In this document: piece after piece, positions 1 through 64,000 of the stretch
Position numbering within the stretch: position 1 is the first letter of the stretch
How the letters are laid out: each line of letters begins with the position of its first letter
Made by a program: the position numbers and the translations under genes
Notes under the pieces: generated by a model
What the model saw: only the letters and a program-made list of their open reading frames with translations
What the model was told of the DNA's origin: nothing
The model's database searches: none
Assembly: GCA_029565915.1 (NCBI GenBank)
Contig: JAKQNG010000204.1
Span: 8,755-72,754 of the forward strand
Length of the DNA stretch: 64,000 bases
Source of the DNA: Deltaproteobacteria bacterium
GTDB lineage: Bacteria; Myxococcota_A; Polyangia; JAAYKL01
Direction: 5' to 3'

Positions 1-1
1 G

Positions 2-3000
2 CGGGACGGCAACCGGATCTACGCGGCCATCCTGGGCAGCGCCATCAACGAGGACGGGCGCACGGATGGCATCGCCCAGCCCGACAAGGACGCCCAGGTG
101 GCGGTGATGCGGGCGGCGTATGCGGACGCGGGGATCGATCCCTCCATCGTGGGACTGGTCGAGGCCCACGGGACAGGCACGGCGGCGGGGGATCCGGTTG
201 AGTGCAGCAGCATCGGACAGGTCATCGGCGCGGGGCGCACGGATCGGTGCCTCATCGGCTCGGTGAAGAGCAACATCGGCCACACGGAGCTGGCCAGCGG
301 CAGCGCGGGTCTCATCAAGCTGGCCCTCTCGCTCTTTCACGGGCAGGCCCCGCCGGTGGTCCACTTCCGCACGCCCAATCCGAAAATCGATTTCGACGGA
401 TGGCGACTGCAGGTGCCCGTGCGCGTGACGCCGGTTCCTGCAAGGGAAGGCATCCGTTACGGCGCCGTGAATTCCTTCGGCTTCGGTGGCGCCAATGCCC
501 ACCTGGTGCTGCGCTCCGTGCCGCCGGCAGAGACCCGGACCACCGGAGAAGGCCCTCTCTGTGCGCCCCTGTTCATTTCCGCGCGCTCCGAAAAATCCCT
601 GCGCCGCCTGGCGGGTGCCTACGCGGATCTTCTCGAAAAGGGCATCGACGGGCGGGAGCTGGCGCAGCAGGTCATCCGTCATCGATCCCGCCTCGAAGAC
701 GGACTCGCCCTGACGGACCCCCGGCATGCGGATGCGGCGGCCCGCCTGCGGAACTTTGCCAGGGGCAGGGACAGCGAGGGTGTCATCCCGGGTCGCCGGC
801 AGTTGCCGGAAAAGGGACAGACGGCGTTCGTGTTTTCCGGCCAGGGTCCCCAGTGGTGGGGCATGGGGCGGGAGCTGTTTTCCGCCGGGGGCGTCTACCG
901 GGATACAGTAGAAGAAGTGAGTGACCTGCTGAAACAAATCGGCTGGCTGAAAGAAGAAGGCAGCGATCTGGTCGCCGAGCTGCACAGGGACGAGGCATCG
1001 TCGCGGATGAACGAGACCGCCGTGGTCCAGCCGGCCCTGTTTGCCCTCCAGCTGGGGCTGGCGCGGCTCTGGATGTCCCACGGCGTCATGCCCGACATGG
1101 TGGTGGGCCACTCCATCGGCGAAGTGGCGGCGGCCTGTGTGAGCGGCGCCCTGACGGTTGCCGAGGCGGTGAAGGTGGTGTACTGGCGCAGCCGTTGTCA
1201 GTCCCGAGCAGCGGGGCGCGGCCGGATGCTGGCCGTGGGGCTTTCCGCGGAAGACGCCAGTGGCGCGATTGGGACCTTCGGCGGAAAAATTGACGTGGCG
1301 GCAATCAACGGGCCGGCCATGGTCACCCTGGCGGGCGACGCCGATGCCCTGGCCCTGCTGGCCCGCGGCCTGGAGGAGCGGGGCGTGTTCGTGCGCTTCC
1401 TGGTGGTGGACGTGCCGTTCCACAGCCACCTCCTCGACGATGTGGCCCGGGCCTTCTGCGAGGAGGTGCCCGCCATTGTGTCGTCGCCACCCCGCATCCC
1501 GCTCTATTCCACGGTGACCGGCCTTCCCGTGGAGGGCGCGGTCCTCGACAATGACTACTGGGCCGCCAACATCCGACAGCCGGTGCAGTTCTACCCCACT
1601 GTCCAGCGGATGGCCCGGGACGGCGCCGCCGCCTTCATCGAGATGAGCCCCCACCCGATTCTCGCCAACGGCCTGACCGCGGCCCTGTCCGCAGCGGGCA
1701 CAAAGGGCATCGTGATTTCCTCCCTGCGGCGGAAGGAACCGGATATTCCCACCTTTTCCGGAAACTTCTGCGCCCTGTGGCTGGCGGGCGGCGGCATCGA
1801 TCGAACGGTGTTCGGCCCCGGCGGTGCCCACCTGCGCGAACCCCTTCCCGCCTACCCGTTTGCGGAGGAGCGCTTCTGGCTCGAATCACCGGAGGCCCGC
1901 GCGGACCGCATCGGCACGAGAGTCCACGCCCACCTCGCCTCCTGCACCTCTGCCGCGGACGACGGGAACGATCAAATCTGGCAGGTGGAGCTGGACGCCC
2001 GCTGCGCCCCGTACATCCGGGATCACCGGGTGCAGGGCCCTCTGGTGTTTCCCGGGGCGGGACACGTGGATCTGGCCCTTGCCGCGGGCATGGCGTCCTT
2101 CGGTGACCGCTTGTGCTTTCTCGAAGACATCGAGTTCATCCGTCCCCTGTTCGTCCGGGAAGACGGAGAACCCGACGCCGTGCAGCTCCACGTGGTGGGC
2201 GACGAGGGAGACTACACCATCGCGGGGCGGACGGCGGAAAGGGACACGCCCTGGACCATTTTTTCGAAAGGCCGCATGAACTGCCTCGGCGAGGCATTCT
2301 GCACCGAACCCGTGTCCCTGAAGATGCTGAAGGCCCGCATTGTCCACCCGGTGGCCCTTCCGCCCCTGTTTGACGTGCTTGATCGGGGCGGACTGGTACT
2401 GGGCGACACGTTCCGGGGCATCCGCGCCCTGTGGCGGGGCGAAGGGGAATCCCTGGCGCGCATCGAGGCCCATCCGTCCATTGTGCACTCCCTGGCCCGT
2501 CACTGCATCCATCCGGCCCTCCTCGACGCCGGCTTCCAGTCCGCCTTCGGCATCCTCGCGCAGGAGGAGCGCATGGGCGTGTACATCCCGCGCCGCATCG
2601 GACGGGTGCGCTTTGCCGGCCCGCCCGCAGGAACGGTGCTGTACGCATGGGCCCGGGCGGCTGGCACGGACCGGGAACACCTGCGCGTGGATATCCGCAT
2701 CTTCAACGAGGACGGCAGCGACGTGTTGCAGGTGGAAGGGTTCGAAGGACAATACCTGAAGGGCTCGCGGGGCGAAGTGGACGCGGTCGACAGCCTGTTC
2801 TACCGCTATGAGCTCCGCCCCTGTGCGCGGCGCGACGAGCTGGTCACCCACCGGTTGGGCGCTGCCCTCGCACCTCCGGTTCCGGTGGACGAGGCCGTGC
2901 GCCGGACAATGGACCGCCACCGCGCCGATCCCCTGTCTGCCCGATTCTTCGACGCCCTCTCGCCGGCCATGGACGAACTGGCGATGGGTGTCATCCTCGA

Positions 3001-6000
3001 CGCCCTCCGATCACTGGATTCGACGTTGGCCGACGGTGCCTTCATCGACGGGTCCCGGCTGCTCGATCGGCTGGGCGTCGCGGAGCGGCACGAACGGCTC
3101 CTCCACGCCATGTTCGATCACCTCGTTGGCGCGGGCCTGGCCCGCCGGGAGTCCGCCGGGTGGCGCATGTCGGAATGGCCGAAAAAGGATGTCCGTCTGG
3201 TGGTGGCCAGGGCACAAACCGATCTGGCGCCTTTTGCCCGCGAAATTGAATTCTTCGCCCGGACCGGCGCCGAACTCGCCGCCGTGCTGCGGGGAGAAAC
3301 GGATCCGGGGGACGTGCTCTTTGCGGGAAACCGGTTTGACGAACTGGCCGACTACTACGCCAACTCCTTCACCACCGTCCGCATCAACCAGATGGCCGCT
3401 GACGCCTTCTGCGCGCTCCTTTCCACGGTTCCCGCCGGTCGTCCCCTGCGGGTGCTGGAGCTGGGCGCGGGCACCGGCGGCCTGACCCGGCACCTCCTGC
3501 CCCTGGTGGAAGAGCGGAACGGCACGTACCTGTTCACGGACCTGTCGCCCCTGTTCCTCGCCCGGGCGAGGGAAACCTTCAAGTACAACCCGGCAATGGA
3601 GTTCGCGGTGCTGGACATCGAAACGGATCCCGCTGCCCAGGGACAGATCCCTCACAGCTGGGACATCGTCGTCGCCTCGAACGTCCTTCACGCCACGGAG
3701 GACCTGCGCCGCACGCTGGCAAACTGTCGCTCCCTCCTGTGCGACAATGGCGTACTGTGCCTCGTCGAAGTGACAAGGGCGCCTCGATATCTCGATCTCA
3801 GCTTCGGCATGACCGAAGGCTGGTGGCGTTTCCGGGACGATGTGCGGACCGATCGCTGCACCCTGTCGGCGGAGGCCTGGCGCAGCGTGCTCGCGGAGTC
3901 CGGCTTTCCGGACGTGGCCGATTTCAGCGACGGCGAAGGACCGGATGCGGTGGCCCAGACACTGTTCGTTGCCCGGGCGCGAAGTGCTGCACAGGGAGAG
4001 CGGTTGGATCCGCGCCGTCCGAACGGCATCTGGCTGATCCTCGGCGACAATCGGGGCGTGTCCGCGGCGGTATCGGCCCTCCTCCGGGAGCGGGGCGATC
4101 GATGCATCCGCCTCACCTGCGCATCGAAAACGGCACCGACCGGTGTAGATCGCTTCGATTTCGATCCCGCCTGTCCGGACGCCCTCATCGACCATCTGCG
4201 GACCTTCGACGGACCTCTGCTGGGGGCACTGCACACCGCTTCGCTCGACCTGCCGCCCATCGAGGACAGCGACCCGACGGCGCTGCTGCGTGCGCAGGGA
4301 GACGGCGCCTGGTCGGCCATCGGCCTCGGCCGGGTGCTGTCCGCCGTGGGCAACGAGTCGTTTCTGTGGCTGGTCACCGCCGGTGTGCACGGCCCGACGC
4401 CGGCCCTGTCCCGGTCGCCCATGTGGGGTCTGGGTCGGGTGATGATGAACGAGCTCACCGGTGTGGCCGTGCGGCTGCTGGACGTGGACGGCGCCCTGCG
4501 GGTGGAGGACTGCGCGCGGATCGTGCAGGAGATGTGTGCGCCCTGTGCGGCGCCTTTCGAAGAAGAAATTGTTCTGCGGGACACGGGCCGCTTCGCAAAC
4601 GTCCTGGTGCGGGATCACCGGCCAAGGCGGATCGCCCGGGCCGTGCGGACGATTCCCTCCTGCGGGGCGACGGTGTCCCTGCGCCGGTCGTCCTCCTTTG
4701 TGCTGGACGATTGCATTTTCGTACCGTCGGACACGGCGATCTGCAGTGACGACGACGTAGCCATCGACGTGCATGTCGCGGGACTCAATTTCCGGGATGT
4801 GATGGTGGCCGGCGGAACCCTGCCGCGGGAAGCGGTGGAGGGCGGGCTTTTCGGCGATGCCCTCGGACTGGAGTGCGCGGGCATCGTGACGCAATGCGGC
4901 AGGCATGTCTCCCATGTGCGGGTGGGGGATGCGGTCATGGCCCTCGCCCGGGGGACCCTGTCGGGGCGCGTGGTCGCCCGGGGCGTTCTCACCCGGAAAA
5001 TTCCTTCGGGAATGGGGATGGCAGACGCCGCCGCCCTGCCTATGGCCCTGCTCACCGCCTGGTATTCGCTGGTGACCCTGGGCCGCCTGGAAGCGGGAGA
5101 GAGGGTGCTCATCCACGGGGCCGCCGGCGGGGTGGGCCTCGTGGCCGTTCAGCTGGCACAGGCCATGGGCGCTGAGGTATTCGCCACGGCGTCCAGGCCC
5201 AAGCACGACCTGCTGCGGGAACTGGGCGTCCGCTACGTGTTTGATTCCCGATCCGCCGCCTGGGCGGACGGGGTGGACGCCGCCGCGGAAGGGCGAGGGG
5301 TCAACGTGGTGCTGAACTCTCTCTCCGGCGTCCAGCTCACGCGGGGGCTGCGCCTGCTGGCGCCCATGGGTCGCTTCATCGAAATCGGCAAGGTGGACCT
5401 GTACGCAAACCGGCGCCTGGCCATGGGACTGTTGAAGGACAACGGCGCCTGGTTCAGTGTGGATATTGATCGGTTGCTGGTGCAGGCCCCGCAGAAGATG
5501 GCTGCCGCGTTCGATGAGGCCCTGCATTTCTTTGCGGTGCGCCGGTGGCCCGCACTGTCCGTGTCCGTGCATCCCTTGTCCGGGGCCGCTGATGCACTGG
5601 CCCTCATGGCAAAGGGCAACCATCGCGGTAAAATCGCGCTGGCCGCTGCGGATGTGCCGGTACACCCGGCCGAACACCTGACCGTGGCCAGGGACGGGGT
5701 ATTTCTCATCGCCGGGGGAACCCGGGGCTTCGGCCTTGCCGTGGGGACGTTTCTCGCGGACCGCGGTGCCCGGCACCTCGCCCTGCTGTCCCGGGGTGGC
5801 CTGCGAGGGGAAGAGGAAACCCGCGCGGTGGCCGCGCTGCGCCACCGGGGTGTGAATGTGGAAATTTTTGCGACAGACGTGACCGATCGCCTTGCTGTGG
5901 AGCGGGTGATTGCCGCCATTCATCGGGAGGAGCGTCCTCTGCGCGGCGTGTTCCAGTCCACGCTCGTGCTGGACGACGCCATGCTCGACCGGATGACCCG

Positions 6001-7549
6001 CCCCCAGCTGGACGGGCCCATGGCCCCCAAAGTGGCGGGCACCTGGAACCTGCACCTCGCCACGATCGGCATCCCCCTCGACTGGTTCGTCTCGTTTTCG
6101 TCCATCTCGTCCATTTATGGATTTCCCGGACAGGCGAACTATGCGGCAGCCAACCGGTTCCTGGACGATTTTGCCCTGTACCGTCGCTCCCTGGGGCTCC
6201 CCGGCACCACCATCAACTGGGGGGCACTGCAGGGCGCCGGATTCGTGGAACGCTCGGCCGCGGTGCGCAGTTTCCTCTCCAACAACGGCTGGGAAACGCT
6301 GACGCTGGAGGAGGCGCTGTCCGCCATGGAGCGCGTGCTGCTCGAAGGCCACCCGCAGATGGCCGTGTTCCGTGCGGACTGGTCCACCGTGGGACGCTCT
6401 TTCCCGGCCGGGTTGTCGTCCCTGCGGTTTGCCCATCTGCACGGCGCGGGTGCCGCCGAAAAGGACGACGGTGACCTGCGCGTGGCACTGACGGCGGCAG
6501 CTCCGGCGGCGCGGGCGATGCTGCTGCAGGGGTTCATTGCCGGGGCCACAGGGGCCATCATCGGTGCGGACGGCGCAAAGGTGGATCGACAGACGCCCCT
6601 CAACCGGCTGGGCCTCGATTCCCTGATGGCCAATCAGCTGCGCAGCGTACTGACCTCCCGCACGGGGGTCGAAATTTCTCTCATGCAGATCATGGCCGGG
6701 CCCACCATTGCGGATCTGGCCAACGAAATGGCATCCCGGTTCGAGAACACGGCGACGTCAGGCAGTGATCGTTCCGGTGGACAATGGGTGACGCGGGTCA
6801 CACCGGTTGCTTCACCGCAACTGCGGCTCTTCTGCCTGCCCTATCTGGGCGCCGGCGCCTCGATCTATTCGCGTTGGCAGGTGGGAGAAAACGTGGAGGT
6901 CTGTGCCATCGCCCTTCCCGGACGGGAAGAGCGCATCGGGGAGCCGCCTCTGACAGATGCCCATGAGTTGATCGAAACCATGGCCGGGGCTCTTCTGCCT
7001 CTGCTGGATGTGCCCTTTGCCATTTACGGCCACAGCTTCGGTGGAAACCTGGCCTTCAGCCTGGCGTCCTTCCTGCAGGAACGCCACGGAAAGGTACCCG
7101 ACCGCGTCTTCATCGGCGCCGCCGTGCCGCCGGGGATCGACAATCCCCTTGAAGAAGAGTTCCGCATTGCCGACAAGGATGAGGCCGCACGCCTCTCTGA
7201 CGACGCCCTGCGGGCGCTGCTCCAACGGCTCGGCGCACCGTCGGCGCTGATTCATGATGAAGCGGCGTTTTCCCGGATGGCACCGGCCCTGCGGGCGGAT
7301 CTGGCTATCGCCAAACAGCGTTTATTTCCGTCGGATCACCGTCTCCGCTGTCCCATCGTGGCCATTGCAGCCAGGGGTGACCACCTCTACAGCGAACAAC
7401 TTCTGCGTCACTGGCAACGGCATTCGGATGACTTTTCCCTGGAGGTTGTGAACGGCGGACACCTCTTCGTGCACGAAGACGAAGCAATGAAACACATACT
7501 GAAAATAATGTCACATCGATGGATCACACCGGCCCTGCGCTCGGCCTGA
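2..7549 (+). CDS. Type I polyketide synthase, 5'-truncated at the window edge. Domain order: KS (C-terminal part) - AT - DH - C-methyltransferase - ER - KR - ACP - thioesterase.
   Basis: The reading frame is open from nt 2 (RDGNRIYAAILGSAINEDGR... is a KS-like sequence). AT GHSIGE plus VPFHSH (malonyl-type). DH HxxxGxxxxP (HRVQGPLVFPGAGH). SAM motif LELGAGTGG. ER LIHGAAGGVGLVAVQLA. KR IAGGTRGFGLAVG. ACP LGLDSLMANQLRS. TE GHSFGG. Stop at 7547-7549. Confidence 0.9.
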   Translation, partial: RDGNRIYAAILGSAINEDGRTDGIAQPDKDAQVAVMRAAYADAGIDPSIVGLVEAHGTGTAAGDPVECSSIGQVIGAGRTDRCLIGSVKSNIGHTELASGSAGLIKLALSLFHGQAPPVVHFRTPNPKIDFDGWRLQVPVRVTPVPAREGIRYGAVNSFGFGGANAHLVLRSVPPAETRTTGEGPLCAPLFISARSEKSLRRLAGAYADLLEKGIDGRELAQQVIRHRSRLEDGLALTDPRHADAAARLRNFARGRDSEGVIPGRRQLPEKGQTAFVFSGQGPQWWGMGRELFSAGGVYRDTVEEVSDLLKQIGWLKEEGSDLVAELHRDEASSRMNETAVVQPALFALQLGLARLWMSHGVMPDMVVGHSIGEVAAACVSGALTVAEAVKVVYWRSRCQSRAAGRGRMLAVGLSAEDASGAIGTFGGKIDVAAINGPAMVTLAGDADALALLARGLEERGVFVRFLVVDVPFHSHLLDDVARAFCEEVPAIVSSPPRIPLYSTVTGLPVEGAVLDNDYWAANIRQPVQFYPTVQRMARDGAAAFIEMSPHPILANGLTAALSAAGTKGIVISSLRRKEPDIPTFSGNFCALWLAGGGIDRTVFGPGGAHLREPLPAYPFAEERFWLESPEARADRIGTRVHAHLASCTSAADDGNDQIWQVELDARCAPYIRDHRVQGPLVFPGAGHVDLALAAGMASFGDRLCFLEDIEFIRPLFVREDGEPDAVQLHVVGDEGDYTIAGRTAERDTPWTIFSKGRMNCLGEAFCTEPVSLKMLKARIVHPVALPPLFDVLDRGGLVLGDTFRGIRALWRGEGESLARIEAHPSIVHSLARHCIHPALLDAGFQSAFGILAQEERMGVYIPRRIGRVRFAGPPAGTVLYAWARAAGTDREHLRVDIRIFNEDGSDVLQVEGFEGQYLKGSRGEVDAVDSLFYRYELRPCARRDELVTHRLGAALAPPVPVDEAVRRTMDRHRADPLSARFFDALSPAMDELAMGVILDALRSLDSTLADGAFIDGSRLLDRLGVAERHERLLHAMFDHLVGAGLARRESAGWRMSEWPKKDVRLVVARAQTDLAPFAREIEFFARTGAELAAVLRGETDPGDVLFAGNRFDELADYYANSFTTVRINQMAADAFCALLSTVPAGRPLRVLELGAGTGGLTRHLLPLVEERNGTYLFTDLSPLFLARARETFKYNPAMEFAVLDIETDPAAQGQIPHSWDIVVASNVLHATEDLRRTLANCRSLLCDNGVLCLVEVTRAPRYLDLSFGMTEGWWRFRDDVRTDRCTLSAEAWRSVLAESGFPDVADFSDGEGPDAVAQTLFVARARSAAQGERLDPRRPNGIWLILGDNRGVSAAVSALLRERGDRCIRLTCASKTAPTGVDRFDFDPACPDALIDHLRTFDGPLLGALHTASLDLPPIEDSDPTALLRAQGDGAWSAIGLGRVLSAVGNESFLWLVTAGVHGPTPALSRSPMWGLGRVMMNELTGVAVRLLDVDGALRVEDCARIVQEMCAPCAAPFEEEIVLRDTGRFANVLVRDHRPRRIARAVRTIPSCGATVSLRRSSSFVLDDCIFVPSDTAICSDDDVAIDVHVAGLNFRDVMVAGGTLPREAVEGGLFGDALGLECAGIVTQCGRHVSHVRVGDAVMALARGTLSGRVVARGVLTRKIPSGMGMADAAALPMALLTAWYSLVTLGRLEAGERVLIHGAAGGVGLVAVQLAQAMGAEVFATASRPKHDLLRELGVRYVFDSRSAAWADGVDAAAEGRGVNVVLNSLSGVQLTRGLRLLAPMGRFIEIGKVDLYANRRLAMGLLKDNGAWFSVDIDRLLVQAPQKMAAAFDEALHFFAVRRWPALSVSVHPLSGAADALALMAKGNHRGKIALAAADVPVHPAEHLTVARDGVFLIAGGTRGFGLAVGTFLADRGARHLALLSRGGLRGEEETRAVAALRHRGVNVEIFATDVTDRLAVERVIAAIHREERPLRGVFQSTLVLDDAMLDRMTRPQLDGPMAPKVAGTWNLHLATIGIPLDWFVSFSSISSIYGFPGQANYAAANRFLDDFALYRRSLGLPGTTINWGALQGAGFVERSAAVRSFLSNNGWETLTLEEALSAMERVLLEGHPQMAVFRADWSTVGRSFPAGLSSLRFAHLHGAGAAEKDDGDLRVALTAAAPAARAMLLQGFIAGATGAIIGADGAKVDRQTPLNRLGLDSLMANQLRSVLTSRTGVEISLMQIMAGPTIADLANEMASRFENTATSGSDRSGGQWVTRVTPVASPQLRLFCLPYLGAGASIYSRWQVGENVEVCAIALPGREERIGEPPLTDAHELIETMAGALLPLLDVPFAIYGHSFGGNLAFSLASFLQERHGKVPDRVFIGAAVPPGIDNPLEEEFRIADKDEAARLSDDALRALLQRLGAPSALIHDEAAFSRMAPALRADLAIAKQRLFPSDHRLRCPIVAIAARGDHLYSEQLLRHWQRHSDDFSLEVVNGGHLFVHEDEAMKHILKIMSHRWITPALRSA

Positions 7550-7649
7550 ACTCTCGGAAGAATCGATGCGGTCAGAATCCCACGGGCACGAGATACCCGG
7601 GCGGATAACGTCGCAAAATTCTTTCCGTCAGTGAAAGAGGCGACCCGGA

Positions 7650-8786
7650 CTATTCCAGAATGATGAACGCGTCGCAGGGGCAGGAAACCGAAACGGCGAC
7701 ATTGCCGGTCTTGATGGATGCGCAGGCGTCTCCCACGAGCTCAATCTGGGACGGCGAGTTCATCTGCCATCCGTCCGGGTCCTCAAAGTCGAGGCGGGAC
7801 ACGTCGTCGCCGGCCGTGATGGAGACGTCACAGCTGCTCTGTTTGCCGTCCACCATTTCGCCCGTCAGATCGAGGACGCAGCTGCGCACGCCGTTGATAA
7901 TGGTGTCGAACGCCTCCACGAGTCCCTGTCCGTCCGTGGCTTCCCACCACTGCGCGTCCGTCATGGCACCCACGCCCGCATTGGCCAGATTCTGCATGTG
8001 CGACGCGGTGGTGTCTGCCCCGACGCTGATGATGTAGGTGGACACGCCGGCCGCAAAGGCCGCCGCCACCTGTTCTTCCGAATAGGCCCGGGCCTCCGCC
8101 GTCTGGGGGTCGGGAACCGCGCAGGTGTCCGGATCGCCGTCCGTGGCCAGCACGATGACCTTCGGACCGGGCTCGTCGATGGCCAGCAGCTCCGCGGCGA
8201 TGAGCTGGACCGACTCGGCGGTGGGGGTGTCCTCGCCCATGTCCGCCGGATCGAACAGATCATAAATGGCCGGGTAGTTGTCGAGGGCCGGCGCCACGGT
8301 GGTCAGCAGGGGGCATTCGTCGGGAACGGACCCGCCGTTGTAGCTGGTGTACAGGGCGATGCCGAAGCGCACCCGATCATCGAGCTGGAGAACGATGCCG
8401 TTTGTTTCGTCAATGAGCACCTCCTTCACCACCTCCCAGCGGGACGGGTCCCCGTGACCGGGAAACCCCGCGTCCATGCTGCTGGATTGATCGATGAGCA
8501 GGTACACCGTGGGAATCTGCGGGGTGAACGCCACATCCGCTTCGCCACAGACGGCCCCGGTGTCGGTATCGCTGTCCGTGTCGGTATCGCTGTCCGTGTC
8601 GGCATCACTGTCCCCGTCAGTGTCTCCGTCGGTGTCGGCATCACTGTCGCCGTCGGTGTCGCCGTCGGTGTCCGCATCGGTGTCCCCGTCGGACCCTCCC
8701 AGGTCGTCGCTGCAGGCGCCGGGCAGAAGCGCGATGCCAATCCACAGCGCCAGAAAGAAATAGAGAGCCTTTTGAGCGTTTTTCAT
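7650..8786 (-). CDS. Secreted vWA-domain lipoprotein with a (D-T/S-D-G/A)n acidic linker.
   Basis: Lipobox LLPGAC. Long DTDGDTDGDSDADTD repeat. MIDAS motif LLIDQSSSMD. RBS AAAGGAGA lies upstream of the ATG at 8786 (alternative ATG at 8804). Confidence 0.75.
   Translation of the reverse strand: MKNAQKALYFFLALWIGIALLPGACSDDLGGSDGDTDADTDGDTDGDSDADTDGDTDGDSDADTDSDTDTDSDTDTGAVCGEADVAFTPQIPTVYLLIDQSSSMDAGFPGHGDPSRWEVVKEVLIDETNGIVLQLDDRVRFGIALYTSYNGGSVPDECPLLTTVAPALDNYPAIYDLFDPADMGEDTPTAESVQLIAAELLAIDEPGPKVIVLATDGDPDTCAVPDPQTAEARAYSEEQVAAAFAAGVSTYIISVGADTTASHMQNLANAGVGAMTDAQWWEATDGQGLVEAFDTIINGVRSCVLDLTGEMVDGKQSSCDVSITAGDDVSRLDFEDPDGWQMNSPSQIELVGDACASIKTGNVAVSVSCPCDAFIILE
8561..8690. repeat. Tandem repeats (18-nt units, two copies exact) encoding the acidic linker of the vWA lipoprotein.
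   Basis: gtcggtatcgctgtccgt occurs twice exactly at 8562-8597, followed by degenerate copies (gtcggcatcactgtcc..., gtcggtgtcgccgtc...). Confidence 0.7.
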
Positions 8787-8963
8787 GAGATCTCCTTTAC
8801 CCATCGCCGGCGGGTTCCCCCGTCGCGGTCCTGATGATTAGTTGTTTCATCCAGCCGGGATTCCGCAATGCGGCTGTTGGATTCTACCGATTTTCACAGA
8901 ACGGTCGGAATGTTTTTAGTGAGGCAGGATGTTTGGACAAATACTGCAGAACGACCGTGTCTG

Positions 8964-9037
8964 TGGCGGGGGGGAGACTTGAACTCCCGACCTGTGGGTT
9001 ATGAATCCACCGCTCTAACCAGCTGAGCTACCCAGCC
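8964..9037 (-). tRNA. tRNA with CAT anticodon (elongator Met, initiator, or Ile-lysidine type).
   Basis: The reverse complement reads GGCTGGGTAGCTCAGCTGGTTAGAGCGGTGGATTCATAACCCACAGGTCGGGAGTTCAAGTCTCCC-CCCCGCC-A. It has canonical D-arm, T-arm and anticodon-loop signatures. There is one T:C mismatch in the acceptor stem. CCA is not encoded. Confidence 0.8.
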
Positions 9038-9211
9038 TCATGGCCGAACCGGGGCAGGCGCGGCGCGGCCTGTTGATTAGAGGAAAACCGCCGGGCGGTC
9101 AAGCCCCTGTGGGGTCCAGCGAGTCAAAAAGATTTAGGGAACAGGGTGTTTCGTGGTATGGCAGCGCCGTTAAATACAGGAACGCGGACGCGTTCCGTCA
9201 CGAGGTGCGGC

Positions 9212-10675
9212 ATGGCTGAAACCGGAAAGATAACAAAGCAGTCGGAAGATTTTCCCGCGTGGTATCAGGATGTGATCAGGGAAGGGGATCTGGCGGAAGT
9301 GGCGAAGATCGTCAAGGGATGCATGGTCATCAAGCCCCACGGCTATGCCATCTGGGAAAAAATCCAGGCCGACCTGGATCGCCGGTTCAAGGAAACCGGA
9401 CACCGCAACGCCTATTTTCCGCTGCTCATTCCCATGTCGTTCATCAAGAAGGAAGCCGAGCACGTGGAAGGGTTCGCTCCGGAAATCGCGGTGGTCACCC
9501 ATGCGGGCGGAAAACCCCTGCCCGAGGACGAGCAGTACTGCATCCGGCCCACGTCGGAGACCATCATCGGACACTTTTTCGCGAAATGGATCAGCTCGTA
9601 TCGCGATCTGCCCCTGCTGATCAACCAGTGGGCGAACGTCATGCGCTGGGAGCTGCATACCCGCATGTTCCTGCGCACCACCGAGTTCCTCTGGCAGGAA
9701 GGGCACACGGCCCACGCCACCCATGAGGACGCCCTTGCCGAAGTGGCGCGGATGCTGGACGTGTATGGGGACTTCGCGCAGGAGATGATGGCCATGCCGG
9801 TCATCCGCGGCGTGAAAACCGATTCGGAAAAATTCGCGGGCGCCCTGGAAACCCGCTGCATCGAGGCGATGATGCGGGACGGCCGGGCCCTGCAGGCCGG
9901 CACCAGCCACGATCTGGGCCAGAACTTCGGAAAGGCCTTTGACGTGAAATTCCAGACCGAAAAGGGCCGGGAGGAATACGTGTGGCAGACGTCCTGGGGC
10001 GTGTCCACCCGGCTCGTGGGCGCGCTGATCATGACCCACTCGGACGACTCGGGCCTCATCCTGCCGCCGGCGCTGGCCCCCGTGCAGGCGGTCATCGTGC
10101 CGATTTACAAAAAGGAAGAAGAGCGGGCACAGGTGGTGGAAGCGGCGCAGAAGCTGGCGGCGGACATCCGGAAAAAAGGCATCTGCGTTGAAGTGGATGA
10201 TCGGGACGGCAAGCGACCCGGCGACAAATACTACGAATGGGAGCGCAAGGGCGTGCCCGTCCGCATCGAAATCGGTCCGCGGGATATCGCCTCGGGGGAG
10301 GCGATGACAAAGCTGCGCCTTTCCGACGGCAAAGAAAAAATGCGCATGGATACCCTGGCGGCGGAGCTGCCCGGCACCCTGGCGGGCTTCCAGCGTTTTC
10401 TGTATGAGCGGGCCTGGAAATTCCGCGAGGACAATACGGTGGTCCTCAACACCTGGGATGAATTCCGTGAGGTGTTCGGCGAGAGCGGCGGTTCGAAGTT
10501 CGCCTGGTGCCACTGGGACGGCACAAGGGAAACCGAAGCGCTCATCAAGGAAGAAACAAAAGTGACCATCCGCTGCATCCCCCTCGAAGGCCAGGGTCCC
10601 GCGCCCGAAGACGGAACATGCATCCGCACGGGAAGGCCCTCCCGGCAACGGGTGCTCATGGCGCGGTCATACTGA
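9212..10675 (+). CDS. proS: Prolyl-tRNA synthetase (class II, archaeal/eukaryotic-like short form).
   Basis: N-terminus [14 protein letters not shown]...[10 protein letters not shown]. Class II motifs and a C-terminal zinc-less tail. RBS GAGGTG precedes the ATG at 9212. Confidence 0.9.
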
Positions 10676-10688
10676 TTCGGAGGACAAT

Positions 10689-12005
10689 ATGGGAAAGATC
10701 ATCCGGCACAGCATCGTGAGTCCCTTCGCCCTCGGACGGTTCAAATACGAGATTCGCGAAATCGTCGCCTTCGGCCACCAGCTGCAGAAGCTGGGGGTCA
10801 GGGACATCATCTGGGAAAACATCGGCGATCCGATCCACAAGGGCGAAAAATTGCCCGACTGGATCAAGGACGTTGTCGGAAAACTGGTGGCGGACGATTT
10901 GACCTGGGGCTACACGGCCACTCAGGGCGAGATGGATACGCGGAAATTCCTGTGCAACCGCGTGAACAGACGGGGCGGCGTGCAAATCACGGCGGACGAC
11001 ATCGTTTTCTTCAACGGTCTCGGGGACGCGGTGGCGCGCCTCTTCGGCGCCATGAAGCGCGAAGCCCGCGTCATCGGTCCGTCCCCCGCCTACCCGACCC
11101 ATTCGTCGGCGGAAGCGGCCCACTCCGGCTATGACCACGTCACCTACGGGCTCCGGTACGAGGACAACTGGTCACCGGACCTCGAAGAACTCGAAAACAA
11201 GGTGAAATACAACGACACCATTGCCGGCATCCTGATCATCAATCCCGGCAATCCCACGGGCGCCGTCTACTCCCGCGACATCATCGAAAAAATTGTGGAC
11301 ATCGCGCGGCGCTACGGCCTCATGGTCATCGCCGACGAAATCTATTCAAACATCACTTACAACGGCGCAACGATGACCTGCCTCTCCGATGTGATCGCCG
11401 AGGTGCCGGGGATTTCCCTGAAGGGCATCTCCAAGGAATACCCCTGGCCCGGCGGCCGCAGCGGCTGGATCGAAGTGTACAACCAGCACATGGACCGCAG
11501 CTTTTCCGAATACGTCACCAGCATCATACAGGCGAAGATGCTCGAAGTGTGTTCCACGAGCCTTCCCCAGCGGTCCATTCCGCTGGTCATGGGTGATCCC
11601 CGCTACGAAGGACACCTGGAAAACCGCCGACGGGTTTTTGAAGCGCGCACCAACGAGGCCGTGGCCATCTTTGAAAAGGTACCCGGAATCTCCGTGGTGC
11701 GGCCGAGAGGCGCGTTCTACATGTCCATCGTGTTCAACCCCGGCGTACTCCGGCCGGACCAGACCCTGCCCATCGACAACGCGGACATCCGCGCCTTCGT
11801 CGAAGCAAGGCTCTCCGGCCTCGAACTGGACAAGCGGTTCGCCTACTATCTGCTGGCGGCCCGGGGCATCTGCGTGGTGCCCCTCACGGGATTCTGCTGC
11901 CCTCTCCACGGATTCCGGATTACCACGCTGGAATGCGACGACGAAAAGCGGGTGGGCACCTGGCACCGCATCGCGCAGGCGATCACCGACTACGTCAACT
12001 CCTGA
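10689..12005 (+). CDS. PLP-dependent aminotransferase, class I/II (AlaA-like).
   Basis: 438 aa. Aminotransferase I/II fold signatures (NPGNPTG, SKEYPWPG lysine region). RBS GGAGGA upstream. Confidence 0.85.
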   Translation: MGKIIRHSIVSPFALGRFKYEIREIVAFGHQLQKLGVRDIIWENIGDPIHKGEKLPDWIKDVVGKLVADDLTWGYTATQGEMDTRKFLCNRVNRRGGVQITADDIVFFNGLGDAVARLFGAMKREARVIGPSPAYPTHSSAEAAHSGYDHVTYGLRYEDNWSPDLEELENKVKYNDTIAGILIINPGNPTGAVYSRDIIEKIVDIARRYGLMVIADEIYSNITYNGATMTCLSDVIAEVPGISLKGISKEYPWPGGRSGWIEVYNQHMDRSFSEYVTSIIQAKMLEVCSTSLPQRSIPLVMGDPRYEGHLENRRRVFEARTNEAVAIFEKVPGISVVRPRGAFYMSIVFNPGVLRPDQTLPIDNADIRAFVEARLSGLELDKRFAYYLLAARGICVVPLTGFCCPLHGFRITTLECDDEKRVGTWHRIAQAITDYVNS

Positions 12006-13081
12006 TGACTTACCGCCGCCTCCTGCTGTTTTTCGCCGCCTGTCTCATCGCACCGGCCGGTTGTGCAAAGCCGTCGCGGCCCACAGCGGTGGTGGAGCCC
12101 GCGCCCGTCTCCGTCATCGCATCCCGCCCGCTGCTGCCACCTCCGGATTTCCGGGTGATGACGTGGAACCTGCGGTTGCCCTCCCGGGAGGACGATGCGA
12201 AGAACCGGGGCTGGGAGCATCGCAAAGGGCTGCTGGTGCAGCTCATCCGCGAACAGCAACCGGACATCCTGGGAGTGCAGGAGCTGTTGGAAAAGAAACC
12301 GTCCTCGCCGGCGGAATGGCTCCGGACCGCCCTGACGAGCAAGGGCGCACCGATTCAATACCTCGTGGTGCAGGGCCCTCCCGGCCATCCGGAAGACATC
12401 TACCTGCGCGCGGACCGCTTCATGGTGCTCTTTCCGTCCGCCGCGACGGATGAACCGGGCGCGGTGCGTTTCGGCGGATGTCCCGAAAGCCCCGGCGCTG
12501 CAGACTGCCCGGCCCGCCTGACCAGCGGTTTCTACCTGCCCCCCGATGTCCGCACGCCCTGTGATTCTCCCATCACCGGAACCACCGAAGAAGGCCTGCG
12601 GCGGAGCGCCACCTTCGCCATCGTCCGAGACCGGAACACCGGCCGGGATTTCGCCGTTTTCAATACGCATCTCCACCACAAGCACGAAACAGCAGCGGAC
12701 GATCTCGTCCGACACGAAGAAGTGCGCTGCATCCGGAGGGCAATGGCGAGATTCGCCGGGGGACTGCCCGTCATCATCATGGGCGACCTGAATGCACGCT
12801 CGGACGCGCCCGAGCTCATGGCCCTGCGGGACGGTTTCGACGCCGGCGATGCACCCCTCTCCTTTACGCACCCGGAAGGGCCGCCCCTCGGCACCTACAA
12901 CAACTTCTGCGACGATTGCGTCCCGCAGGCCCGTATCGATCACATTCTCGTGGCCGGCTTCGACGTGGTGGCATCGGGTCGTCCTCTCTACGACCGGCCG
13001 GATGGCCGGTGGCCCTCGGACCACTGCCCCGTCATCGTCCGGCTGGCCCCCGGGGACAAGCCTCTTCCAGATATTCGTTGA
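12005..13081 (+). CDS. Endonuclease/exonuclease/phosphatase (EEP) family lipoprotein.
   Basis: TGATG overlap with the upstream stop. Signal peptide plus Cys (LIAPAGCAK). EEP motifs MTWNLR, NTHLHH, DHCPV. Confidence 0.7.
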   Translation: MTYRRLLLFFAACLIAPAGCAKPSRPTAVVEPAPVSVIASRPLLPPPDFRVMTWNLRLPSREDDAKNRGWEHRKGLLVQLIREQQPDILGVQELLEKKPSSPAEWLRTALTSKGAPIQYLVVQGPPGHPEDIYLRADRFMVLFPSAATDEPGAVRFGGCPESPGAADCPARLTSGFYLPPDVRTPCDSPITGTTEEGLRRSATFAIVRDRNTGRDFAVFNTHLHHKHETAADDLVRHEEVRCIRRAMARFAGGLPVIIMGDLNARSDAPELMALRDGFDAGDAPLSFTHPEGPPLGTYNNFCDDCVPQARIDHILVAGFDVVASGRPLYDRPDGRWPSDHCPVIVRLAPGDKPLPDIR

Positions 13082-13091
13082 GCGTGGTGCG

Positions 13092-14798
13092 CTACTGAGG
13101 CGGGAGCAGAGCGGTGAAGGAGCCGTCCGTGGCCACAGTGGAGCGGCCCACCAGGTAGGCGACCTGGCTGAACACCCGGTACCATTCCACGGACAGATCC
13201 CGCAGGTCGTCCGGATCGCCGCCCACGCCCGGTTCGAGTTCGAGGTGTCCCCGGATGCGGAAAGGGACGGTCAGTCGGATGGCATAGGTAAAGGTTTCGG
13301 ACTGACGGATGTTCCACACGCCGGTACCGGCGGCCCAGCCGCTCTCCAGGGGTGCCCGGGCCACCGCATGGTACAGGGAGTTGTCCAGCCAGATGGCGAA
13401 GGTGCCTTCCCGGCCACTCAGGGCGCTCAGACGATTGAGACCGCCCTGGCTGTTTTCAAGGTCGAAGGTTTCGATGGTGGCCATGGGTACGGTCGGGCCC
13501 GGGGATCCGGGCGCAGCGATGGTCCCGGTGATGGACAGGCGGGACGGCAACATCACAACAAAGGGTGCGCTGCCCGCGACTGTTACCTCCAGAAGGGCTT
13601 CCAGCCGGGCGGCGGAGCAGGTGGAGGGACTGCCGTCCAATGCCGCAACGGGAATGGCGGTGACCGCGTACAGCCCCGGATACAGATAGATCCCCGGATA
13701 GCCGTTCTGCCGTTCCACCTGCCCGTTGTCATTCGTATACACATCGTAGGACAGGGACGCGTGGCCCGTGTCGTCCTGCAGCGTCATCCGGATGCGGGTG
13801 CGGGGCGGCGGCGGCGGCATGGCGGATTCGGACTGGACCTGTACGGATCCTTCCACCATCACCGGCAGGGCGGGCAGCGGGATTTCGTACGTCTCACCGG
13901 TGCGCGTCACGTCGTTCACGTCGAAGTGATAAACCGGATGAAAGGGTTCGCGCTCCTTGAACACATCGATCCGCATGGAACGGACCCCCGGCGCCAGGGT
14001 CAGCTCGAACCACCCGCATTCTCCCTCCGGCCGGCATCCGGAGCGCACCGTCGACGACACCACCCGGGACGTGGCGGCATCCCGCGCCACCACCGAAAAA
14101 TCGTTGGCGGAAAAGGTTTCGCCGCTGTTCTGGCGATGAATCAGGTATCCCGAAAACGGTACGTAGGAAAAGTCCTCCTCCGCGTGAGGCATCCTCAGGT
14201 CGGCGGGAACGCCGTCCCCGTCAAGGAATGCGCCATTCGTGTCAACGAGGATTTCGCCTTTTGACAGCACCGGATAGAGGGCCGCGTCGTCGCCATCGGG
14301 CACCAGTGTCACTTCATAGCGGCCGGGAAGGAGGTGAAAATCACTGGCCGTCGCCCCCGCGTTGTACACTTCGATGCCCGGTTCCCGGCCGGGCAGGGCA
14401 TTGTCGAGGTCGAGGAAGACGACCCGGCCGACCATGGCGGGCTCGATGGACGACGTCCGGACCCGGGCGCGAACAGTCAGGAGCAGGTCCTCGCTGGTTT
14501 CCATGGGCACTTCAATGCGCTGGGGCCCGGTGCCGTCCCGTCCGCCGGTCAGCACGCGCGCCAGCAGCAGGGCATCCACGGCCGGTTGCGCGATGCAGAT
14601 GGATTCGTCAAGGTCACAGGCCCCCGTGGCGCAGTCCCCGTCGTCATTGCAGCGGTTGACCGGTCCGTCGTAACGCCACGCGTTGTCCACTTCCAGAGAC
14701 GACATGCACCCGCCAGAGGCCCAGACCAGGGCCATGACGGCGGCGCGGACGGCGGGGCCGATCCGGGGCCTACAACAGGTTCTGCGCGAATATTTCAT
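13092..14798 (-). CDS. Large secreted or lipoprotein of unknown function (568 aa).
   Basis: N-terminal R-rich n-region plus a hydrophobic segment ending in GGC. Repetitive beta-rich sequence. Last gene of the activator operon. Confidence 0.5.
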   Translation of the reverse strand: MKYSRRTCCRPRIGPAVRAAVMALVWASGGCMSSLEVDNAWRYDGPVNRCNDDGDCATGACDLDESICIAQPAVDALLLARVLTGGRDGTGPQRIEVPMETSEDLLLTVRARVRTSSIEPAMVGRVVFLDLDNALPGREPGIEVYNAGATASDFHLLPGRYEVTLVPDGDDAALYPVLSKGEILVDTNGAFLDGDGVPADLRMPHAEEDFSYVPFSGYLIHRQNSGETFSANDFSVVARDAATSRVVSSTVRSGCRPEGECGWFELTLAPGVRSMRIDVFKEREPFHPVYHFDVNDVTRTGETYEIPLPALPVMVEGSVQVQSESAMPPPPPRTRIRMTLQDDTGHASLSYDVYTNDNGQVERQNGYPGIYLYPGLYAVTAIPVAALDGSPSTCSAARLEALLEVTVAGSAPFVVMLPSRLSITGTIAAPGSPGPTVPMATIETFDLENSQGGLNRLSALSGREGTFAIWLDNSLYHAVARAPLESGWAAGTGVWNIRQSETFTYAIRLTVPFRIRGHLELEPGVGGDPDDLRDLSVEWYRVFSQVAYLVGRSTVATDGSFTALLPPQ

Positions 14799-15279
14799 AC
14801 ACCCACATCACCTGCAGGGTGCGCGCCCCATCGGGCGTTTCGTCCCCCGCGTCGTATCCCCGGTCCGACAGCTCCATCATCACGATGAGATTGGACGCGT
14901 CATCGCTGACTGCCCGCATGGTGATGGCGCAGTTCACGGTGACCACCACGCCGCCATCAAAGGAGGAAGCATCGCCCCGCACCGGCTCGCTGCACGAGAA
15001 CGTGTCCTTGAGCTGGACCGACGAACTGAGCTGTTCAATCAGGGTGATGCGGCCTTCATATCTCGAAAAATCGTCGTCGTCCGGATCCCAGACGGTCACT
15101 ACGAATTCGGTGAGCGTGTTGTTTTCGGCATAGTTGACCCCTTCCACCGGCGGATCTGCCGAAACGAACTGAGGGGGCTGGTTCCGCCGCAGGCTGAATT
15201 CGATTTCGTCCGACACCACGCAGGCGTCGGCGAGGACGGAAACGAGGATCAGAACGGCGACGGGGACAACGGGCTTCAT
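14770..15279 (-). CDS. Small secreted lipoprotein (169 aa).
   Basis: Signal peptide [20 protein letters not shown]. Its ATG overlaps the stop of the upstream activator gene (ATGA). Confidence 0.55.
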   Translation of the reverse strand: MKPVVPVAVLILVSVLADACVVSDEIEFSLRRNQPPQFVSADPPVEGVNYAENNTLTEFVVTVWDPDDDDFSRYEGRITLIEQLSSSVQLKDTFSCSEPVRGDASSFDGGVVVTVNCAITMRAVSDDASNLIVMMELSDRGYDAGDETPDGARTLQVMWVYEIFAQNLL

Positions 15280-17141
15280 GCCTTTTCCAGATAGCGGTAG
15301 ATGGTGCGCGGATCCACATCCAGCTCTTCGGCGGTCTGTACCCGGTTTCCACCGTTCTTTTCGAGGGCATCGAGGATGTACTGCCGCTGGAATCGCTCCC
15401 GTGCCTCCGCCAGGGTCTCTCCCTTCCGCGCCGTCTCTTCGCCCAGATCGAGATCATCGGGCCCCACCATTGAGCCGTCGCACAGGATGACCGCCTTCTT
15501 GATGCGGTTTTCCAGCTCCCGCACATTGCCGGGCCACGAGTGGCGTCGGATGGCGGCCATGGCGCCGGGACTGAACCCTTTCGCGGCGGAACCGAATTCG
15601 TCCGCGTATCGCTGCAGCAGATAGCGGGCCAGCAGGAGCACATCGTCTCCCCGCTCCCGCAGGGCCGGCAGCTCGATGTGTATGACGTTCAGCCGATAGT
15701 ACAGGTCTTCCCGGAACGCGCCCCGTCGGATTTCCTCCTCCAGGTTGCGGTTGGTCGCGGCCAGCACGCGGATGTCCAGGGTTTCGGTCTTCGTGGCGCC
15801 GACTTTCACCACCTGATGTTCCTGCAGTACCCGCAGAATTTTCACCTGCAGGGCCATGGGCATCTCGCCGATTTCGTCGAGGAAGATCGTGCCTTTGTCC
15901 GCAGCCTGGAACTTGCCGGGCCGGGTGGCTTCCGCACCGGTGAACGCACCTTTCACGTGACCGAAGAACTCCGATTCCATGAGGGTTTCGGGGATGGCGC
16001 CGCAGTTCACGGTGACAAAGGGACCCTGGCGCCGCTGACTCCGGCGGTGGATTTCCCGGGCGATGAGTTCCTTCCCGGTACCCGTTTCGCCGCCGATGAG
16101 CACGGACACTTCCGTGGCCGCCACCTTTTCCACCGTCTTGAACACCTGCTCCATGACCGGCGATGCACCGATAATCTCGCCGAACCGCTGATTGTCCAGC
16201 TCCCGGGACAGGGCCTCGTTGCGCAGCTTCAGCTCGTTCAGCAGCAGGGCGTTCTGCACGATGAGGGAGGCCTGGGCGGCGAACACCTTCAGCAGCTCCA
16301 GAGTGCCGGGCTCGAACAGGCCCCGCACCGTGTCGTTGCCCAGATAGATCAGCCCCAGCAGCTCGTCCTTGTGCTGCAGGGGCGCACACATCACCGAGCT
16401 GAGTTTCAGGTTGATGACGGATTGGGCGTGGGCGAACTTGTCGTGGCTCTGGGCGTCCGATACGATGATGGCGCTGCGGCTCTGCACCACCTGCGCCACG
16501 ATGCTGTCTGACAGCTGGCTCACCGCGGAGCCCAGGTTTTCCCGGTGCAGGTTTCTGGCCACCTTGATGATGGGCTCCCCGTCTTCAAACAGGATAAGAA
16601 ATCCCTTGGCCGCGCCCGTGATCTCGATGACACCGTCCATCAGTGCGTCGAGGACCTCGTCGACGGAGCCATGGCTGAAGAGGGAACTGGTGAACTCCTG
16701 CAGCTTGTGAAGGCCCGCCAGCTCCGCGCCCCGCCCGGATTCCCTGGAACGCACCGCGGATTCCGCCAGCATGCTGAATACGAAATCCGCCCGGCCCAGG
16801 GCAAATCGGTCCTGGTGGGCGAGGCGGCTCCGGCGCTTCTTTTTACCGTTCAGCACAAAGTCGTCGCCGTCCTCGATGCAGGCAAGGGAAAAATCCTTCC
16901 CGTCGAACACGAGCTGCACGTGGTAGGGCGCCAGGCCCAGATCCCTGACGACCACATCGTTTTCGGGGGCGGCGCCGATGGTGGTGATCGCTTTGGCAAT
17001 GGCGATACTGCTGCGATTGCCGTCTGTTGATCGCCAGCTGAGCGTGGGCATGAATCGTTCTTCCTGTTGGGACGGAGACGCCGGAATCCGCCTGTTGCCA
17101 TCTGTCTGCCGCAGTGTAGGACAAAACGGCAGTTCGCTCAA
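15276..17141 (-). CDS. Sigma-54-dependent transcriptional activator with N-terminal FHA and GAF domains (FHA-GAF-AAA+ sigma-54 activation domain-HTH).
   Basis: AAA+ motif [21 protein letters not shown] motif ([15 protein letters not shown]). C-terminal Fis-type HTH ([19 protein letters not shown]). N-terminal FHA-like segment and a GAF region. Confidence 0.9.
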
Positions 17142-17203
17142 TACGTCTCGGGGTGTCCGACGATGACGTTGACATTTCTTCGTTGCGTGACCATACGCAA
17201 CCC

Positions 17204-17635
17204 ATGAGGCTGTGGTCGCTCCATCCCCAACATCTCGACGGCAAAGGACTCGTGGCTCTGTGGCGGGAGGGGCTGCTGGCCCGGGCGGTACTTGCCGGCC
17301 AGACCGTCGGCTACCGGCATCATCCCCAGCTCATCCGTTTCCGCGCCCTTCCCGAACCTCTGCGGGCCCTCGACGGCTACCTCTCCCGCGTGTTCGACGA
17401 AGCGTCTTCGCGGGGCTATCGGTTCGACCGGACAAAAATCAACTATCAGGCCGGCTGCCATTCCCTGATTTTCGTCTCCACCGGTCAGCTCGCCCATGAA
17501 TGGGAACATCTGCTCCTCAAATTGAAGCGTCGGGCTCCATCGAAGTGGCAACAGGAACAGGACAACCGGCCGTCGCCCCATCCGTGTTTCGCCGTGCTGG
17601 ACGGTCCGATGGCGGAATGGGAAAAGGTGAAGTGA
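17204..17635 (+). CDS. Pyrimidine-dimer DNA glycosylase (T4 endonuclease V / DenV-like, Pyr_excise family).
   Basis: Begins MRLWSLHPQHLDGKGLVALWREGLLA, the characteristic N-terminus of this family. The ORF-track start at 17153 adds 17 poorly supported residues. Confidence 0.65.
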   Translation: MRLWSLHPQHLDGKGLVALWREGLLARAVLAGQTVGYRHHPQLIRFRALPEPLRALDGYLSRVFDEASSRGYRFDRTKINYQAGCHSLIFVSTGQLAHEWEHLLLKLKRRAPSKWQQEQDNRPSPHPCFAVLDGPMAEWEKVK

Positions 17636-17636
17636 A

Positions 17637-18578
17637 TCAATCGATGAGGTTGAATTCGCGGACGATCTGGAAACCGAACACCAGCTCCTTGAAGCCGCGC
17701 CGGGAATTGGCAACGATGCCATCCGCGCTCATGTACTGGGAATTGGCCACCACCAGGGAAAACGAGTGGCGGTGGGTGAGCACCCGGGCAGCAAATCCGA
17801 AAACCGGGTAATCCGCGCCGAATCCGGCCACATTGGCGGCGATTTCCGCATTGAGTGAAAAGCGCGGAATCGGACGCCATTCCAGATATCCGAGCACTGC
17901 CGCCGACGGATCCGGAGACTCCACAACCTTGGTTTCGCCGGAGGAATCCGTGTGGAATGCGAATCCCGCACCGAAGAGCAGACATTTCCACAGACGTCGA
18001 TCCAGCAGGATCTGTCCAAAGAATCCCGATGCGTCCTTTGCATCCTTCTGGACGAACCAGGTGCCGCCGATGACGATGGCCGCGTTGATGTAGTGGTACT
18101 GCTGCCGGAGCAGGTTCAGCTTTGTGTCGAACTGATAGACATCAAACAGATCGGTGCCGTTGCTCAACCGGTAAAAGCCCGCGTCCAGGAAGTCGAAGAT
18201 GCCGTAGCGCAGGCCGAGGCCCATTTTCAGGTTGCCCGCGTCCAGCCCCAGATAGTCGAACCAGGCGTCCTCCCCGCTGATGAACGAGGCATGGGCCCGA
18301 TGGTCAACCGTGAGCACGAGGGCGCCCTTCCGGGCGGTCAGCGTCGTCGGTACGTTGATGACCCGATCGGTCCGCGGCACGTTTTTTCCAATGTAGTGGA
18401 TGCCCAGGTGGCGATCTTCCGCCGCGGGCGCGGACACCGGTTGTTCCGTGTCGGCCACCGGCGTTGCCGTGCCGGATGTCCCCGATCCGTCTGCCTTTTC
18501 CTGCGCCGGCACAACGGCGGGAATCGTCATCCAGCCGGCGATGATCATCCATCGGAGCCCCTGTTGCAGCGTCGTCAT
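17637..18578 (-). CDS. Putative outer-membrane beta-barrel protein, unknown family.
   Basis: Signal peptide (MIIAGWMTIPAVVPAQE). Alternating amphipathic beta-strand-like segments. Lies 46 nt downstream of the FHA-GGDEF gene on the same strand. Confidence 0.45.
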   Translation of the reverse strand: MTTLQQGLRWMIIAGWMTIPAVVPAQEKADGSGTSGTATPVADTEQPVSAPAAEDRHLGIHYIGKNVPRTDRVINVPTTLTARKGALVLTVDHRAHASFISGEDAWFDYLGLDAGNLKMGLGLRYGIFDFLDAGFYRLSNGTDLFDVYQFDTKLNLLRQQYHYINAAIVIGGTWFVQKDAKDASGFFGQILLDRRLWKCLLFGAGFAFHTDSSGETKVVESPDPSAAVLGYLEWRPIPRFSLNAEIAANVAGFGADYPVFGFAARVLTHRHSFSLVVANSQYMSADGIVANSRRGFKELVFGFQIVREFNLID

Positions 18579-18624
18579 GGTCGTTGTTCCTTTGTAATAG
18601 AGTGTTGTCTGCGCGGTGTTGATA

Positions 18625-19566
18625 CTATTTCACGATGGAGGCCACAACCCGGTTTCTGCCTTTCTGCTTGGCCTCGTAGAGGTTTTCATCCGCCGTGCGC
18701 AGCAGGGCATCGCCGTTCATCACTCCGGCACCGCAGAGGGTGGCCGCACCGAGGCTGATGGTAACCGGCACACGAATGCCTTCTTCGGTCAGGATGCGCA
18801 GGTCCTGGACGATCTGACGCAGGCGTTCCGCCAGAGCCACCGCCCCTTCCGGCGCGATGTTGCGCGCCAGCACCACGAACTCCTCGCCGCCGTACCGGGC
18901 CGCCAGATCCTCCCCCCGCAGGGTGCGGGCCACGGCGCGAGCCACCCGGCACAGTACATCATCGCCGACGAGATGGCCCCAGGTGTCGTTTACCTTTTTA
19001 AAGTGATCGAGGTCGAACAGGATGGCGGACAGATGCGTACGGTGGCGCACGGCAAAGGACAGCTCGCTGCGGAGCATGTCGTCGAAATACCGGCGGTTGA
19101 AGACCCCGGTCAGTCCGTCCTTCACTGCGGATTCGTACATCTGCGACTGGTAGTGTTCGTCAAACGTGTCCACCCGCATGAAGCGCAGGATGGTGGAGCG
19201 GCCCAGGACCACCTTGTCCCCTTCGGAAAAGACGTGGCGCGCCACCCGTTCCCGTCCTACCCAGATGCCGTTGGTGCTGTTCATGTCTTCAATGATGCAG
19301 CGGTTCTGATCGTCGAGGACCACGCGGGCGTGAATCCTTGAAATCCCGTCATCGGAAATGATGAAATCGCACTCCTCGCCGCGGCCGATGAGCATGGGTG
19401 ATCGATCAATGATGAGGGAGCTGCCCCGGTCGATACCCTGCACCACGATGAGGGAGGGTCGCAGGGAGCTGCCCTCCCGGGCCGTGAGCATGTTCACCGT
19501 GGAGCGGTCGAAATTGAGGGTGATGTCCTCCTGCGGCAGCGCGATTTTGTCCGTTTTCTTCTGCAT
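18625..19566 (-). CDS. FHA-domain diguanylate cyclase (FHA-GGDEF).
   Basis: FHA core (LIGRGEECDFIISDDGISRIHARV...STNG). GGDEF domain with intact GGEEF and an RxxD I-site (RGED five residues upstream). Start ATG at 19566; the ORF-track N-terminal extension is rejected. Confidence 0.9.
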   Translation of the reverse strand: MQKKTDKIALPQEDITLNFDRSTVNMLTAREGSSLRPSLIVVQGIDRGSSLIIDRSPMLIGRGEECDFIISDDGISRIHARVVLDDQNRCIIEDMNSTNGIWVGRERVARHVFSEGDKVVLGRSTILRFMRVDTFDEHYQSQMYESAVKDGLTGVFNRRYFDDMLRSELSFAVRHRTHLSAILFDLDHFKKVNDTWGHLVGDDVLCRVARAVARTLRGEDLAARYGGEEFVVLARNIAPEGAVALAERLRQIVQDLRILTEEGIRVPVTISLGAATLCGAGVMNGDALLRTADENLYEAKQKGRNRVVASIVK

Positions 19567-19611
19567 GGGTCTTCCGGCAACTGGCGCCAGAATAGCGCAG
19601 GTCGGGCTTTC

Positions 19612-19640
19612 TTGACATACCTGTGGAAAGGTATTACTAT
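19612..19640 (+). promoter_or_regulatory. Near-consensus sigma-70-type promoter for the PilZ operon: TTGACA - 17 nt - TACTAT.
   Basis: TTGACA at 19612-19617 and TACTAT at 19635-19640 with a 17-nt spacer, inside an AT-rich 110-nt divergent intergenic region. RBS AGGAGA at 19664-19669. ATG at 19679. Confidence 0.5.
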
Positions 19641-19678
19641 GTAAACAATTTAAGTACATTGTAACAGGAGAAATCACA

Positions 19679-20143
19679 ATGTCACACAACAAGCGTTCCC
19701 AGTTCCGCGTGCCCGAATCCCGGCTCATCACCGAGTTTTCGAAAAACACACCTTTCGCGTCGAGCATTGTCAACCTGAGCTTCGACGGGTTGTACACGGT
19801 CAAGCCCTGCGAAAGCCTGACGACACCCCGGGGTCTCATCCAGCTCGAAATCCCGGTGCCCGAGGCAAGCGAGTCCATCTGGGCCACCGGCGAAGTGCTG
19901 TACGAGCACCACGGCGCAAAATCCGTGGGAACGGGTATCCGCCTGCGGAACATGGCGCAGTTTCACCGCAACCTGCTGCGGGATCTGGTGGAAAGCGGTC
20001 GCCGACAGGTACTGGCGGACATGCTGCAGCAGATTCTGTGGCAGCGCCAGCTCGCCCAGTATCCTACGCTGTTCGATGCCCCGGCGCCGCCGGTGACCGA
20101 GCACACGGTGCCCATGTTCCGCCTCGCGGACCTGCACCCCTGA
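19679..20143 (+). CDS. PilZ-domain c-di-GMP-binding protein.
   Basis: RxxxR motif RSQFR and (D/N)xSxxG motif NLSFDG at the expected spacing. Confidence 0.75.
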   Translation: MSHNKRSQFRVPESRLITEFSKNTPFASSIVNLSFDGLYTVKPCESLTTPRGLIQLEIPVPEASESIWATGEVLYEHHGAKSVGTGIRLRNMAQFHRNLLRDLVESGRRQVLADMLQQILWQRQLAQYPTLFDAPAPPVTEHTVPMFRLADLHP

Positions 20144-20189
20144 TTTTCGCATTGACGGCGCAGGGGCCCGGGACCTAGGCTCCAGCGCC

Positions 20190-20735
20190 ATGAACCCGGC
20201 CCCTGCCATTGATGCCCGGTCCGCCCTCCTGCGGCGGGGCGGCACCAGCTTCGCCCTCGCCGCCGTGGCATTTGCCCGGGGAACCCGGAACTGGCATGCC
20301 CTGTCTGTATCGCTCACCCATCCGGCTGATGAAATTCGATCTGTCATCGAAGAACACCCCGGTGCGGGCGCCCTCGCCGCCGCCGCAGACAGGGCCTTTT
20401 CCGACAGCCCCGGCGAACTGCCGGACTGGCTCGACGCTCTGACGGACGACGGACTGGTCCGCCTCGGCGATCGCCTGGCACCCCTCTGGCCCCCTTCGGG
20501 CGGTGCCCCGCTGCGGGGACGGGACGGCGGCATCGCGTCCCTGGCCATCGCGTTCTGCCGGCGCATGGATCGCATCCGGGCCATGGGCGACCGGTTGCCT
20601 CCGGAGGATGCCCGACAGCTTCTGCGCCGGGCCCGGCTCGCGGCCGTCCAGGTGGAACCCGGCGCGCCGAGCGCCATGAAACGGCAGATCCGCTCGCTGG
20701 TGGAAGGCGGCAACCATGGGACGACTCATCCGTAA
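20190..20735 (+). CDS. Hypothetical protein (181 aa), Ala/Arg-rich, unknown function.
   Basis: Intact ORF between the PilZ and FliH-like genes. Its 3' end overlaps the next gene by 20 nt. Confidence 0.4.
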   Translation: MNPAPAIDARSALLRRGGTSFALAAVAFARGTRNWHALSVSLTHPADEIRSVIEEHPGAGALAAAADRAFSDSPGELPDWLDALTDDGLVRLGDRLAPLWPPSGGAPLRGRDGGIASLAIAFCRRMDRIRAMGDRLPPEDARQLLRRARLAAVQVEPGAPSAMKRQIRSLVEGGNHGTTHP

Positions 20736-21165
20736 AACCGACCTGCCCGTATCGCCGCCGCTGCTCTCCTGTCCGGACCCGGCCCTCCTGTTTCTCCTGG
20801 AGGCCCGGGCCGAAGGGGAACGGTTCATCGCGCAGGCGAAGGAGGACCTCGTGCAACTGGCCGTGACCATGGCCGGCCGGCTGGCGGGCACGACCCTGGC
20901 CCTCGATGCCGCGCAACGGGAATCCCTTTACAAAGACGCTGTCAAACGGGCAGGCGCCCGCTCCTGTGTACTGCGGGTCCATCCGCAGGATGCGACGTCG
21001 ACTTCGCTCTGCAACCGGGCAGAGGATGCGGGATTCGACGTCGTGGCGGACGAATCCCTCATACCGGGGGACTGCGTGGTGGACGCGGGCGGCGTGACGG
21101 TAGACCGGCGGTTGTCCGTCCTGTTGTCCGTCATGGAAGAGGCCCTGCGGCGGAGGCTGCCGTGA
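20716..21165 (+). CDS. FliH/YscL/HrpE-family-like protein (peripheral-stalk or ATPase-regulator homologue), orphan.
   Basis: The C-terminus CVLRVHPQDA...GFDVVADESLIPGDCVVDAGGVTVDRRLSVLLSVMEEAL parallels the FliH C-terminus (LRVHPDDL...GGC.V....G.LDASV). Confidence 0.5.
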   Translation: MGRLIRKTDLPVSPPLLSCPDPALLFLLEARAEGERFIAQAKEDLVQLAVTMAGRLAGTTLALDAAQRESLYKDAVKRAGARSCVLRVHPQDATSTSLCNRAEDAGFDVVADESLIPGDCVVDAGGVTVDRRLSVLLSVMEEALRRRLP

Positions 21166-22091
21166 CGCCGTCGGGAACCCGTCGCCCCTGGGTCAACGGG
21201 TTGCTCTTCGCGCTGACCGTGCTGTCGGTGTTCGGCGCCGGCGTGTTCCACCTGTCCGCCCGCACCATGGACGAGGCCCTCTGGAACGGCGTTGTCTTCG
21301 CCGCCTCGGTCATGGGCATCCTGTGCGCCCACGAAGCCGGACACTACCTGATGGCCAGGAAGAACCGGGTGGATGCATCCCTGCCCTATTTCATTCCCGT
21401 GCCGCCGTTCTTTTCCCTGTTCGGCACCCTCGGCGCCGTCATCGTGATGCGCGGCCGCATCCGCTCGCGGGACGCACTGATGGAGGTGGGCGCGGCGGGA
21501 CCTCTGGCGGGCATGGCGGTGGCGTTGCCCCTGCTGCTCGTCGGGCTGGCGCGCTGTCCGTTGATGAAGATTCCCGAGGCGGCATGGATGGAGGGCCAGT
21601 CCCTGTTGTACCTGGCGGCCAAATCCATGGTGGTGGGCCCCATCCCGCCCGGCTGGGACGTGGCCCTGGATCGCTCCCCCATGGCGTTCGCCGGCTGGTT
21701 CGGCATGCTGATCACCATGCTGAACCTGCTGCCCATCGGTCAGCTGGACGGCGGACACATCTTTTACGCCCTGTTCGGAGACCTCCACGAAAAAGTATCG
21801 CGGCTGTTCCACCGCCTCCTGTTCGCCTTCGGACTCGGCGTGGCAACCTTCTACGGGCTCGACGCCTACGGGCGGGGACTCGCGCCGGATGCCGTGGCGG
21901 AAGCGGCGATACCGGGTTTCAGCTGGATTTTCCTGGGGATCATCATGGCCGTCGCCTTCCGCAGGAAAGGATTTTCCCACCCTCCCACGGACGATCGGAT
22001 CCTGTCTCCGCGCGGCCGCGCAGTCGGCATCGCCTGCCTCGTCCTCTTTGCCGTTACGTTCATGCCCGTGGTCATGCGGCCGATCGTCTGA
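21162..22091 (+). CDS. Site-2 protease family (M50) intramembrane zinc metalloprotease.
   Basis: HEAGHYLMA (HExxH). NLLPIGQLDGGHIFY (LDG motif). Polytopic membrane protein. GTG start overlaps the upstream stop (GTGA). Confidence 0.8.
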   Translation: MTPSGTRRPWVNGLLFALTVLSVFGAGVFHLSARTMDEALWNGVVFAASVMGILCAHEAGHYLMARKNRVDASLPYFIPVPPFFSLFGTLGAVIVMRGRIRSRDALMEVGAAGPLAGMAVALPLLLVGLARCPLMKIPEAAWMEGQSLLYLAAKSMVVGPIPPGWDVALDRSPMAFAGWFGMLITMLNLLPIGQLDGGHIFYALFGDLHEKVSRLFHRLLFAFGLGVATFYGLDAYGRGLAPDAVAEAAIPGFSWIFLGIIMAVAFRRKGFSHPPTDDRILSPRGRAVGIACLVLFAVTFMPVVMRPIV

Positions 22092-22096
22092 AGGAA

Positions 22097-22690
22097 TTAT
22101 TCCGCCAGTGGCAGGTCGATGGCGCCGGCCGTGGCGTTGCGCAGCTCCTCCGCAATGACACCGTGTTGATCCCCGGGTACACGCAACTCGAATACGACGC
22201 CCGACTCCGTATAGATTTCAGAGCGAAGAGTGCTGCCCGTCCGGGAAATCAACCCGTGGACGATCCCGATTGTGTCAAACGGCGCGGTGAATGTCATGTC
22301 CACCAGGCAGATCAGCGGTTGCTTTTCCGCTGCCCGCAGGCAGGCCGACGCCGCTCCGGCATAGGCGCGCACCAGACCGCCCGCCCCCAGCTTGATGCCG
22401 CCGAAGTGCCGGATAACAAGCACCACCGCATTGTCCACACGTTGTCCTTCGATGGCGCTGAGAATCGGGCGCCCGGCGGTACCGCCCGGTTCGCCGTCAT
22501 CGCTGAACCGATATCGGGAACCCGTTCGAAACGCCCAGCAGTTGTGGGTGGCCTGCGGATCCCGTTCCGCTTCGATGAAGGCCAGGGCGGCATCCGGTGA
22601 ATCGACGGGTGCAGCGATGGCGATGAATCGACTCTTCTTTACTTCCGTTTCGACAACCGTCCTGTGCAGCAGCGCAAACAAGACGCTACG
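22097..22690 (-). CDS. IMPACT/YigZ family protein (UPF0029).
   Basis: VETEVKKSRFIAIAAPV...HNCWAFR...GEPGGTAGRPIL signatures. The true start is uncertain (non-ATG). The ORF-track 5' extension overlaps the upstream gene. Confidence 0.65.
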   Translation of the reverse strand, partial: RSVLFALLHRTVVETEVKKSRFIAIAAPVDSPDAALAFIEAERDPQATHNCWAFRTGSRYRFSDDGEPGGTAGRPILSAIEGQRVDNAVVLVIRHFGGIKLGAGGLVRAYAGAASACLRAAEKQPLICLVDMTFTAPFDTIGIVHGLISRTGSTLRSEIYTESGVVFELRVPGDQHGVIAEELRNATAGAIDLPLAE

Positions 22691-23312
22691 ACCGGGATTC
22701 CCGTTCCATGGTGTCCCCGTAGAATTTGATAAACGCCGTGAGATAGTGCCAGCCGGACAGCAGGCCCACACTGATGCCGGTGATGACCGACAGCATGCCG
22801 CCATTGACCAGCAACCACCCCGGCGTGATGCCGGCCACCTGCCAGTCTGCGGGCACGGCGCCGGGTCGTTGCAGAATGAATCCCAGAAATACGAGGAACA
22901 GGGCCCACTGGATGCATGCGGATTTCGCTTTGCCGATCCACGAGGAGGGGAGCTTGCCGCCGCGGCTGTAAACGTACGAGCGAATGACGGTGACGGTGAA
23001 TTCCCGGAACAGATAGATGAGCAGCCAGCCTACCCAGATGCCGCCGGACATGACGGCGATGAGCAGGCTGGTGGATTCAAAAACGAGATCGCCCAGCTGG
23101 TCGATGAGCGCCCCGAGCTCGGTCATCTGGTTCAGTTTCCGCGCCAGGATGCCGTCGAACAGGTCGGTGATGCCCGCAAAAATGCCAATGATCAAGGCCG
23201 TCACAGGCATGTCGAGGCCGAGCCAGAACACCGCCACCAGCGGAGTCGTCACCAGCCGCAGAATGGAAATGGTATTGGGTACGTTGAACAGATGCTTTAC
23301 AAAAAGGCGCAT
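22686..23312 (-). CDS. CDP-alcohol phosphatidyltransferase (PgsA-like).
   Basis: DGILARKLNQMTELGALIDQLGDL matches the D-G-x2-A-R-x8-G-x3-D-x3-D motif. Multiple TM segments. Confidence 0.75.
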   Translation of the reverse strand: MRLFVKHLFNVPNTISILRLVTTPLVAVFWLGLDMPVTALIIGIFAGITDLFDGILARKLNQMTELGALIDQLGDLVFESTSLLIAVMSGGIWVGWLLIYLFREFTVTVIRSYVYSRGGKLPSSWIGKAKSACIQWALFLVFLGFILQRPGAVPADWQVAGITPGWLLVNGGMLSVITGISVGLLSGWHYLTAFIKFYGDTMERESRS

Positions 23313-23316
23313 GGCA

Positions 23317-23766
23317 TCATTCCCTGCACATCTGATCGTCCGGGGACAGATCACTGTCCCCATCCGGCGTGTCACAGTCAGAGATTTCCGTCGCGTTCAA
23401 CACCGTATCGTCGGACGACGGCGGAACGGTAGCGACAAATGCCGCCACGGTCACCTGCAACGTCACGGCGCCAGCCGTCCGATCCGGTCGACCGTCCCGC
23501 AGGGGTGTCTGGGGTTGGTAGGCCACGTCACCGCCCAGTTCGCAGGCGGCTTTCTTCAACCATGCCAGACAGGGACCCGCCTCATACTCCGGACAATTCT
23601 TCAGGGATACAAGGCCCACATCCCGCCAGGGCCGATCCGGCGTGGCACCCGGCGGCAGAACGAGGATGTCGCAGTCCGCCTGTCTGGGCGGCAGGGAAGG
23701 TCCCATGCGGGAAAGGGAGACCGGAGAACAGGCGAAGCACAGGAAGGAAAGAAAAAGATATTTCAT
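23317..23766 (-). CDS. Small Cys-containing lipoprotein (149 aa).
   Basis: Lipobox LCFACS. ATGA overlap with the glmU stop. Confidence 0.5.
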   Translation of the reverse strand: MKYLFLSFLCFACSPVSLSRMGPSLPPRQADCDILVLPPGATPDRPWRDVGLVSLKNCPEYEAGPCLAWLKKAACELGGDVAYQPQTPLRDGRPDRTAGAVTLQVTVAAFVATVPPSSDDTVLNATEISDCDTPDGDSDLSPDDQMCRE

Positions 23767-25184
23767 TTTTTCTGTGCGTCCTTTTTCTGCCGTTCCTTTT
23801 CTGCCTTCAATCGCTCTTTCAGCAGCGAACCGTAACCTTCCTTGTTGGTCTGGCGCACGCGCGAAATGGCCAGGGCACCTGCCGGCACATCGGATACAAC
23901 AGTGGTCCCCGAGGCCACGTAGGCACCTTCGCCGACGGTGACCGGGGCCACGAGCTGGGAATCGGAGCCGACAAATACGTTGTCGCCGATGACGGTCTGA
24001 TGCTTGAGAAAGCCGTCGTAATTGCAGAAAATGCAGCCGGCGCCCAGATTCACGTTGTCGCCGATGAGTCCGTCCCCCAGATAGGCCAGATGATTTGCCT
24101 TGGCGCCTTCTCCCATGACAGTTTTTTTCAGCTCCACCCAGTTGCCGACCTTTGCTTTCTTCTTCAGGACCGCACCGGGCCGCAGGCGCGCCATGGGCCC
24201 GACTTCGGCCATGGGCCCGACCACCGCTTCGTCCAGCACGGAATAAGCGCGGATCACGGCGGCGTCTTCGATTGTGCTGTCCCGCAGGATGGCACCGGCC
24301 TCAATGGTACAGCCCCGCCCGATGCGGGTGTTTCCCAGCAGCCGGACCATGGGGCCGAGCACCGTGTCTTCGCCGATGCGGCAATGCGCTTCGATGGTGA
24401 CGGTTTCCGGCCGCTCGACAGTGACCCCCGCGCGCATCCACTGCTGAACGATCCGCCGCTGCTGCACTGCCGCCAGATGGGCCAGATCCACCCGATCATT
24501 GACGCCGGTCACTTCGTCCGGTTCCGCCTCCACGATGGCCACCTGCGATTTCTGCGCTGCGATGGCCACCAGATCGGTCAGATAGAATTCGCCCTGGGCG
24601 TTGGCACTTTTCAGCTTCTGCAGTGATCGGCGCGCAAAGGCCGCGTCCATGAGGTAGATGCCGGAATTGACGAGACCGATACGGCGCTGGGCCGGCGTGC
24701 AATCCCGGTGTTCAACGATGGCGCAGACCTGTCCGTCCGTTTCGATGACCCGCCCGTAGCCCGTCGGATCCGCCGGGCGAAAGGCAATAAAGGCCAACGG
24801 CCCTTTTACGCGTCGCCATTCTTTTGCAAGTCGCGCCACGGTATTTTTCTGCAGCAGGGGAACATCCCCGTAAAGGATCAGCAGCGGGCCTTCGGTTCCC
24901 TTCAGGGCGGGCAGTGCACTCATTACCGCATGGCCGGTGCCGAGCTGCTGTTCCTGATGGGCAAACTGCACGTTCTGAAATCCCGCGCCGCCAACCGCCG
25001 ATTCCACGTCTTCACGTTGATGCCCCACCACCACCACGGTGCGACTGCTCCCGAGGTCGGCGGCCAGTTGGAGCGGATAGTGGATGAGCGGCTGCCCGCA
25101 TAGGGGATGAAGCACCTTGGCCGTGGCCGATTTCATCCGGGTACCTTTGCCGGCGGCCAGTACAATAGTGGCAACGTCTTTCAT
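23763..25184 (-). CDS. glmU: Bifunctional GlmU (UDP-GlcNAc pyrophosphorylase / GlcN-1-P acetyltransferase).
   Basis: IVLAAGKGTRMKS nucleotidyltransferase motif. C-terminal left-handed beta-helix hexapeptide repeats. RBS AAGGA. Confidence 0.9.
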   Translation of the reverse strand: MKDVATIVLAAGKGTRMKSATAKVLHPLCGQPLIHYPLQLAADLGSSRTVVVVGHQREDVESAVGGAGFQNVQFAHQEQQLGTGHAVMSALPALKGTEGPLLILYGDVPLLQKNTVARLAKEWRRVKGPLAFIAFRPADPTGYGRVIETDGQVCAIVEHRDCTPAQRRIGLVNSGIYLMDAAFARRSLQKLKSANAQGEFYLTDLVAIAAQKSQVAIVEAEPDEVTGVNDRVDLAHLAAVQQRRIVQQWMRAGVTVERPETVTIEAHCRIGEDTVLGPMVRLLGNTRIGRGCTIEAGAILRDSTIEDAAVIRAYSVLDEAVVGPMAEVGPMARLRPGAVLKKKAKVGNWVELKKTVMGEGAKANHLAYLGDGLIGDNVNLGAGCIFCNYDGFLKHQTVIGDNVFVGSDSQLVAPVTVGEGAYVASGTTVVSDVPAGALAISRVRQTNKEGYGSLLKERLKAEKERQKKDAQKK

Positions 25185-25193
25185 GAACAGTCC

Positions 25194-26816
25194 TTACAGC
25201 GTTGGTTCGGTTTCCACGAGGCCCTTCAGGATATCCCGCAGGGCCTGCATGTCGAAGGGTTTCTGGATGAATGCGTCAGCGCCCAGAGACAGGAGCTGGT
25301 CGGCCTTTTCTTCCTTGCTGTACCCCGAGGACAGCAGGATGGGCAGATCCGGCGCGATTTCCCGCAGGCGGACAAAGGTTTCGGGACCGTCCATCACAGG
25401 CATGATGAGGTCGAGGATGACCACGGAAATCTGATCCGGATGCTCGCCGTAGAGGCGCAGCGCCTCCCGGCCGTCCCTGGCCAGCAGCACACCGTAGCCC
25501 ATTTTTTCCAGCACGCGGCGACCGGCGAGGCGGATCATTTCTTCGTCGTCCACGAGCATCACCGTTGCGATCCGGGCAATGGACGGGGTTTTCCGCTCGT
25601 TGCCCCCGCTGCTGTCGCTGCGGGTGTTCGTGTCCGCCAGGGGCAGCATCATGGTCACCGTCGTTCCTCTGTTGACACGGCTCTCCAGCAGCACGTCTCC
25701 GCCGTGATTTTTCACGGTGCCGTACACCATGGGAAGACCAAGGCCCGAGGCCTCTCCCATCGGCTTGGTGGTAAAGAACGGCTCGAAGGCCATGGCGGCG
25801 ACTTCCGGTTCCATGCCCCGTCCCGTGTCGCTGACCGCGATCACCGCGTATTCGCCCTTTTCCAGTTCCCGCAAATCCGTGGATTCGTCGTAGCTCTCAT
25901 ACACGCGTTCCGTGGTGACTTCCACGGTCAGCACGCCGCTGTCGCCCATGGAATCCACCGCGTTCAGGCACAGGTTCATGACGGCGTGGTGAATCTGGGT
26001 CGGGTCGCCGTGAATTTCGAGGGGCGCATCGGTCAACCGCGTGACGATGGCAATTTTTTTAGGAATCGAATGTTTGAGGAGGTTCAGCACGTCTTCGATG
26101 ACCGTGTTGACGCAGAAGGTTTCGCGCCGGAACTTTCCCTTTCGCGCAAAGCCCAGCAGATTGAGCATGAGCGTCCGCCCCTTGCGGCAGGCCTTCATGA
26201 TCTGGTCCAGATCGTCGGCGGCCGGACTTCCCGGATGCACTTCCGCCTGCAGTACCGAAGCGAATCCCATGATGGCGCCCAGGGTATTGTTCATGTCATG
26301 GGCGACGCCGCCGGCCAGCCGACCCAGGGATTCCATTTTCTGGGACTGACGCAACTGCTGTTCCACCGTGCGGTTTTTCTTCTTGTCCTCAATGTCCTGC
26401 AGGAAGGCCACCACGGCGCTGTCTCCGTTCCAGGTGATTGTGGTCAGGGCCGCATTGAACCAGCGCCGACGCCGCTCCACCGGCGCCATGTGAATATCGA
26501 TGATGAGCTGTTCGCCCGCCTTTCTGCGGGGCCGCGTGAACCAGCAGCGGATCTGTTCCCGGCACCGCTCCTCCAGCAGGTCGCAGAGAAGCGCGCCCAT
26601 GAACTCCTCGGTGGTCGCCTCAAAACAGGCGCAGAGCGCGCCATTGGCCCAGATGATGCGCTCGTCGCGCAGAATGAAGACGGGACACCGGACCATTTCG
26701 AGAAGAGGAATATCCCGGCCGGACAGGGCGAGGCCCGGAAGAAAATTGTTTTCGTCGTCGGTGAATTGTCCCGCCGTGCCTGTTTGATCGGAAACCATGC
26801 CGGGTGTGCCTGTCAT
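25194..26816 (-). CDS. Hybrid sensor histidine kinase (PAS - HisKA - HATPase - REC).
   Basis: H-box GGVAHDMNNTL. HATPase G-boxes (DTGRGM, GLGLPMV). C-terminal receiver (MLVDDEEM...ILDLIMP). The stop lies 9 nt upstream of the glmU RBS/ATG. Confidence 0.85.
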   Translation of the reverse strand: MTGTPGMVSDQTGTAGQFTDDENNFLPGLALSGRDIPLLEMVRCPVFILRDERIIWANGALCACFEATTEEFMGALLCDLLEERCREQIRCWFTRPRRKAGEQLIIDIHMAPVERRRRWFNAALTTITWNGDSAVVAFLQDIEDKKKNRTVEQQLRQSQKMESLGRLAGGVAHDMNNTLGAIMGFASVLQAEVHPGSPAADDLDQIMKACRKGRTLMLNLLGFARKGKFRRETFCVNTVIEDVLNLLKHSIPKKIAIVTRLTDAPLEIHGDPTQIHHAVMNLCLNAVDSMGDSGVLTVEVTTERVYESYDESTDLRELEKGEYAVIAVSDTGRGMEPEVAAMAFEPFFTTKPMGEASGLGLPMVYGTVKNHGGDVLLESRVNRGTTVTMMLPLADTNTRSDSSGGNERKTPSIARIATVMLVDDEEMIRLAGRRVLEKMGYGVLLARDGREALRLYGEHPDQISVVILDLIMPVMDGPETFVRLREIAPDLPILLSSGYSKEEKADQLLSLGADAFIQKPFDMQALRDILKGLVETEPTL

Positions 26817-26990
26817 CGCTGCGTACGCGTTTCAGGTCTGTCCTGCTTTACCACAACGTATCGGGGTAGTCTATTTCCGCCAATTCGCCCCGCGGAAAAA
26901 TCCCGGGAACCCGGACGCCCTTCCCGCTGTCCATTTCTGCAGAAGCCACGGCACACAACCCGTGGAAAATCGACAACAGGGAGGTCGGCC

Positions 26991-28394
26991 ATGACACTGC
27001 ATGAATGGATGCGGAAATGCTCCGGTGCGCCTGGAGAACACCTGGAACCCAGCGCGGAAGTGCGCGTATTCTGGCGGGATACCTGCCTGCAGGTGGATCC
27101 TCTGCCCGTGAAGGATGGTGCCATCTACCACATCGGTGAGGACCCCGGGTGTGCGTGTCTGCTGCCGGCGGACATGCTCGGCGGACGGCCTTCGTTTCCA
27201 CTGCTGACCGTGGAAGGCGGACGCGCCGTACTGCAGGTGCCGGAGGCCGGATTTCTGGAAACCTGTCGCGCAGGCACCTCCCGGATGGCGCAGATCCCGG
27301 AGCGCCGTGTGACAGTGGATCCGGATATCCTGTACACCGTTTGCCTCGATCCCTGGTTCTTTCAGATTTCCCTCGGCACCCTGCCCGGCCGGCCTCCGGG
27401 CCCACCTGTCCCCTTCGCGCCCCTGCGATGGACCGCTCTGTCTCTTGCGGCCCACGCGGCTTTCTTTCTCGTGCTGGCAATGGTTCCGCCCGATGCGGCG
27501 GGCATGAACCTGAACGATACGCTGCAGCACAACCGGTTTTCGCGGTACATGATTCCGGCGGCTGCCGCGCCGCGGTCAGACGAAACCCGCATCGACCTGC
27601 GGGATCAGAGCGGAAAGCCCGGTGGTGCACCGGCCCCGGGACCGTCAGGCCGGATGGGCAACGCCCGCAGCCCGAAAACGTCCATCCGGATGCCATCGCC
27701 GCAGGAACGGAATCTGAAACCGTTCAGCATTTCGCGGGATGTGTCGAGGGAAGCAGCGTCCCGTGCCGGGATCATTTCGTTCATGACCGGTGCGCAGGCG
27801 TCCCTGTTTCCACAGGACGCCATGACGGGCATCAGCCCCGAAAGTGCGCTGTCCTATCTTGTCACCGGAGGAAATGTCGACGGATCCGGATACGATGGAC
27901 TGAGCATCCGGGGCACCGGGCGCGGCGGCGGCGGCGATCCGGACGGTGTGATCGGTGTGCACATCGGCCGGATTCCCGGTGACGGAAGAGGGGGCAACTG
28001 CACGGGTGGGCGCTGCGGCTCTCCGGCGCCCGGGGATCTGAGTGGGCACCGTCGGATGACCGATCCCGTTACACCGGGAAATGCGGTGCTGGTGGGTTCC
28101 CTGTCCCGGGAAACCATCCGCCGCCACATTCAGCGCCGCATGAATGAAGTGCGCTACTGCTACGAAGCGGGGTTGAAGAAGAATCCCGGCCTGTCGGGTC
28201 GTATCAGCGTGTTTTTCACCATCGATATGAACGGCATCGTGACGCGCTCCGAAGTCCGGGAAAACTCCCTGACAGGTCAGGACGTGGCGCAGTGCATTGC
28301 CAGGGTGGTACAGCACATCCGCTTTCCGCCGCCTCCGGATCGGGGCACTGTCGCGGTCACCTACCCGTTTTCGCTGATTCAGACGGACAATTGA
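26991..28394 (+). CDS. AgmX/PglI-type C-terminal (TonB-C-like) domain protein with a Pro/Gly-rich central region.
   Basis: RBS GGGAGG. C-terminal ETIRRHIQRRMNEVRYCYEAGLKKNPGLSGRISVFFTIDMNGIVTRSEV...GTVAVTYPFSLIQ. One TM helix (LSLAAHAAFFLVLAMV). Confidence 0.6.
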   Translation: MTLHEWMRKCSGAPGEHLEPSAEVRVFWRDTCLQVDPLPVKDGAIYHIGEDPGCACLLPADMLGGRPSFPLLTVEGGRAVLQVPEAGFLETCRAGTSRMAQIPERRVTVDPDILYTVCLDPWFFQISLGTLPGRPPGPPVPFAPLRWTALSLAAHAAFFLVLAMVPPDAAGMNLNDTLQHNRFSRYMIPAAAAPRSDETRIDLRDQSGKPGGAPAPGPSGRMGNARSPKTSIRMPSPQERNLKPFSISRDVSREAASRAGIISFMTGAQASLFPQDAMTGISPESALSYLVTGGNVDGSGYDGLSIRGTGRGGGGDPDGVIGVHIGRIPGDGRGGNCTGGRCGSPAPGDLSGHRRMTDPVTPGNAVLVGSLSRETIRRHIQRRMNEVRYCYEAGLKKNPGLSGRISVFFTIDMNGIVTRSEVRENSLTGQDVAQCIARVVQHIRFPPPPDRGTVAVTYPFSLIQTDN

Positions 28395-28409
28395 AGAAAC
28401 CGGAGCGGA

Positions 28410-28745
28410 TCAGAAACGCGGGCGGATGGCCTTGCGGCGACGGCGGGCGGCTTCCCGGCGCTTGATGCGTTTGACTTCACTGGGCTTGAAATAGTGGCGG
28501 CGGTTTTTCAACTCGCGCAGAATGCCTTCCCGGGCCAGTCGGTTCTTCAGCTGGCGGATGGCCTGTTCCACCTTGTTGTCGCGGACCTGAACCTCCAGAG
28601 GTCGACAGAGAACGGCTTCCCCGACCGTGCTTCGCCGCGGACGACGCCGCTCGTCCCGATCGCGGTAGTCGTCACCGTCGGAATAGTCATTGTGCATTTC
28701 GTTGCGATCATCTGTCGTCGAGTCGAAACCCTCGTCCATCATCAT
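28410..28745 (-). CDS. rpsU: 30S ribosomal protein S21 with an acidic N-terminal extension.
   Basis: The core LEVQVRDNKVEQAIRQLKNRLAREGILRELKNRRHYFKPSEVKRIKRREAARRRRK aligns with S21. RBS GGAGGA is 8 nt before the ATG at 28745. The extension is MMMDEGFDSTTDDRNEMHNDYSDGDDYRDRDE... Confidence 0.7.
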   Translation of the reverse strand: MMMDEGFDSTTDDRNEMHNDYSDGDDYRDRDERRRPRRSTVGEAVLCRPLEVQVRDNKVEQAIRQLKNRLAREGILRELKNRRHYFKPSEVKRIKRREAARRRRKAIRPRF

Positions 28746-28877
28746 TCTACTTTCCTCCATCGGAAACAGGTTGTCCTGCCCGGGGGCAGGAGAGTGAGCA
28801 CCATAATCGGCAGATCCCCGGTTGGCAAGTGATTTCTCTTTTGAAAAACGGGTGCCGGTGGATCACTGAACAGAAGG

Positions 28878-30065
28878 TCAGAGAGCGGAAATCGCGGCGG
28901 TCATCCGGCTAATTCCGTCGTTCACGAGGGACATGGCGACCGCGTACGACAGCCGGAGATATCCGGGGGCGCCGAAGGCGGATCCCGGCACCGTGGCCAC
29001 CCGGGCCTCATCGAGGAGCCATCGGGCCACATCTTCGTCGGTTTTTCCGGCACCGAGGCGGGAGGCCAGTCCGGTGACGTCGGGAAAAACGTAGAACGCA
29101 CCCCGGGGACAGCGACAGGTAACGCCTGCCATGGCATTCAGGCCCCGCACCATCGCGTCGCGACGGTCCGCGTATTCCGAACGCCAGGCCGGCAGGAAAT
29201 CCGCATCCCGGGAAAGGGCTTCCCGGGCGGCAGACTGGGACACGGCGGTGGGACAGGAAATGGTCTGCCCCTGCATGACGGTCATTCCGCGGATGATGTC
29301 CGGATCGCCGATGCCCCAGCCGATCCGCCATCCGGTCATCGCGTAGGATTTGGATACGCCGTCCACGGTGAAAATCCGGTTTCTGCCATCCGCGTTGACG
29401 GCCGTCAGGGCGGGTGCGAACGCAACATCGTCGTACAGCAGATCCCGGTAGATTTCGTCCGACACAACGAGAAGGTTTCGATGGACGGCCAGGTTCACCA
29501 ACGCCCGGAGCGCATCCTCATCGTAGACCGCGCCGGTGGGATTGCACGGCGAATTCAGGACGAGGGCCTTCGTTCGGGGGGTGATCGCCTTTTCGAGGGC
29601 CTCCGGCGACAGGAGCCAGCCGTCTGCCTCGGTGGTGGGAATGCCGACGGGAACGCCGCCGGCGAGGCGCACCTGATCCGGATAGGACACCCAGGCGGGA
29701 AGAGGGACAATCACTTCATCCCCTTCATCGAGGATGGCCATGAAAAGGTTGTACAGCACGTGCTTGGCGCCGGCGCAGATAATCACTTCTTCCGGTTGAC
29801 AGGGAACCCTGCGGACGGATTCGCTCTGCGCAGCCACGGCGCGGCGCAGTTCCATTGTTCCGCTGATGGCCGTGTAGCGGGTGGCGCCGTCCCGCAGCGC
29901 ACTGCAGGCGGCGTCGATAATGTAACGCGGGGTTGGGAAATCCGGTTCGCCGGCGGTAAAGCTGATGACGTCGATTCCCCGGGCTTTCAGGTCCGCCGCG
30001 GTCTGGGTCATCCGCATGGTGGCGGACGGAATGATGCGATCCATTCGCGAAGACATTTTTTTCAT
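28878..30065 (-). CDS. Aspartate/aromatic-type class I aminotransferase.
   Basis: 395 aa. PLP-lysine region SKSYAMTGWRIGW. NPxNPTG motif. Confidence 0.85.
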   Translation of the reverse strand: MKKMSSRMDRIIPSATMRMTQTAADLKARGIDVISFTAGEPDFPTPRYIIDAACSALRDGATRYTAISGTMELRRAVAAQSESVRRVPCQPEEVIICAGAKHVLYNLFMAILDEGDEVIVPLPAWVSYPDQVRLAGGVPVGIPTTEADGWLLSPEALEKAITPRTKALVLNSPCNPTGAVYDEDALRALVNLAVHRNLLVVSDEIYRDLLYDDVAFAPALTAVNADGRNRIFTVDGVSKSYAMTGWRIGWGIGDPDIIRGMTVMQGQTISCPTAVSQSAAREALSRDADFLPAWRSEYADRRDAMVRGLNAMAGVTCRCPRGAFYVFPDVTGLASRLGAGKTDEDVARWLLDEARVATVPGSAFGAPGYLRLSYAVAMSLVNDGISRMTAAISAL

Positions 30066-30114
30066 GGGTTCAACCTCAGTGGGGATGGAAATGGAGGCGA
30101 CCTGAACGATCCGG

Positions 30115-30351
30115 TCAATCCCCCGACTTGTCGTCGGCTTTCCGGATGGCGTCGTCCCCTTCGCCTTTTTTTTCGCCGTCCCCTTTCAGGCCTTCTTTGA
30201 AATTGCGGATGCCTTCTCCGAGCCCCTTGCCGAGTTTGGGCAGCTTGGTGGCACCGAACAGCAGAAAAAGAACTCCCACGATGAGCAGGATTTCTCCCAT
30301 CCCCGGGGGCCCGATCAACGGCATCGCCAGCGCAACGCACAGTAATGTCAT
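30115..30351 (-). CDS. tatA: Twin-arginine translocase TatA/E.
   Basis: MTLLCVALAMPLIGPPGMGEILLIVGVLFLLFGATKLPKLGKGLGEGIRNFKEG. RBS AAGGAG is 7 nt upstream of the ATG at 30351. Confidence 0.75.
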   Translation of the reverse strand: MTLLCVALAMPLIGPPGMGEILLIVGVLFLLFGATKLPKLGKGLGEGIRNFKEGLKGDGEKKGEGDDAIRKADDKSGD

Positions 30352-30427
30352 GACAATCACTCCTTGGCGGAAAGGAACCACCCTCGGTTCGATCCGTATG
30401 CGTGTCATATCACGATTTCCGGCGCGG

Positions 30428-31519
30428 TCACAACGCCCGTCCACCGAATCTGTATTTCGACACAAGAAGTCCGGCCGCCAGGATCGCACCCACCGGGATC
30501 AGCGGAAAAAATGCGCCCTGGAAGGGACTGATGGTTCCTTGTTCCATAAGGACTTCCGCCGCGCGCTCACACAGATGAACAAAGAGGAACAACCCGATTC
30601 CCGGAAGCACGGCCATCGATTTCCGCCGCCAGTTCCCGCTGAAGGCCGCCAGCAGCGATGTGATGCCCAGCAGGAAAAATGACAGCGGACGCGCGTGGCG
30701 CCGCCAGAGCTCGAATTGCCATTGTTCCGGAGATGCGCCGTCACAGGCCGGGCCGCGCAGCGCAGCAGTGGTGCGGCTCATGTGGGCCGGAAGGAATGGA
30801 AGGGAGGACGGGGCATCGGGGAGGTCCACCGCCATGGACAGTGTGCCGAAGGACACGGTCGTTCGCTCGTCGCCGCGGAAGCGGAACAGCTCCCCATCGG
30901 TGACGGCCAGATGGACGCGGCGCAGATGGTCAGGGAAGGTCAGGCGGGCATCAGCGGCCACCAGCAGAACAGCGTCGTCAGGCGTTGTGCGGGACAGGAC
31001 GACACCTTTGTAGTGACCCTTTCCGGCGGATGTATCCGCGTAAAAGGCCAGACCGTTTGCGGGAGTGTAAAAGACACCCCGGTCGAGCGCATCGGCAAGT
31101 CCTTCCGGAATGATTTCCACCGCGAATCGCGCAGCCACACCCCGTGCCGCCGGTGCCCCATCCAGCCACAGGAAGGCGCTGAGCACCGTCAGAAAAAGGG
31201 TCATGAGAACGGGCATCCGCAGCAGGCGGAATCTCGAAATGCCCGCGCTGTCCGTGGCCACAAATTCGCCCCGGACGGACATGGCACCGGCTGTGGCAAA
31301 GGCGCCGATGATGATCGCGGGCGTCAATGCCCAGGCGACGACGGAAACGGACAGACAGGCCATGATCTGTCCCAGCACCAGAGCGGGAATCCCGATGTCG
31401 GTCATGGACGGCAGGAGCCGCAGGAACTGCGTGACGAAAAATGCAACGGTACAGCAGACCAGCGCAATGACTGTCCATCCGGCGAGTTCCCGGGCAATGC
31501 GGCTGTCGAGTCGATTCAT
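30428..31519 (-). CDS. LptF/LptG (YjgP/YjgQ) family permease.
   Basis: Six-TM permease with a large periplasmic loop. N-terminus MNRLDSRIARELAG. ATG at 31519. Confidence 0.65.
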   Translation of the reverse strand: MNRLDSRIARELAGWTVIALVCCTVAFFVTQFLRLLPSMTDIGIPALVLGQIMACLSVSVVAWALTPAIIIGAFATAGAMSVRGEFVATDSAGISRFRLLRMPVLMTLFLTVLSAFLWLDGAPAARGVAARFAVEIIPEGLADALDRGVFYTPANGLAFYADTSAGKGHYKGVVLSRTTPDDAVLLVAADARLTFPDHLRRVHLAVTDGELFRFRGDERTTVSFGTLSMAVDLPDAPSSLPFLPAHMSRTTAALRGPACDGASPEQWQFELWRRHARPLSFFLLGITSLLAAFSGNWRRKSMAVLPGIGLFLFVHLCERAAEVLMEQGTISPFQGAFFPLIPVGAILAAGLLVSKYRFGGRAL

Positions 31520-31651
31520 GTTTTCTTCCTGAAAGGTGGGCAGATGCCGCGCCCGTGCGTTCAAAGATTCCCTCGCAAAACCCCACCCGCTCTGATAAGA
31601 AAGGCTATCCGAACACATGTCTTGTGTACAAACAATAAGGAAGGTGCGCAG

Positions 31652-32275
31652 ATGGACGCCAGAGTAATACTAGACAAGGTCATCGAACTCGATAAGGAAA
31701 TCGCGACGCTGCAGAATCGGTTCGATGAACTGCCGACAGAGGATCAGGCGGCTGCCCTGACGACCCTGTTTGACAACCAGTTGAAATCCACGGGAGAACT
31801 GGATGAAGATATCCGCCCGTTCTACCGGGTGGTGGAAATGATGAGCACCATCGACGGCGCCGCCCTGCTGCTGGCCCGGGGTCTGTCCCATTCCAACGAA
31901 GGCGTCCGCCACGTGTGCGGTGATGTCCTGTCCCACATTGCGGCGGAGGACGGACTTGCGGCCATTGCTCCCGCGGTGGAACACGCCATCCGGATGCAGG
32001 ATCTCTCGGCCCGGGAGATGCCCTATATTCTGTCTCTGATCGAGGACCCGGCCGCGGTGGCCCAGATTCACCGTTTTCTGGACAGCGAAGACACGGAGGT
32101 GGTGTATCAGGCCATCGAAGCCTGCGCCAACCTGTCGGACATGGACTCCCTGCCGCCCCTGCGCCGCCTGATAGACGATGATCGGGAAATCGACATTGAT
32201 GACGAGGAAGGACCGGTCACCATCGGCATGCTGGCCCGGGAAGCCATTGAGATCATTGAGTCGGACGAGGAGTAG
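31652..32275 (+). CDS. HEAT-repeat protein.
   Basis: RBS AAGGAAGG. Repeated ...AA.LL....SHSNEGVRHVCGDVL... HEAT/PBS-lyase-like units. Acidic C-terminus. Confidence 0.5.
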   Translation: MDARVILDKVIELDKEIATLQNRFDELPTEDQAAALTTLFDNQLKSTGELDEDIRPFYRVVEMMSTIDGAALLLARGLSHSNEGVRHVCGDVLSHIAAEDGLAAIAPAVEHAIRMQDLSAREMPYILSLIEDPAAVAQIHRFLDSEDTEVVYQAIEACANLSDMDSLPPLRRLIDDDREIDIDDEEGPVTIGMLAREAIEIIESDEE

Positions 32276-32278
32276 GAA

Positions 32279-33193
32279 ATGAAGCGCGATTTTCTGTCTG
32301 TCATCGATTTCAGTGCCGCGGAGCTGCGCGCGAACATCCACCTCGCGGCGGAATTAAAAGCCAAGGCGAAGCAGGGAATTTTTCCCGATGTGCTGAAAAA
32401 AGGCGTCGGCGCCCTCATTTTTCACAAACAGTCGCTGCGCACGCGGGCTTCCTTTGAAGTGGCATTCCATCAGCTCGGCGGCAGCGCTGTGTACATCACG
32501 GACAAGGAAATCGAACTGGGCAAGCGGGAATCCATTGCGGATGTCGCCCGGGTGATGAGCCGGTTCTTCAAGGTTATCTGCATCCGCACCTACTCGCACA
32601 GCGACGTGGAAGAGCTCGCCCGCTGGTCGGACGTGCCCGTGGTCAACATGCTGACCGATCTGCTGCACCCCTGCCAGTTGATGGCGGACATGCTCACGAT
32701 TCTCGAACACCGCGGCACCATTGACCATCTGCGTGTCACCTACATGGGGGACGGCAACAACATGACCAATTCCTGGATGCGGATGGCCCAGCGGATTCCC
32801 ATGCGCCTGACGGTGGGCACCTCGCCGGATACCCTTCCGGACATGGGCATCTTCAAGGAAACCAACGATGCGGGTCTCTCCGAGGTCATCATCGAACACG
32901 ATCCCGTCCGCGCAGTACAGGATGCCGATGTGATCTACACCGATGTGTGGGCTTCCATGGGTGCGAAGGATAAGATCGACGAACAGATTCGCCGACTGTC
33001 GCCCTATCAGGTGAACCTCGACCTCGTGAAGCACGCGAAGAAGGATGTCACCATCATGCACTGCCTGCCCGCGGAACGGGGCCGGGAAATCACCGGGGAG
33101 GTGATGGACCTGCCCAACACGGTGGTCTTCGACGAAGCGGAAAACCGCCTCCACGCCCAGAAGGCCATTCTCGTCAAACTCCTCGAAGGCTGA
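32279..33193 (+). CDS. argF: Ornithine carbamoyltransferase.
   Basis: STRTR-type motif (SLRTRASFE). DVWASMG and HCLPA motifs. Confidence 0.9.
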   Translation: MKRDFLSVIDFSAAELRANIHLAAELKAKAKQGIFPDVLKKGVGALIFHKQSLRTRASFEVAFHQLGGSAVYITDKEIELGKRESIADVARVMSRFFKVICIRTYSHSDVEELARWSDVPVVNMLTDLLHPCQLMADMLTILEHRGTIDHLRVTYMGDGNNMTNSWMRMAQRIPMRLTVGTSPDTLPDMGIFKETNDAGLSEVIIEHDPVRAVQDADVIYTDVWASMGAKDKIDEQIRRLSPYQVNLDLVKHAKKDVTIMHCLPAERGREITGEVMDLPNTVVFDEAENRLHAQKAILVKLLEG

Positions 33194-33220
33194 TCGCCGC
33201 TGTCTGCGCAGTTGTTTCGT

Positions 33221-33604
33221 TCACCGGGGCGGTGGAAGGGAATTGCGGACCACCTCGTCGATGACCGCGTCGTCGTCCCCCAGATTGATGCTCACCAGTC
33301 GTCGCAGGTGGGTGACCGATTCGAGGGAAACGCCGTCCATGACGAACTGCACACCCAGGCGGCCTTCCGATTCCCGCACGATCCGCCCGCCGACGATAAT
33401 GTCCAGGGGTTCGGATCCGCCTTCGAGATGGATGGATGCCCGGACCTGTGTGCCCGGTGCCAGTTTCGCATCGGACACCACCAGCATGCCCGCCATGCTG
33501 AGGTTCTTCACGTCTCCCCGGGCCAGTGGATTGCCGGATGTGTCCGACAGCCGGGCGGTCGTTTGAAAGGACACCCGGGAGAACTGTCGCTTATCTTCGG
33601 TCAT
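33221..33604 (-). CDS. PilZ-domain protein, last gene of the Mla-like operon.
   Basis: RxxxR motif RQFSR and NLSMAG ((D/N)xSxxG motif). ATG at 33604. Confidence 0.7.
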   Translation of the reverse strand: MTEDKRQFSRVSFQTTARLSDTSGNPLARGDVKNLSMAGMLVVSDAKLAPGTQVRASIHLEGGSEPLDIIVGGRIVRESEGRLGVQFVMDGVSLESVTHLRRLVSINLGDDDAVIDEVVRNSLPPPR

Positions 33605-33612
33605 GACAGGTG

Positions 33613-34191
33613 TCAGAACCACCAGCGGGCGCCGGCGGCCACCCAGAACAGCTGGAAACCGATGGGGTCGGGCCGGAACAGGCGGATGGCCGGATTCGCT
33701 TCCACGAAGCACTCCAGCGGGAATTTCTTGAACCAGAGGCTGACGCCGGTCACCAGCCGGATGAACATGGCGGCATACCATTCATCGCGGTAATAATAAT
33801 TGTCATACACGTAGCGCCCGTCCCAGTCCGCGTAGTACCAGCCCCGGAAGAGCCCCAGCGCCACGCCCCCGCCGATGGTGAGATTGAGGGCGCAGGTCTT
33901 CCATCCGTCATAGATGACCACTGGATGAAAAATGACATCGATGCCGGTGATGAACATGGAATGATAATAGTCGTTCCATCCCCAGCCGCCGCCGCCCAGG
34001 TAGAACTGGAAGCCGAAAACCTCCACGGGGAGGACTTTTGCGGTGATGGCCGTTGGATCGCCGAGCTGGAGGCCGACGCCGAAGACTTCGTTGCCGGTGA
34101 GGGTGCGGGCTTCGCTGGTTGCGGGCAGGACGAGGAGCGCGAACGCAGCAACAATCAGTGCCATACGGATTTTAGTATTCATGTAACGCAC
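33613..34191 (-). CDS. Small outer-membrane beta-barrel protein (Trp/Tyr-rich, C-terminal Phe).
   Basis: Signal peptide ending ATSEA. Aromatic-girdle-rich strands. Terminal ...ARWWF. Confidence 0.55.
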   Translation of the reverse strand: MRYMNTKIRMALIVAAFALLVLPATSEARTLTGNEVFGVGLQLGDPTAITAKVLPVEVFGFQFYLGGGGWGWNDYYHSMFITGIDVIFHPVVIYDGWKTCALNLTIGGGVALGLFRGWYYADWDGRYVYDNYYYRDEWYAAMFIRLVTGVSLWFKKFPLECFVEANPAIRLFRPDPIGFQLFWVAAGARWWF

Positions 34192-34244
34192 GATATCACA
34201 GGGGGGTTCAGGTGTCGACAGGCAAAGGGGATCAATCCCGGGAC

Positions 34245-35348
34245 TCAGGGGTTGTCCTTCTTCATCTTCTTGATGACGTCCTTCGCTTCGTCGTCGAGGA
34301 GCCAGGTCTTCTGCAGGGCCTTCAACACGATGGACAGCTCCCGCATGGTGGCGTTCAGCTCCTTGGCCATGCCGGGTATCTCCGGTCCGATTTTCGCCAT
34401 CTGCACCGAGAGGGTCGTCATGTTGCGCACGAGTTGTTCGATCTGCTGCTCCTTGGTCAGTTGCGCCATGGATACCAGCATTTTGTCCAGCTTGCCGTCG
34501 TTCAGCAGTCGATCGGTTCCCGTCAGCGTCTTCTGCAGGGGCGCTTCCGGTTCGGTGATTTCGTTGAGGCGCGCTATCAGCTTGTCGCTTTTGTTGATCA
34601 GTGACTTCACCTTCTCCGGCTCCAGCGACACCGCCAGTGTTTCGATGAGTTGTTTTGTTTTCTTGTCGCCCATCATGTCCGCTGTATTCTTGAACGCGCG
34701 CGGCACATTCGGATCGGTGACGACTGCCAGCAGGGGTTCGTCGATATCTGTAAAGAACTGATTCATGACATCAAGGGTGGGACCCAGCTTGTCGAAGGAT
34801 TCCAGCATCCGCTCCAGCCGGTCCTGCTCGTCCAGCTTGGTCATCACCACGTCCAGGGATTTCACGGCCCGGTCCATGGTTTCCATGTATTTGCCCAGAT
34901 CCAGGGAGGACACCACGTCGAGCAGGTCCCGCGGTTCATCCACGGGTATCGCCGCGTCCGGGGGCAGCTGGGGCATGGGGCCCTTTGACTCCGGCGGCAG
35001 ATAGAGCAGGACGCGCTTTTCACCGATGCCCAGAGCGCGCCGGATCTCGGCCCGGATCCCGCTGGTAATCCGGTAGGCGTGGACGGTCAGGATGGAGAGG
35101 GTCACGTCGATGCGACCGTCCTTGAGAATGGTCATGTCACCCACCCGGCCGATTTCCACACCGGAAAACAGCACCGGAGAGCCCTTGCTCAGGCCGTCGC
35201 CGCGCACCACGTACACATGGTAGGACGTCTTCGGCGTGAACCAGAGGTTTTCCACCGCGGCGCCGATGATGAACAGCGAGACCAGCACGATGGTCACGAG
35301 AATGAAGAAACCGGCGATCCGCTCGCGATAGGTCAGGTAAATTTTCAC
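34245..35348 (-). CDS. mlaD: MlaD/MCE-domain protein with a long C-terminal helical extension.
   Basis: N-terminal TM helix, then the MCE core (YHVYVVRGDGLSKGSPVLFSGVEIGRVGDM). Confidence 0.8.
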   Translation of the reverse strand: MKIYLTYRERIAGFFILVTIVLVSLFIIGAAVENLWFTPKTSYHVYVVRGDGLSKGSPVLFSGVEIGRVGDMTILKDGRIDVTLSILTVHAYRITSGIRAEIRRALGIGEKRVLLYLPPESKGPMPQLPPDAAIPVDEPRDLLDVVSSLDLGKYMETMDRAVKSLDVVMTKLDEQDRLERMLESFDKLGPTLDVMNQFFTDIDEPLLAVVTDPNVPRAFKNTADMMGDKKTKQLIETLAVSLEPEKVKSLINKSDKLIARLNEITEPEAPLQKTLTGTDRLLNDGKLDKMLVSMAQLTKEQQIEQLVRNMTTLSVQMAKIGPEIPGMAKELNATMRELSIVLKALQKTWLLDDEAKDVIKKMKKDNP

Positions 35349-35359
35349 GGTGTTCTCCT

Positions 35360-36055
35360 TCAGACGCTGCGTTCTTTGTACTCTACCACGATTCCGCCCC
35401 GCTCCTCCAGCCAGCTTTCAAAGCCCCGGTTCCGCCGTGACGCGCAGATGCAGATGCCCGACCGACCGGTCTGGTGCCAGGCCACGAGTTGCCGCCAGGC
35501 GATGCCGGTGCCGCTGTCCATGGCCCAGTCTCCGATGCCCTCCAGCACCAGATAGGCGGGCGACAGCACCATGGCCCGGGCGAGACAGGTGCGCCACCGC
35601 GTGAAGCCGTCCACCATGTGGGGCCGCTGATCGGCTACCGCGTGCAGACCAAACGCCTCAATGTAACGGTGGACCAGCGCAGTTTCTTCTTCGAGGGGCA
35701 ACCGGGCGTGTTCCGAGACGGGCAGCGCCACATTGTCCCGGATGGTCCGGTTGGACAGCAGGCCGCCGTATCCCTGCACGAATCCCAGTCGGGCGCGCAG
35801 CCGCTGGACCTCGCGATATCCGATGTTGTAGACGTCCTGCTCAAACACTTCCACGGTGCCGCGGGTGGGCGGGTGCAGGCTGATCAGGCATCGGGCGATG
35901 GTGCCCGCCGGATCCATGGCGGGGTCGGGATTTTCGGGCACGAGGGCCATCCACTGTCCCGCGTGAAGCCGTACGGGCGGAATGACGCAGACAACGGAGC
36001 CCACGGTAATCCGCAGGCCGTCCGTCAGGCGCAGGATGCATGGCAACCCGGTCAC
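35360..36055 (-). CDS. MlaF-like ABC ATPase homologue with all catalytic motifs degenerate (pseudo-ATPase).
   Basis: Homology to MlaF over LGFVQGYGGLLSNRTIRDNVALPVSEHARLP and ...TCLARAMVLSPAYLVLEG. Walker A is replaced by ENPDPAMD. Signature LSGGM is replaced by DGFTRW. Walker B DE becomes EG. The H-loop His is absent (CICAS). Proposed GTG start overlaps the mlaE stop (GTGGTGA). Confidence 0.55.
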   Translation of the reverse strand: MTGLPCILRLTDGLRITVGSVVCVIPPVRLHAGQWMALVPENPDPAMDPAGTIARCLISLHPPTRGTVEVFEQDVYNIGYREVQRLRARLGFVQGYGGLLSNRTIRDNVALPVSEHARLPLEEETALVHRYIEAFGLHAVADQRPHMVDGFTRWRTCLARAMVLSPAYLVLEGIGDWAMDSGTGIAWRQLVAWHQTGRSGICICASRRNRGFESWLEERGGIVVEYKERSV

Positions 36056-36876
36056 CACATGCCTCCAAAGAAGATATTGGCGTCGTTGGACAGCACCATG
36101 ACAAACGAAGCGCCCAGATCGACGGTGAGCAGAAATACCAGGCTGTTCAGGGAGGCCCTTGAAACGGCCACGGGCACCTCCGTCGAGGAACTCTCCACGC
36201 TCATGCCGTGGTAGCAGGCGATCACAAAGACGCCGATACCGCCGAGGACCACCTTGAAGGACAACCCGAACAGATCCATGGGCGTCACGGCCTTGAACAG
36301 GGAGCTGAAAAATGCTTCCGCGGGGATGGACACCAGGAGCTGGGCAACGACGAACCCGCATACCAGGGCCACCGCGTTGAACACCACGTTCAATCCGAAG
36401 AACGAAATCAGGCCACCGAAGATGCGCGGGGTGATCAACTGGCGAACCGGTGAAATGCCCATCGCCTCCAGGGCTTCGATTTCCCGCTGCACGCGCATGA
36501 AACCCAGCTCTGCGGCGATGGCCGTGATGGAGCGCACAATGACGATGCCGCCGGTGAGCAGGGGCGCCAGCTCCCGGATGACCACCACGGTGACCATCTT
36601 TCCGATGTTTTCTGCCCCCGACATCATGCCACCCACACCGCCCAGGCCGCTGACGATAGCGAGGGTTCCCACGCCCAGCGCGACGATGACGACGGGGCCC
36701 ACCGCCTGCACGCCGGTGAAGTAGATCTGCAGAAATACCTGCCGCATGAAATCCCGCTGGCCCAGGTCGCGGTTGGTCCAGATGACCTTGATGGACAGGT
36801 AGAACAGGGCCACCAGCATGAACAGATACTGGAAGAATCCAAAGCCGGCTCTGCCTGTCCGTTGTAGAATATCCAT
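36052..36876 (-). CDS. mlaE: MlaE-family ABC permease.
   Basis: EIEALEAMGISPVRQLITPRIFGGLIS (EAA-like loop). Multiple TM segments. RBS AAGGAGGA precedes the ATG at 36876. Confidence 0.8.
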   Translation of the reverse strand: MDILQRTGRAGFGFFQYLFMLVALFYLSIKVIWTNRDLGQRDFMRQVFLQIYFTGVQAVGPVVIVALGVGTLAIVSGLGGVGGMMSGAENIGKMVTVVVIRELAPLLTGGIVIVRSITAIAAELGFMRVQREIEALEAMGISPVRQLITPRIFGGLISFFGLNVVFNAVALVCGFVVAQLLVSIPAEAFFSSLFKAVTPMDLFGLSFKVVLGGIGVFVIACYHGMSVESSSTEVPVAVSRASLNSLVFLLTVDLGASFVMVLSNDANIFFGGMW

Positions 36877-36987
36877 GGGGATCCGCCGCTCCTCCTTGTC
36901 GGGACGCATGCGCCGTTGCAGATTGTCAACGTCCCGGGTTTGTATCATAGAATCGCCCCGGAATGTACCATCATTCCATTCGGATTC

Positions 36988-37761
36988 ATGGTCGGCAATA
37001 CCCGGAACACGACACCCCTGCCGCTTCACGTTACCGCCGTCGGCGAAGGGCCGCCGGTGGTCTGTCTGCCGGGACTCGGCTTGTCGGCGGTGATTTTTTC
37101 ACCCCTGGCGCCCCATCTGCCGGACGTGGGGCTCATGCTGGTGGACAATCCCGGCGCCGGCGCCAGCCCCGCACCGAAGGGAGACTACACCATCCAGTGG
37201 ATGGCGGATTGCACCGCTGACCTGATTGACCGCATGTCCATTGCACCCTGCGCGGTAGTCGGTCATTCAATGGGTGGATTCATCGCCCTGCAGCTGGCCC
37301 TCGACCATCCCGACCTCGTATCGCGCATCGCGCTCATCGCATCGAGCCCGGTGTATCTGCACGGCGGGTTGCGACTCGACGAAAAGGGCGATGCGTCCCG
37401 GATCATCCGCGCCAATCTCGGCCGCTTGACGGCCCCGGCCTTCCGCGCGAAGGGTGACGCCTTCGAACGGGTGGTCGAGGACGTGGTGCGCACGGCCGGT
37501 CCCGGCCGGGGATTTGCGGGTCAACTGGCCGCCGCCCGGGCCTTCGATGTCACCGACCGGCTGCAGGATATCCGTTGCGATGCGCTGATCATCCACGGCG
37601 CGCAGGATGCCATCGTCCCTGAATCGACGGCCCGGTTCCTGCACGACAACATCTACCGCAGCCACCTCGCCGTCATCGAAGCGTCCGGCCATCTGCCCAC
37701 CGTGGAAACGCCCGAAGAGACCGCTTCGCTGCTGCGGTCGTTCATCGGTCAACGGTCATAA
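36988..37761 (+). CDS. Alpha/beta hydrolase.
   Basis: Nucleophile elbow GHSMGG. HGxxD and His motifs near the C-terminus. The start is chosen to avoid overlapping the divergent mlaE. Confidence 0.7.
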   Translation: MVGNTRNTTPLPLHVTAVGEGPPVVCLPGLGLSAVIFSPLAPHLPDVGLMLVDNPGAGASPAPKGDYTIQWMADCTADLIDRMSIAPCAVVGHSMGGFIALQLALDHPDLVSRIALIASSPVYLHGGLRLDEKGDASRIIRANLGRLTAPAFRAKGDAFERVVEDVVRTAGPGRGFAGQLAAARAFDVTDRLQDIRCDALIIHGAQDAIVPESTARFLHDNIYRSHLAVIEASGHLPTVETPEETASLLRSFIGQRS

Positions 37762-37802
37762 GTTTCTGTCGTAGGTTCCGCCGGATCAGCGTGTCGGCGC
37801 AT

Positions 37803-38291
37803 TCATTGGCACGGGGTGGTCGGCAGTCCCGCGGCGGTCCATGCGTCGATGCCGCCGTCCAGAATCCACAGGGATGTGTATCCGCTTTCCTGAAGGGTCG
37901 TGAAGGCACTCTCGCTGCGTACGCCCCGCCGGCAGTAAATCAGGATGTCCGCATCAACGGAAACTTCGGTGAGGCGATCCGGCAGCTGATCCCAGGGAAT
38001 CAGCAGGGATTCGCCGATGCAGCCGAGCTCGTAGAATTCCACGTCGGCCACGTTGAGCAGCAGCAGGTCTGCACCTCCTTCGAGGGCGGCCGACAACTGG
38101 TCCGGAGAAACGAATTTCTGCGCAGGAAGCGATGCCGTTTCGCTGTTGCTGTCCTCGTCTTCCGAGGACGACGTGTCTGCGCCCGTCGCGGAGGTATCGG
38201 AATCCCCGTCCGGTGGCGACGGGGAGTCGGCGCAACGACCGCCGAGCAGCGCCGGCGCGAAAAAAAGCAGGAGAACAGATATGGTTTTCAT
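37803..38291 (-). CDS. Secreted rhodanese-domain sulfurtransferase with an acidic N-terminal linker.
   Basis: Signal peptide. Active-site loop YCRRGVRS. Confidence 0.75.
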   Translation of the reverse strand: MKTISVLLLFFAPALLGGRCADSPSPPDGDSDTSATGADTSSSEDEDSNSETASLPAQKFVSPDQLSAALEGGADLLLLNVADVEFYELGCIGESLLIPWDQLPDRLTEVSVDADILIYCRRGVRSESAFTTLQESGYTSLWILDGGIDAWTAAGLPTTPCQ

Positions 38292-38300
38292 GGTTGTTCC

Positions 38301-40280
38301 TTACATGGACATCGGCCCGCCATCGGGCAGGGGAAGGCGGATGATGAACGTTGTTCCTTCACCGGGACGGGAGTCCACGCGCATTTCGCCGCGATGGGTT
38401 TCTGTGATGATGAAGTAGGACACGGCAAGCCCCAACCCGGTGCCCACACCCACTTCCTTGGTGGTAAAAAACGGCTCGAATACGCGCTTCGCAATGTGTT
38501 CATCCATTCCGGGGCCGTTGTCGGCAATATCGATCTGCAGCATGCCGTCGCGGATGTGTACGCGAATAACGAACTTCGAAGGCACGCGGGAACCGGTCAC
38601 CAGTCGCTGTTCGGCCATGGCCTGGGCGCCATTTTTGAAAACGTTGAACAGCACCTGCTGGATGCGGCTCCGTTCGCAGAGGATGAGGGGCAATCCGGGC
38701 GCGTAGTCCCGTTCGATGGCGATTTTGCGAAAATCGTAATCGTTTTTCAAATCGTAGTCGTTTTTCATGAGCGCCAGGGTTTCCTCGATGAGCGCGGGGA
38801 CATCGTTGGAGGAACTGCTGGAGCTGTTTTTGCGCGTGAAGTTGAGCATGTTGCGGACGATATCCGTGGCCCGTTCTCCGGACTCGCGGATCATTCCGAT
38901 CATCTGCAGAATCCGCCGCTTTTCGAGATACGCTCGGATGGCGGCCATGGTGGTGCCCGCTTCCCGCGCCGCGTCCACATTGGCAGCGAGATCGTCGCGG
39001 AACCGGTTTTCGAGCACCTGAGCGTTCTGCAGCATTCCGCCGAGGGGGTTGTTGATTTCGTGGGCCATGCCCGCGGCGAGCCCGCCCACGGAGATCATCT
39101 TTTCCGACTGCAGCATCATTTCTTCGAACCGCTTCTTTTCACTCACATCGTCCACGCGGATCACTGCCCCTTCCACGCCGTTGGCCACCAGCGGAAAGAT
39201 GGTCACGTCCTCATAGCGCAGCTCATCGTTGACCAGCGTCTTCCGGGTGGGCGAGGTGTGAATCCGCCGCTGACGCATGGCGGCGAGAATATCGTCCATC
39301 TGCGCCGCAAAGCGGGGAAACACATCCGTCAGGTTCTTTCCCACGGCCTCTGCCGCGCGCACGCCGGTCTGCTGCTCCGCGTGGCGGTTCCACTGGGTCA
39401 CCCGGCCGTCCGCGTCCACGGACACCAGCACGGAGGGCATGGAATTGATGATGTTGTCCACGTAGTTGCGTATGTGGATGAGCTCTTTTTCGGCCTGCTT
39501 GCGCGCCGTAATATCCTGCAGGTGTTCAATGACGTACTGCACCTCTCCAGTTTCATTGAGGATGGGATAAGAACGACACAGGAGCCACACCTGCTTTCCG
39601 GTGTGGAACTTTTCAATTTCCGCCGGCTGCTTCGTTTCCCGCGCGATTCTGCTCGCACATTCGTCGCAGGGGTTGTTCCGGCCGATGACTTCGAAACAGT
39701 ATTGCCCTTTCACCTCTTCCAGCGACTTTCCGTGAAAGCGATAGCCCGCCGCATTGTACCGGATGACGCGGCGATCCCGATCCTGCACGCCGATGACGTC
39801 CGGGATGCCGTTGAGCACTGCTTCCAGCAGCTCCTTGCTGTCGGCGAGCTCCCTGGTGCGGTGCGCAATCTCTTCCTCCAGCGCTCGTTGTCGCGCGGCG
39901 ATGGCAAGGTGATTCTGAATCCGCGCGATCAGTTCGTCGGGGAAAACGGGCTTGGTCAGAAAGTCCGCGGCGCCCGCCGCAAAAGCCCCGGACATGATTT
40001 CCGCATCCGCGAATCCGGTGATGAACACCACGGGAATCCGCGCGGTGGCGGCATCGGCCTTCAGCGCCGCGCAGACAGATACGCCGTTTCCATCGGGCAG
40101 GTTCACGTCCAGCAGAATGAGGGCGGGCGGGGCGGTGGCGATGGCCTCCCGGGCGGCGGCGGCGGTGGCGGTGGTGCGGGTCTCCAGACCCCGGGATGTC
40201 AGGGTGGCCGCACAGAGATCACGGCTCAGCGGATCGTCGTCGACAACCAGAATATGTCGGCCGGCCGTGTCTTCGTTCAT
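38301..40280 (-). CDS. Hybrid response regulator / sensor kinase (REC - PAS - PAS - HisKA - HATPase).
   Basis: N-terminal receiver (ILVVDDDP...LLDVNLPDGNG). H-box AAGMAHEINNPL. HATPase DNGPGM...GLGLAVS. Confidence 0.85.
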   Translation of the reverse strand: MNEDTAGRHILVVDDDPLSRDLCAATLTSRGLETRTTATAAAAREAIATAPPALILLDVNLPDGNGVSVCAALKADAATARIPVVFITGFADAEIMSGAFAAGAADFLTKPVFPDELIARIQNHLAIAARQRALEEEIAHRTRELADSKELLEAVLNGIPDVIGVQDRDRRVIRYNAAGYRFHGKSLEEVKGQYCFEVIGRNNPCDECASRIARETKQPAEIEKFHTGKQVWLLCRSYPILNETGEVQYVIEHLQDITARKQAEKELIHIRNYVDNIINSMPSVLVSVDADGRVTQWNRHAEQQTGVRAAEAVGKNLTDVFPRFAAQMDDILAAMRQRRIHTSPTRKTLVNDELRYEDVTIFPLVANGVEGAVIRVDDVSEKKRFEEMMLQSEKMISVGGLAAGMAHEINNPLGGMLQNAQVLENRFRDDLAANVDAAREAGTTMAAIRAYLEKRRILQMIGMIRESGERATDIVRNMLNFTRKNSSSSSSNDVPALIEETLALMKNDYDLKNDYDFRKIAIERDYAPGLPLILCERSRIQQVLFNVFKNGAQAMAEQRLVTGSRVPSKFVIRVHIRDGMLQIDIADNGPGMDEHIAKRVFEPFFTTKEVGVGTGLGLAVSYFIITETHRGEMRVDSRPGEGTTFIIRLPLPDGGPMSM

Positions 40281-40431
40281 CCGACTGTCCACCCCTTCAT
40301 CGGAACGCTGGAGACAACTGACAGAACATCAATGTTACTTTATCGCGCGATAATTAGAACAGAGAAAACCCGTCGGTGCTGCTTTCCCATCTTTCCTTGC
40401 AGACTCCCCGGGCCGTCACTACGATGCACCC

Positions 40432-40896
40432 ATGACCGGAGACTGTCTGGAAAACGGCCTGGTGCGAACCATTGCGGGAAATCAGGCCGTTGTGGTGGTG
40501 ACGCGAACGGAGGCCTGCGGGGCCTGTGCCGCAAGAGGTGCATGTCACGCCCTCGGCGGAGAGAAGGAAGATCTCGCGTTGACACTCGACAATGAGATCG
40601 GAGCGCAGGAAGGGGACACGGTGGCCATCCGCATGCCCTCGGACGCCATCGTGCGGATCTCCGCCATTCTTTATCTGGTGCCGGCCCTGGCGCTCCTTTC
40701 CTTTGCGACGTGCGGGTTCCTGCTGGCGTCACAGGCGGGAATCGCGGGCGACACGGGAACCATCGTCGGCGCGGTGGCGGGCCTGTTGTCGGGATTCGGG
40801 GCCTCCCGGCTTCTGGGTACGCGACTGCGGCGCAAAGGAGAGGGCGTGCCCCGGATGACGGCCATTGTGAACCGATCGGAGGAAAACAGAAAATGA
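40432..40896 (+). CDS. RseC/MucC family protein (SoxR-reducing system component-like).
   Basis: Cys cluster (TEACGACAARGAC) followed by two TM helices. The stop overlaps the next start. Confidence 0.6.
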   Translation: MTGDCLENGLVRTIAGNQAVVVVTRTEACGACAARGACHALGGEKEDLALTLDNEIGAQEGDTVAIRMPSDAIVRISAILYLVPALALLSFATCGFLLASQAGIAGDTGTIVGAVAGLLSGFGASRLLGTRLRRKGEGVPRMTAIVNRSEENRK

Positions 40897-41435
40897 ATGT
40901 GAATGAGGCCATCCGGATGCGCAAGAGCGTGCGGCGATATCGCAGCACTGATGTAGAAGAAGAAAAGCTGACGGAGATCCTGGAAGCAGCGAGGCTCGCG
41001 CCGTCAGCCAGCAATCGGCAGGAGTGGCGATTTATCGTCGTGCGGGATGCAATGACACGTCGTCAGCTCGCCAACGCGGCCAATCAGCAGGCCTTTGTGG
41101 CCGACGCGCCGGTGGTCATCGCGTGCTGTGCGATGACGGACAACCATCTGATGGCCTGCGGTCAGCCCTGCTATCCCATCGACGTCGCCATCGCCATCGA
41201 CCACATGACGCTGGTCGCTGCGTCCCTGGGCCTCGGCACCTGCTGGATCGGCGCATTTGAGGAACCGGCGGTCCGGGGCATTCTCCACATCCCGCGGGAC
41301 GTGCGGATCGTTGAGCTGCTCACCCTCGGATATCCCACTGATCCGTCCATCAAACAGAAGAACCGCCTGGCCCTCCAACAGATTGTCCACTACGAGCGCT
41401 GGAACGGATCGACAAACGGACTGGAGAAGGAATGA
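40893..41435 (+). CDS. Nitroreductase family protein.
   Basis: RKSVRRY...LEAARLAPSASNRQEWRFIVV signature. Confidence 0.8.
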   Translation: MNVNEAIRMRKSVRRYRSTDVEEEKLTEILEAARLAPSASNRQEWRFIVVRDAMTRRQLANAANQQAFVADAPVVIACCAMTDNHLMACGQPCYPIDVAIAIDHMTLVAASLGLGTCWIGAFEEPAVRGILHIPRDVRIVELLTLGYPTDPSIKQKNRLALQQIVHYERWNGSTNGLEKE

Positions 41436-42127
41436 TGACCGATCTGAAAGGAAAGTGGGCCCTCGTGACGGGCTCGAGTCGCGGCATCGGCCGGCAGATT
41501 GCCCTGGGTCTCGCGCAACGCGGGGTGAACATCATCGTGCACGGGCGCACGATGGCAAACGCGGAGGCCACACGTCAACTGCTGGCCCCCAAAGGGGTGC
41601 AGACCGCATGCATCTGCGGCAGTCTCGACAGCGACGACGGAGCCCGCGGGATCGTCGAGCAGGCCCGGGCGGTGGCAGATATCGATATCCTTTACAACAA
41701 CGCGGCCATCCAGAACGAATGGAAGGAGGTCTGGGATATCGCCATCGACGAGTGGAAAGCGTTGTTCCAGATCAATTTCTTTTCGCAGGTGATCATCGCC
41801 AACGGGCTGCTGCCGGGCATGGTGAAACGGGGATGGGGCCGTGCGATCATCCTGACGAGCGGCATTCCCGACATTCCCCAGCTGTCTCCCTACGGCGCCT
41901 CCAAATGGGCGGTGAACAAGTATGTCTTCGACATGGCGGCGCAGCTCCGGGGTTCGGGCGTGACCATCCATGCGCTGGATCCGGGCTGGCTGCGGACGGA
42001 TCTGGGTGGCCCGGAGGGAGAACACCCGGTGGAGGCAGTTCTGCCCGGCGCTCTCGTTCCCGTCATCACCGACAACGTCATTCCCAGCGGTGCCGTGTAC
42101 CGGGCCCAGGACTACCGGGGTCTGTAA
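41432..42127 (+). CDS. Short-chain dehydrogenase/reductase (SDR).
   Basis: TGSSRGIGRQIA Rossmann motif. YxxxK (YGASKWAVNK). Confidence 0.85.
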   Translation: MMTDLKGKWALVTGSSRGIGRQIALGLAQRGVNIIVHGRTMANAEATRQLLAPKGVQTACICGSLDSDDGARGIVEQARAVADIDILYNNAAIQNEWKEVWDIAIDEWKALFQINFFSQVIIANGLLPGMVKRGWGRAIILTSGIPDIPQLSPYGASKWAVNKYVFDMAAQLRGSGVTIHALDPGWLRTDLGGPEGEHPVEAVLPGALVPVITDNVIPSGAVYRAQDYRGL

Positions 42128-42129
42128 AT

Positions 42130-42893
42130 CGGCGGAACTGATTAGAAAGGTACATTCCGCTTCATCCGGGTCCGGAATCCCTCCCGTTTGCCTTCTGAAA
42201 AAGTAACAATTTGAAATTATTAATATTTTAAGTATTTTCCGAACGATAAAGACAGGTCATTTCGCCGACGTGGAAATAAAAAATGAATATTCTGGAGATA
42301 TATATTGGCAACTCTGCATTCCGGCGGTATATTTATTTTCGGAAGGCACCCATGCGGACGGGAACCCGGAAAGGTGCTTTCTAAAAAGGATTTCCGGCCA
42401 TGTGCCGGTGGTGCGACGACCCCGAAAGGGGATATCTGGACTGTCTCTGAACTGAAGGAACCCGAACACGGATGGAGTGCGACGCCCGGATTTGACACCG
42501 GGTCGTCTGGACTGCTCCAGGACTGAGGAACCCAAACACGGAAGAAAGGAGGAAAACCGTGCTTGCAGCACTGGACCAGTTCCGTGGTTCCCGCCACGGC
42601 CGCGTCGCATGTTTTAACAAAGAACTTGCCCGCCGATACCAGCATCCGATGGCGCGCGTTTTCATAGTAGCGGATTCCCGCGGTAAAAATTGCGGTTTCT
42701 GATTAATGGTGTGGATGCTTTCCATCGGCTCCGGGGCTTTTATCTTCAATATATTGAATTTGTATTCCTCAAGTCCTGCGGTGAGGCGGAATCCGGTTGA
42801 AGTACGGACAGTCCCGGTGTAACAAAACTGCGAAATTTTTTACGCGGTCCAAGCGACGGTACCGTCCCGAACGAACAATCGAAGGAGAACACC
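42130..42893 (+). promoter_or_regulatory. 764-nt non-coding leader upstream of oadGAB: AT-rich islet, triplicated GGAACCC(G/A)AACACGG motif, and a stable hairpin.
   Basis: AT-rich stretch at 42199-42340. Motif copies at 42361, 42457 and 42527. The latter two sit in 38-nt direct repeats at 42437-42476 and 42508-42545. Hairpin CCGTGGttcccgCCACGG at 42581-42598. RBS GAAGGAGA precedes the oadG ATG. Confidence 0.5.
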
Positions 42894-43124
42894 ATGAACG
42901 AAATGTTACTGCAGGGGCTTGAACTGATGGCAGCCGGCATGGGAACGGTCTTTCTGTTTCTCATCATCATGGTCTACGTGATGCACCTGTCGGGCGTGAT
43001 CCTCCGGCGGATGGGCACCGGCGAGACCGCGTCACCGGGTGGCGGCAGCGCGGGCGCCGGCGGGGATTCTCTTGAACAGGTTGCTGTGGCAATTGCAGCG
43101 GCGAAACGTCATACGCAGGGTTGA
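42894..43124 (+). CDS. oadG: Oxaloacetate decarboxylase gamma subunit.
   Basis: 76 aa with one N-terminal TM helix (LMAAGMGTVFLFLIIMVYVM). Located immediately upstream of oadA. Confidence 0.7.
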   Translation: MNEMLLQGLELMAAGMGTVFLFLIIMVYVMHLSGVILRRMGTGETASPGGGSAGAGGDSLEQVAVAIAAAKRHTQG

Positions 43125-43137
43125 AAGGACAACGAAC

Positions 43138-44946
43138 GTGGCAAAGAAAAGAATCAAGTTCATGTGCACGGCGTTCCGGGATGGTTTCCAGTCTGTCTAC
43201 GGCGCCAGAGTTCTGACCAGAGACTTCATGCCCGCGGTGGAAGCGGCGAAAAATGCCGGAATTGACTGGTTCGAAGCCGGTGGCGGCGCGCGGTTCCAGT
43301 CCCTGTATTTCTACTGCAACGAAGACGCATTTGACATGATGGATACCTTCCGCAGGGTTGTCGGTCCGTCGGTGAATCTGCAGACCCTCGCCCGGGGCGT
43401 GAATGTGGTGGCCCTTGACTCCCAGCCGGCGGACGTGATCAAGCTGCATGCAGTGCTGTTCAAGAAGCACGGCATCACCAGCATCCGCAATTTCGATGCG
43501 CTGAACGACGTGAACAACCTGATCTACAGCGGTCGGTGCATCACGGAGGCGGGATTGAAACACCAGGTGTGCGTTTCGCTGATGGAGCTGCCGCCGGGCT
43601 GCACGGGTGCCCACGACCCGGATTTCTACGAAAAGACGCTGCGGAAAATCCTGGACGCGGGCATTCCCTACGATTCCGTCTGCTTCAAGGATGCCTCCGG
43701 GACGTCCGTTCCTGCAACCGTGTTCGAAACGGTGAAGCGGGCCAGGAAGATGCTGCCGGCCGGCATCCCCGTTCACTTTCATACGCACGAAACCGCGGGC
43801 ATCGGCGTGACCTGCTACAAGGCGGCCCTGGAGGCGGGCGCGGATGCCATCGATCTGTCCCTGGCGCCGGTGTCCGGCGGCACCTGTCAGCCGGACGTGG
43901 CCACCATGTGGCACGCCCTGCGCGGCACGGAGTTCGATCTGGGCGTGGACATCGACAAGGTGATGGAAGCCGAAGCCGTGTTCAAGGAGTGCATGAAGGA
44001 TTACTTCCTGCCGCCGGAAGCCACCATGGTGGAGCCCCTCATTCCCTGGAGTCCCATGCCGGGCGGCGCCCTGACGGCGAACACCCAGATGCTGCGGGAC
44101 AACCACCAGATGGACAAGTATCAGGACATCATCAAGGCCATGAAGGAAGTGGTTGTGCGGGGCGGCTTCGGCACGTCCGTCACGCCCGTGTCCCAGTTCT
44201 ACTTCCAGCAGGCGTACAACAACGTGATTCACGGGCCCTGGAAGAAGATCGCCGAGGGCTATGGCAAAATGGTGCTCGGTTATTTCGGCCAGACACCGGT
44301 GCCCGCAGATCCGGAAATCGTGAAGATCGCCGCAGAGGCGCTCAAGCTGGAGCCCACCACGAAGACCGCGATGGAAATTGACGACGCGGATCCGAAAAAA
44401 GGCCTCGGCGCGGCAAGGAAGATGCTGGAGGCGGAAAAGCTGCCGGTGACGGACGAAAATCTCTTCATCGTCGCGTCCTGCAAAGACAAGGGCATCCTCT
44501 ACCTGAAAGGGGAGGCCCGGGTGAACGTGCGTAAGAAAGATCCGGCCGCGGCGGCCCCTGCCGCTGCGGGTGCAAAGGCCTCCAGCTACACCGTCACGGT
44601 CAGCGGCACGCCCTACACCGTGTCGTTTGACGGCGACCGGGCCAGCGTGAACGGCCGCTCCTACGACGTGAAGGTGGAAGCCGGCGGATCGGCTCCTGCG
44701 ACCGGCCAGGCGCCGGCAAAGGCATCGGGCGAAACGTCCACCGTGGCCGCGGCCCTGCCGGGCCTCATTGTGCGGATTCCCGCTAAAGTGGGCGATTCGG
44801 TGAAACCCGGAGATGTCCTTGTGGTGATGGAAGCCATGAAGATGGAAATGAATATCGAGGCGGTGTCCGCCGGAACGGTGTCTGCCATCAAGGTAAAGCC
44901 TGGCGACCAGGTGACCCCGGGTACGGAGATGGTGGTCCTCAACTGA
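43138..44946 (+). CDS. oadA: Oxaloacetate decarboxylase alpha subunit (carboxyltransferase + biotinyl domain).
   Basis: Pyruvate carboxyltransferase TIM-barrel. C-terminal biotinyl-lysine motif EAMKMEMNIEA. GTG start with RBS AAGGA. Confidence 0.9.
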   Translation: MAKKRIKFMCTAFRDGFQSVYGARVLTRDFMPAVEAAKNAGIDWFEAGGGARFQSLYFYCNEDAFDMMDTFRRVVGPSVNLQTLARGVNVVALDSQPADVIKLHAVLFKKHGITSIRNFDALNDVNNLIYSGRCITEAGLKHQVCVSLMELPPGCTGAHDPDFYEKTLRKILDAGIPYDSVCFKDASGTSVPATVFETVKRARKMLPAGIPVHFHTHETAGIGVTCYKAALEAGADAIDLSLAPVSGGTCQPDVATMWHALRGTEFDLGVDIDKVMEAEAVFKECMKDYFLPPEATMVEPLIPWSPMPGGALTANTQMLRDNHQMDKYQDIIKAMKEVVVRGGFGTSVTPVSQFYFQQAYNNVIHGPWKKIAEGYGKMVLGYFGQTPVPADPEIVKIAAEALKLEPTTKTAMEIDDADPKKGLGAARKMLEAEKLPVTDENLFIVASCKDKGILYLKGEARVNVRKKDPAAAAPAAAGAKASSYTVTVSGTPYTVSFDGDRASVNGRSYDVKVEAGGSAPATGQAPAKASGETSTVAAALPGLIVRIPAKVGDSVKPGDVLVVMEAMKMEMNIEAVSAGTVSAIKVKPGDQVTPGTEMVVLN

Positions 44947-44973
44947 TTGTTCCTTCTGCAAGGAGAAGTTCCC

Positions 44974-46362
44974 GTGACGAATACAAAGAATACCTTTCTG
45001 CGGATGTCCCGCTCCTGGTGGATTGCCTTCCTGGCCATCCTCGTCGTCGGCACGGCGGCCTCCGCCCTGCTGGCAGCGGACGACAGCGCCCCTGCTCAGT
45101 CGCCTATTGTGGAACCGGATGGTTCGCCGGTGGTGGAGCAGAAGGATAACGCCTTCATGAAGCTGGTGAAGAGCACCGGTCTCTACGCCCTGGCGCAGGG
45201 ATTCATCGAGCTCGGCGGCGGCACGCCGTCGCCAGTGCCGGAGATGGGCTTCCGCCCCAAGAAAAACGTGGAAAAGGAAAAACCCCTGCTGCCGGACGGC
45301 GTGGGCAAGGTGGTGATGATCGCCGTTTCCCTGCTGCTGATCTGGCTGGCCATCAAGAAGGGCTTTGAACCCCTGCTGCTGCTGCCCATCGGCTTCGGCG
45401 GCATTCTGGCAAACATTCCGGTGGAGCACATCGCGGGGCCGGATGGTTTCCTCGGCATCATCTTCGGCTTCGGCATTTCCAACGGCCTCTTCCCCCTGTT
45501 CATTTTCATGGGGGTGGGTGCCATGACCGATTTCGGTCCCCTCATCGCGAATCCGAAGACCGCCCTGCTGGGCGCGGCGGCCCAGTTCGGCATCTTCGCC
45601 ACCCTGCTGGGCGCCATCGCCCTCGGTTTTGACATGCGGGAGGCGGCCTCCATCGGCATCATCGGCGGCGCGGACGGCCCCACGTCCATCTACGTGACGG
45701 TGCGCATGGCCGAACACCTGCTCGGTGCGGTGGCGGTGGCCGCCTATTCCTACATGGCGCTGGTGCCCATCATCCAGCCGCCCATCATGCGCCTGCTGAC
45801 CACAAAGGCCGAGCGGGCCATCAAGATGGACCAGCTGCGGTTCGTGAGCAAAACCGAAAAAATCGTATTTCCGCTGGTGGTGCTGGGCCTGTGCATCCTG
45901 CTGCTGCCCAGCGCGACGCCCCTCATCGGCGCCCTGTGCTTCGGCAACCTGGTGCGGGAAGCGGGTGTGGTGGAGCGGCTCAGCAAGACCCTGCAGAACG
46001 AATTCATCAACATCGTCACCATCCTGCTGGGCCTCACCGTGGGGTCCAAGCTCTCCGCCGACAAGTTCCTGTGCCTCGGCACCCTGAAAATCCTGGTCCT
46101 CGGATGTGCGGCCTTCTCCCTCGGCACCGCCGCGGGTGTGGTGCTCGCAAAAATCATGAACAAATTTTCCAAGTCCCCCATCAATCCCCTCATCGGCTCA
46201 GCCGGCGTATCCGCTGTGCCCATGGCCGCCCGGGTGTCCAACACCGTGGGACTCGAGGCCAACAAGACCAACTTCCTGCTCATGCACGCCATGGGTCCCA
46301 ACGTCTCCGGCGTGATCGGTTCCGCGGTGGCCGCCGGCGTTCTCCTCGCCCTCATCGACTGA
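44974..46362 (+). CDS. oadB: Na+-translocating decarboxylase beta subunit.
   Basis: Polytopic OadB-family membrane protein. RBS AAGGAG, then a GTG at 44974. The ORF-track start at 44947 is a non-ATG codon. Confidence 0.9.
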
Positions 46363-47374
46363 TCAGGTACGCGGCCTTTTCTTGACGTTCCAGGATGGCT
46401 TCCACGTCTGACAACGCCCTGCGCAGGGCCTCGCTTTGCGGAAACGGTCCGGCGCTGTCCACGATGAGCTCCCGGGCAGCCCAGGGATCCCGGGCCCGCA
46501 GCAGCAGGGACACCCGCCGTGCCAGTTGTTCGTCGTCGCCGGGGCCCAGGGTGTGGATGTGGCGCACCGCCCGCCGGAAGAGACCGGCAGACAGCAGCGC
46601 CTCGATGAGCTCCAGCCGTCCCGGATCGTTTGTGCTGTCGCCCGCGACAACCGCTTCGAGCAGCGCGATGCCGCCGGCCCGGTTGCCGTCCGCCAGCATG
46701 GCGAGGGCCAGTTGACGGGCTTCTTCCCGGTCATCGCCACCGGCATTCAGATACCGCACGAGGTATACGGTAGCCGCGTCCCGGTCGCCCGTTGCCCGGG
46801 CGGCATGGGAGCAGGTGCGCAGGACGGGAGCGGTCTCGCGCTTCGCGAGGGCCTGTCGGCACAGATCGAGGGCGGTGGCGGGACTGGTGGGCAGATGATG
46901 ATCTGCCAGCCACAGGAGCCCATCCGTTCCTTCCGGATCCACTTCGACCGCGTGCTGTGCCGCGGCGACGGCGTCATCCATGCGATCCTGCGATCGGTGG
47001 AGGTCCGCGAGGACCAGCCAGGGGCGGGGTGACGCGGGATCGATGGAGACGGCCCTGCCCAGACAGCGGCGCGCCCGATCCGGTTCGCCCCGGGCCATGC
47101 GCAGCTCCGCCATCTTCACCCACAGCAGGCAGTCATCGTCGTCCCCGTCAAGGGCCTTTTCCAGCTCCGCAAGGGCCTTGTCGAGCTCGCCCCGGCGCTG
47201 GTAGATGTCCGACCGCAGCAGATGCTCGTAGGCATAGGGAGAACCCCATCTCGCCTCGTCCTGCTGCGCACCGTCGTCCCTGTGGCGCGTTGGATCGAGC
47301 ATCCGGCGGAAGGTGAAGCATCCCGGGACTGCCGCGGTGAGCGCAATCAGCAGAATGGTCAGTATCCGCCCCAT
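46352..47374 (-). CDS. Secreted TPR-repeat protein.
   Basis: Signal peptide [11 protein letters not shown]. Multiple TPR-like helical repeats. Confidence 0.6.
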
Positions 47375-47376
47375 GG

Positions 47377-48354
47377 TCAGTCCTTCTCCGTAGCCCGCGC
47401 CACCATCAACAGGTAGGTCCGGGCGGCTTCCACGCGGGTGAACGGGTCCTCACTGGCCATGGCCGCCGCCGCCGCGGCCAGATCCACCGCACCGGGCGCT
47501 GCCCCCACGGCGCCCAGCATCCGCACCGCTTCCCGCTGCAGGGCGCCATTGCCCCGCACGCAGATCCGCCGCAGCAGCTCCGGTGGATGAAACCGCATGG
47601 GTGAATCCAGCAGTCGCAGCAGGACGCTGTTGGGCCAGGCATCCTTCTTGCGGGGAAAACCGCCGGCGGGTGCGGTCACGCCGAAGGAGGACAGCAGTTC
47701 GCCCCGCAGATCGGCCGCCAGCGGATATCGCGTGCCGTTCTGCGTTCCGGCCAGCTCGCGCCGTCTCGCCGCGGAAAACGCCACAGCCACGGCCAGCGGT
47801 CCGTTGTCGAAGGGCGCCAGCAGGGCGGGAAGCGCCTTCCATTCGTCGGGAAGCGGTGCGTCGGCGGTGGCGTCGCCCGCGTGCATGGCAGTGCGCAGTC
47901 CGTCCGGGACAGTTCCGCGTCGCGCGCAGGCCAGCCATGCGAATACCGCCACTTCCGGGGCCGTGTCGTCGTTCCCGCGCCAGGGGGGAAGCGGATCGTC
48001 AACGCGCTCGGCGATCCATCGCCAGCACAGGGCCGCCAGCAGCGGATCGGCGTCCTCGGTGCCGCGGGCGATGGCGGATTGTGCCTTTTCTTCGTCGTGG
48101 CGCAGGGACAGGCGCCGGGCGTACACCGCCGCCCAGGCAGCGAGGGTCGGGTCGTTGCCACTCAGGGCATCCGCGAGGATATCCGCCGCAACCTGCGCAT
48201 CCCTCTCCACCAGATCGTCGATGGGGCCGGGGTCTGTTTCCGTTGCGTTCGGTTCGTCCGGCGACTCCGCAATGACGCGGGAGGCACCACCGCTGCCCCC
48301 GCAGGCGCAGAGCAGTATCGTCGCGAACACCATCCCGGAGCGGCGGGGGATCAT
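47377..48354 (-). CDS. Hypothetical lipoprotein (helical repeat).
   Basis: Lipobox LLCAC. Overlaps both neighbouring genes by 4 nt (operon). Confidence 0.4.
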   Translation of the reverse strand: MIPRRSGMVFATILLCACGGSGGASRVIAESPDEPNATETDPGPIDDLVERDAQVAADILADALSGNDPTLAAWAAVYARRLSLRHDEEKAQSAIARGTEDADPLLAALCWRWIAERVDDPLPPWRGNDDTAPEVAVFAWLACARRGTVPDGLRTAMHAGDATADAPLPDEWKALPALLAPFDNGPLAVAVAFSAARRRELAGTQNGTRYPLAADLRGELLSSFGVTAPAGGFPRKKDAWPNSVLLRLLDSPMRFHPPELLRRICVRGNGALQREAVRMLGAVGAAPGAVDLAAAAAAMASEDPFTRVEAARTYLLMVARATEKD

Positions 48355-48845
48355 CCGGACACCAGGGCGCAGCGCGCGAGGGCGCCGGTAACTTCCAGGG
48401 CCCGGTAAAGGCCGATGGAGACGCTGTTGGCCAGATTGAGGGACCGCACGGTGTGCGAGAGCGTTGGAATACCGTAGGTGCAGCCCTCATATCTGGCGAG
48501 GATATCTGCTGACAGGCCCACGCTCTCCGAACCGAACACCAGCGCGCTGTCCTCTTTAAAAGGGGCGGTCAGATAGGACTGACGGGCCTTTGACGAAAAG
48601 ACGATGGGTTGATCGGTGCCGATGGCCTTGAGGCAGTCGTCCAGGGTGTCGTGGGTGGAGACGTCCACCAGGTGCCAGTAATCAAGGCCCGCCCGGCGTA
48701 CGGCCTTTTCGTCGATGGAAAATCCCAGCTCCCCCACCAGGTGCAGACAGGCGCCCGTGGCCGCGCAGAGACGGGCGATGTTGCCCGTGTTCTGGGGGAT
48801 CTCGGGGCGCACCAGCACAATGGACAGGGCCCTGCGATCCTTCAT
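48351..48845 (-). CDS. trmL: tRNA (cytidine/uridine-2'-O)-methyltransferase TrmL (SpoU class).
   Basis: LSIVLVRPEIPQNTGNIARLCAATGACLHLV is the SpoU/TrmL N-terminal signature. Confidence 0.8.
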   Translation of the reverse strand: MKDRRALSIVLVRPEIPQNTGNIARLCAATGACLHLVGELGFSIDEKAVRRAGLDYWHLVDVSTHDTLDDCLKAIGTDQPIVFSSKARQSYLTAPFKEDSALVFGSESVGLSADILARYEGCTYGIPTLSHTVRSLNLANSVSIGLYRALEVTGALARCALVSG

Positions 48846-48883
48846 TCGCAGGCGGGCGGTGGCGGACGTGTCCACGCCGGGTT

Positions 48884-49402
48884 TCATGGGGAGACCGACA
48901 GGGGAAGGGCCCGGGCCATGGGCACGAAGTCCCCGTTGTGACCGAGAAATCCCACGGCGGCCGTGTGGACGGCCCAGTCGGGGGTACCCGCCAGATGCAT
49001 GGTGCCGGCGGGAATCTGGGCTTCGATGTCGCGGACGGTGGTGCGCACCCCCCGGGGTCCCGGGGCGGCGGTGAAGAGCCGGATGACGCTGCGACCCGAA
49101 TACCGGACGCGCCGCCTTGCCAGGTCGAGCCCGTCGGGGGTCAGCTCCCAGTCGATGCGCAGGACCCCGTCCACCGGGGCAACCGATATCTGATCGATAC
49201 CGGTCGGCGCGGCGGCAGTCTGCACGGGATCGCCGATTCCCCGGCGCCGATCCAGCCGGGCGCGCAGGGCGACGACCCGCGGATCCCGGGGCGAGCGCTG
49301 TTCGAGGGTCTCGATGACCGACTGGGCTTCGTCGAGCTGGTCCTGCAGCAGCAGGATTTCGGCCATGGATGCAGTGACAAAGGCGCCTGCCGTGTCGTTC
49401 AT
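48884..49402 (-). CDS. Hypothetical protein (172 aa).
   Basis: Intact ORF embedded by 4-nt overlaps between ribF and trmL. Confidence 0.35.
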   Translation of the reverse strand: MNDTAGAFVTASMAEILLLQDQLDEAQSVIETLEQRSPRDPRVVALRARLDRRRGIGDPVQTAAAPTGIDQISVAPVDGVLRIDWELTPDGLDLARRRVRYSGRSVIRLFTAAPGPRGVRTTVRDIEAQIPAGTMHLAGTPDWAVHTAAVGFLGHNGDFVPMARALPLSVSP

Positions 49403-50376
49403 CGTTCCTCCAGTGTGCGTCTCACCGCCGCCACATCCTGTTCGATCTGCGCGCGCAGGGCGTCCGCCGTTTCGAATTTCACATCGCCTCTCAGGCGTTC
49501 TGCAAATGCCACCCTGACCACGGCGCCGTAGAGGTCGCCCCGGAAGTCGAGCAGATGGGCCTCCAGGGATCGGCCGTGTCCCAGGGTGGGTCGTTCGCCC
49601 ACGTAGACCGCCGCGGGCAGGCGCCGGTTATCGGGTAGTTCGCAGAAGGCCGCATAGATGCCGTCGCCGGGCAGCAGCACGTCGCAGGTGTGCAGGTTTA
49701 CGGTGGGATAGCCGAGGGCGGTGCCCATCTGCCTGCCTTCCACGACACGGCCTTCCACCTCGTGGAGGCGGCCGAGGAGTTCCGCCGCTGTCCCCACGTT
49801 TCCGTCCAGCAGCAGTCGTCGAATCCGCGACGAGGAAACGGGTTCGCCGCTCCGCTCCACCAGCGGCGCACCGGTGACGGCAAAGCCGAAGGTCCGTCCC
49901 AGATCGGTGAGCAGGGCCACGTCGCCCCGGCGGTCCTTTCCGAACCGGAAATCCGCTCCCACCACCACGATGCGGGCGCGCAGGGCGTCTTTCAGAATCC
50001 TCGAGGCGAAATCACCGGCCGTGAGGGCGGCAAAGGACTCGTCAAAATGCTGGGCGAGCACCACATCGATGCCGAGCCCCGAGAGCAGGCGGTATTTGCG
50101 GGCCGGACTGACCAGCCGCAGGCGCGTTTCCCCGGGCATGAAGATTTCGAAGGGGTGGGGTTCAAAGGTGCAGATGGCGCTCTCCAGAGATTCGCGACGG
50201 GCGATGTCGCGGGCCATTTCGATGACCGCGAGGTGACCCAGGTGGACGCCATCGAAATTGCCGATGGAGACCACGCGGCAGGACGCATCCTGCTGTTCGA
50301 TTAAAAGACGATAGTCATTGAATAGCTGCACCGGGGAAAAATAGGGTGCCTGTCCGGACAGGTCAAGGCAAACCAC
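49399..50376 (-). CDS. ribF: Bifunctional riboflavin kinase / FMN adenylyltransferase.
   Basis: GNFDGVHLGH at the N-terminus. Riboflavin kinase C-terminal domain. The start is uncertain (non-ATG; TTG/GTG near 50376-50385). Confidence 0.8.
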   Translation of the reverse strand: MVCLDLSGQAPYFSPVQLFNDYRLLIEQQDASCRVVSIGNFDGVHLGHLAVIEMARDIARRESLESAICTFEPHPFEIFMPGETRLRLVSPARKYRLLSGLGIDVVLAQHFDESFAALTAGDFASRILKDALRARIVVVGADFRFGKDRRGDVALLTDLGRTFGFAVTGAPLVERSGEPVSSSRIRRLLLDGNVGTAAELLGRLHEVEGRVVEGRQMGTALGYPTVNLHTCDVLLPGDGIYAAFCELPDNRRLPAAVYVGERPTLGHGRSLEAHLLDFRGDLYGAVVRVAFAERLRGDVKFETADALRAQIEQDVAAVRRTLEER

Positions 50377-50381
50377 CTTGT

Positions 50382-51848
50382 TCAATCGGCGAGGAAGGGG
50401 AAGGCGTCCAGCAGATCCGCCCGATCGCTCAGCTGGGCCTTTGATTCGATGACGTCCTGCAGCAGTCCGGCCATGGCGGTGTCGCCGAGCAGCACCGCGC
50501 CCCGCAGGGTATTGTCCCTGGTCACCAGCCGCAGGAAGCGGCCGTTTTCCATCCGGTCGAAAATCCGGAAACTGCCGTCCGAAGGGGCGATGGTGCCGAT
50601 GCTGAAGAGATCCACGCTCAGTACCTTGAGCCGGTTGGACGGTGGCATACCCGACCATTCCTGCCCGCCGCCCAGGACGTTCTGCGCGGCGACGACTCCC
50701 TGGATGAAGGCCGCCGGCCAGATGCCGTAGAGGACCCCGCGATGCTCCACCGCGTCGCCGGCCGCAAAAATATCCGGATCACCGGTACGCATGTTGTCGT
50801 CCACCGCGATGCCGCCGGCCACGTGGAGGCCGCACTGGCGGGCCAGATAACTGTTGGGCCGCACTCCCGTGGAGATCAGCACGAGATCCGCCGGTATCTG
50901 GCGGCCGTCTTCGAGGAGCACGGCGCGCACGTGTTCGTCGCCGCAGATTTCCTTTGTCCGCGCACCGGTAAGGACGGTGATGCCGGTCTGTTGCAGGTGA
51001 TCGGCCAGCAGGCGGGCGGCTTCCTCCGGCAGCTGGCGGGGCAGGATCCAGTCGAACCCTTCGATGACCGTGACCGCGCATCCCCGTCGGGACAGCGCCC
51101 CGGCGGCCTCCAGACCCAGCAGTCCTCCGCCGATGCAGACGCAGGCGGCGCCCTTTGTTGCACGGTCAATGATCGCGCGGGTATCCGCCAGGGTGCGCAG
51201 AGTGGTCACGCCCTGCCGGTGGGAGCCCGTCAGGGGCGGAACAAACGGATGGGCACCGGTGGCGAGGATCAGGCGATCCCAGCGCAGGGTGCGGCCGTCC
51301 CGCAGGGACACGGTCTTCTGTTCCCGGTCGATGCGGACCACGTCTCCATCCAGCAGCTTGATTCCCTGTGCGGCAAACCAGTCGGCGTCCTTCATCGTCA
51401 ATGCCGCTTCGCTCACCTCGCCGGCAAGATATCGCGTGAGGTTCAACCGGAAATAGGGAAGCCCCTGTTCCCGGCTGATGAGGGTGACCTCCGCGCCGCC
51501 GGCCGCCAGGGTTTCCGCGGCCGTGAGCCCGGCGATGCCCGCGCCGATGACAACCACGCTGAGCGCGGTGGCGCCTTCTCTGGGCACGTCGCCGGATGGG
51601 AGGGCCGTAAAGTGGACCGCCGGTACCGAACAGACTGGACACTGGTCGGGGGGCGCACTGCCGTTGTGGACATAACCGCAGACATTGCAGCGCCAGACAG
51701 CGCCCGTCGCCGGGGCGGGCGGGTCCGGCAGGTCGACGGCGACAAAGTGGGACGCATCCACGCCGCAGATGGGACAGATGTCGGGCGGTCCATCGCCCCG
51801 GTGCATGTAGCCGCAGATATCGCATTTCCAGAGGCGGGCCGATTCCAT
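50382..51848 (-). CDS. Fusion of two rubredoxin domains with a NAD(P)H-dependent FAD oxidoreductase (rubredoxin reductase-like).
   Basis: WKCDICGY...CPICG and WRCNVCGY...CPVCS rubredoxin knuckles. VVVIGAGIAGLTAAE FAD-binding motif. RBS AGGAGA is 6 nt before the ATG at 51848. Confidence 0.8.
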   Translation of the reverse strand: MESARLWKCDICGYMHRGDGPPDICPICGVDASHFVAVDLPDPPAPATGAVWRCNVCGYVHNGSAPPDQCPVCSVPAVHFTALPSGDVPREGATALSVVVIGAGIAGLTAAETLAAGGAEVTLISREQGLPYFRLNLTRYLAGEVSEAALTMKDADWFAAQGIKLLDGDVVRIDREQKTVSLRDGRTLRWDRLILATGAHPFVPPLTGSHRQGVTTLRTLADTRAIIDRATKGAACVCIGGGLLGLEAAGALSRRGCAVTVIEGFDWILPRQLPEEAARLLADHLQQTGITVLTGARTKEICGDEHVRAVLLEDGRQIPADLVLISTGVRPNSYLARQCGLHVAGGIAVDDNMRTGDPDIFAAGDAVEHRGVLYGIWPAAFIQGVVAAQNVLGGGQEWSGMPPSNRLKVLSVDLFSIGTIAPSDGSFRIFDRMENGRFLRLVTRDNTLRGAVLLGDTAMAGLLQDVIESKAQLSDRADLLDAFPFLAD

Positions 51849-51976
51849 GGTCATTCTCCTGTGGTGACGGGTTGACGGTTCCGGGTATCCTGCCAGAACA
51901 GGGCCCCATGTAAAGAGGCGGAACGCCCGGAGGAATTGGGCTGGATTCCGCGCCCGCTTCAATGATATGACACGCG

Positions 51977-52010
51977 TCAAACGACACACGAATCGTTTTT
52001 CAAACGACAC
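51977..52010 (+). promoter_or_regulatory. Two exact TCAAACGACAC direct repeats (23 nt start-to-start) 10-43 nt upstream of the P-type ATPase start; candidate operator.
   Basis: Repeat copies at 51977-51987 and 52000-52010, with a third partial copy GACACGCG just upstream. In the divergent intergenic region between the reductase and ATPase genes. Confidence 0.4.
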
Positions 52011-52019
52011 GAGGTACCC

Positions 52020-54764
52020 ATGAAACCCTGGATGGAATCTGCCCAATCGGTCGCGCAGCAACTGGCCACAAACCCCGCCGTCGGACTCTCCTCCGCGGAG
52101 GCGGAAGCGCGGCTGATAAAATACGGTCCCAACGAGCTGAAGGAAACCGGCGGTCGCAGCATCGCCGCCATGCTCTTCGAACAGTTTTCCGCCACCATGG
52201 TGGTTATCCTGATCATCGCGGCCGTCGTGTCGCTGTGCATCGGTAAATACCTCGAATCCGTTTCGATTTTCATCATCGTCATCATGTTCGGCCTGCTGGG
52301 GTTCTTTCAGGATTACCGGGCCGAAAAGGCCATGGCCGCCCTGAAGAAGATGTCCCGTCCCCGGGTGCGGGTGCGGCGGGACGGCCAGATCTGCGAGCTG
52401 GAATCCACGGCCCTGGTGCCCGGCGACGTGGTGCTCATCGAAAACGGCAACATCGTGCCCGCGGACGGACGGCTGGTGGAGTGCGTGTCCTGCCAGGTGC
52501 AGGAGGCGGCCCTGACCGGGGAATCCGAGAGCGTCGAAAAGCATCTGGAAGTCGTCCCCGACGAGGCGGCAGGCCCGGGTGATCGCCGCAACATGGTGTT
52601 CATGGGCACCACGGTGACCAACGGCCGCGGCGCCTTCATCGTCACGGGTTCGGGCATGGACACGGAGCTGGGCCGCATCGCCGCCATGCTCTCCGCGGTG
52701 AAGGAAACGCAGACGCCCCTGCAGAAGAAGCTGGACGGGGCCGGCAAGCTGCTGGCCGCCGTGGGCGGGGCGGTGGCCGTGCTCATCGCCGGGGCGGGTC
52801 TGCTGCGGGGCGAGAGCCCGGCGGACATGTTCCTGCTGGCCATCAGCGTGGCCGTGGCGGTCATCCCCGAAGGATTGCCCGCGGTGGTGACCATCACTCT
52901 CGCCATCGGCGCCCGCCGCATGCTGGCGCGCCATGCCCTCATCCGGCGGCTGCCCGCGGTGGAAACCCTGGGCTCTGTCACCCACATCTGCTCGGACAAG
53001 ACCGGCACCCTTACGCAGAACCGGATGACCGTGCAGTCCGTTCTCGTGCCGGAAAATCCCGGCGATGTGCCCGCGGCGGTTGCGGACGCCCGGAATCCGG
53101 AGATGCTGCTCCTGTGCGGCGCCCTGTGCAACGACGCCCGTCTGTCAAAACTGCCGGATGGCAGCGGACTCTCCGCCATCGGCGACCCGACCGAAGGCGC
53201 CCTTGTAATGGCGGCCGGCGAAAAGGGCCTGCAGCAGGACGATATCGAAGCCCTGTTTCCCCGGGTGGCGGAATTCGCCTTTGACAGCGACCGCAAGCGG
53301 ATGACCACCGTGCATGAGATCACCGCCGCGGCCCGGCAGAAATTTGCCGCCTTTGCCGCTGCACCCATGGCCGGCTGCGATCACGTGGCCTTCATCAAGG
53401 GATCGCCGGACGGACTGCTGGATACGGCCTCGTCTGTCATGACGCGCGCCGGTGCCGCTTCCCTGGACGACCGCTGGACGAAAACCCTGGAGGACGCCAA
53501 CGAATCCCTGGCTCAGTCGGGCATGCGAGTGCTGGGCGCCGGCTTCCGGCCGTTGCCGAAGGACTGGAAAACCAGCCTTGCCACAGCGGATCAGATGGAG
53601 CGGAACATCGTCATCGCCGGCCTGTTCGGCCTGATCGATCCGCCCCGATCGGAAGTGCGGGACGCCATTGCCCTGTGCCGCACGGCGGGCATCCGTCCGT
53701 TCATGATCACGGGGGACCATCCGCTCACGGCCCGGGCCATCGCAAAGGAACTGAAGCTCGATTCGGGGGAGCGGGCCATCAGCGGCAAGGAGCTGCAGAC
53801 CATGGACGAGCCCGGCCTGACGGCCAGCCTGCACGACGTGTCCGTGTTTGCCCGGGTGTCGCCGGAGCACAAAATCCGCATCGTCACGGCCCTGCAGCAG
53901 GAGGGCGGCGTGGTGGCCATGACCGGCGACGGGGTGAACGACGCACCGGCCCTGAAGAAGGCCGATATCGGCGTGGCCATGGGCATCACGGGCACGGATG
54001 TGTCCAAGGAAGCCTCGGACATGGTGCTGCAGGACGACAACTTTGCCACCATCGTGGCGGCGGTGGAAGAGGGCCGCGTCATCTACGACAACATCCGCAA
54101 GTTCATCAAGTTTTCCATTGCGGGCAACCTGGGCAAAATTCTGGCGGTCAGTGTACTGCCCTTCGCGTGCCTGTTTCTGCTGCAACAGATGAATGGTGAC
54201 ACCGGGCTCACGGCCCCGGCGGTGGCCCTGCTGCCCCTGCAGCTCCTGTGGTTGAACCTGCTGACGGACGGATTGCTGGGCGTGGGACTGGGCGTGGAAC
54301 CCGCGGAGAGCGGCGTGATGAAGCGTCCCCCGGTGTCTCCGACCGCGGGGGTGTTCAGCGGCGGCATGATCGGTCAGATCCTGCGCATGGGCGGCCTCAT
54401 CGGCCTCATCTCCCTGGCGACGGGCATCTGGAGCTGGCACAGCGGATCCGAGACGTGGCAGACCGTGCTGTTCACCACCCTCGCCTTTGCTCAGGTATTC
54501 CAGGCCATCGGCACAAGGTCCACCACCGACTCCCTTCTGCGCATCGGTCTGTTCTCCAATCCATCCATCATGGGCCTTGTGGTGCTCGTTTCCGGCCTGC
54601 AGATGGGCTCCGTGTACCTTCCCCCCATGCAGAAGTTCCTCGGCACCACCGCCCTGTCCGGCAGCGATCTCCTGCTCAGCATTGCCGCCAGCTCCCTCGT
54701 GCTCGTTTACTCGGAAGTGGACAAACTCCTGTTCCCGGCCCCCCACGCCCGCAAAGCGAAATAA
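52020..54764 (+). CDS. Cation-transporting P-type ATPase (type II/III-like).
   Basis: ICSDKTGTLTQN phosphorylation motif. TGDGVNDAPALKKADIG hinge motif. Ten TM segments predicted. Confidence 0.9.
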   Translation: MKPWMESAQSVAQQLATNPAVGLSSAEAEARLIKYGPNELKETGGRSIAAMLFEQFSATMVVILIIAAVVSLCIGKYLESVSIFIIVIMFGLLGFFQDYRAEKAMAALKKMSRPRVRVRRDGQICELESTALVPGDVVLIENGNIVPADGRLVECVSCQVQEAALTGESESVEKHLEVVPDEAAGPGDRRNMVFMGTTVTNGRGAFIVTGSGMDTELGRIAAMLSAVKETQTPLQKKLDGAGKLLAAVGGAVAVLIAGAGLLRGESPADMFLLAISVAVAVIPEGLPAVVTITLAIGARRMLARHALIRRLPAVETLGSVTHICSDKTGTLTQNRMTVQSVLVPENPGDVPAAVADARNPEMLLLCGALCNDARLSKLPDGSGLSAIGDPTEGALVMAAGEKGLQQDDIEALFPRVAEFAFDSDRKRMTTVHEITAAARQKFAAFAAAPMAGCDHVAFIKGSPDGLLDTASSVMTRAGAASLDDRWTKTLEDANESLAQSGMRVLGAGFRPLPKDWKTSLATADQMERNIVIAGLFGLIDPPRSEVRDAIALCRTAGIRPFMITGDHPLTARAIAKELKLDSGERAISGKELQTMDEPGLTASLHDVSVFARVSPEHKIRIVTALQQEGGVVAMTGDGVNDAPALKKADIGVAMGITGTDVSKEASDMVLQDDNFATIVAAVEEGRVIYDNIRKFIKFSIAGNLGKILAVSVLPFACLFLLQQMNGDTGLTAPAVALLPLQLLWLNLLTDGLLGVGLGVEPAESGVMKRPPVSPTAGVFSGGMIGQILRMGGLIGLISLATGIWSWHSGSETWQTVLFTTLAFAQVFQAIGTRSTTDSLLRIGLFSNPSIMGLVVLVSGLQMGSVYLPPMQKFLGTTALSGSDLLLSIAASSLVLVYSEVDKLLFPAPHARKAK

Positions 54765-54782
54765 TCCGCCGCGGAGGCGGGG

Positions 54783-54900
54783 AGCCTGCAGCAGATCTCG
54801 GATACAGAGTACACCTTCAAGCTGAAGACGCCCTGGCGGGACGGGACTACGTATCTGATCCTCTCGCCCATGGAGCTGATCGAGAAGCTCGCGGCCCTGG
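54783..54900 (+). mobile_element. Relic of an IS91-family transposase C-terminus (about 40 aa).
   Basis: Translation ...EYTFKLKTPWRDGTTYLILSPMELIEKLAALVPPP matches the conserved IS91 TnpA C-terminal block (TPWRDGTTH..MSPLEF..RLAALVP). It reads in-frame directly after the ATPase stop and then decays. No catalytic N-terminal part is present. Confidence 0.45.
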
Positions 54901-55178
54901 TGCCACCACCCGGCCGCCGCCGCAACTGGAATTCGACTACGTAGACATCGACGACGACACCGGCGCGTGAGCTGGACGCTGACAAATTCCTGCCGTCTTC
55001 CATCAGACAGGCGTACGATAGAGTTCAAGCTGACAGAAACAAGGCGGAGGGATGGAAGAAACGATGACTTTCAGACAGCAGGAAAAGGGGCTTAATCCGT
55101 CCGATGTCCAATAGCGAAAATGAATTGGGTGGGCATCCAACAATTTTTCCGACAACAAAAAACAACAAGGGGGCCATC

Positions 55179-56033
55179 ATGTCCATTATTCGTGAAGTTA
55201 TCAGCAAGAAGGTGCGCAGGTCGATGATTGTTCTTTTACTTGTTCTAATTTCAGGGAGTTGCTCCAACAACAATGAAGATGTTGATCAGACTGATGACAC
55301 TGAGAGCAGCAGCGATTCGGACTCGAATGATACCGATACAGATTCTGGTTCCACGGACGCAAACAGCGTGTACGCAAACACAACAATGACCTACGGAGAG
55401 ATTACACCAGAGGACTTTCCGATTCTGTCCGAAGATTGGCGAATCACCGGCATTGAAGCTCTTCGGTGTCTTCTTTGGAACTATGACAGCGAGACCCGTG
55501 TACTGGTTGTGGACTGGATTAATGAGAGTGCGCCATCCACCCATCTTGAATGGCAAATCATGACGGACGATTCAGCGTCGATTACTTCGTTCGTCATTTT
55601 TAAAGACGACGCGGAGTGTTCTGAGAACTCTGGTCTGCTCTACAACTGGCGGATTGAGTCGACACTTGAGGACAGCGCTGAGGGTGGCATGTTTGATGTT
55701 TCCATCCGGAATTGTCTTGCGAATGATTATGAAATTGCAAGGACCGTTCCTGTTTCCCCGGTCGATGTTCCACGAGGTGCGATTTGTCAGCATTTTGATG
55801 ATTTTGAGGTCTTCCCGATGAACACAACTGGGTGTGGTACGCAGGAAGGATTTTGCCGTTCAACAAATAATGTGACCTTCGCAGCAGATTGCACTGTGTC
55901 AGATCAGGTTTGTGAAGTTGGGTTGGAGTGTTTTTCCGACAGGTGTTTATCGCCTTGTGAAACTGTAGACGATTGTGCCGATGAGGTTATCTACGATTGT
56001 CAGAATAGTGTCTGTGTGCTTCGTCAGAACTGA
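55179..56033 (+). CDS. Low-GC, horizontally acquired lipoprotein with an acidic S/T/D linker and a Cys-rich C-terminal module.
   Basis: RBS AAGGGGG. Lipobox LISGSC. Linker SDSDSNDTDTDSGSTD. About 45% GC versus about 67% in the flanks. C-terminus with 12 Cys (CGTQEGFC...CEVGLECFSDRCLSPCETVDDCADEVIYDCQNSVC). Confidence 0.6.
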   Translation: MSIIREVISKKVRRSMIVLLLVLISGSCSNNNEDVDQTDDTESSSDSDSNDTDTDSGSTDANSVYANTTMTYGEITPEDFPILSEDWRITGIEALRCLLWNYDSETRVLVVDWINESAPSTHLEWQIMTDDSASITSFVIFKDDAECSENSGLLYNWRIESTLEDSAEGGMFDVSIRNCLANDYEIARTVPVSPVDVPRGAICQHFDDFEVFPMNTTGCGTQEGFCRSTNNVTFAADCTVSDQVCEVGLECFSDRCLSPCETVDDCADEVIYDCQNSVCVLRQN

Positions 56034-56223
56034 TCTGCCCTGCTGTCCGGGCTGACCCCGGTCGCGCACCCCACCCGGGAAAGCCGAAATCATTCGTGAA
56101 TCTGGCCCAGTCGTCACAGCGAAAGCAGTTGAGGCGCGATACACCCGCCGGGTTGTTGCGCCGGTGTGTTCAATCAAGTAAGAGATTTGCAGATTCGCGG
56201 TTGATCCGTCGAAGGAGGCACCC

Positions 56224-57216
56224 TTGATCAAGGTTGAGCATCTGACCAAGAAATATGCGGCTGTGGCGGCCGTGGACGGCATTTCGTTTGAAATTGCCGA
56301 ACGGGAAATCGTGGGATTCCTGGGGCCCAACGGCGCCGGAAAGAGCACCACGCTGAAGGTGCTCACGGGCTATCACGCGGCGAGCGGCGGCCGCGTCACC
56401 ATCGGTGGGAAGGATGTCTTTGCGGAACCCGAATCCGTGAAAAAAATGATCGGCTACCTGCCCGAAAACGTGCCCCTCTATCCCGAGATGCGGGTGCGCG
56501 AATACCTGCACTACCGCGCCGGCCTGAAGGGTGTGGGGAGAAAACGGAGAGAGGCCGCCGTGGACGGCGCCATGGGGCGCTGCCGCATTGACGGCGTGGC
56601 CGATCGGATCATCGGTCAGCTTTCCAAGGGCTACCGGCAGCGGGTGGGCCTGGCGGACGCCCTGGTGGCGGATCCCCCCATCCTCATCCTGGACGAGCCC
56701 ACCATCGGCCTCGACCCGGGTCAGATCCGGGAGGTGCGGGAGCTGATCCGGGAGCTTGGAAAGGAACGGACGGTGCTCCTCTCCAGCCACATCCTGCCCG
56801 AGGTGGAGGCGGTCTGCTCAAGGGTGCTGATCATCAACCGGGGACGCATCGCGGGCAGCGGGCGTCCCGACGAGCTGCGCGCCGCCGCGGGACAGAACGA
56901 AACGATTATCGACCTCGAAATACGGGACGGTGGAGAAGACGGCCATCGGGTATTTGAAGCCGTCGACGGCATCACCGCAGTCGACATTGAACAGGGAGAC
57001 GGCCCGGTCCGGCGGATCCGACTGCGAGGGGAGGGCGGTCGCGACGTGCGTGAGGCGGTGTTCGATGCGGCCGTCGCGGGCGGCCTGAAAATCCTGTCCA
57101 TGGGACAGAGAAGCCATTCCCTCGAAGACGTCTTTGTTGACATTGTCACCCGCGAGGAAACGCCGGACGAACCCGCGCCACCTCCGGCCGAGGCTGCGGC
57201 GCAGGAGGCCCCATGA
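56224..57216 (+). CDS. ABC transporter ATP-binding protein (GldA-like).
   Basis: Walker A GPNGAGKST. Signature LSKGYRQR. Walker B ILILDEPT. TTG start with RBS GAAGGAGG. Confidence 0.85.
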   Translation: MIKVEHLTKKYAAVAAVDGISFEIAEREIVGFLGPNGAGKSTTLKVLTGYHAASGGRVTIGGKDVFAEPESVKKMIGYLPENVPLYPEMRVREYLHYRAGLKGVGRKRREAAVDGAMGRCRIDGVADRIIGQLSKGYRQRVGLADALVADPPILILDEPTIGLDPGQIREVRELIRELGKERTVLLSSHILPEVEAVCSRVLIINRGRIAGSGRPDELRAAAGQNETIIDLEIRDGGEDGHRVFEAVDGITAVDIEQGDGPVRRIRLRGEGGRDVREAVFDAAVAGGLKILSMGQRSHSLEDVFVDIVTREETPDEPAPPPAEAAAQEAP

Positions 57217-57947
57217 ACTATTTCTGGCAGCTCCGGCGGGAGTTCACCGCGTTCTTTTATTCGCCCGTGGCCTATGTGGTCATCGGCATTTCCGCCATCC
57301 TGAATGCCGCCACGTTTTTTCTCATCCTGCGGTTCCTGTCCGGCGCCGGTCCCACTGCGGGCGCACCCATGGAGATGCTGTTTTCCACGGCCCTCTTCTG
57401 GCTGATCGTCATGACCCTGACCCCCCTCATCACCATGCGCACCTTCGCCGAGGAAAAACACGCGGGCACCCTGGAAACCCTGGTGACGGCACCCATCAGC
57501 GACACCCGCATCGTGCTGGCCAAGTACACGGCCGCCCTGGCGTTCTACGCCATCATGTGGGCGCCCACACTGCTCTATCCGGTGCTGCTCACCCGCTGGA
57601 CACCCGTCGACCCGGGCCCTGTCCTGTCGGGATACACGGGCACCCTGGCCATGGGCGCCATGCTCGTTTCCATCGGCGTGCTGTGTTCGGCCCTCACCCG
57701 CAACCAGATTGTGGCGGCCATCATCACGTTTGCGGCCATGATGGGCATGTTCCTGGCGGGGCTGTTCAGCTACGTGGACGGGGTGTCGCAGGCGGCGGTG
57801 TTCCAGTACGTGAACCTGTCGTCTCACATGGAGAGCTTTGCGCGGGGCATCGTGGACACCCGGCCCCTCGTCTACTACGCGTCCGTTGCGGCCATGGCGC
57901 TCTTCCTCACCGTGCAGGTCATTGGAGCGAGGAGGTGGCGCCGATGA
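57213..57947 (+). CDS. ABC-2 family permease (GldF-like).
   Basis: Six-TM ABC-2 permease. 4-nt overlap with the ATPase gene. Confidence 0.7.
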   Translation: MNYFWQLRREFTAFFYSPVAYVVIGISAILNAATFFLILRFLSGAGPTAGAPMEMLFSTALFWLIVMTLTPLITMRTFAEEKHAGTLETLVTAPISDTRIVLAKYTAALAFYAIMWAPTLLYPVLLTRWTPVDPGPVLSGYTGTLAMGAMLVSIGVLCSALTRNQIVAAIITFAAMMGMFLAGLFSYVDGVSQAAVFQYVNLSSHMESFARGIVDTRPLVYYASVAAMALFLTVQVIGARRWRR

Positions 57948-59443
57948 ACCGCGATGACAACCGCATGACCGCCATGGGCATGAACGTGCTCATTTCCGTG
58001 CTGGGGGCCGCGGCGCTTCTGGTCATGACCAACTACCTGAGCGGCCGCCACTACGTCCGCGCGGACTGGACCGCGTCGCGCATGTACACCCTGTCGGACA
58101 AATCCCGCCAGGTGGTCACGGGTCTGAAAAAGGACGTGACCCTTCACGTGCTGTGGTCAAAGGCGGATCCCCTGTTCGGACAACTGGAAGAATTGCTGAA
58201 GGGCTACGAGGCCCTGTCGGCGCGCCTGCACGTGGCCTACTGCGACCCCGACGAGGATCCGGAGCAGTTTTCCCTGATTGCCAGCCGCTACGGCAAGGCG
58301 AAGGTGAACGAGCTGGGCCAGGAGGGATTCGAGGCAGGCGTCTTTGCGGTGAGCGGCGACAACGTGCGCTTTCTGCCGGCAGACGGGTTTCAGCAATTCG
58401 GCGACGACGAGGGACTCACCGACGAAACGCCGGAGCTGTCCTTTGTGGCCGAGAGCGAAATCACGTCGGCCCTCATCAATGTGACGGCCGCCCGGCAGCA
58501 GACCATCTGCTTTACCCAGGGCCACGGGGAATGGGCCTTCGACGGGGGCGATCGGGATTCCCTGCGCCACATCCGCAAGGAGCTGTCCCTCTCCGGATTT
58601 GAATCCACGGCGGTGAACCTCCTGCAGGACGGCACCGCCTTCGACCGCTGTGACGCGGTGGTGGTGGCCGGCCCGAAGAAGGCGTTTTCCGAAAAAGAAA
58701 CCGCGACCCTGTCGACGGCCCTGCGCAATGGCGGACGACTGCTCCTGCTGCTCGATCCCGTGTTCGAAGATCGGCGTTTTCTGCCCACGGGACTCGAATC
58801 CCTCACAGCGGAACAGGGCATTTCCCTGCGCAGCGATTTCGTTCTGGAGACGGATCCGCGTCGGTTGCCCACGGAGACGCCGGTGACGTTCATCGCGGAT
58901 CGGTTTTACAACCACGGCGCGGTGAAGCCCCTGGCAAAGGACGGTCCGGGCCCGCTGCCGGTGGTGTTCTCCGCCGTACGCTCCCTGTTTCCCGTAGAAA
59001 AATCGGAAGTGGTGGCCGATGAGCTGGTCGCCACGTCCGACATGTCTTTTGGCGAAACAGACCTCGCCACACTGCTGGAGGGCGGCGCGGTTCCCGAACA
59101 GGATGCCCTGGACGCGGACGGACCTCTGACCATTGCCATGGCCGCCGTGCGCGGGAGCTCCGACGGTGGTGAGGCCAGTCGGCTGGTCGTCGTGGGCGAC
59201 AGCGATTTTCTGAGCGAGGAGCTGTTTGCCAATGCGGGCCTGTACAACCAGGATTTCTTTTCGTCCATCGTGGGGTGGCTGACCCAGCGACGGGACATGG
59301 TGTCCATCGCACCGCGCAATCCCGAACAGATCCGGCTGGCGCTGACGGACAGCGACTTCGGCGACCTGCTGGTCACCCTGCTGATGGAAGTACTCCTCAT
59401 TCTGATGGCCGGCGGGCTGGTCATCTACCGCAGGAGAAAGTGA
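57944..59443 (+). CDS. GldG-like ABC-transporter-associated protein.
   Basis: N-terminal TM helix, large extracytoplasmic domain, C-terminal TM helix (LLVTLLMEVLLILMAGGLVIY). RBS GGAGGTGG. 4-nt overlap with the upstream permease gene. Confidence 0.65.
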   Translation: MNRDDNRMTAMGMNVLISVLGAAALLVMTNYLSGRHYVRADWTASRMYTLSDKSRQVVTGLKKDVTLHVLWSKADPLFGQLEELLKGYEALSARLHVAYCDPDEDPEQFSLIASRYGKAKVNELGQEGFEAGVFAVSGDNVRFLPADGFQQFGDDEGLTDETPELSFVAESEITSALINVTAARQQTICFTQGHGEWAFDGGDRDSLRHIRKELSLSGFESTAVNLLQDGTAFDRCDAVVVAGPKKAFSEKETATLSTALRNGGRLLLLLDPVFEDRRFLPTGLESLTAEQGISLRSDFVLETDPRRLPTETPVTFIADRFYNHGAVKPLAKDGPGPLPVVFSAVRSLFPVEKSEVVADELVATSDMSFGETDLATLLEGGAVPEQDALDADGPLTIAMAAVRGSSDGGEASRLVVVGDSDFLSEELFANAGLYNQDFFSSIVGWLTQRRDMVSIAPRNPEQIRLALTDSDFGDLLVTLLMEVLLILMAGGLVIYRRRK

Positions 59444-59444
59444 C

Positions 59445-61538
59445 ATGAAGACGAGAACCGCTGCGGTCATCCTCGGTCTGTGCGCGGTCCTTGCCGCGTT
59501 CATCTGGTTCGTGGAGCGCGACGCCATGACCACGGCTGAGCGCAACGCCCGCTCAGACAGCGCCTTTGCCTCCCTGCGGGTGGATTTTGTCGAGGAGGTG
59601 TCCCTTTCCGGGCAGAAGGGAAAGGTGCTTCTGAAGAAAGACAGAACGGGTCGCTGGCGGATTGCGTCGCCCGTGGCGCTGGACGCGGACGATGTGGAGG
59701 TGAAGGCCCTGCTGTCGTCGCTGGATTTTCTGCTGGTGGAGCGCAGGGTGGAAAGGGCCGCGGCAAAGACCGTCGGCTGCGATCAACCCCGCCTGTCCGG
59801 GACAGCCCTGTCCGGTGGAAAGACCGTGCGGTTCCGCATTGGAAAACAGGCGCCCGACGGACTCATTTATCTGTGTGTGGACAAAAACGTGTTTGCCGTG
59901 AGCGGCGATTTTCTGGAGGCCGTGGACCGGGGCGTGAACGACCTGCGGCGGCGGCGCCTGCTGGATATGGACAAGGATGACGTGGAAGCGATTTCGCTCC
60001 GCGTGGATGGCGTTGATACCGTTCTGACCCAAAACCCCCGGACGGGATGGACCGTGAACGCGGGTCCGGACGGCGCGCCTCTGGCCGCGGACAGCGCGGG
60101 TGTGGCCCGGCTCCTCGCTGCCGTGACACAGGTGGAAGCATCCCGTTTTGTGGCGGACGGCGCAACCGATCTGTCGAAGTGGGGACTGGACGAAGACGCC
60201 GCCCGGGTGACGCTGCGCCGGAAGGGACAAACACCCGTGGAACTGCGCGCGGGAACCGACTGCGGCGACGGGCTCGTGCACGCCACGGTGGTGGGCAGCG
60301 GTACGGTCGTGTGCGCAGGCGGCAATTTCAAAGAGACGATTCGCTGGCAGGCCCGGCGCTTCATCGATCGCCGACCGGCCCGGTTCCGCCCGGAAGAAGT
60401 GACGGCCATCCGCATTTCCCGCGGATCCCGGGATCTGGCGCTGACATCGGACGACAACGGATTGTGGCACGCCGGCGAACTGACCCCGGAAGAGACCGAT
60501 CAGGGACAGGTGTCGGCCCTGCTGGAATCCTTCTGCGCGGCGACCGCCGTGCCGGTTGATGGCGAAGCGAAGGCGTGTCCGGCCGCGGCTGTCCTGTCGT
60601 TCCGCCTCGCGGACGGTGGAGAGCGGCAGATCACCTTCTGTGAAGACGGGGACGGTCTGCTCGCCCGGCGCGACGACGAACCCCTGCGGCTGCGGGCGGA
60701 TCGCACTCTGCTCGACGGCTTCGTGCCCTTTGCAACCGTGTACAGGGTGAAGCTGCTGCGACGGGACGGCGACGTGGAACAGCTCGACATCGGCGGTGTC
60801 CTCTCCCAGTCCCTCGTGCAAAATGACGGTCACTGGGCCATCCGCGCCCCGGTGGCGGCTCCCGCTTCACCGCCGGACGTGGAAAAAGTCGTCGAGCTGG
60901 TTACCGCCACAAAGGTGGAGCGATTCGTTCCCCCTTCCGAGGCGGCCTCCTTCAATCCGCTCTTCGCCACCGTGACCGCCACCCTCGCCCGGACCCGCAC
61001 GGCGGCCGACGGTTCGGCGGACCGGACCGAAACTGTCCGCATCGAGCTGCAGATCGGTGCACCCGTGGATGGCGAAAACCGCTATGCGCGGGTGAAAGGG
61101 GAGGACGAGGTGTTCACCGTAGGGCCCGCGTACTGGCAGCGCTTGATGGCACCTCTCGCGGATCCCGCGTCCCTGCAGATCGCCGCGGAGGGGATGGACC
61201 GACTGGAGCTGCGGCGGGGCGGACGCACCGTGAAGGCCGATCTGCGGGACGGGGTGTGGGAGAGCGGCGACTGCGCCCTGGACAGCGAAGCGGTCAAACG
61301 GCTGCTCATCGACCTGTCCACCATCCGGGCGATATCGGTCCGCTCCTTCGGGGATACGGTCGGACCCCGGGTCGCCATCCTTTTTCTGTACAGCAAACGC
61401 ACTGACGCACCGGCGGTACTGGAATTCGGAGACGCCGTCCCGGACGTGGATGGAAGAGCGGCCCGCCGCGGCGATCTCGACATGACGTTTGTTGTGCCCG
61501 ACAGGCCCGCAGAGGAGCTCCTGCAGCTCTGCAGATAG
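59445..61538 (+). CDS. DUF4340-like protein that usually follows gldG-type genes.
   Basis: N-terminal signal/TM segment. 697 aa of repetitive beta-rich domains. Starts 2 nt after the upstream gene. Confidence 0.5.
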   Translation: MKTRTAAVILGLCAVLAAFIWFVERDAMTTAERNARSDSAFASLRVDFVEEVSLSGQKGKVLLKKDRTGRWRIASPVALDADDVEVKALLSSLDFLLVERRVERAAAKTVGCDQPRLSGTALSGGKTVRFRIGKQAPDGLIYLCVDKNVFAVSGDFLEAVDRGVNDLRRRRLLDMDKDDVEAISLRVDGVDTVLTQNPRTGWTVNAGPDGAPLAADSAGVARLLAAVTQVEASRFVADGATDLSKWGLDEDAARVTLRRKGQTPVELRAGTDCGDGLVHATVVGSGTVVCAGGNFKETIRWQARRFIDRRPARFRPEEVTAIRISRGSRDLALTSDDNGLWHAGELTPEETDQGQVSALLESFCAATAVPVDGEAKACPAAAVLSFRLADGGERQITFCEDGDGLLARRDDEPLRLRADRTLLDGFVPFATVYRVKLLRRDGDVEQLDIGGVLSQSLVQNDGHWAIRAPVAAPASPPDVEKVVELVTATKVERFVPPSEAASFNPLFATVTATLARTRTAADGSADRTETVRIELQIGAPVDGENRYARVKGEDEVFTVGPAYWQRLMAPLADPASLQIAAEGMDRLELRRGGRTVKADLRDGVWESGDCALDSEAVKRLLIDLSTIRAISVRSFGDTVGPRVAILFLYSKRTDAPAVLEFGDAVPDVDGRAARRGDLDMTFVVPDRPAEELLQLCR

Positions 61539-61546
61539 GAATTCAT

Positions 61547-62530
61547 ATGACACAGAAGAACATTGCAGTCGGAATCGATATCGGCGGCACGAACACCACC
61601 TGGGGATTTGTCGACGAAGGGGGCGGCATTCTGGTGGGCGGCAGCTTTCCCACCTTTGCGGACGAACCCCCGGAAAAGCTGGCAGCGCGCATTGCGGCGG
61701 CGGTCAAGGCGGACTGGCTGTCCATTGAGCAGGACGACATGGCCCTTCTGGGCATCGGCATGGGCGCCCCGAACGCGAACTACCACCGGGGTACCATTGA
61801 ATATCCGCCGAACTTCGACTGGGAGGTGGTGGAGTTCGTGAAGCTGATCCGCCAGCATATCGATTTGCCGGTGGTCATGACCAACGACGCAAACGCCGCA
61901 GCCATCGGCGAGATGACCTTCGGTGACGCGGTGGGGGTGGACGATTTCATCGTCATCACCCTGGGCACCGGACTGGGCAGCGGCATTGTGAGCGGCGGTC
62001 GTCTGGTGCTGGGCCACGATGGATTTGCCGGCGAAATGGGGCATATCACCGCGCAGCGGGACAGCGATCGCCTCTGCGGTTGCGGCCGCACGGGCTGCCT
62101 CGAAACCTTTGCCTCGGCAACGGGAATTGTCACCACTGCACGGGAGCTGTTGTCCCTCCGGAGTGATGATTCGACCCTGCGGCTCGCGGCAGGGGACGGA
62201 CTCACCGCCGCGGACGTGGGAAAGGCGGCCGCCCGGGGCGATGCGCTGGCCCTCGAAGCCTTCGAGATCACCGGGCGCATGCTCGGTCGCTCCCTGGCCG
62301 ACGCGGTGGCCATTCTGTCGCCGCAGGTCGTGTTCCTGTTCGGTGGACTCGCCAATGCGGGGGAGCTGATTACGGCACCGGTCAAACGCCACATGGAAGA
62401 CAACCTGCTGCCCATCTTCCGCAACAAGGTGGATGTCCGCATCTCGGGACTGCAGCAGAAGAACGCGGCCATTCTGGGGGCCGCAGCACTGATCACCAGG
62501 GAACGGATCAGGAATCCGGCAGATGTGTAA
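61547..62530 (+). CDS. ROK-family glucokinase.
   Basis: GIDIGGTNT at the N-terminus. CGCGRTGCLE zinc motif. Confidence 0.85.
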   Translation: MTQKNIAVGIDIGGTNTTWGFVDEGGGILVGGSFPTFADEPPEKLAARIAAAVKADWLSIEQDDMALLGIGMGAPNANYHRGTIEYPPNFDWEVVEFVKLIRQHIDLPVVMTNDANAAAIGEMTFGDAVGVDDFIVITLGTGLGSGIVSGGRLVLGHDGFAGEMGHITAQRDSDRLCGCGRTGCLETFASATGIVTTARELLSLRSDDSTLRLAAGDGLTAADVGKAAARGDALALEAFEITGRMLGRSLADAVAILSPQVVFLFGGLANAGELITAPVKRHMEDNLLPIFRNKVDVRISGLQQKNAAILGAAALITRERIRNPADV

Positions 62531-62709
62531 TTCTTTATAAATTCCGGAATATTCGCCTCCGGGATCTCCATCGGGATCGGGCCTTCTCGACTTTTTCCCG
62601 ATTTTTTCGTGAAACGCACCTCCCATCATCATCTAAAACAAAGCTCGTAAAAGTTTTCATAAAAAAGGGCCATGAACCCGTTTTCCCCGTATTTCCAAAG
62701 GAGCCTGTC

Positions 62710-64000
62710 ATGAACATGAAGTTTCGCTGGATGTCTGTCGCGGCGCTCATCGCCGTATCCATCAACTGGGGATGCAGCAGCGGTGGTGACAGTGGCGGGC
62801 CGGGAGATGTGGATTCGGACACCGACTCCGATTCGGACAGCGACTCGGATTCGGACACCGACTCGGATTCGGACACTGACTCGGATTCGGACAGCGACTC
62901 GGATTCGGACAGCGACTCCGACAGCGACGGCGACACGGATTTCCAGCTGTTTGATTCCTATCTCTGGGTGGCGAACACCCTGGAAGGCACCGTGTCCAAG
63001 GTGGACACCAAGCTGGCGGTGGAAGTGGCCCGGTACCGGACCTGTCCCCAGGCGGCGGAAAACACCTACTGCGATCCGTCCCGCACTTCGGTGAACCTCC
63101 ACGGCGACATGGTGGTGACCAACCGATATCCCAGTCCCAACACAACGAACCCGGATATTCCCCACCCCTCTTCGGTGACAAAAATCATCTCGGCCCTGGG
63201 CGAGTGCGAGGACCGCAATGACAACGGCCGCATCGATACGTCCGAAGGACCCGATGATGTTCTGGGCTGGCCCGCGGACGGCCCGCCGGAGGATGAATGC
63301 ATCGCGTGGCACACCCCCCTTCCGGAGCGATCCGGTTCCCGGGCCACGGCCTGGGACGGCAGCGAGGACCCGGAATCCGGCGAAGGCGGCAACGTGATCA
63401 TCGGCACCTGCATCACGGCCGAGGGAGACGCGCTGCCCTCCGACAGCTTGGACACCAATCTGGTGTACATCATCAACGGCGACACGGGTGCCATCGAAGA
63501 GACGGTCACCCTTGCACCCGACCAGGAGTGCTTCTACGGCGGCGCCATGGACTACAAGGGCTGGATCTGGCTCATGGAGGGATTCGGCTATCCCCGGTTC
63601 CTCAAGGGAATCAACACGATCAACACAGCGGATACCTCCTACAGCCGGCCCCTCACCTGCGGGTACGGCATCACCGTGGATCCGAACGGCCGGGTGTGGA
63701 CCGGCGGCAAGGGCAACAGCGAGCCCTGTGAATGGGGCACCCACAGCTGCATTCAGCGGATTGATCCGGAGTCGGGCGAAAGTGTCATTTCCGAACCGAT
63801 TCTCAATTCATGGTTGCGGGGCATCGCAGTGGGCAGCGGCCTGAGTGAGAACTACGTGTGGGCCACGGAAACCTCCGGCAACCTCTACAAGATCAACATG
63901 GCCACCGTGGAAGTCGAAGACGTGGTCCGCATCCGGGGTGAGGAGGGCGTCGTGGATGCCAACGGCATGATCGGCGTGGCCATCGACCTCGAAGGGTACA
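62710..64000 (+). CDS. Lipoprotein with a (D-S/T)n acidic linker and a probable beta-propeller domain; runs off the window end.
   Basis: Signal peptide plus Cys (AVSINWGCSS). Linker DVDSDTDSDSDSDSDSDTDSDSDT... Propeller-like repeats (LWVANTLEGTVSKVDT, NLYKINMATVEV). Absent from the ORF track because there is no stop codon in the window; I translated it directly. Confidence 0.6.
   Translation, partial: MNMKFRWMSVAALIAVSINWGCSSGGDSGGPGDVDSDTDSDSDSDSDSDTDSDSDTDSDSDSDSDSDSDSDSDGDTDFQLFDSYLWVANTLEGTVSKVDTKLAVEVARYRTCPQAAENTYCDPSRTSVNLHGDMVVTNRYPSPNTTNPDIPHPSSVTKIISALGECEDRNDNGRIDTSEGPDDVLGWPADGPPEDECIAWHTPLPERSGSRATAWDGSEDPESGEGGNVIIGTCITAEGDALPSDSLDTNLVYIINGDTGAIEETVTLAPDQECFYGGAMDYKGWIWLMEGFGYPRFLKGINTINTADTSYSRPLTCGYGITVDPNGRVWTGGKGNSEPCEWGTHSCIQRIDPESGESVISEPILNSWLRGIAVGSGLSENYVWATETSGNLYKINMATVEVEDVVRIRGEEGVVDANGMIGVAIDLEGY
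62808..62940 (+). repeat. Tandem 12-nt repeats (gactcggattcggacagc/acc) encoding the DSDSDT linker.
   Basis: At least ten near-identical units between 62808 and 62940. Confidence 0.75.

Follow-up and report, generated by a model that had tools for sequence, protein, structure and literature searches.

The window, the whole 64-kb stretch of DNA that was analysed, encodes on its minus strand an MlaE/YrbE-type permease, an ABC-like protein, an MCE protein, an OMP-like protein and a PilZ protein. All five are present where the initial annotation had placed them, and a sixth gene diverges from the permease gene. The features of the locus are as follows.

36988-37761, plus strand: cytoplasmic alpha/beta-fold hydrolase (Pfam: Abhydrolase_1, 1.5e-25; Abhydrolase_6; Thioesterase)
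36052-36876, minus strand: MlaE/YrbE-type permease, 274 aa, ATG at 36876 (PF02405, E = 2e-45)
35360-36055, minus strand: ABC-fold nucleotide-binding domain without motifs ("pseudo-NBD"), 231 aa, GTG start (PF00005, 31.7 bits)
34245-35348, minus strand: single-MCE protein, 367 aa (PF02470, E = 1.8e-10), with a ~225-residue helical tail
33613-34182, minus strand: secreted, aromatic-rich OMP-like protein, 189 aa, with a signal peptide (DUF3996 below threshold)
33221-33604, minus strand: single-domain PilZ protein, 127 aa (PF07238, E = 2.1e-12)

The permease covers positions 3-208 of the 212 in the PF02405 profile (Pfam), and its best sequence matches in the PDB are MlaE of P. aeruginosa and E. 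coli and YrbE1A/B of M. smegmatis. Its gene is the first of the module, with orthologues of 274-284 residues lying 5' of the pseudo-NBD gene wherever the 5' flank reaches. The module genes are translationally coupled: the GTG start of the pseudo-NBD overlaps the TGA stop of mlaE (GTGA, or GTGGTGA with the alternative GTG at 36058), an overlap that is 4 nt in the nine loci that have gene calls, and the GTG start of the MCE gene has AAGGAG ahead of it. The order permease, pseudo-NBD, MCE is invariant among all related loci with flanks long enough to include the adjacent genes, and the actual unit is a conserved envelope lipid-transport set of these three genes, the last encoding a needle-type MCE protein.

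The MCE protein is made up of an N-terminal transmembrane helix, one MCE beta-barrel and an all-helical tail of ~225 residues that is predicted to form a needle. Its AlphaFold2 model places the transmembrane helix at residues 7-33, strands at 40-137 and helices at 142-365, the needle part of this monomer model being of low confidence (pLDDT 50-70). The Helical_needle family (PF28544) is precomputed for an identical protein, P0240. The protein is conserved from end to end across related loci (36-77% identity), with a conserved C-terminal tip (...LKALQKTWLL). Its top Foldseek matches are Mce1B/A/C/D/F, over ~320 columns, and the family profile has a weak match (32 bits), extending from the MCE region into the helical one, to PDB chain 13hr_I (312 aa), presumably PA3213. 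The description of the operon as "Mla-like" is imprecise, since the length of the helical tail and the closest structural matches (Mce1A-F and MceG) put the module among needle-type MCE systems; its architecture is nearer to Mce1 and PA3211-PA3214 than to MlaFEDB.

The claim of the initial annotation that the ABC protein has lost Walker A, the signature, the catalytic Glu and the H-loop His was confirmed. The strings concerned are found in the pseudo-NBD as quoted: ENPDPAMD at residue 41, in the place of Walker A; FVQGYGGLLSNRT at residue 92, in the Q-loop region; DGFTRW at residue 149, where the ABC signature is expected; LVLEGIGDW at residue 169, in which the Walker B D-E has become E172-G173; and CASRRN at residue 204, with an Arg at the position of the H-loop His. 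The protein matches none of the regular expressions that describe Walker A, xSGG and hhhDE, and its alignment to the ABC_tran profile spans positions 26-132 only, leaving the Walker A part unmatched. A complete ABC nucleotide-binding-domain fold is nevertheless kept in the predicted structure (AlphaFold2 pLDDT 95.9, pTM 0.92), whose top Foldseek matches are MceG (8fed_H), LolD and MlaF (7ch8 and 6xbd), with TM ~0.7 and E ~1e-14. By sequence the protein resembles ABC NBDs generally, with MetN, LolD, FtsE, MlaF and MceG scoring alike; it is the genomic context and the fold that justify the label "MlaF homologue". The protein may still have a nucleotide or ligand site of a non-canonical kind.

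Pseudo-NBDs are a discrete family. We found 67 close homologues, and among 1.84 billion proteins there are 24 full-length representatives (50% identity clusters, E < 1e-30), after which the matches abruptly become partial only. Across 90 family members GxxxxGK[ST] never occurs, xSGG occurs in one, and hhhDE occurs in two but away from the Walker B position in both. Identity among these 90 proteins falls to ~37%, yet the substitutions are shared. The P-loop has given way to a longer loop that is acidic and rich in proline (PExxDPxxDPxG), LSGGQ becomes VDGxTRW, the Walker B D-E becomes E-G and the H-loop His becomes Arg. Residues P40, D48-P49, D149-G150, T152-R153-W154, E172-G173, G175, W177, W187, C204 and R207 are invariant or nearly so, and this conservation of a remodelled "active site" suggests that the site still does something specific. 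The most conserved stretches of the pseudo-NBD (78 sequences) are residues 87-116 and 144-176; the top block (R..GFVQGxGGLLSNRT..N.ALP..H) is the Q-loop and helical-subdomain region, which in ABC transporters docks on the coupling helix of the permease.

These findings bear on whether the gene is simply a decaying pseudogene, or the product of a sequencing or frameshift error. The missing motifs, and nothing further, speak for such an explanation. The ORF, however, is intact in this window and in every related locus checked, the losses and the substitutions are shared throughout the family, the fold is predicted with confidence, and an independent assembly from a different project (L014) carries a 100% identical sequence. 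We consider this explanation refuted and give it practically no weight. That the gene is a conserved pseudo-ATPase and not a decayed one, as had been proposed, is borne out by losses common to ~90 relatives, intact ORFs and conserved replacements. Values of dN were 0.28-0.59 for the pseudo-NBD, much like the 0.30-0.56 of the adjacent MCE gene, and 0.14-0.34 for MlaE; dN/dS was ~0.09-0.19 in closer pairs and up to 0.57 in the most distant, figures that cover the computable pairs only, dS being saturated.

The OMP-like protein has a signal peptide that ends at SEA, followed by R, 10 Trp and 12 Tyr residues, and a C-terminus reading ...GARWWF; its DUF3996 score is 16.2 bits against a cut-off of 22 bits, and it appears beta-barrel-like by sequence features only. 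Both c-di-GMP-binding motifs are present in the PilZ protein (RQFSR at residue 6 and NLSMAG at residue 34), and an FHA-GGDEF cyclase is also encoded in the window. The initial annotation had these two genes take the place of MlaA, MlaB and MlaC, with the device under c-di-GMP control. The absence of MlaA/B/C equivalents was substantiated, as a Pfam scan of the ~50 ORFs of the window detected no MlaA, MlaB, MlaC or PqiC-type domain. A five-gene operon with the barrel standing in for MlaA/OmpC and with PilZ as the source of c-di-GMP control, both as integral parts, would fit the shared strand of all five genes and their spacing, the PilZ gene beginning 8 nt past the OMP stop and the OMP gene 62 nt past the MCE stop, in a gap with one weak promoter-like site, no more than expected by chance. 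It would also supply the outer-membrane docking partner that a needle system needs, since no conserved partner of this kind adjoins the module in any related locus, leaving the far end of the conduit undefined. LptF/G are encoded, and the host is a diderm. But no homologue of the OMP or of PilZ lies beside the module in any related locus, the adjacency being confined to this window, and among the 16 homologues of the OMP-like protein the three on contigs of 50-65 kb (52 kb for P0230) are monocistronic, in unrelated contexts, with no MCE or PilZ gene nearby. Furthermore, the one known needle-type ABC/MCE system uses a PqiC-like lipoprotein and not a barrel (PMC13631591). We therefore regard an integral role of the two genes as very unlikely; neither the replacement of MlaA/B/C nor the c-di-GMP regulation was upheld, and we infer that both genes are local neighbours peculiar to this genome, outside the conserved module.

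With all ATP-handling motifs lost in ~90 relatives, ATP hydrolysis is probably not part of how this ABC-type machine operates, and the earlier proposal of "ATP-independent or trans-energised" transport can reasonably be inferred. We lean, by a slight balance of probability, towards an envelope-spanning conduit with the pseudo-NBD as its structural or regulatory cap and with passive or sink-driven flow. Two pseudo-NBDs would cap an MlaE dimer on its cytoplasmic face, forming a clamp whose role is structural or regulatory but not catalytic, canonical ATP binding and hydrolysis presumably not being possible. An MCE hexamer would extend into a hydrophobic needle that spans the periplasm, its length extrapolated from PA3213, so that an MlaC-type shuttle would not be needed. 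Hydrophobic cargo might run down its own gradient, as reported for PqiABC, a precedent for a passive MCE conduit (bioRxiv 10.64898/2026.09.15.751761), although the energisation of non-ABC MCE systems is still open (PMC13017536). Alternatively, a metabolic sink might pull the cargo, and a candidate is the conserved cytoplasmic esterase whose gene is divergent from the module in about half of the loci. This hydrolase, whose ORF is open from the TTG at 36916, carries a GHSMGG nucleophile elbow and a C-terminal His and resembles PcaD, BioH and RutD, scoring below every NCBIfam cut-off. Of the 15 loci with sufficient flanking sequence, 8 have a full-length orthologue (27-48% identity) beside mlaE or close to it and about half lack one, and the linkage to the module may partly be inherited synteny.

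In mycobacteria the four Mce systems rely on a common ATPase, MceG/Mkl, whose gene lies outside their operons. By this precedent, and with MceG heading the list of structures similar to the pseudo-NBD, the module could be energised in trans by a canonical MlaF/MceG-type ATPase encoded elsewhere that replaces or pairs with the pseudo-NBD, the latter serving as a placeholder, an assembly factor or an inhibitor that holds the transporter inactive until the active subunit exchanges in. Within +/-8 kb, none of the long related loci encodes a canonical MlaF-type ATPase, the only additional ABC ATPases being FtsEX in one locus (L024) and an ABC-2/GldG-type set at 56224-59443 of the window. The search for a second MlaF-like ATPase, as had been suggested, thus came out negative over +/-8 kb of the long loci, and for this genome it covers 64 kb, so that an orphan MceG-like ATPase could lie elsewhere. 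Energisation in trans is nonetheless unlikely in our estimation. The pseudo-NBD gene adjoins those of the permease and the MCE protein in all loci examined, with 4-nt overlaps in the nine that have gene calls, and this fixed position indicates a stoichiometric, permanent partner; the permease-docking region is its most conserved surface, and it should therefore fill the site that an active NBD would need. In a heterodimer with a canonical NBD, moreover, both composite ATP sites would be half-degenerate because the pseudo-NBD lacks Walker A and the signature.

Possibly, the remodelled ATP site binds another ligand or a partner, making the pseudo-NBD a sensor that gates a regulated rather than a constitutive conduit; for this genome, c-di-GMP-bound PilZ is a conceivable partner. 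The (near-)invariant replacement residues argue for a new constraint at the site, and the neighbouring PilZ protein has intact RxxxR and [DN]xSxxG motifs, with the FHA-GGDEF cyclase in the same window. The sequence, however, yields no candidate ligand, the DPxxDP and GDWE motifs are lost in more divergent family members, PilZ is missing from all other loci, and a fixed dimer interface could explain the same conservation. We hold a sensor to be rather improbable and retain the capped conduit as the preferred reading.

In comparison with known systems, E. coli MlaFEDB shares with the module a PF02405 permease, an MCE protein that has one MCE domain behind an N-terminal transmembrane anchor, and the fold of the NBD. 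It differs in using MlaB, MlaC and MlaA-OmpC, none of which the module has, in the short C-terminal helix of MlaD, as opposed to a needle of ~225 residues, and in the C-terminal extension of MlaF, whereas the module's NBD is presumably inactive and lacks the extension. The NCBIfam Mla equivalog scores are all far under cut-off for the module.

In ABC transporters with one degenerate nucleotide site, such as TM287/288, TAP1/2, CFTR and Pdr5, that site still binds ATP and one fully active site is kept. Like the pseudo-NBD, they have an NBD with substituted catalytic motifs that has preserved its fold and still contacts the transmembrane domain. In contrast to them, the only NBD encoded in the module has neither Walker A nor the signature, and neither the catalytic base nor the H-loop, and a homodimer would have no competent site.

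PqiABC and LetAB are, as proposed for the module, envelope-spanning MCE conduits without an ATP-hydrolysing subunit; passive, bidirectional phospholipid exchange has been reported for PqiABC (10.64898/2026.09.15.751761), and how LetAB is energised is unknown (PMC13017536). Their inner-membrane partners, PqiA and LetA, belong to another, non-ABC fold family, whereas the module keeps a permease of the ABC type together with a subunit of NBD fold. Their MCE proteins contain three or seven MCE domains compared with one.

Further counterparts of the module are the actinobacterial Mce1/Mce4 systems (YrbEA/B, MceG, MceA-F; PDB 8fed). MceG is the best structural match of its NBD (E = 1.2e-14), YrbE1A/B match its permease and Mce1B/A/C/D/F are the best structural matches of its MCE protein, an MCE domain plus helical needle being common to both. 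However, Mce1 combines six distinct MCE proteins with an active ATPase whose gene is not in the operon, whereas the module has one MCE gene, presumably forming a homohexamer, and a motif-less NBD within the operon, in a diderm with LptF/G.

P. aeruginosa PA3211-PA3214 comprises an MlaE-like permease, an ABC ATPase, the needle-type single-MCE protein PA3213 and a PqiC-like outer-membrane lipoprotein, PA3214 (PMC13631591). PA3212 is described as an ATPase, whereas the module's NBD has no catalytic motif, and no gene for a PqiC-like lipoprotein adjoins the module in any locus. The needle of PA3213 measures ~179-200 A for residues 138-303, and the subcomplex ~230 A (PMC13631591); the helical tail has ~165 residues in PA3213 and ~225 in the module, the sequence similarity being weak (32 bits). 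Both systems nonetheless have the same gene order, in which permease and NBD are followed by a single-MCE protein whose helices form a long needle, and both do without an MlaC-type shuttle.

All five genes described in the initial annotation, and the motif strings that it quoted, were found exactly where it had placed them, as consecutive ORFs on the minus strand between 33221 and 36876.

Genes of the minus-strand cluster
36052-36876, minus: MlaE-family permease, 274 aa; PF02405, E = 2e-45
35360-36055, minus: ABC-like protein (pseudo-NBD), 231 aa; GTG start overlaps the mlaE stop codon
34245-35348, minus: MCE protein, 367 aa; PF02470; AAGGAG ribosome-binding site, 11 nt past the pseudo-NBD stop
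33613-34182, minus: secreted aromatic-rich protein (OMP-like), 189 aa; 62-nt gap after the MCE gene
33221-33604, minus: PilZ protein, 127 aa; PF07238, 47.7 bits; start 8 nt past the OMP stop codon

The PilZ-domain protein, a predicted c-di-GMP receptor, carries both c-di-GMP-binding motifs, RxxxR (RQFSR, residue 6) and [DN]xSxxG (NLSMAG, residue 34). The OMP-like protein matched no Pfam family above threshold; a signal peptide and an invariant C-terminal G-x-R-W-x-F occur in 17 homologues, and its putative identity as an OMP comes solely from that signal peptide and the C-terminal GARWWF. The OMP and PilZ genes may or may not be co-transcribed with the first three genes; a scan for promoters and terminators found no more sites than in shuffled sequence.

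The AlphaFold2 model of the pseudo-NBD (pLDDT 95.9, pTM 0.92) predicts the RecA-like core and helical subdomain of an NBD. Foldseek matched this model with a probability of 1.0 and a TM of ~0.7 to MceG, LolD, MlaF, MetN and FtsE, the best PDB matches (E ~1e-14) being MceG from the Mce1 complex of M. smegmatis, LolD and MlaF. The protein had been called an MlaF homologue, a label based on gene context and fold; by sequence it aligns with ABC NBDs as a group, MetN, LolD, FtsE, MlaF and MceG scoring about equally. The ABC_tran profile (PF00005) scored 31.7 bits against a cut-off of 25 and matched at profile positions 26-132 only, leaving the Walker A part unmatched. Motif assignments were derived by alignment to a canonical MlaF-type database protein (P0068) together with the AlphaFold2 secondary structure. 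The Walker A motif, or P-loop (GxxGxGK[ST]), is missing from the pseudo-NBD, which has a longer acidic, proline-rich loop instead, PENPDPAMDPAG (residues 40-51); GxxxxGK[ST] was found in none of the 90 family members, the comparator P0068 having GPSGTGKT. At the LSGGQ position the pseudo-NBD has VDGFTRW (residues 148-154), and xSGG was found in a single member of the 90. The LIYD-E of P0068 at the Walker B position aligns with LVLE172-G173, whose E172 and G173 are invariant, and in 0 of 90 members is a D-E pair present at that position. The H-loop histidine is replaced by Arg207, the strand expected to end in S-H reading C-A-S-R207, and the Q-loop glutamine is variable across the family (Q, H or P). 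The residues that substitute for the catalytic motifs are themselves invariant or nearly so, as might be seen if the conserved, remodelled site bound another ligand or partner, a reading that we consider quite improbable. The most conserved block of the protein, R..GFVQGxGGLLSNRT..N.ALP..H (residues 87-116), comprises the Q-loop and the first part of the helical subdomain, a surface that in ABC transporters touches the coupling helix of the permease. Our results demonstrate that the pseudo-NBD has kept the ABC fold and the permease-docking surface and has none of the residue classes by which ATP is canonically bound and hydrolysed.

A database search identified 67 close homologues of the pseudo-NBD with 39-67% identity, followed by an abrupt fall to canonical ABC ATPases. 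When 1.84 billion representative proteins were searched with the family profile, just 24 full-length representatives had E < 1e-30, and the matches after these were partial and confined to the central region. A search of genome contigs with the single protein as query returned only two matches, both to unrelated canonical ABC ATPases. The metagenome outgroup loci (L033-L093) were of no use as a sister group: the ABC ATPases that they encode are ordinary, their motifs are intact, and just two have an MlaE neighbour. The pseudo-NBD ORF was intact at every locus checked, the dN of its gene was approximately that of the adjoining MCE gene, and an independent ENA assembly (L014) was 100% identical over mlaE, the pseudo-NBD gene and the MCE gene. 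For pairs with a computable dS, dN/dS was ~0.09-0.19 when they were close and rose to 0.57 when they were most distant, although these estimates are weakly informative as dS was saturated (at least 1, or undefined) for almost all pairs. Even with dN/dS counted as weak evidence, the intact ORFs, the dN similar to that of the MCE gene and the identity of L014 exclude a pseudogene or sequencing artefact. The proposal in the initial annotation of a conserved pseudo-ATPase, rather than a decayed gene, is borne out by the intact ORFs and by motif losses that recur across the 90 members with conserved replacements.

Synteny was assessed from gene tables for eleven contigs and 19 further metagenomic loci. 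Wherever the contig extends that far, the pseudo-NBD gene is flanked upstream by a gene for a 274-284-aa MlaE and downstream by one for a 363-371-aa MCE protein, an order that is kept even at ~40% pseudo-NBD identity, and a 4-nt overlap joins the mlaE stop to the pseudo-NBD start in each of the nine loci for which genes were called. The permease, the pseudo-NBD and the needle-type MCE protein form a tightly coupled triad, and it is these three genes, rather than all five, that make up the actual unit. Neither the OMP nor the PilZ protein had a homologue at any module locus other than the window, and on contigs of 50-65 kb OMP homologues (including P0230, on a contig of 52 kb) stand alone among unrelated genes. 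The earlier five-gene, c-di-GMP-regulated model, in which the OMP and PilZ protein are integral parts of the system, has no comparative support and is in our view very improbable. The window also encodes an FHA-GAF-sigma54 activator (15276-17141, minus strand) and an FHA-GGDEF diguanylate cyclase (18625-19953, minus strand); the latter indicates that the organism has c-di-GMP signalling, so a stray PilZ gene is unremarkable.

An all-versus-all ORF comparison of 15 long loci identified one other recurrent neighbour, a cytoplasmic alpha/beta-fold hydrolase (GHSxGG) that is PcaD/BioH/RutD-like and scores below every NCBIfam threshold. Its gene is divergent from mlaE in 8 of the 15 loci, at pseudo-NBD identities down to 42%: in the window (36988-37761, plus strand) and in L001 (6244-7086), L002 (6296-7063), L003 (4592-5350), L011 (4279-5049), L012 (1153-1932), L016 (13-816) and L024 (6299-7066). 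The hydrolase is a candidate for a functional partner of the module or for a metabolic sink. A PqiC-like gene (ABC_trans_aux) was not found beside the module in any locus, nor was there a conserved fourth gene downstream. A gene for a GT2 glycosyltransferase with TPR repeats is convergent with, and just downstream of, the MCE gene in L001 (9885-11042), L011 (7913-9070) and L012 (4739-5887); it adjoins Wzz and Wzy genes in L011 and is absent from the window. Near the window module, on the minus strand, are genes for an LptF/LptG-family permease (30428-31618), which shows the organism to be a diderm that exports LPS, a secreted rhodanese (37803-38291) and a REC-PAS-PAS-HisKA-HATPase hybrid kinase (38301-40292), a PAS kinase also being present beside the module in L003. 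Further away, a gene cut by the start of the window (98-7549, plus strand) encodes 2483 aa of a type I highly reducing PKS module with the end of a KS, then AT, DH, C-methyltransferase, ER, KR, ACP and TE domains. Large ORFs with coding-like GC3 and no Pfam match at E <= 0.001 were found at 25107-28394 (plus strand, 1095 aa), 13092-14798 (minus, 568 aa), 20928-21980 (minus, 350 aa) and 47377-48354 (minus, 325 aa).

In the MCE protein, the MCE domain is predicted to lead into an extended helical needle domain. The AlphaFold2 model has an N-terminal transmembrane helix (7-33), a confident MCE beta-barrel (40-137) and a region made up entirely of helices (142-365). Confidence in this last region is moderate to low, as is usual when a single chain of an oligomeric coiled assembly is modelled, and the needle geometry is low-confidence. 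The protein is conserved over its full length in related loci (36-77% identity), its top Foldseek matches were Mce1B/A/C/D/F over ~320 columns, and PF28544 (Helical_needle) was precomputed for the identical database protein P0240 and several orthologues. In addition, the family profile matched a 312-aa PDB chain, 13hr_I, over positions 24-265, comprising the MCE and helical regions; we take this chain to be PA3213. The helical tail of the window protein is ~60 residues longer than that of PA3213. The needle of PA3213 measures ~179-200 A for residues 138-303 and its subcomplex ~230 A, which fits the width of the periplasm (PMC13631591). By analogy, the needle of the window protein could cross the periplasm, which would account for the missing MlaC. 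The most conserved stretch of the tail (alignment A2; window 34245-34320) is the C-terminal ...VLKALQKTWLL, preceded by GPEIP. As the C-terminal peptides of PA3213 and PqiB dock on an OM lipoprotein (PMC13631591), ...VLKALQKTWLL may be a docking element for an outer partner.

Taken together, we consider it somewhat probable that the module is a conduit free of ATP hydrolysis, capped by the pseudo-NBD as a clamp or gate. A dimer of the pseudo-NBD would cap the MlaE dimer without catalysis, and the cargo, a phospholipid or other hydrophobic molecule, would pass the MCE needle without ATP hydrolysis, either driven down its own gradient or drawn by a metabolic sink, for which the frequently linked cytoplasmic esterase (the alpha/beta-hydrolase) is a candidate. 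Passive flow was recently reported for PqiABC (10.64898/2026.09.15.751761). The main alternative is that a canonical MceG-like ATPase encoded elsewhere energises the module in trans, as occurs with MceG in mycobacteria. This is unlikely in our assessment, since the pseudo-NBD is translationally coupled and has a conserved docking surface, and neither composite ATP site would be sound in a heterodimer. No canonical MlaF-type ATPase was found within +/-8 kb of the module in the 15 long loci. Two candidate partners were rejected: in L024, a further ABC ATPase encoded 3.3 kb upstream is FtsE beside FtsX, and the window ABC ATPase at 56224-57216, which is of the ABC-2 type and has intact motifs, belongs to a cluster (56224-61538, plus strand) that also encodes an ABC-2 permease, a GldG-like ABC_transp_aux protein and a DUF4340 protein. 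That cluster resembles gliding-associated GldAFG sets, and besides its ATPase and the pseudo-NBD the window encodes no ABC ATPase.

The next-best matches to the family profile were not typical ABC ATPases; they were a sizeable set of ~230-245-aa MlaF-type NBDs (P0101-P0161), two of which are named by JGI as the K02065-type 'phospholipid/cholesterol/gamma-HCH transport system ATP-binding protein'. These have a common GGLL[SN]N[RK]T block, the signature VSGSQRK and usually LLLDDP at Walker B, such that the catalytic Glu is usually Asp; they have no H-loop histidine, and Walker A is kept in only some members. Potentially, these NBDs are evolutionary intermediates. A broader proposal, which we put forward tentatively and on balance doubt, is that an ABC scaffold has been turned into an ATP-independent, envelope-spanning lipid channel, with the NBD remaining on MlaE purely as a clamp or gate that is free of nucleotide. 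If so, the pseudo-NBD family would be the end point of a wider trend that includes partly degenerate NBDs, and many 'ABC-type' MCE systems outside model organisms would not be driven by ATP hydrolysis. If the P0101-P0161 NBDs are also in MlaE/MCE modules, loss of catalysis among MCE-associated NBDs would be graded and far more widespread.

What powers MCE systems, and which way they carry lipids, are current questions in the field: ABC ATPases drive Mla and Mce1, PqiABC appears passive, and the energisation of LetAB is one of these questions. A conserved MlaE/MCE machine with a non-hydrolysing NBD would be a natural test case for the non-energy role of the ABC scaffold, such as assembly, gating or the holding of a conformation, as well as for the passive working of a needle-type MCE conduit. 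ABC transporters in which one of the sites is degenerate are familiar, and a partner NBD lacking any competent site is, to our knowledge, unusual; the module would add a rare, fully nucleotide-free pseudo-NBD that is still coupled to its transmembrane partner. The literature searched in full text contained no description of such a motif-less NBD family in an MCE system. Automated annotations, such as 'ATP-binding cassette domain-containing protein' and 'lysophospholipase L1 biosynthesis ATPase subunit', claim more than is known of these proteins.

Compared to the Mla pathway, the module has the MlaE permease (PF02405, E = 2e-45), although the NCBIfam MlaE models scored below their cut-offs (113.5 versus 212.2; 97.6 versus 315). 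An active MlaF and the STAS protein MlaB have no counterparts here: the MlaF equivalog scored 43 bits against a cut-off of 441, and no STAS protein was found in the cluster or among the ~50 window ORFs. MlaA, MlaB, MlaC and PqiC-type domains were likewise not found among those ORFs, and neither MlaC nor MlaA/VacJ was found in the gene tables of the related loci. In addition, MlaD has one MCE domain and a short C-terminal helix, whereas the 367-aa protein here has predicted helices over 142-365 and scored 28.5 bits against the MlaD equivalog (cut-off 135). Needle-type ABC/MCE systems include Mce1-4 and PA3211-PA3214, the latter comprising an MlaE-like permease, an ATPase, a needle-type MCE protein and a PqiC-like OM lipoprotein (PMC13631591). 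These differ from the module in having a competent ATPase (MceG or PA3212), which the motif-less pseudo-NBD does not match, and an OM or tip partner (the PqiC-like lipoprotein, or LucB and accessory proteins in Mce1), which was not found in cis here and may have its gene at another site in the genome. Both the needle-type systems and MlaFEDB need an active ATPase, and the module has neither that nor their outer partners in cis. PqiABC and LetAB likewise have no ATPase activity, but their inner-membrane proteins belong to a different family. By function and architecture, the needle-type ABC/MCE systems (Mce1-4 and PA3211-PA3214) are the closest known relatives of the module, with MlaFEDB being further removed.

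Follow-up and report, generated by a model that had tools for sequence, protein, structure and literature searches.

A conserved structured element upstream of oadGAB in an uncultured deltaproteobacterium, a candidate new family of small non-coding RNAs

Introduction

RsaE/RoxS of Firmicutes and Yfr1 of cyanobacteria are trans-acting small RNAs whose C/U-rich seed loops pair with Shine-Dalgarno regions. The small RNA Pxr, found in Myxococcus xanthus and its relatives, is 108 nt long, folds into three stem-loops, lies downstream of a sigma54-dependent regulator and occurs as tandem paralogues in some genera (PMC5568312). In addition, a riboregulator of some oxaloacetate decarboxylase genes is known, the Na+-I riboswitch or DUF1646 motif (PMC9337991).

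The locus described here lies in a stretch of 64,000 nucleotides (the window, whose positions are used throughout), in which a gap of 766 nt without coding genes (42128-42893) has a short-chain dehydrogenase (SDR) gene on one side and oadG, the first gene of oadGAB, on the other. The original prediction read this gap as a structured, repeat-bearing leader of oadGAB, either a riboregulator or a multi-site operator. Comparison with relatives points elsewhere, and the apparent 'operon leader' may prove to be an unrelated gene on the opposite strand.

Results

A conserved element within the gap

That the gap is a real non-coding interval before oadGAB was confirmed, with oadG, oadA and oadB verified by Pfam, and so was its AT-rich islet, where GC content falls to 27% (42125-42358), the lowest in the window, against a 64-kb mean of 63%. 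As a whole the gap is ordinary in structure (z = -0.65 for 42335-42720), and in a sliding fold scan only 42460-42600 stands out, where z on the minus strand reaches -4.2. The features discussed below are collected in Table 1.

Table 1. Coordinates of features in and around the gap (window positions, except where a relative is named)
Feature	Position	Strand	Description
SDR gene (short-chain dehydrogenase)	41432-42127		upstream edge of the gap
AT-rich islet	42199-42340	none	holds the gap's only two sigma70-like matches
sigma70-like match TTGAAA-16-TATTTT	42211-42238	plus	in the AT islet
sigma70-like match TTGGCA-17-TATATT	42305-42333	plus	10/12; in the AT islet
terminator-like hairpin CCGGCACAUGGCCGG, then AAAUCCUUUUU	42385-42408	minus	weak hairpin + U5; weak evidence
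repeat unit U1	42411-42472	minus	degenerate tandem copy of the RNA's 3' half; window lineage only
conserved structured RNA core, candidate sRNA	42477-42610	minus (probable)	134 nt, five lineages
P1, closing helix	42478-42485 (3' strand) with 42602-42609	minus	8 bp; edge of the conserved block
internal loop GGUUCCU	42526-42532	minus	invariant; second CU-rich unpaired motif
P4	42533-42565 (42557-42565 with 42533-42541)	minus	9 bp, 4 variable pairs
P4 apical loop	42542-42556	minus	15 nt; minus UUUUCCUCCUUUCUU, plus AAGAAAGGAGGAAAA; invariant in five lineages
ORF47	42559-42702	plus	47-codon GTG ORF behind AAGGAGG; by-product of the RNA sequence, not conserved
P2, CCGUGG-CGGGAA-CCACGG	42582-42599	minus	the 6-bp hairpin of the original prediction; invariant in five lineages
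weak hairpin with CCGCGG, then UUUCUGAUU	42678-42695	plus	-7.3 kcal/mol
block resembling a promoter-like sequence upstream of oadG in PVC-group relatives	42812-42847	plus	about 60% identity
oadG	42894-43124		identity by Pfam
oadA	43138-44946		identity by Pfam
oadB	44947-46362		identity by Pfam
element copies in relatives	L224 5524-5657; L226 6734-6867; L228 6726-6859; L229 4242-4375		

The conserved core was discovered via relatives of the upstream SDR gene, not via relatives of the oad genes. The lineage L224 has an SDR of 64% identity, and past this gene its DNA contains a match to window positions 42448-42613 (E = 3e-33). Across five lineages (the window, L224, L226, L228 and L229) the element, which spans the second repeat unit, an AAGGAGG box and the 6-bp hairpin, is 90-98% identical in nucleotide sequence, whereas the adjacent SDR genes of the same lineages share 62-70% nucleotide and 62-72% amino-acid identity, and the flanks are only about 40-60% identical and therefore unalignable. 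The element ends sharply on both sides, at the closing helix of the fold described below. A conservation so far above that of the genes excludes neutrality, and strong selection follows from the wide margin by which the RNA exceeds the neighbouring proteins in conservation. The ranking of the copies by identity parallels that of the SDR proteins, which fits vertical descent. All hosts are uncultured, only distantly related bacteria that carry the NCBI label 'Deltaproteobacteria bacterium'.

A covariance model built from the element (R1) gives 167.7 bits at the window copy, and a search with it found one copy in the window and 0 in 90 oad loci. Further copies were found neither in the window nor in the other retrieved loci, matches were absent from plasmid, phage and viral collections, and no match to the loop and hairpin strings was found in the literature. 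These results bear on the suggestion that the conserved block acts as DNA, as a protein-binding or recombination site, or is the remnant of a mobile element or neutral debris of rearrangement. A synteny breakpoint beside the AT-rich islet and a local tandem duplication would suit such an origin, but the conservation of the element relative to the genes, its single copy, the missing matches in mobile collections, and the compensatory and G·U-only substitutions reported below render it very improbable.

Contigs of the same species from metagenomes (L001-L010, L156) are 99.9-100% identical, that is, clonal, and thus hold no comparative information. A metagenome scan with the 17-mer AGGAACCCRAACACGGA, a pattern that is too short, returned at least 120 stretches; among the matches listed, all but those from the same species were chance matches in coding DNA, and many of the AGGAACCCRAACACGGA matches encode SVFGFL of ABC ATPases.

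A common predicted fold with compensatory changes

Each of the five sequences independently reaches one common minimum-free-energy fold (z -2.9 to -3.8, ensemble frequency 0.24-0.40). In this predicted minus-strand structure, helix P1 encloses hairpin P2, a long arm, P3-P4, and hairpin P5, with a single strand of 9 nt between the arm and P5. P2 corresponds to the 6-bp hairpin CCGTGGttcccgCCACGG that had been noticed before; the hairpin is real, and its coordinates had been placed one base off the actual 42582-42599. The previously noticed motif GGAACCCAAACACGG (42527-42541, plus strand) turns out to be the 3' strand of P4 together with the internal loop. Motif and hairpin are both part of something non-random, and the original suggestion of a structured, RNA-like element in this region has held up.

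All four variable pairs of P4 are Watson-Crick or G·U on the minus strand. Three pairs are compensatory (minus-strand columns 40-91, 47-77 and 50-74), and at two of these L228 carries G·U intermediates between both Watson-Crick states. Overall, minus-strand pairing is maintained in 99.5% of cells, compared with 31-42% in slid controls. Compensatory changes together with changes that yield only G·U point to selection on RNA pairing. The covariation is drawn from five sequences of low diversity that vary at a minority of the pairs, and its value is reached in 16 of 500 shuffles; with this modest depth, the predicted fold nonetheless places the element among structured non-coding RNAs in the generic sense.

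The element has no counterpart among the families of Rfam. With Rfam 15 (4227 models, riboswitches and known sRNAs among them), a search of window positions 41900-43200 at E <= 10 gave three chance hits, 0 of them on 42477-42610; the same threshold gave no hit on the element in L226 (6690-6960, 271 nt), and the whole window at gathering threshold yielded tRNA-Met only. The covariance-model scan proposed as a check for a riboregulator therefore returned no family for this interval.

Strand and transcript ends

The two strands differ in how they accommodate the substitutions. On the minus strand 194 of the 195 cells are paired, with nine extra pair types and an RNAalifold covariation term of -1.48, whereas the mirror structure on the plus strand pairs 185 of 195, with a term of +0.64; nine of the ten unpaired plus-strand cells are A·C or C·A mismatches, six of them in P4. 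Wherever only one side of a pair has changed, the minus strand has a G·U. This asymmetry, G·U on one strand and A·C on the other, suggests that the RNA is probably antisense to oadG and the SDR gene. Behind the strand call stand five or more independent transitions (p roughly 0.03), and on this basis we consider it probable that the functional RNA is made from the minus strand.

Were the plus strand the functional one, the conserved RNA would be a 3'-UTR, or a small RNA derived from the 3'-UTR, of the rseC-nitroreductase-SDR operon; in the window a promoter in the AT islet could drive it, making it part of a long oadGAB 5' region, and the exposed AAGAAAGGAGGAAAA and GGA motifs would act as a decoy for a CsrA/RsmA-type protein or the ribosomal anti-Shine-Dalgarno sequence. 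The element and the SDR gene do point the same way in all five lineages, and in L226 and L228 a distance of 30-38 nt separates the SDR stop from the start of the element. On the plus strand L228 has a canonical hairpin and U7 terminator after the element, and a conserved U-rich block follows it in L224, L226 and L229. GGA occurs 7-8 times on the plus and 3 times on the minus strand, about half of the plus-strand copies being unpaired, and the gap's sole sigma70-like matches lie on the plus strand, upstream of the element. The plus-strand fold is also good (z -2.7 to -3.4), and an alternative plus-strand hairpin accommodates two of the changes. However, the nine A·C-type mismatches place one or two in P4 in every sequence, where the minus strand has G·U throughout, and the plus-strand folds are 4.6-7.4 kcal/mol weaker, with lower ensemble frequency. 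We regard a plus-strand origin, the main rival of the minus-strand reading, as rather unlikely.

For the preferred minus-strand RNA, the signals at its ends vary among lineages. A tract of U7-U8 follows the element directly in L224 and L228 and is absent in the window and L226. In the window the minus strand continues after the element into U1 and then into a weak hairpin with U5 (42408-42385), which is weak evidence for a possible 3' end of the transcript. A convincing promoter for the element was seen on neither the plus nor the minus strand. The four relatives share an A/T-rich block, TTGAAAAAAA...TGAGAAA, at 35 nt upstream in the minus sense; it fits neither a sigma70 nor a sigma54 promoter, and no sigma54 promoter of the form GG-N10-GC was found within 190-280 nt upstream. 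A sigma54-dependent small RNA of the Pxr type was considered and set aside: no sigma54 promoter was found, and the corresponding neighbourhood exists in the four relatives, not in the window. If the oadGAB 5' region is transcribed from the AT islet, it would be antisense to the RNA gene.

Genomic context and the relation to oadGAB

A key finding from the comparison is that the element keeps its company without oadGAB. All four relatives have it flanked by the rseC-nitroreductase-SDR cluster on one side and, on the other, by a convergent PilZ-like gene with a sigma54-dependent response regulator, a cluster followed by yebC and ruvC. Its distance from the stop codon is 30-830 nt for the SDR gene and 190-240 nt for the PilZ-like gene. 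None of the four carries oadGAB at this locus, and the element is absent upstream of oad both at the closest oadGAB operons and at 80-90 other oad loci. Separate contigs carry the SDR cluster and oadGAB in GCA_016937935.1, the closest known genome. Conversely, the PilZ-like gene, yebC and ruvC are absent from the window, whose lineage has lost the sigma54-activator neighbourhood altogether. Since the element occurs without oadGAB in relatives and has no copy at other oad loci, it belongs to the SDR/PilZ neighbourhood.

The nearest OadG relatives are 48-60% and the nearest OadA relatives 74-75% identical; their regions upstream of oadG are short and unrelated (gaps of 43-600 nt, with other neighbours), and the comparison of oadG upstream regions that had been proposed as a check showed the element to be absent there. 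The neighbourhood downstream of the SDR cluster likewise differs between the window and the relatives. By these comparisons the gap (42128-42893) is specific to the lineage in its length and sits at a synteny breakpoint, and the element came to lie before oadGAB by accident, through a rearrangement specific to the window lineage.

The reading of the gap as a cis-acting riboswitch, attenuator or multi-site operator of oadGAB, responsive to substrate or Na+, has to be judged against this background. Between the element and oadG are 284 nt in which no good promoter is seen, a Na+ riboswitch class is known before some oxaloacetate decarboxylase genes (PMC9337991), and the Shine-Dalgarno-like box, the ORF and the weak hairpin of the window can be read as an attenuator. 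Yet the conserved core is kept in four relatives without oadGAB and is absent from the other oad loci examined, Rfam has no match to it at E <= 10, and neither the ORF nor its start codon is conserved. The supposed terminator at 42678-42695 has -7.3 kcal/mol and is unremarkable, one of 150 comparable sites within the window. Relatives carry a single copy of the motif rather than an array, no gene for a DNA-binding regulator was found adjoining the oad locus in the window, and the covariation favours the strand opposite to oadG. The comparative data thus appear largely to refute a leader or operator of oadGAB, which we now hold to be very improbable. Two more specific candidates failed in the same way. 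The Na+-I riboswitch (DUF1646 motif) was excluded by covariance-model search, context and strand, and a leader peptide or translation-coupled attenuator was rejected because the start of the ORF is not conserved and the hairpin is unremarkable.

Of the minor features of the gap, the palindromic CCGCGG segment is present as described (42678-42683). Closer to oadG, a promoter-like block that PVC-group relatives conserve in front of oadG may have left a decayed remnant at 42812-42847.

The repeated motif is a lineage-specific duplication

The motif GGAACCC(G/A)AACACGG had been counted three times; exactly two copies exist (42457 and 42527), the nearest further one (42361) having four mismatches, and the gap holds no third copy with three mismatches or fewer. 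The direct repeat itself is real, a tandem duplication of about 70 nt whose best off-diagonal self-alignment scores 42, compared with 20.8 +/- 2.8 and a maximum of 34 in 200 dinucleotide shuffles. Its units, U1 (42411-42472) and 42477-42542, are 70% identical, and the second motif copy (42457-42471) sits inside U1. In the relatives there is no second copy, only a single one of GGAACCCRAAYACGG embedded in P4 and the internal loop, and elsewhere in the window the motif is not enriched. The motif is therefore repeated in the window because this lineage carries U1, a degenerate duplicate of the 3' half of the RNA. A multi-site operator, as originally proposed, does not agree with one motif copy in the relatives and a second that is a lineage-specific duplication, and an array of transcription-factor operators was rejected for the same reason, the motif not being kept as repeats. 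Two other ideas fell short of significance: an inverted third repeat copy at the sequence level (score 26 versus 21.7 +/- 4.2 in shuffles), and selection as read from the mosaic conservation between U1 and the second unit (runs test, p = 0.07).

Coding potential

The gap had been described as holding only a 34-codon ATG frame. Other ORFs exist, including minus-strand ORFs of 117-141 aa, and the underlying judgement was sound in that none has coding support. Values of GC3 are 0.46-0.59 in the gap ORFs versus 0.69-0.85 in genes, Pfam gave no hits on the six frames of the gap, and no real homologues of the gap ORFs were found among 1.84 billion representatives. In the element, none of the frames keeps a start or stop codon across the lineages, and the substitutions are non-synonymous in every frame.

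A small protein encoded in the element, either ORF47 on the plus strand or a minus-strand ORF of 141 aa, might be suspected from the canonical AAGGAGG 6 nt before the GTG, from the four of six frames that are open across the element, and from a gene call in L224 that lengthens the latter ORF to a product of 306 aa and starts inside the element. Against this, the start codon is missing in all four relatives (they have GCA or GTA in place of the GTG of ORF47) and the ORFs end at other positions, there is neither GC3 bias nor a Pfam hit, the database matches are low-complexity artefacts only, and translations of the flanks are not conserved. Such a protein is improbable in the extreme, and on the pattern of substitutions a coding function of the element is excluded. 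The 306-aa call merely takes the element as a spurious N-terminus. The case is a caution for annotation, as gene callers have built spurious ORFs on the element (the L224 call and ORF47).

Pseudogenes were considered as well. The idea of an oadA pseudogene, which came from short blastn hits, was dropped when the OadA HMM gave no hit, and for an ABC-ATPase pseudogene the ABC HMM matched only SVFGFL, the word used for selecting it.

Discussion

Taken together, the data make it reasonably probable that 42477-42610 is the gene of a conserved, structured small non-coding RNA of the minus strand, a candidate new family that would act in trans. On the most economical model, the RNA, transcribed from the minus strand, would expose its CU-rich loops for pairing with AGAAAGGAGG-like Shine-Dalgarno regions of mRNAs, and such pairing would block or modulate the initiation of translation. 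The invariant loop UUUUCCUCCUUUCUU looks like an anti-Shine-Dalgarno seed, and we propose it as such. Neither it nor GGUUCCU varies, and the consensus leaves both unpaired, as a seed of the anti-Shine-Dalgarno type should be, and we infer from the predicted fold that these two motifs would be the natural functional sites. Shine-Dalgarno sites of the form AAGGAG/GGAGG are in use at real genes of the window, and the loop, which is complementary to extended sites of the AAGGAGG type, could pair with them.

It is tempting to speculate further. The loop contains the 10-nt string CCUCCUUUCU, which we take to be the 3' tail, the anti-Shine-Dalgarno sequence, of many bacterial 16S rRNAs. Perhaps the RNA is a mimic of this tail, a folded scaffold that displays CCUCCUUUCU and a second UCCUC motif and that would, transcriptome-wide, occupy strong Shine-Dalgarno sites in competition with ribosomes. 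We think this version unlikely; if true, it would mean a global translation-damping RNA in a clade of uncultured bacteria, possibly wired to the neighbouring sigma54/PilZ signalling genes. A mirror version may also be imagined, in which a decoy Shine-Dalgarno RNA from the plus strand titrates ribosomes or a CsrA-like protein, outside Gammaproteobacteria.

New families of small RNAs in uncultured bacteria are not surprising in themselves. The locus is a candidate for one that is absent from Rfam and so far comprises five uncultured lineages, and the covariance model R1 could be used to map its distribution.

Among described systems, the minus-strand RNA that we favour is most readily set beside RsaE/RoxS and Yfr1. 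Like these, it is a short structured RNA (about 130 nt), its invariant CU-rich motifs (CCUCC or UCCUC) are unpaired in hairpin and internal loops, and it is intergenic, lying between convergent genes. Unlike them, it is predicted to adopt a closed multi-branch fold instead of two or three independent hairpins in a row, its putative seed is a 15-nt loop with a 10-nt string resembling the 16S tail, and it has no Rfam match.

The comparison with Pxr concerns context above all. In the four relatives the element, like Pxr, is downstream of a sigma54-dependent response-regulator gene and, on the probable strand, co-oriented with it; the sizes are of the same order, and the partial tandem duplicate of the window recalls the tandem paralogues of Pxr. 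On the other hand, a PilZ-like gene lies between the element and the regulator, the GG-N10-GC sigma54 promoter is missing, the fold is different, and the sequences show no similarity. Like the Na+-I riboswitch, the element is a structured RNA that precedes an oad operon, in the window only; it differs in that it is probably on the opposite strand and has no conserved expression platform. Finally, were the plus strand the functional one, and in that case only, the element with 7-8 GGA along its 134 nt, several of which fall into loops or single strands, would resemble CsrB/RsmY/RsmZ; it is much shorter than CsrB, however, has no Rfam match, and belongs to a strand that the covariation disfavours.

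Conserved blocks beside the RNA core and upstream of oadG

In each of the four relatives that carry the RNA core downstream of the SDR gene (loci L224, L226, L228 and L229), a second conserved block lies about 45-75 nt after the core, reading TTTCTCAyyTTTgGATAnTTTTTTTCAAyG on the plus strand and CrTTGAAAAAAA...TGAGAAA on the minus strand. A hairpin is present every time between core and block, with variable sequence. A possible role for the second block is that of a promoter of unknown type driving the minus-strand RNA; alternatively, it may act as a terminator tract on the plus strand.

The RNA element of L224 has also been drawn into a gene call, as the first ~48 residues of a 306-aa protein from the gene caller are the translated element. 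This call is an annotation artefact; its remainder has the appearance of a real beta-helix repeat protein, the true start of which is probably downstream of the RNA element. The artefact may recur in databases.

Among relatives with oad genes, those of the PVC group (Kiritimatiellia, Verrucomicrobia and Lentisphaeraceae MAGs) share a sequence block that precedes oadG by 25-45 nt, laid out as CT(G/A)TAC(A/T)T, ~19 nt, CGATA(T/G/A)A(A/C)TC, 3-4 nt, CGGCA(A/T)A(A/T)TGTTATT and GAGGAG. Of 221 loci, 5 have an exact match to CGGCAWAWTGTT, each time at the position of this block. For the oad operon, the block could supply a promoter and, with it, an operator or a conserved 5' end. Its counterpart in the window is at best a 60% remnant (42812-42847 compared).

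Features of the gap and of the wider window

Within the gap between the SDR gene and oadG, a local palindrome, CCGGAAAGGTGCTTTCTAAAAAGGATTTCCGG, makes the best inverted repeat, and nested inverted repeats flank the AT-rich islet. These had no significance against shuffles and were not seen in relatives. Three more AT-rich spots in the window have 37-39% GC, against 63% overall.

Apart from a tRNA-Met (CAT), the 64-kb window has no Rfam or ARAGORN match. It also contains an ORF of 2483 aa, very long and with a GC3 like that of genes.

Directly before the start codon, oadG and an MlaD-domain gene have an identical 13-nt ribosome-binding context, GAAGGAGAACACC. Upstream of the gap, the rseC, nitroreductase and SDR genes are translationally coupled and run divergently to the gene for a hybrid histidine kinase (REC-PAS-PAS-HisKA-HATPase). 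At the position matching this kinase, relatives retain a REC-PAS protein, so the divergent pair is a conserved unit.

Positions of the features discussed
Feature	Sequence	Position	Strand
Second conserved block	L224	5700-5740	plus
Second conserved block	L226	6905-6945	plus
Second conserved block	L228	6900-6925	plus
Second conserved block	L229	4410-4450	plus
306-aa call	L224	4745-5665	minus
oadG-upstream block	L018	3590-3710	
oadG-upstream block	L022	2205-2330	
oadG-upstream block	L025	1700-1822	
oadG-upstream block	L026	215-345	
oadG-upstream block	L029	3610-3730	
oadG-upstream block, weaker form	L061	2010-2115	
Local palindrome	window	42366-42397	
Nested inverted repeats	window	42142-42159/42367-42384; 42189-42201/42336-42348	
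AT-rich spots	window	19579-19718; 55102-55323; 62567-62734	
tRNA-Met (CAT)	window	8963-9037	minus
2483-aa ORF	window	98-7549	plus
GAAGGAGAACACC before oadG	window	42881-42893	
GAAGGAGAACACC before MlaD-domain gene	window	35349-35361	minus
MlaD-domain gene	window	34245-35348	minus
Hybrid histidine kinase	window	38301-40292	minus
rseC-nitroreductase-SDR	window	40432-42127	plus

What the first reader, a model, noticed from the sequence alone, without database searches (positions are those of the whole stretch)
54765..56040. Low-GC islet after the P-type ATPase: IS91 transposase relic plus a foreign Cys-rich lipoprotein gene
Directly after the ATPase stop, and in the same frame, is a roughly 40-aa remnant of the conserved IS91-family TnpA C-terminus (TPWRDGTTYLILSPMELIEKLAALVP). 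This is followed by about 1.1 kb of about 45% GC DNA in a genome that is about 67% GC. The AT-rich DNA carries one gene: a lipoprotein with an acidic S/T/D linker and a 12-Cys C-terminal module. The host GC content resumes abruptly at about 56035. IS91 elements move by rolling-circle transposition and are known to co-mobilise adjacent DNA one-ended. This looks like such a scar. The imported cargo adopts the same lipobox plus acidic-linker architecture as native lipoproteins at 7650-8786 and 62710 onward.
Basis: partly seen in the sequence, partly recalled or inferred. Interest (0 to 1): 0.6.

Follow-up and report, generated by a model that had tools for sequence, protein, structure and literature searches.

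The report
AT-rich lipoprotein gene beside transposase scrap
Between a cation pump gene and an ABC transporter operon of a GC-rich uncultured digester bacterium lies a 1-kb AT-rich insert that carries one orphan cysteine-rich lipoprotein gene; a 47-codon scrap of an IS91-type transposase gene sits beside it, and this is a real but fairly ordinary trace of horizontal gene acquisition.

Summary
Window 54980-56036 is 47.1% GC against a window mean of 63.2%, which is about 4 sd below same-size windows and the lowest in 64 kb. Its single gene (true start 55179, 284 aa) has GC3 0.48; every other ORF has 0.63-0.86. The stretch 54786-54926 is a genuine IS91/ISCR-family transposase fragment (Pfam Y2_Tnp above its cut-off). 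It is an internal piece (aa 284-330 of 470), not the C-terminus.

- The fragment keeps a high-GC codon signature (GC3 0.87), so it does not share the cassette's compositional history.
- No IS91 trace flanks the only two other family members.

Those two homologs are also about 47% GC single-gene islets. They sit in GC-rich contigs (about 50-70% GC) from anaerobic digesters, at different loci. Their cassette is far more alike (dS 0.16) than the neighbouring genes, so it moves. Divergence from the window copy is deep (dS about 1) with no drift towards host GC.

The protein has no Pfam, PDB or fold match. It is under purifying selection (dN/dS about 0.25).

Verdict: an acquired orphan lipoprotein cassette next to an unrelated IS relic. 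Interest is modest.

The parts
52020..54764 (+). P-type cation ATPase gene (914 aa). It is the left flank of the islet, and its C-terminus is complete.
   Evidence: Pfam E1-E2_ATPase and Cation_ATPase_N/C. The C-terminal 70 aa align to the end of 8 homologs. GC 0.654, GC3 0.85.
54766..54780 (.). GC-rich palindrome CCGCCGCGGAGGCGG directly after the ATPase stop codon. It is probably the native 3' hairpin of the ATPase gene.
   Evidence: Flagged by the terminator scan on the - strand. Sequence read. Function is inferred.
54786..54926 (+). Internal 47-codon fragment of an IS91/ISCR-family (HUH, Y2) transposase gene. It is a pseudogene relic, in the same frame as the ATPase. After 'ALVPPP' the similarity is lost, possibly through a frameshift.
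   Evidence: Pfam Y2_Tnp 23.9 bits, above the 20.9 cut-off. NCBIfam ISCR_clade_Ia E 5.7e-9. tblastn E 5e-9 to aa 284-330 of 470 of a Thiodictyon TnpA and aa 344-381 of ISCR1 TnpA, and the only such hit in the window. GC 0.64, GC3 0.87.
54980..56036 (.). Low-GC segment (the islet proper), 1057 bp, GC 0.471.
   Evidence: Maximal-scoring segment analysis and window statistics. Profiles.
54987..55084 (.). Distal upstream part of the islet, bounded by a 12-nt inverted repeat (TTCCTGCCGTCT / AGACAGCAGGAA). It has no detectable homology to the other family members. Origin unknown.
   Evidence: Inverted repeat I4. The distal alignment is not above shuffles, z 0.67.
55095..55178 (+). Conserved 5' leader of the cassette, including the ribosome-binding site AAGGGGG 6 nt before the ATG.
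   Evidence: The proximal 70 nt align to the L003 leader with z 4.5, and 0 of 500 dinucleotide shuffles reach the score. Alignment A3.
55179..56033 (+). Orphan lipoprotein gene, 284 aa. Order of parts: signal peptide, lipobox (Cys28), acidic N/D/S/T linker (about aa 29-62), a beta-rich domain of about 150 aa, and a C-terminal module of about 65 aa with 10 Cys.
   Evidence: ORF. Homolog alignment with all Cys invariant. GC3 0.48. dN/dS 0.23-0.27. No Pfam, NCBIfam, PHROG, PADLOC or PDB match.
56034..56223 (.). Host-composition intergenic region (GC 0.61) before the ABC operon. It holds a weak hairpin, CCGGG-CTGAC-CCCGG, just after the lipoprotein stop codon.
56224..57216 (+). ABC transporter ATPase, the first gene of a gldA/F/G-like ABC operon. 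It is the right flank of the islet.
   Evidence: Pfam ABC_tran. Downstream ABC2_membrane, ABC_transp_aux and DUF4340 genes.

Best explanation
The ATPase-ABC intergenic region of this GC-rich, Myxococcota/deltaproteobacteria-like digester bacterium holds two separate traces of DNA acquisition.

(1) An AT-rich cassette of about 0.95-1.05 kb. It consists of a short conserved leader plus one gene for a membrane-anchored, disulfide- or metal-rich lipoprotein. The cassette belongs to a tiny family that moves horizontally among GC-rich bacteria of anaerobic digesters. It has spent most of its evolutionary time in an AT-rich reservoir, presumably an unsampled phage, plasmid or other mobile element of these hosts. 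The product is probably exported by the Sec pathway, lipid-modified at Cys28, and held on a flexible acidic tether that presents a folded beta-rich domain and a Cys-rich domain in the periplasm or at the cell surface.

(2) A decayed internal fragment of a high-GC IS91/ISCR-type transposase gene. Deletions have trimmed it right up to the end of the ATPase gene. It marks the same spot as insertion-prone but did not come from the same source as the cassette.

Shown: the composition, the relic's identity, the family distribution, the relative divergences and purifying selection.
Inferred: the reservoir, export and lipidation, the order of events, and the function.
For: Composition:
- Cassette GC 0.471 against 0.632 for the window, the lowest segment in the window.
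- GC3 0.48 against 0.63-0.86 for all other ORFs.
- GC1 is also low (0.50). That fits a protein shaped by long residence in AT-rich DNA.

Family:
- Only two other 90%-identity clusters exist among 5.8e9 proteins. A full HMMER scan of 1.84e9 representatives finds nothing credible beyond them.
- Both homologs are 46-48% GC genes in GC-rich contigs (50-70% GC), at different loci and in different orientations.

Mobility:
- Between L003 and L006 the cassette has dS 0.16, 90% identical synonymous codons, and 159 of 174 identical upstream non-coding bases.
- The neighbouring Lcl_C and peptidase C1 genes have only 61-65% identical synonymous codons.

No amelioration:
- The window copy differs from the others by dS 1.0-1.1, yet GC3 is 0.48, 0.48 and 0.50, and AT-to-GC versus GC-to-AT differences are symmetric (88 against 86).
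- At third positions on the L003 and L006 branches there are 12 AT-to-GC and 10 GC-to-AT changes. About 81% AT-to-GC would be expected under drift towards GC3 0.8 (P = 0.004).

Functional gene: dN/dS 0.23-0.27, and all 15 Cys are invariant.

Relic: identity as. GC3 is 0.87.

Fixation: the islet is present, at 99.97-100% identity, in every other contig of this population that spans the site, from six or more assemblies.

Host fit: the lipobox plus acidic-linker architecture matches native lipoproteins of this genome. That points to a reservoir co-evolving with this host group rather than a distant donor.
Against: - No donor, vector or AT-rich context for the family has been seen. Phage, plasmid and IMG/VR searches are empty.
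- No empty site could be recovered. The closest ATPase relatives are at most 70% identical and not syntenic.
- The L003/L006 neighbour genes used as a yardstick could be paralogs, and they are themselves of intermediate GC3 (0.60-0.64).
- The amelioration test rests on 22 polarised third-position changes.
- Close juxtaposition of the relic and the islet argues that the two events may not be independent.
- The function of the protein is wholly inferred. The structure models were of low confidence (pLDDT 41.6 and 59.3).
Confidence: 0.65

Rival explanations
1. An IS91/ISCR-type rolling-circle element captured the lipoprotein gene and delivered it here, by one-ended transposition or ISCR-like capture. 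Most of the IS was then deleted, which left the 47-codon fragment.
For: - The relic is genuine, and it lies within 250 bp of the only strong GC outlier in 64 kb, in the same orientation.
- ISCR1 typically has variable captured genes on its oriIS (downstream) side (PMC6218425). That matches the order tnpA fragment, then cargo.
- IS91-family termination fails in 1-14% of events and then mobilises adjacent DNA (PMC13181058).
Against: - Relic GC3 is 0.87 against 0.48 for the cassette.
- The two other cassettes have no IS91 trace, and their homology borders lie tight around the gene.
- Experimentally, one-ended transposition carries terIS-side (upstream) DNA (PMC13181058), and here that side is the ATPase.
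- The roughly 140 C-terminal codons and any oriIS are missing. No subterminal palindrome or intact copy was found.
- No near-identical TnpA exists in 5.8e9 proteins, so the relic looks old.
Confidence: 0.17
2. The gene is a long-standing native gene of this lineage. Its AT-richness is kept by selection, for example rare-codon control of translation and folding of a 15-Cys secreted protein, or binding of a nucleoid-associated silencer. It is not the result of horizontal transfer.
For: - The family is seen only in GC-rich hosts.
- Composition is stable over dS of about 1.
- The architecture is typical of the host's own lipoproteins.
- The islet is fixed in all sampled contigs of the population.
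Against: - The cassette differs in position and orientation in the three genomes.
- The L003/L006 cassette is about four times less diverged at silent sites than the adjacent genes, and its non-coding leader is 91% identical.
- The non-coding flank 54980-55178 is also AT-rich, which codon-level selection does not explain.
- GC1 is shifted as well as GC3.
Confidence: 0.12
3. An assembly chimera. The AT-rich piece comes from another organism and was wrongly joined in the metagenome assembly.
For: - The source is a metagenomic contig.
- Several short contigs break at 54920-55048.
Against: Contigs from independent assemblies span both junctions at 99.97-100% identity. L178 and L179 span the ATPase, relic, islet and ABC gene. 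L002, L174 and L175 span the islet-to-ABC junction.
Confidence: 0.01

Closest known systems
IS91 / ISCR family insertion sequences (HUH Y2 rolling-circle transposases; Pfam PF04986 Y2_Tnp)
   Same: The stretch 54786-54926 encodes 47 aa that are 44-50% identical to the conserved region after the catalytic-tyrosine motif of IS91-family TnpA proteins. A cargo-like gene lies downstream, as it does beside ISCR1.
   Different: Only about 10% of the transposase gene remains. There is no Zn-finger N-terminus, no HUH motif, no catalytic Tyr, no oriIS or terIS, and no intact copy in 64 kb. The fragment's codon signature (GC3 0.87) is the opposite of the adjacent cassette's.
Small horizontally acquired genomic islets and ORFan genes of low GC (the 'amelioration' framework of Lawrence and Ochman; from my own knowledge)
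   Same: A single gene with atypical base and codon composition, sharp borders, patchy distribution, a different location in each genome, and a mobile-element remnant next to it.
   Different: The family shows no drift towards host GC despite dS of about 1. It has so far been seen only inside GC-rich hosts. No donor lineage is known.
Phage 'morons' and other self-contained single-gene cassettes with their own leader
   Same: A compact unit (leader plus one gene for an envelope protein) inserted between unrelated operons. It is more AT-rich than its surroundings, and it encodes a lipoprotein, as many morons do.
   Different: There is no prophage context here or at the homolog loci. There is no match in phage, IMG/VR or PHROG searches.
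Native acidic-linker lipoproteins of Myxococcota-like bacteria (e.g. window 7650-8804 on the - strand, and from 62710 on the + strand)
   Same: Signal peptide, then lipobox Cys, then a long D/S/T/N/G-rich tether, then a globular domain.
   Different: There is no sequence homology in the globular part. The native genes use GC-rich codons (GC3 about 0.8), whereas this gene uses GAT, AAT, ATT, GTT and TGT.

Membership tests
IS91/ISCR family element | Similarity to the Y2_Tnp transposase domain | tested here: met
   Pfam PF04986 at 23.9 bits against a 20.9 cut-off, E 4.8e-5. NCBIfam ISCR_clade_Ia E 5.7e-9. tblastn E 5e-9. Only profile positions 123-169 of 183 are covered.
IS91/ISCR family element | Complete transposase with N-terminal zinc-binding region, HUH motif and catalytic tyrosine(s) | tested here: not met
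   tblastn with two full-length TnpA proteins (470 and 489 aa) finds only aa 284-330 and 344-381 in the window. The RY motif region would lie where the intact ATPase 3' end now is.
IS91/ISCR family element | oriIS and terIS ends with subterminal palindromes, and a target tetranucleotide (GTTC or CTTG) next to oriIS | tested here: inconclusive
   Repeat scans show no convincing subterminal palindrome between 54926 and 55180, only a 12-nt inverted repeat at 54987/55073. About 420 bp of the tnpA 3' coding sequence is missing, so an oriIS in its normal place is excluded. End consensus sequences of this IS subgroup are unknown.
IS91/ISCR family element | Intact copy elsewhere in the genome | not testable with these tools
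   None in the 64-kb window or the 43-kb contig. The rest of the genome is not available. No protein sharing 5-residue words with the relic scored in 5.8e9 sequences.
One-ended (IS91) transposition product | Co-mobilised DNA lies beyond terIS, i.e. upstream of tnpA (PMC13181058) | tested here: not met
   The AT-rich gene lies downstream of the tnpA fragment. That arrangement is known only as the observed ISCR1 context (PMC6218425).
Horizontally acquired genomic islet | Base and codon composition clearly different from the host's | tested here: met
   GC 0.471 against 0.632. GC3 0.48 against 0.63-0.86.
Horizontally acquired genomic islet | Patchy distribution and non-syntenic locations of homologs; silent-site divergence lower than that of the host backbone | tested here: met
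   Caveat: there are only three family members, and the orthology of the yardstick genes is unverified.
Horizontally acquired genomic islet | Empty site in a close relative | not testable with these tools
   The nearest ATPase relatives are at most 70% identical and have different neighbours. All contigs of the same population that span the site carry the islet.
Bacterial lipoprotein (signal peptidase II substrate) | Positively charged n-region, hydrophobic h-region, and a lipobox ending in Cys | tested here: met
   The sequence MSIIREVISKKVRRSMIVLLLVLISGS|C fits the PROSITE PS51257 pattern as I recall it. The homologs have the canonical L-I-G-C. No dedicated predictor was available, and lipidation itself is untested.
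Integron gene cassette | attC recombination site with a GTTRRRY core downstream of the ORF | tested here: not met
   By inspection only, of 56034-56223 and of the L003/L006 downstream sequences. No GTTRRRY / RYYYAAC pair was seen. The cassette carries its own 5' leader, unlike most integron cassettes.

The most novel reading that the evidence does not exclude
The AT-rich unit (leader plus lipoprotein gene) is a self-contained mobile cassette. It circulates among GC-rich digester bacteria from an unsampled AT-rich reservoir, and it may be moved in trans by a single-strand (HUH-type: IS91, IS605 or PATE-like) transposase. Two hints fit this reading. A hairpin-bearing 48-nt repeat flanks the L003 copy in inverted orientation, and an IS91 fragment lies beside the window copy. 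Under this reading the cassette's stable 47% GC over dS of about 1 reflects life on that reservoir, and the lipoprotein would be a mobile-element-borne surface factor, for example for exclusion or host interaction.
Probability: 0.1. Interest if true: 0.5.

Novelty: new member of a known kind. Interest (0 to 1): 0.3.

Why it matters
The finding documents a clean, datable-looking example of single-gene acquisition in an uncultured GC-rich lineage. It also corrects a tempting over-interpretation. A transposase scrap next to foreign DNA is not proof that it carried that DNA, and here the codon signatures of the two differ outright.

The one mildly surprising point concerns the three-member protein family. 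It keeps about 47% GC across saturating silent divergence, yet it is known only from GC-rich hosts. That implies an unsampled AT-rich mobile reservoir in anaerobic digesters, or else selection for AT-richness.

The protein itself (15 invariant Cys, no known domain) is an uncharacterised envelope protein family.

Tried and rejected
1. Searching for an empty site. I used a genome-contig scan and a metagenome-contig scan with the ATPase, a 5.8e9-protein search, and contexts of the best relatives. The best identity was 70% and there was no synteny. The metagenome scan was swamped by generic P-type ATPase motifs and did not even return the source contig.
2. Looking for strain variants without the islet through exact-protein look-ups of the ATPase and the ABC ATPase. 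All are 99.97-100% identical, and every contig that spans the site carries the islet. The one apparent alternative junction (L176, bases 1-51) is an Illumina adapter.
3. A second, degenerate copy of the relic at 55022-55070 ('EFKLTETRRRDG'). The local alignment is not above shuffles, with 24 of 500 reaching the score. Rejected.
4. A shared CGTACG at a similar distance (159-163 nt) upstream of the ATG in all three cassettes. The distal leader alignment is not significant (z 0.67), and the coincidence was noticed post hoc. It is not used.
5. Remote homologs P0004 and P0005 from the profile search. Both are long tandem-repeat proteins that score by summing 8-15 weak stretches. I treat them as artefacts.
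6. Structure. AlphaFold2 on the mature protein gave pLDDT 41.6, and on the Cys-rich C-terminus 59.3. Foldseek against the PDB gave E of at least 5.8. No fold was assigned.
7. Pfam, NCBIfam, PHROG, PADLOC and PDB sequence searches of the lipoprotein gave nothing usable.
8. A search for a close full-length TnpA with the relic peptide. No scoring candidates were found.
9. Repeats bounding the ATPase-plus-relic segment, prompted by contig breaks at 51788 and 54920-54932. None were found.
Full report
**1. What is in the sequence**

The window averages 63.2% GC. A maximal-segment analysis places the strongest low-GC stretch at 54980-56036: 1057 bp at 47.1% GC. That is about 4 standard deviations below same-size windows and is the lowest in the 64 kb.
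- The right edge is abrupt and coincides with the stop codon of the only gene inside. GC goes from 0.46 to 0.70 between 56000 and 56035.
- The left edge is gradual, over 54975-55100.

**2. The flanks**

Upstream lies a 914-aa P-type cation ATPase (52020-54764; Pfam). Its C-terminus aligns to the ends of eight homologs, so the gene is complete.

Downstream, after 190 bp of host-like DNA (61% GC), an ABC transporter operon starts at 56224. It comprises ABC_tran, ABC2_membrane, ABC_transp_aux and DUF4340 genes.

**3. The transposase relic**

The 59 codons after the ATPase stop, in the same frame, hit several transposase models:
- Pfam Y2_Tnp: 23.9 bits against a cut-off of 20.9, E 4.8e-5, profile positions 123-169 of 183.
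- NCBIfam ISCR_clade_Ia: E 5.7e-9.
- A PHROG family: E 2.8e-8.
- By tblastn, at least 5000 plasmid records; those with an annotated feature under the match are IS91 or ISCR1 transposases.

I ran tblastn with two full-length transposases against the window and the homolog loci. The similarity is confined to 54786-54926. That corresponds to aa 284-330 of a 470-aa protein and aa 344-381 of ISCR1 TnpA. So this is an internal fragment of about 10% of the gene, not the C-terminus.

The following are absent:
- the upstream catalytic region;
- the last 140 or so codons;
- any recognisable end;
- any other IS91 piece in the window.

No protein in 5.8e9 shares even short words with the relic, so it is not a recent copy of a sampled element.

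The fragment has GC 0.64 and, in the transposase frame, GC3 0.87. That is the codon signature of a GC-rich genome.

**4. The gene in the islet**

The ORF is listed from 55104. The homologs start at the Met at 55179, which follows a GGGGG ribosome-binding site. The product is 284 aa, with these parts in order:
- a basic n-region;
- a hydrophobic core;
- a lipobox ending in Cys28;
- an N/D/S/T-rich acidic linker;
- a region of about 150 aa predicted, at low confidence, to be beta-rich;
- a C-terminal module of about 65 aa with ten Cys.

All 15 Cys are invariant in the family.

GC3 is 0.48, against 0.63-0.86 for every other ORF in the window. TGT, GAT, AAT, ATT, GTT and TTA are used 4 to 28 times more often than in host genes.

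There is no match in Pfam, NCBIfam, PHROGs, PADLOC or PDB sequences. AlphaFold2 models were poor (pLDDT 41.6 and 59.3) and Foldseek found nothing.

Native lipoproteins of this genome at 7650-8804 (- strand) and from 62710 have the same lipobox plus acidic-tether layout, encoded with GC-rich codons.

**5. The family and what it reveals**

Only two other clusters exist among 5.8e9 proteins: P0002 and P0003, at 56-58% identity by BLASTP and about 61% over the aligned columns. An exhaustive HMMER profile scan of 1.84e9 representatives adds only two repeat-protein artefacts. Phage, plasmid and IMG/VR searches are empty.

Both homologs come from anaerobic-digester assemblies. Both are themselves 46-48% GC single genes embedded in GC-rich DNA (50-70% GC). 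They sit at loci unrelated to the window's and in different arrangements relative to shared neighbours. Low GC is therefore a property of the family, not of this copy.

Between L003 and L006 the homologous block runs from 174 bp upstream of the start to 15 bp past the stop. Its divergence compares with the neighbours as follows:

| Region compared (L003 vs L006) | Measure |
|---|---|
| Cassette coding sequence | 92% nt identity; 90% identical synonymous codons; dS 0.16 |
| 174-bp upstream leader | 159 of 174 bases identical |
| Adjacent Lcl_C gene | 65% identical synonymous codons |
| Adjacent peptidase C1 gene | 61% identical synonymous codons |

The cassette has thus been exchanged more recently than the host backbones diverged.

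The window copy differs from both homologs by dS 1.0-1.1 with dN/dS 0.23-0.27, which indicates purifying selection. Yet GC3 is 0.48, 0.48 and 0.50, and AT/GC differences are symmetric at 88 against 86.

Polarised third-position changes on the L003 and L006 branches are 12 AT-to-GC and 10 GC-to-AT. Drift towards a host GC3 of 0.8 predicts about 81% AT-to-GC (P = 0.004). Most of the family's divergence therefore did not happen under the hosts' mutational regime. The alternative is that AT-richness is selected.

In the window, only the 70-85 nt proximal to the start codon are significantly similar to the L003/L006 leader (z 4.5). The distal 115 bp of the AT-rich segment are of unknown origin.

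**6. Is the islet real, and is it fixed?**

The other contigs of the same population come from at least six assemblies and are 99.97-100% identical to the window. They include contigs that span both junctions, so a chimera is excluded. No variant without the islet was found. One apparent alternative junction is an Illumina adapter.

The nearest ATPase relatives are at most 70% identical and have unrelated neighbours. An empty site could therefore not be recovered.

**7. Mechanism and rivals**

The best-supported reading is that the intergenic region records two acquisitions with different histories: an AT-rich, self-contained lipoprotein cassette from an unsampled AT-rich reservoir, and an older fragment of a GC-rich IS91/ISCR-type element.

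The evidence against this is:
- the opposite codon signatures (GC3 0.87 against 0.48);
- the absence of IS91 traces at the two other cassettes;
- the geometry. In IS91, termination failure at terIS mobilises DNA upstream of tnpA (PMC13181058), whereas here the gene lies downstream.

That geometry does match the observed context of ISCR1, whose variable region lies on the oriIS side (PMC6218425). The 250-bp proximity of the relic to the only strong GC outlier in 64 kb is also unlikely to be chance. I therefore keep this model at about 0.17.

A native gene with selected AT-richness (about 0.12) is disfavoured for three reasons: the non-syntenic locations, the low silent divergence of the cassette relative to its neighbours, and the AT-richness of the non-coding flank.

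**8. Comparison with what is known, and novelty**

The relic resembles IS91/ISCR transposases but fails the membership tests for an element: there is no complete transposase and there are no ends. The islet meets the compositional and distributional criteria of a horizontally acquired genomic islet; the empty-site criterion could not be tested. It resembles a phage moron in layout but has no phage context. It is not an integron cassette, since no attC core was seen on inspection and it has its own leader.

Overall this is a new member of a known kind. The one unusual feature is the stable AT-rich composition of a family so far seen only in GC-rich hosts. Interest is 0.3.

Noticed in passing
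window 42128-42893: A 766-bp stretch without a convincing ORF, at 50% GC (down to 38.5% at 42200-42399). It is the second-lowest GC in the window and lies upstream of an oadG-like small membrane protein gene and an oxaloacetate decarboxylase alpha-like gene. There is no Rfam match at gathering threshold.
   Followed up: partly
L003 932-979 and 2008-2055; direct repeats at 1966-1985 and 2079-2098: The homolog cassette in L003 (also L004 and L005) is flanked by a 48-nt inverted repeat that contains the hairpin GGGGCGCCCCTTGCGGGTGCCC. The downstream copy sits between two copies of a 20-bp direct repeat (TTTCCAAATGACTCTGAACC), like a small MITE/PATE-type insertion. It is absent downstream in L006 and absent from the window.
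   Followed up: partly
L006 4400-4560: Two to three tandem copies of a motif of about 50 bp (CCTATTTTTCCCTGCGGCATCC.ACTGG...), plus GGTCCCACAGGTCC repeats, lie just upstream of the conserved cassette leader.
   Followed up: no
L003 2-676 (- strand) and L006 3343-4344 (+ strand): An FGE-sulfatase (SUMF1-like) domain gene lies immediately upstream of the cassette in both homolog loci, but in opposite orientations and without nucleotide similarity. This may be coincidence or a preferred neighbourhood.
   Followed up: partly
window 54920-55048 and about 51788: Short contigs from independent low-coverage assemblies repeatedly break at the same places. L180 and L181 run from 51788/9 to 54932/54920. 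L002 starts at 54983 and L174 at 55048. So the ATPase-plus-relic block tends to assemble separately from the AT-rich block. No bounding repeats were found. The cause may be coverage or GC bias, or microdiversity.
   Followed up: partly
L176 1-51: The first 51 bases of this ENA contig are an Illumina TruSeq adapter (…GTGACTGGAGTTCAGACGTGTGCTCTTCCGATCT) fused to genomic sequence. This is contamination in the public assembly.
   Followed up: yes
window 7650-8804 (-), 37803-38291 (-), 47377-48354 (-), from 62710 (+): Several native lipoprotein genes have long D/S/T/G acidic tethers after the lipobox. The one starting at 62710 has about 50 residues of DS/DT dipeptide repeats. The intergenic region before it (62531-62709) is only 45% GC.
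   Followed up: partly
window 98-7549 (+): A very large ORF of more than 2480 aa runs in from the window start. It begins within a ketosynthase-like sequence (…VEAHGTGTAAGDPVE…), so a polyketide or fatty-acid synthase-type megasynthase occupies the first 7.5 kb.
   Followed up: no
L009, L051, L171, L172, L173: The closest homologs of the P-type ATPase (64-70% identity) have completely different neighbours in every genome. The ATPase gene is therefore itself not syntenically anchored in this lineage.
   Followed up: partly
window 54765-54780 vs 52089-52104: The 16 nt after the ATPase stop (TCCGCCGCGGAGGCGG) match a 16-mer near the ATPase 5' end at 15 of 16 positions. This is probably chance in GC-rich DNA.
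   Followed up: no
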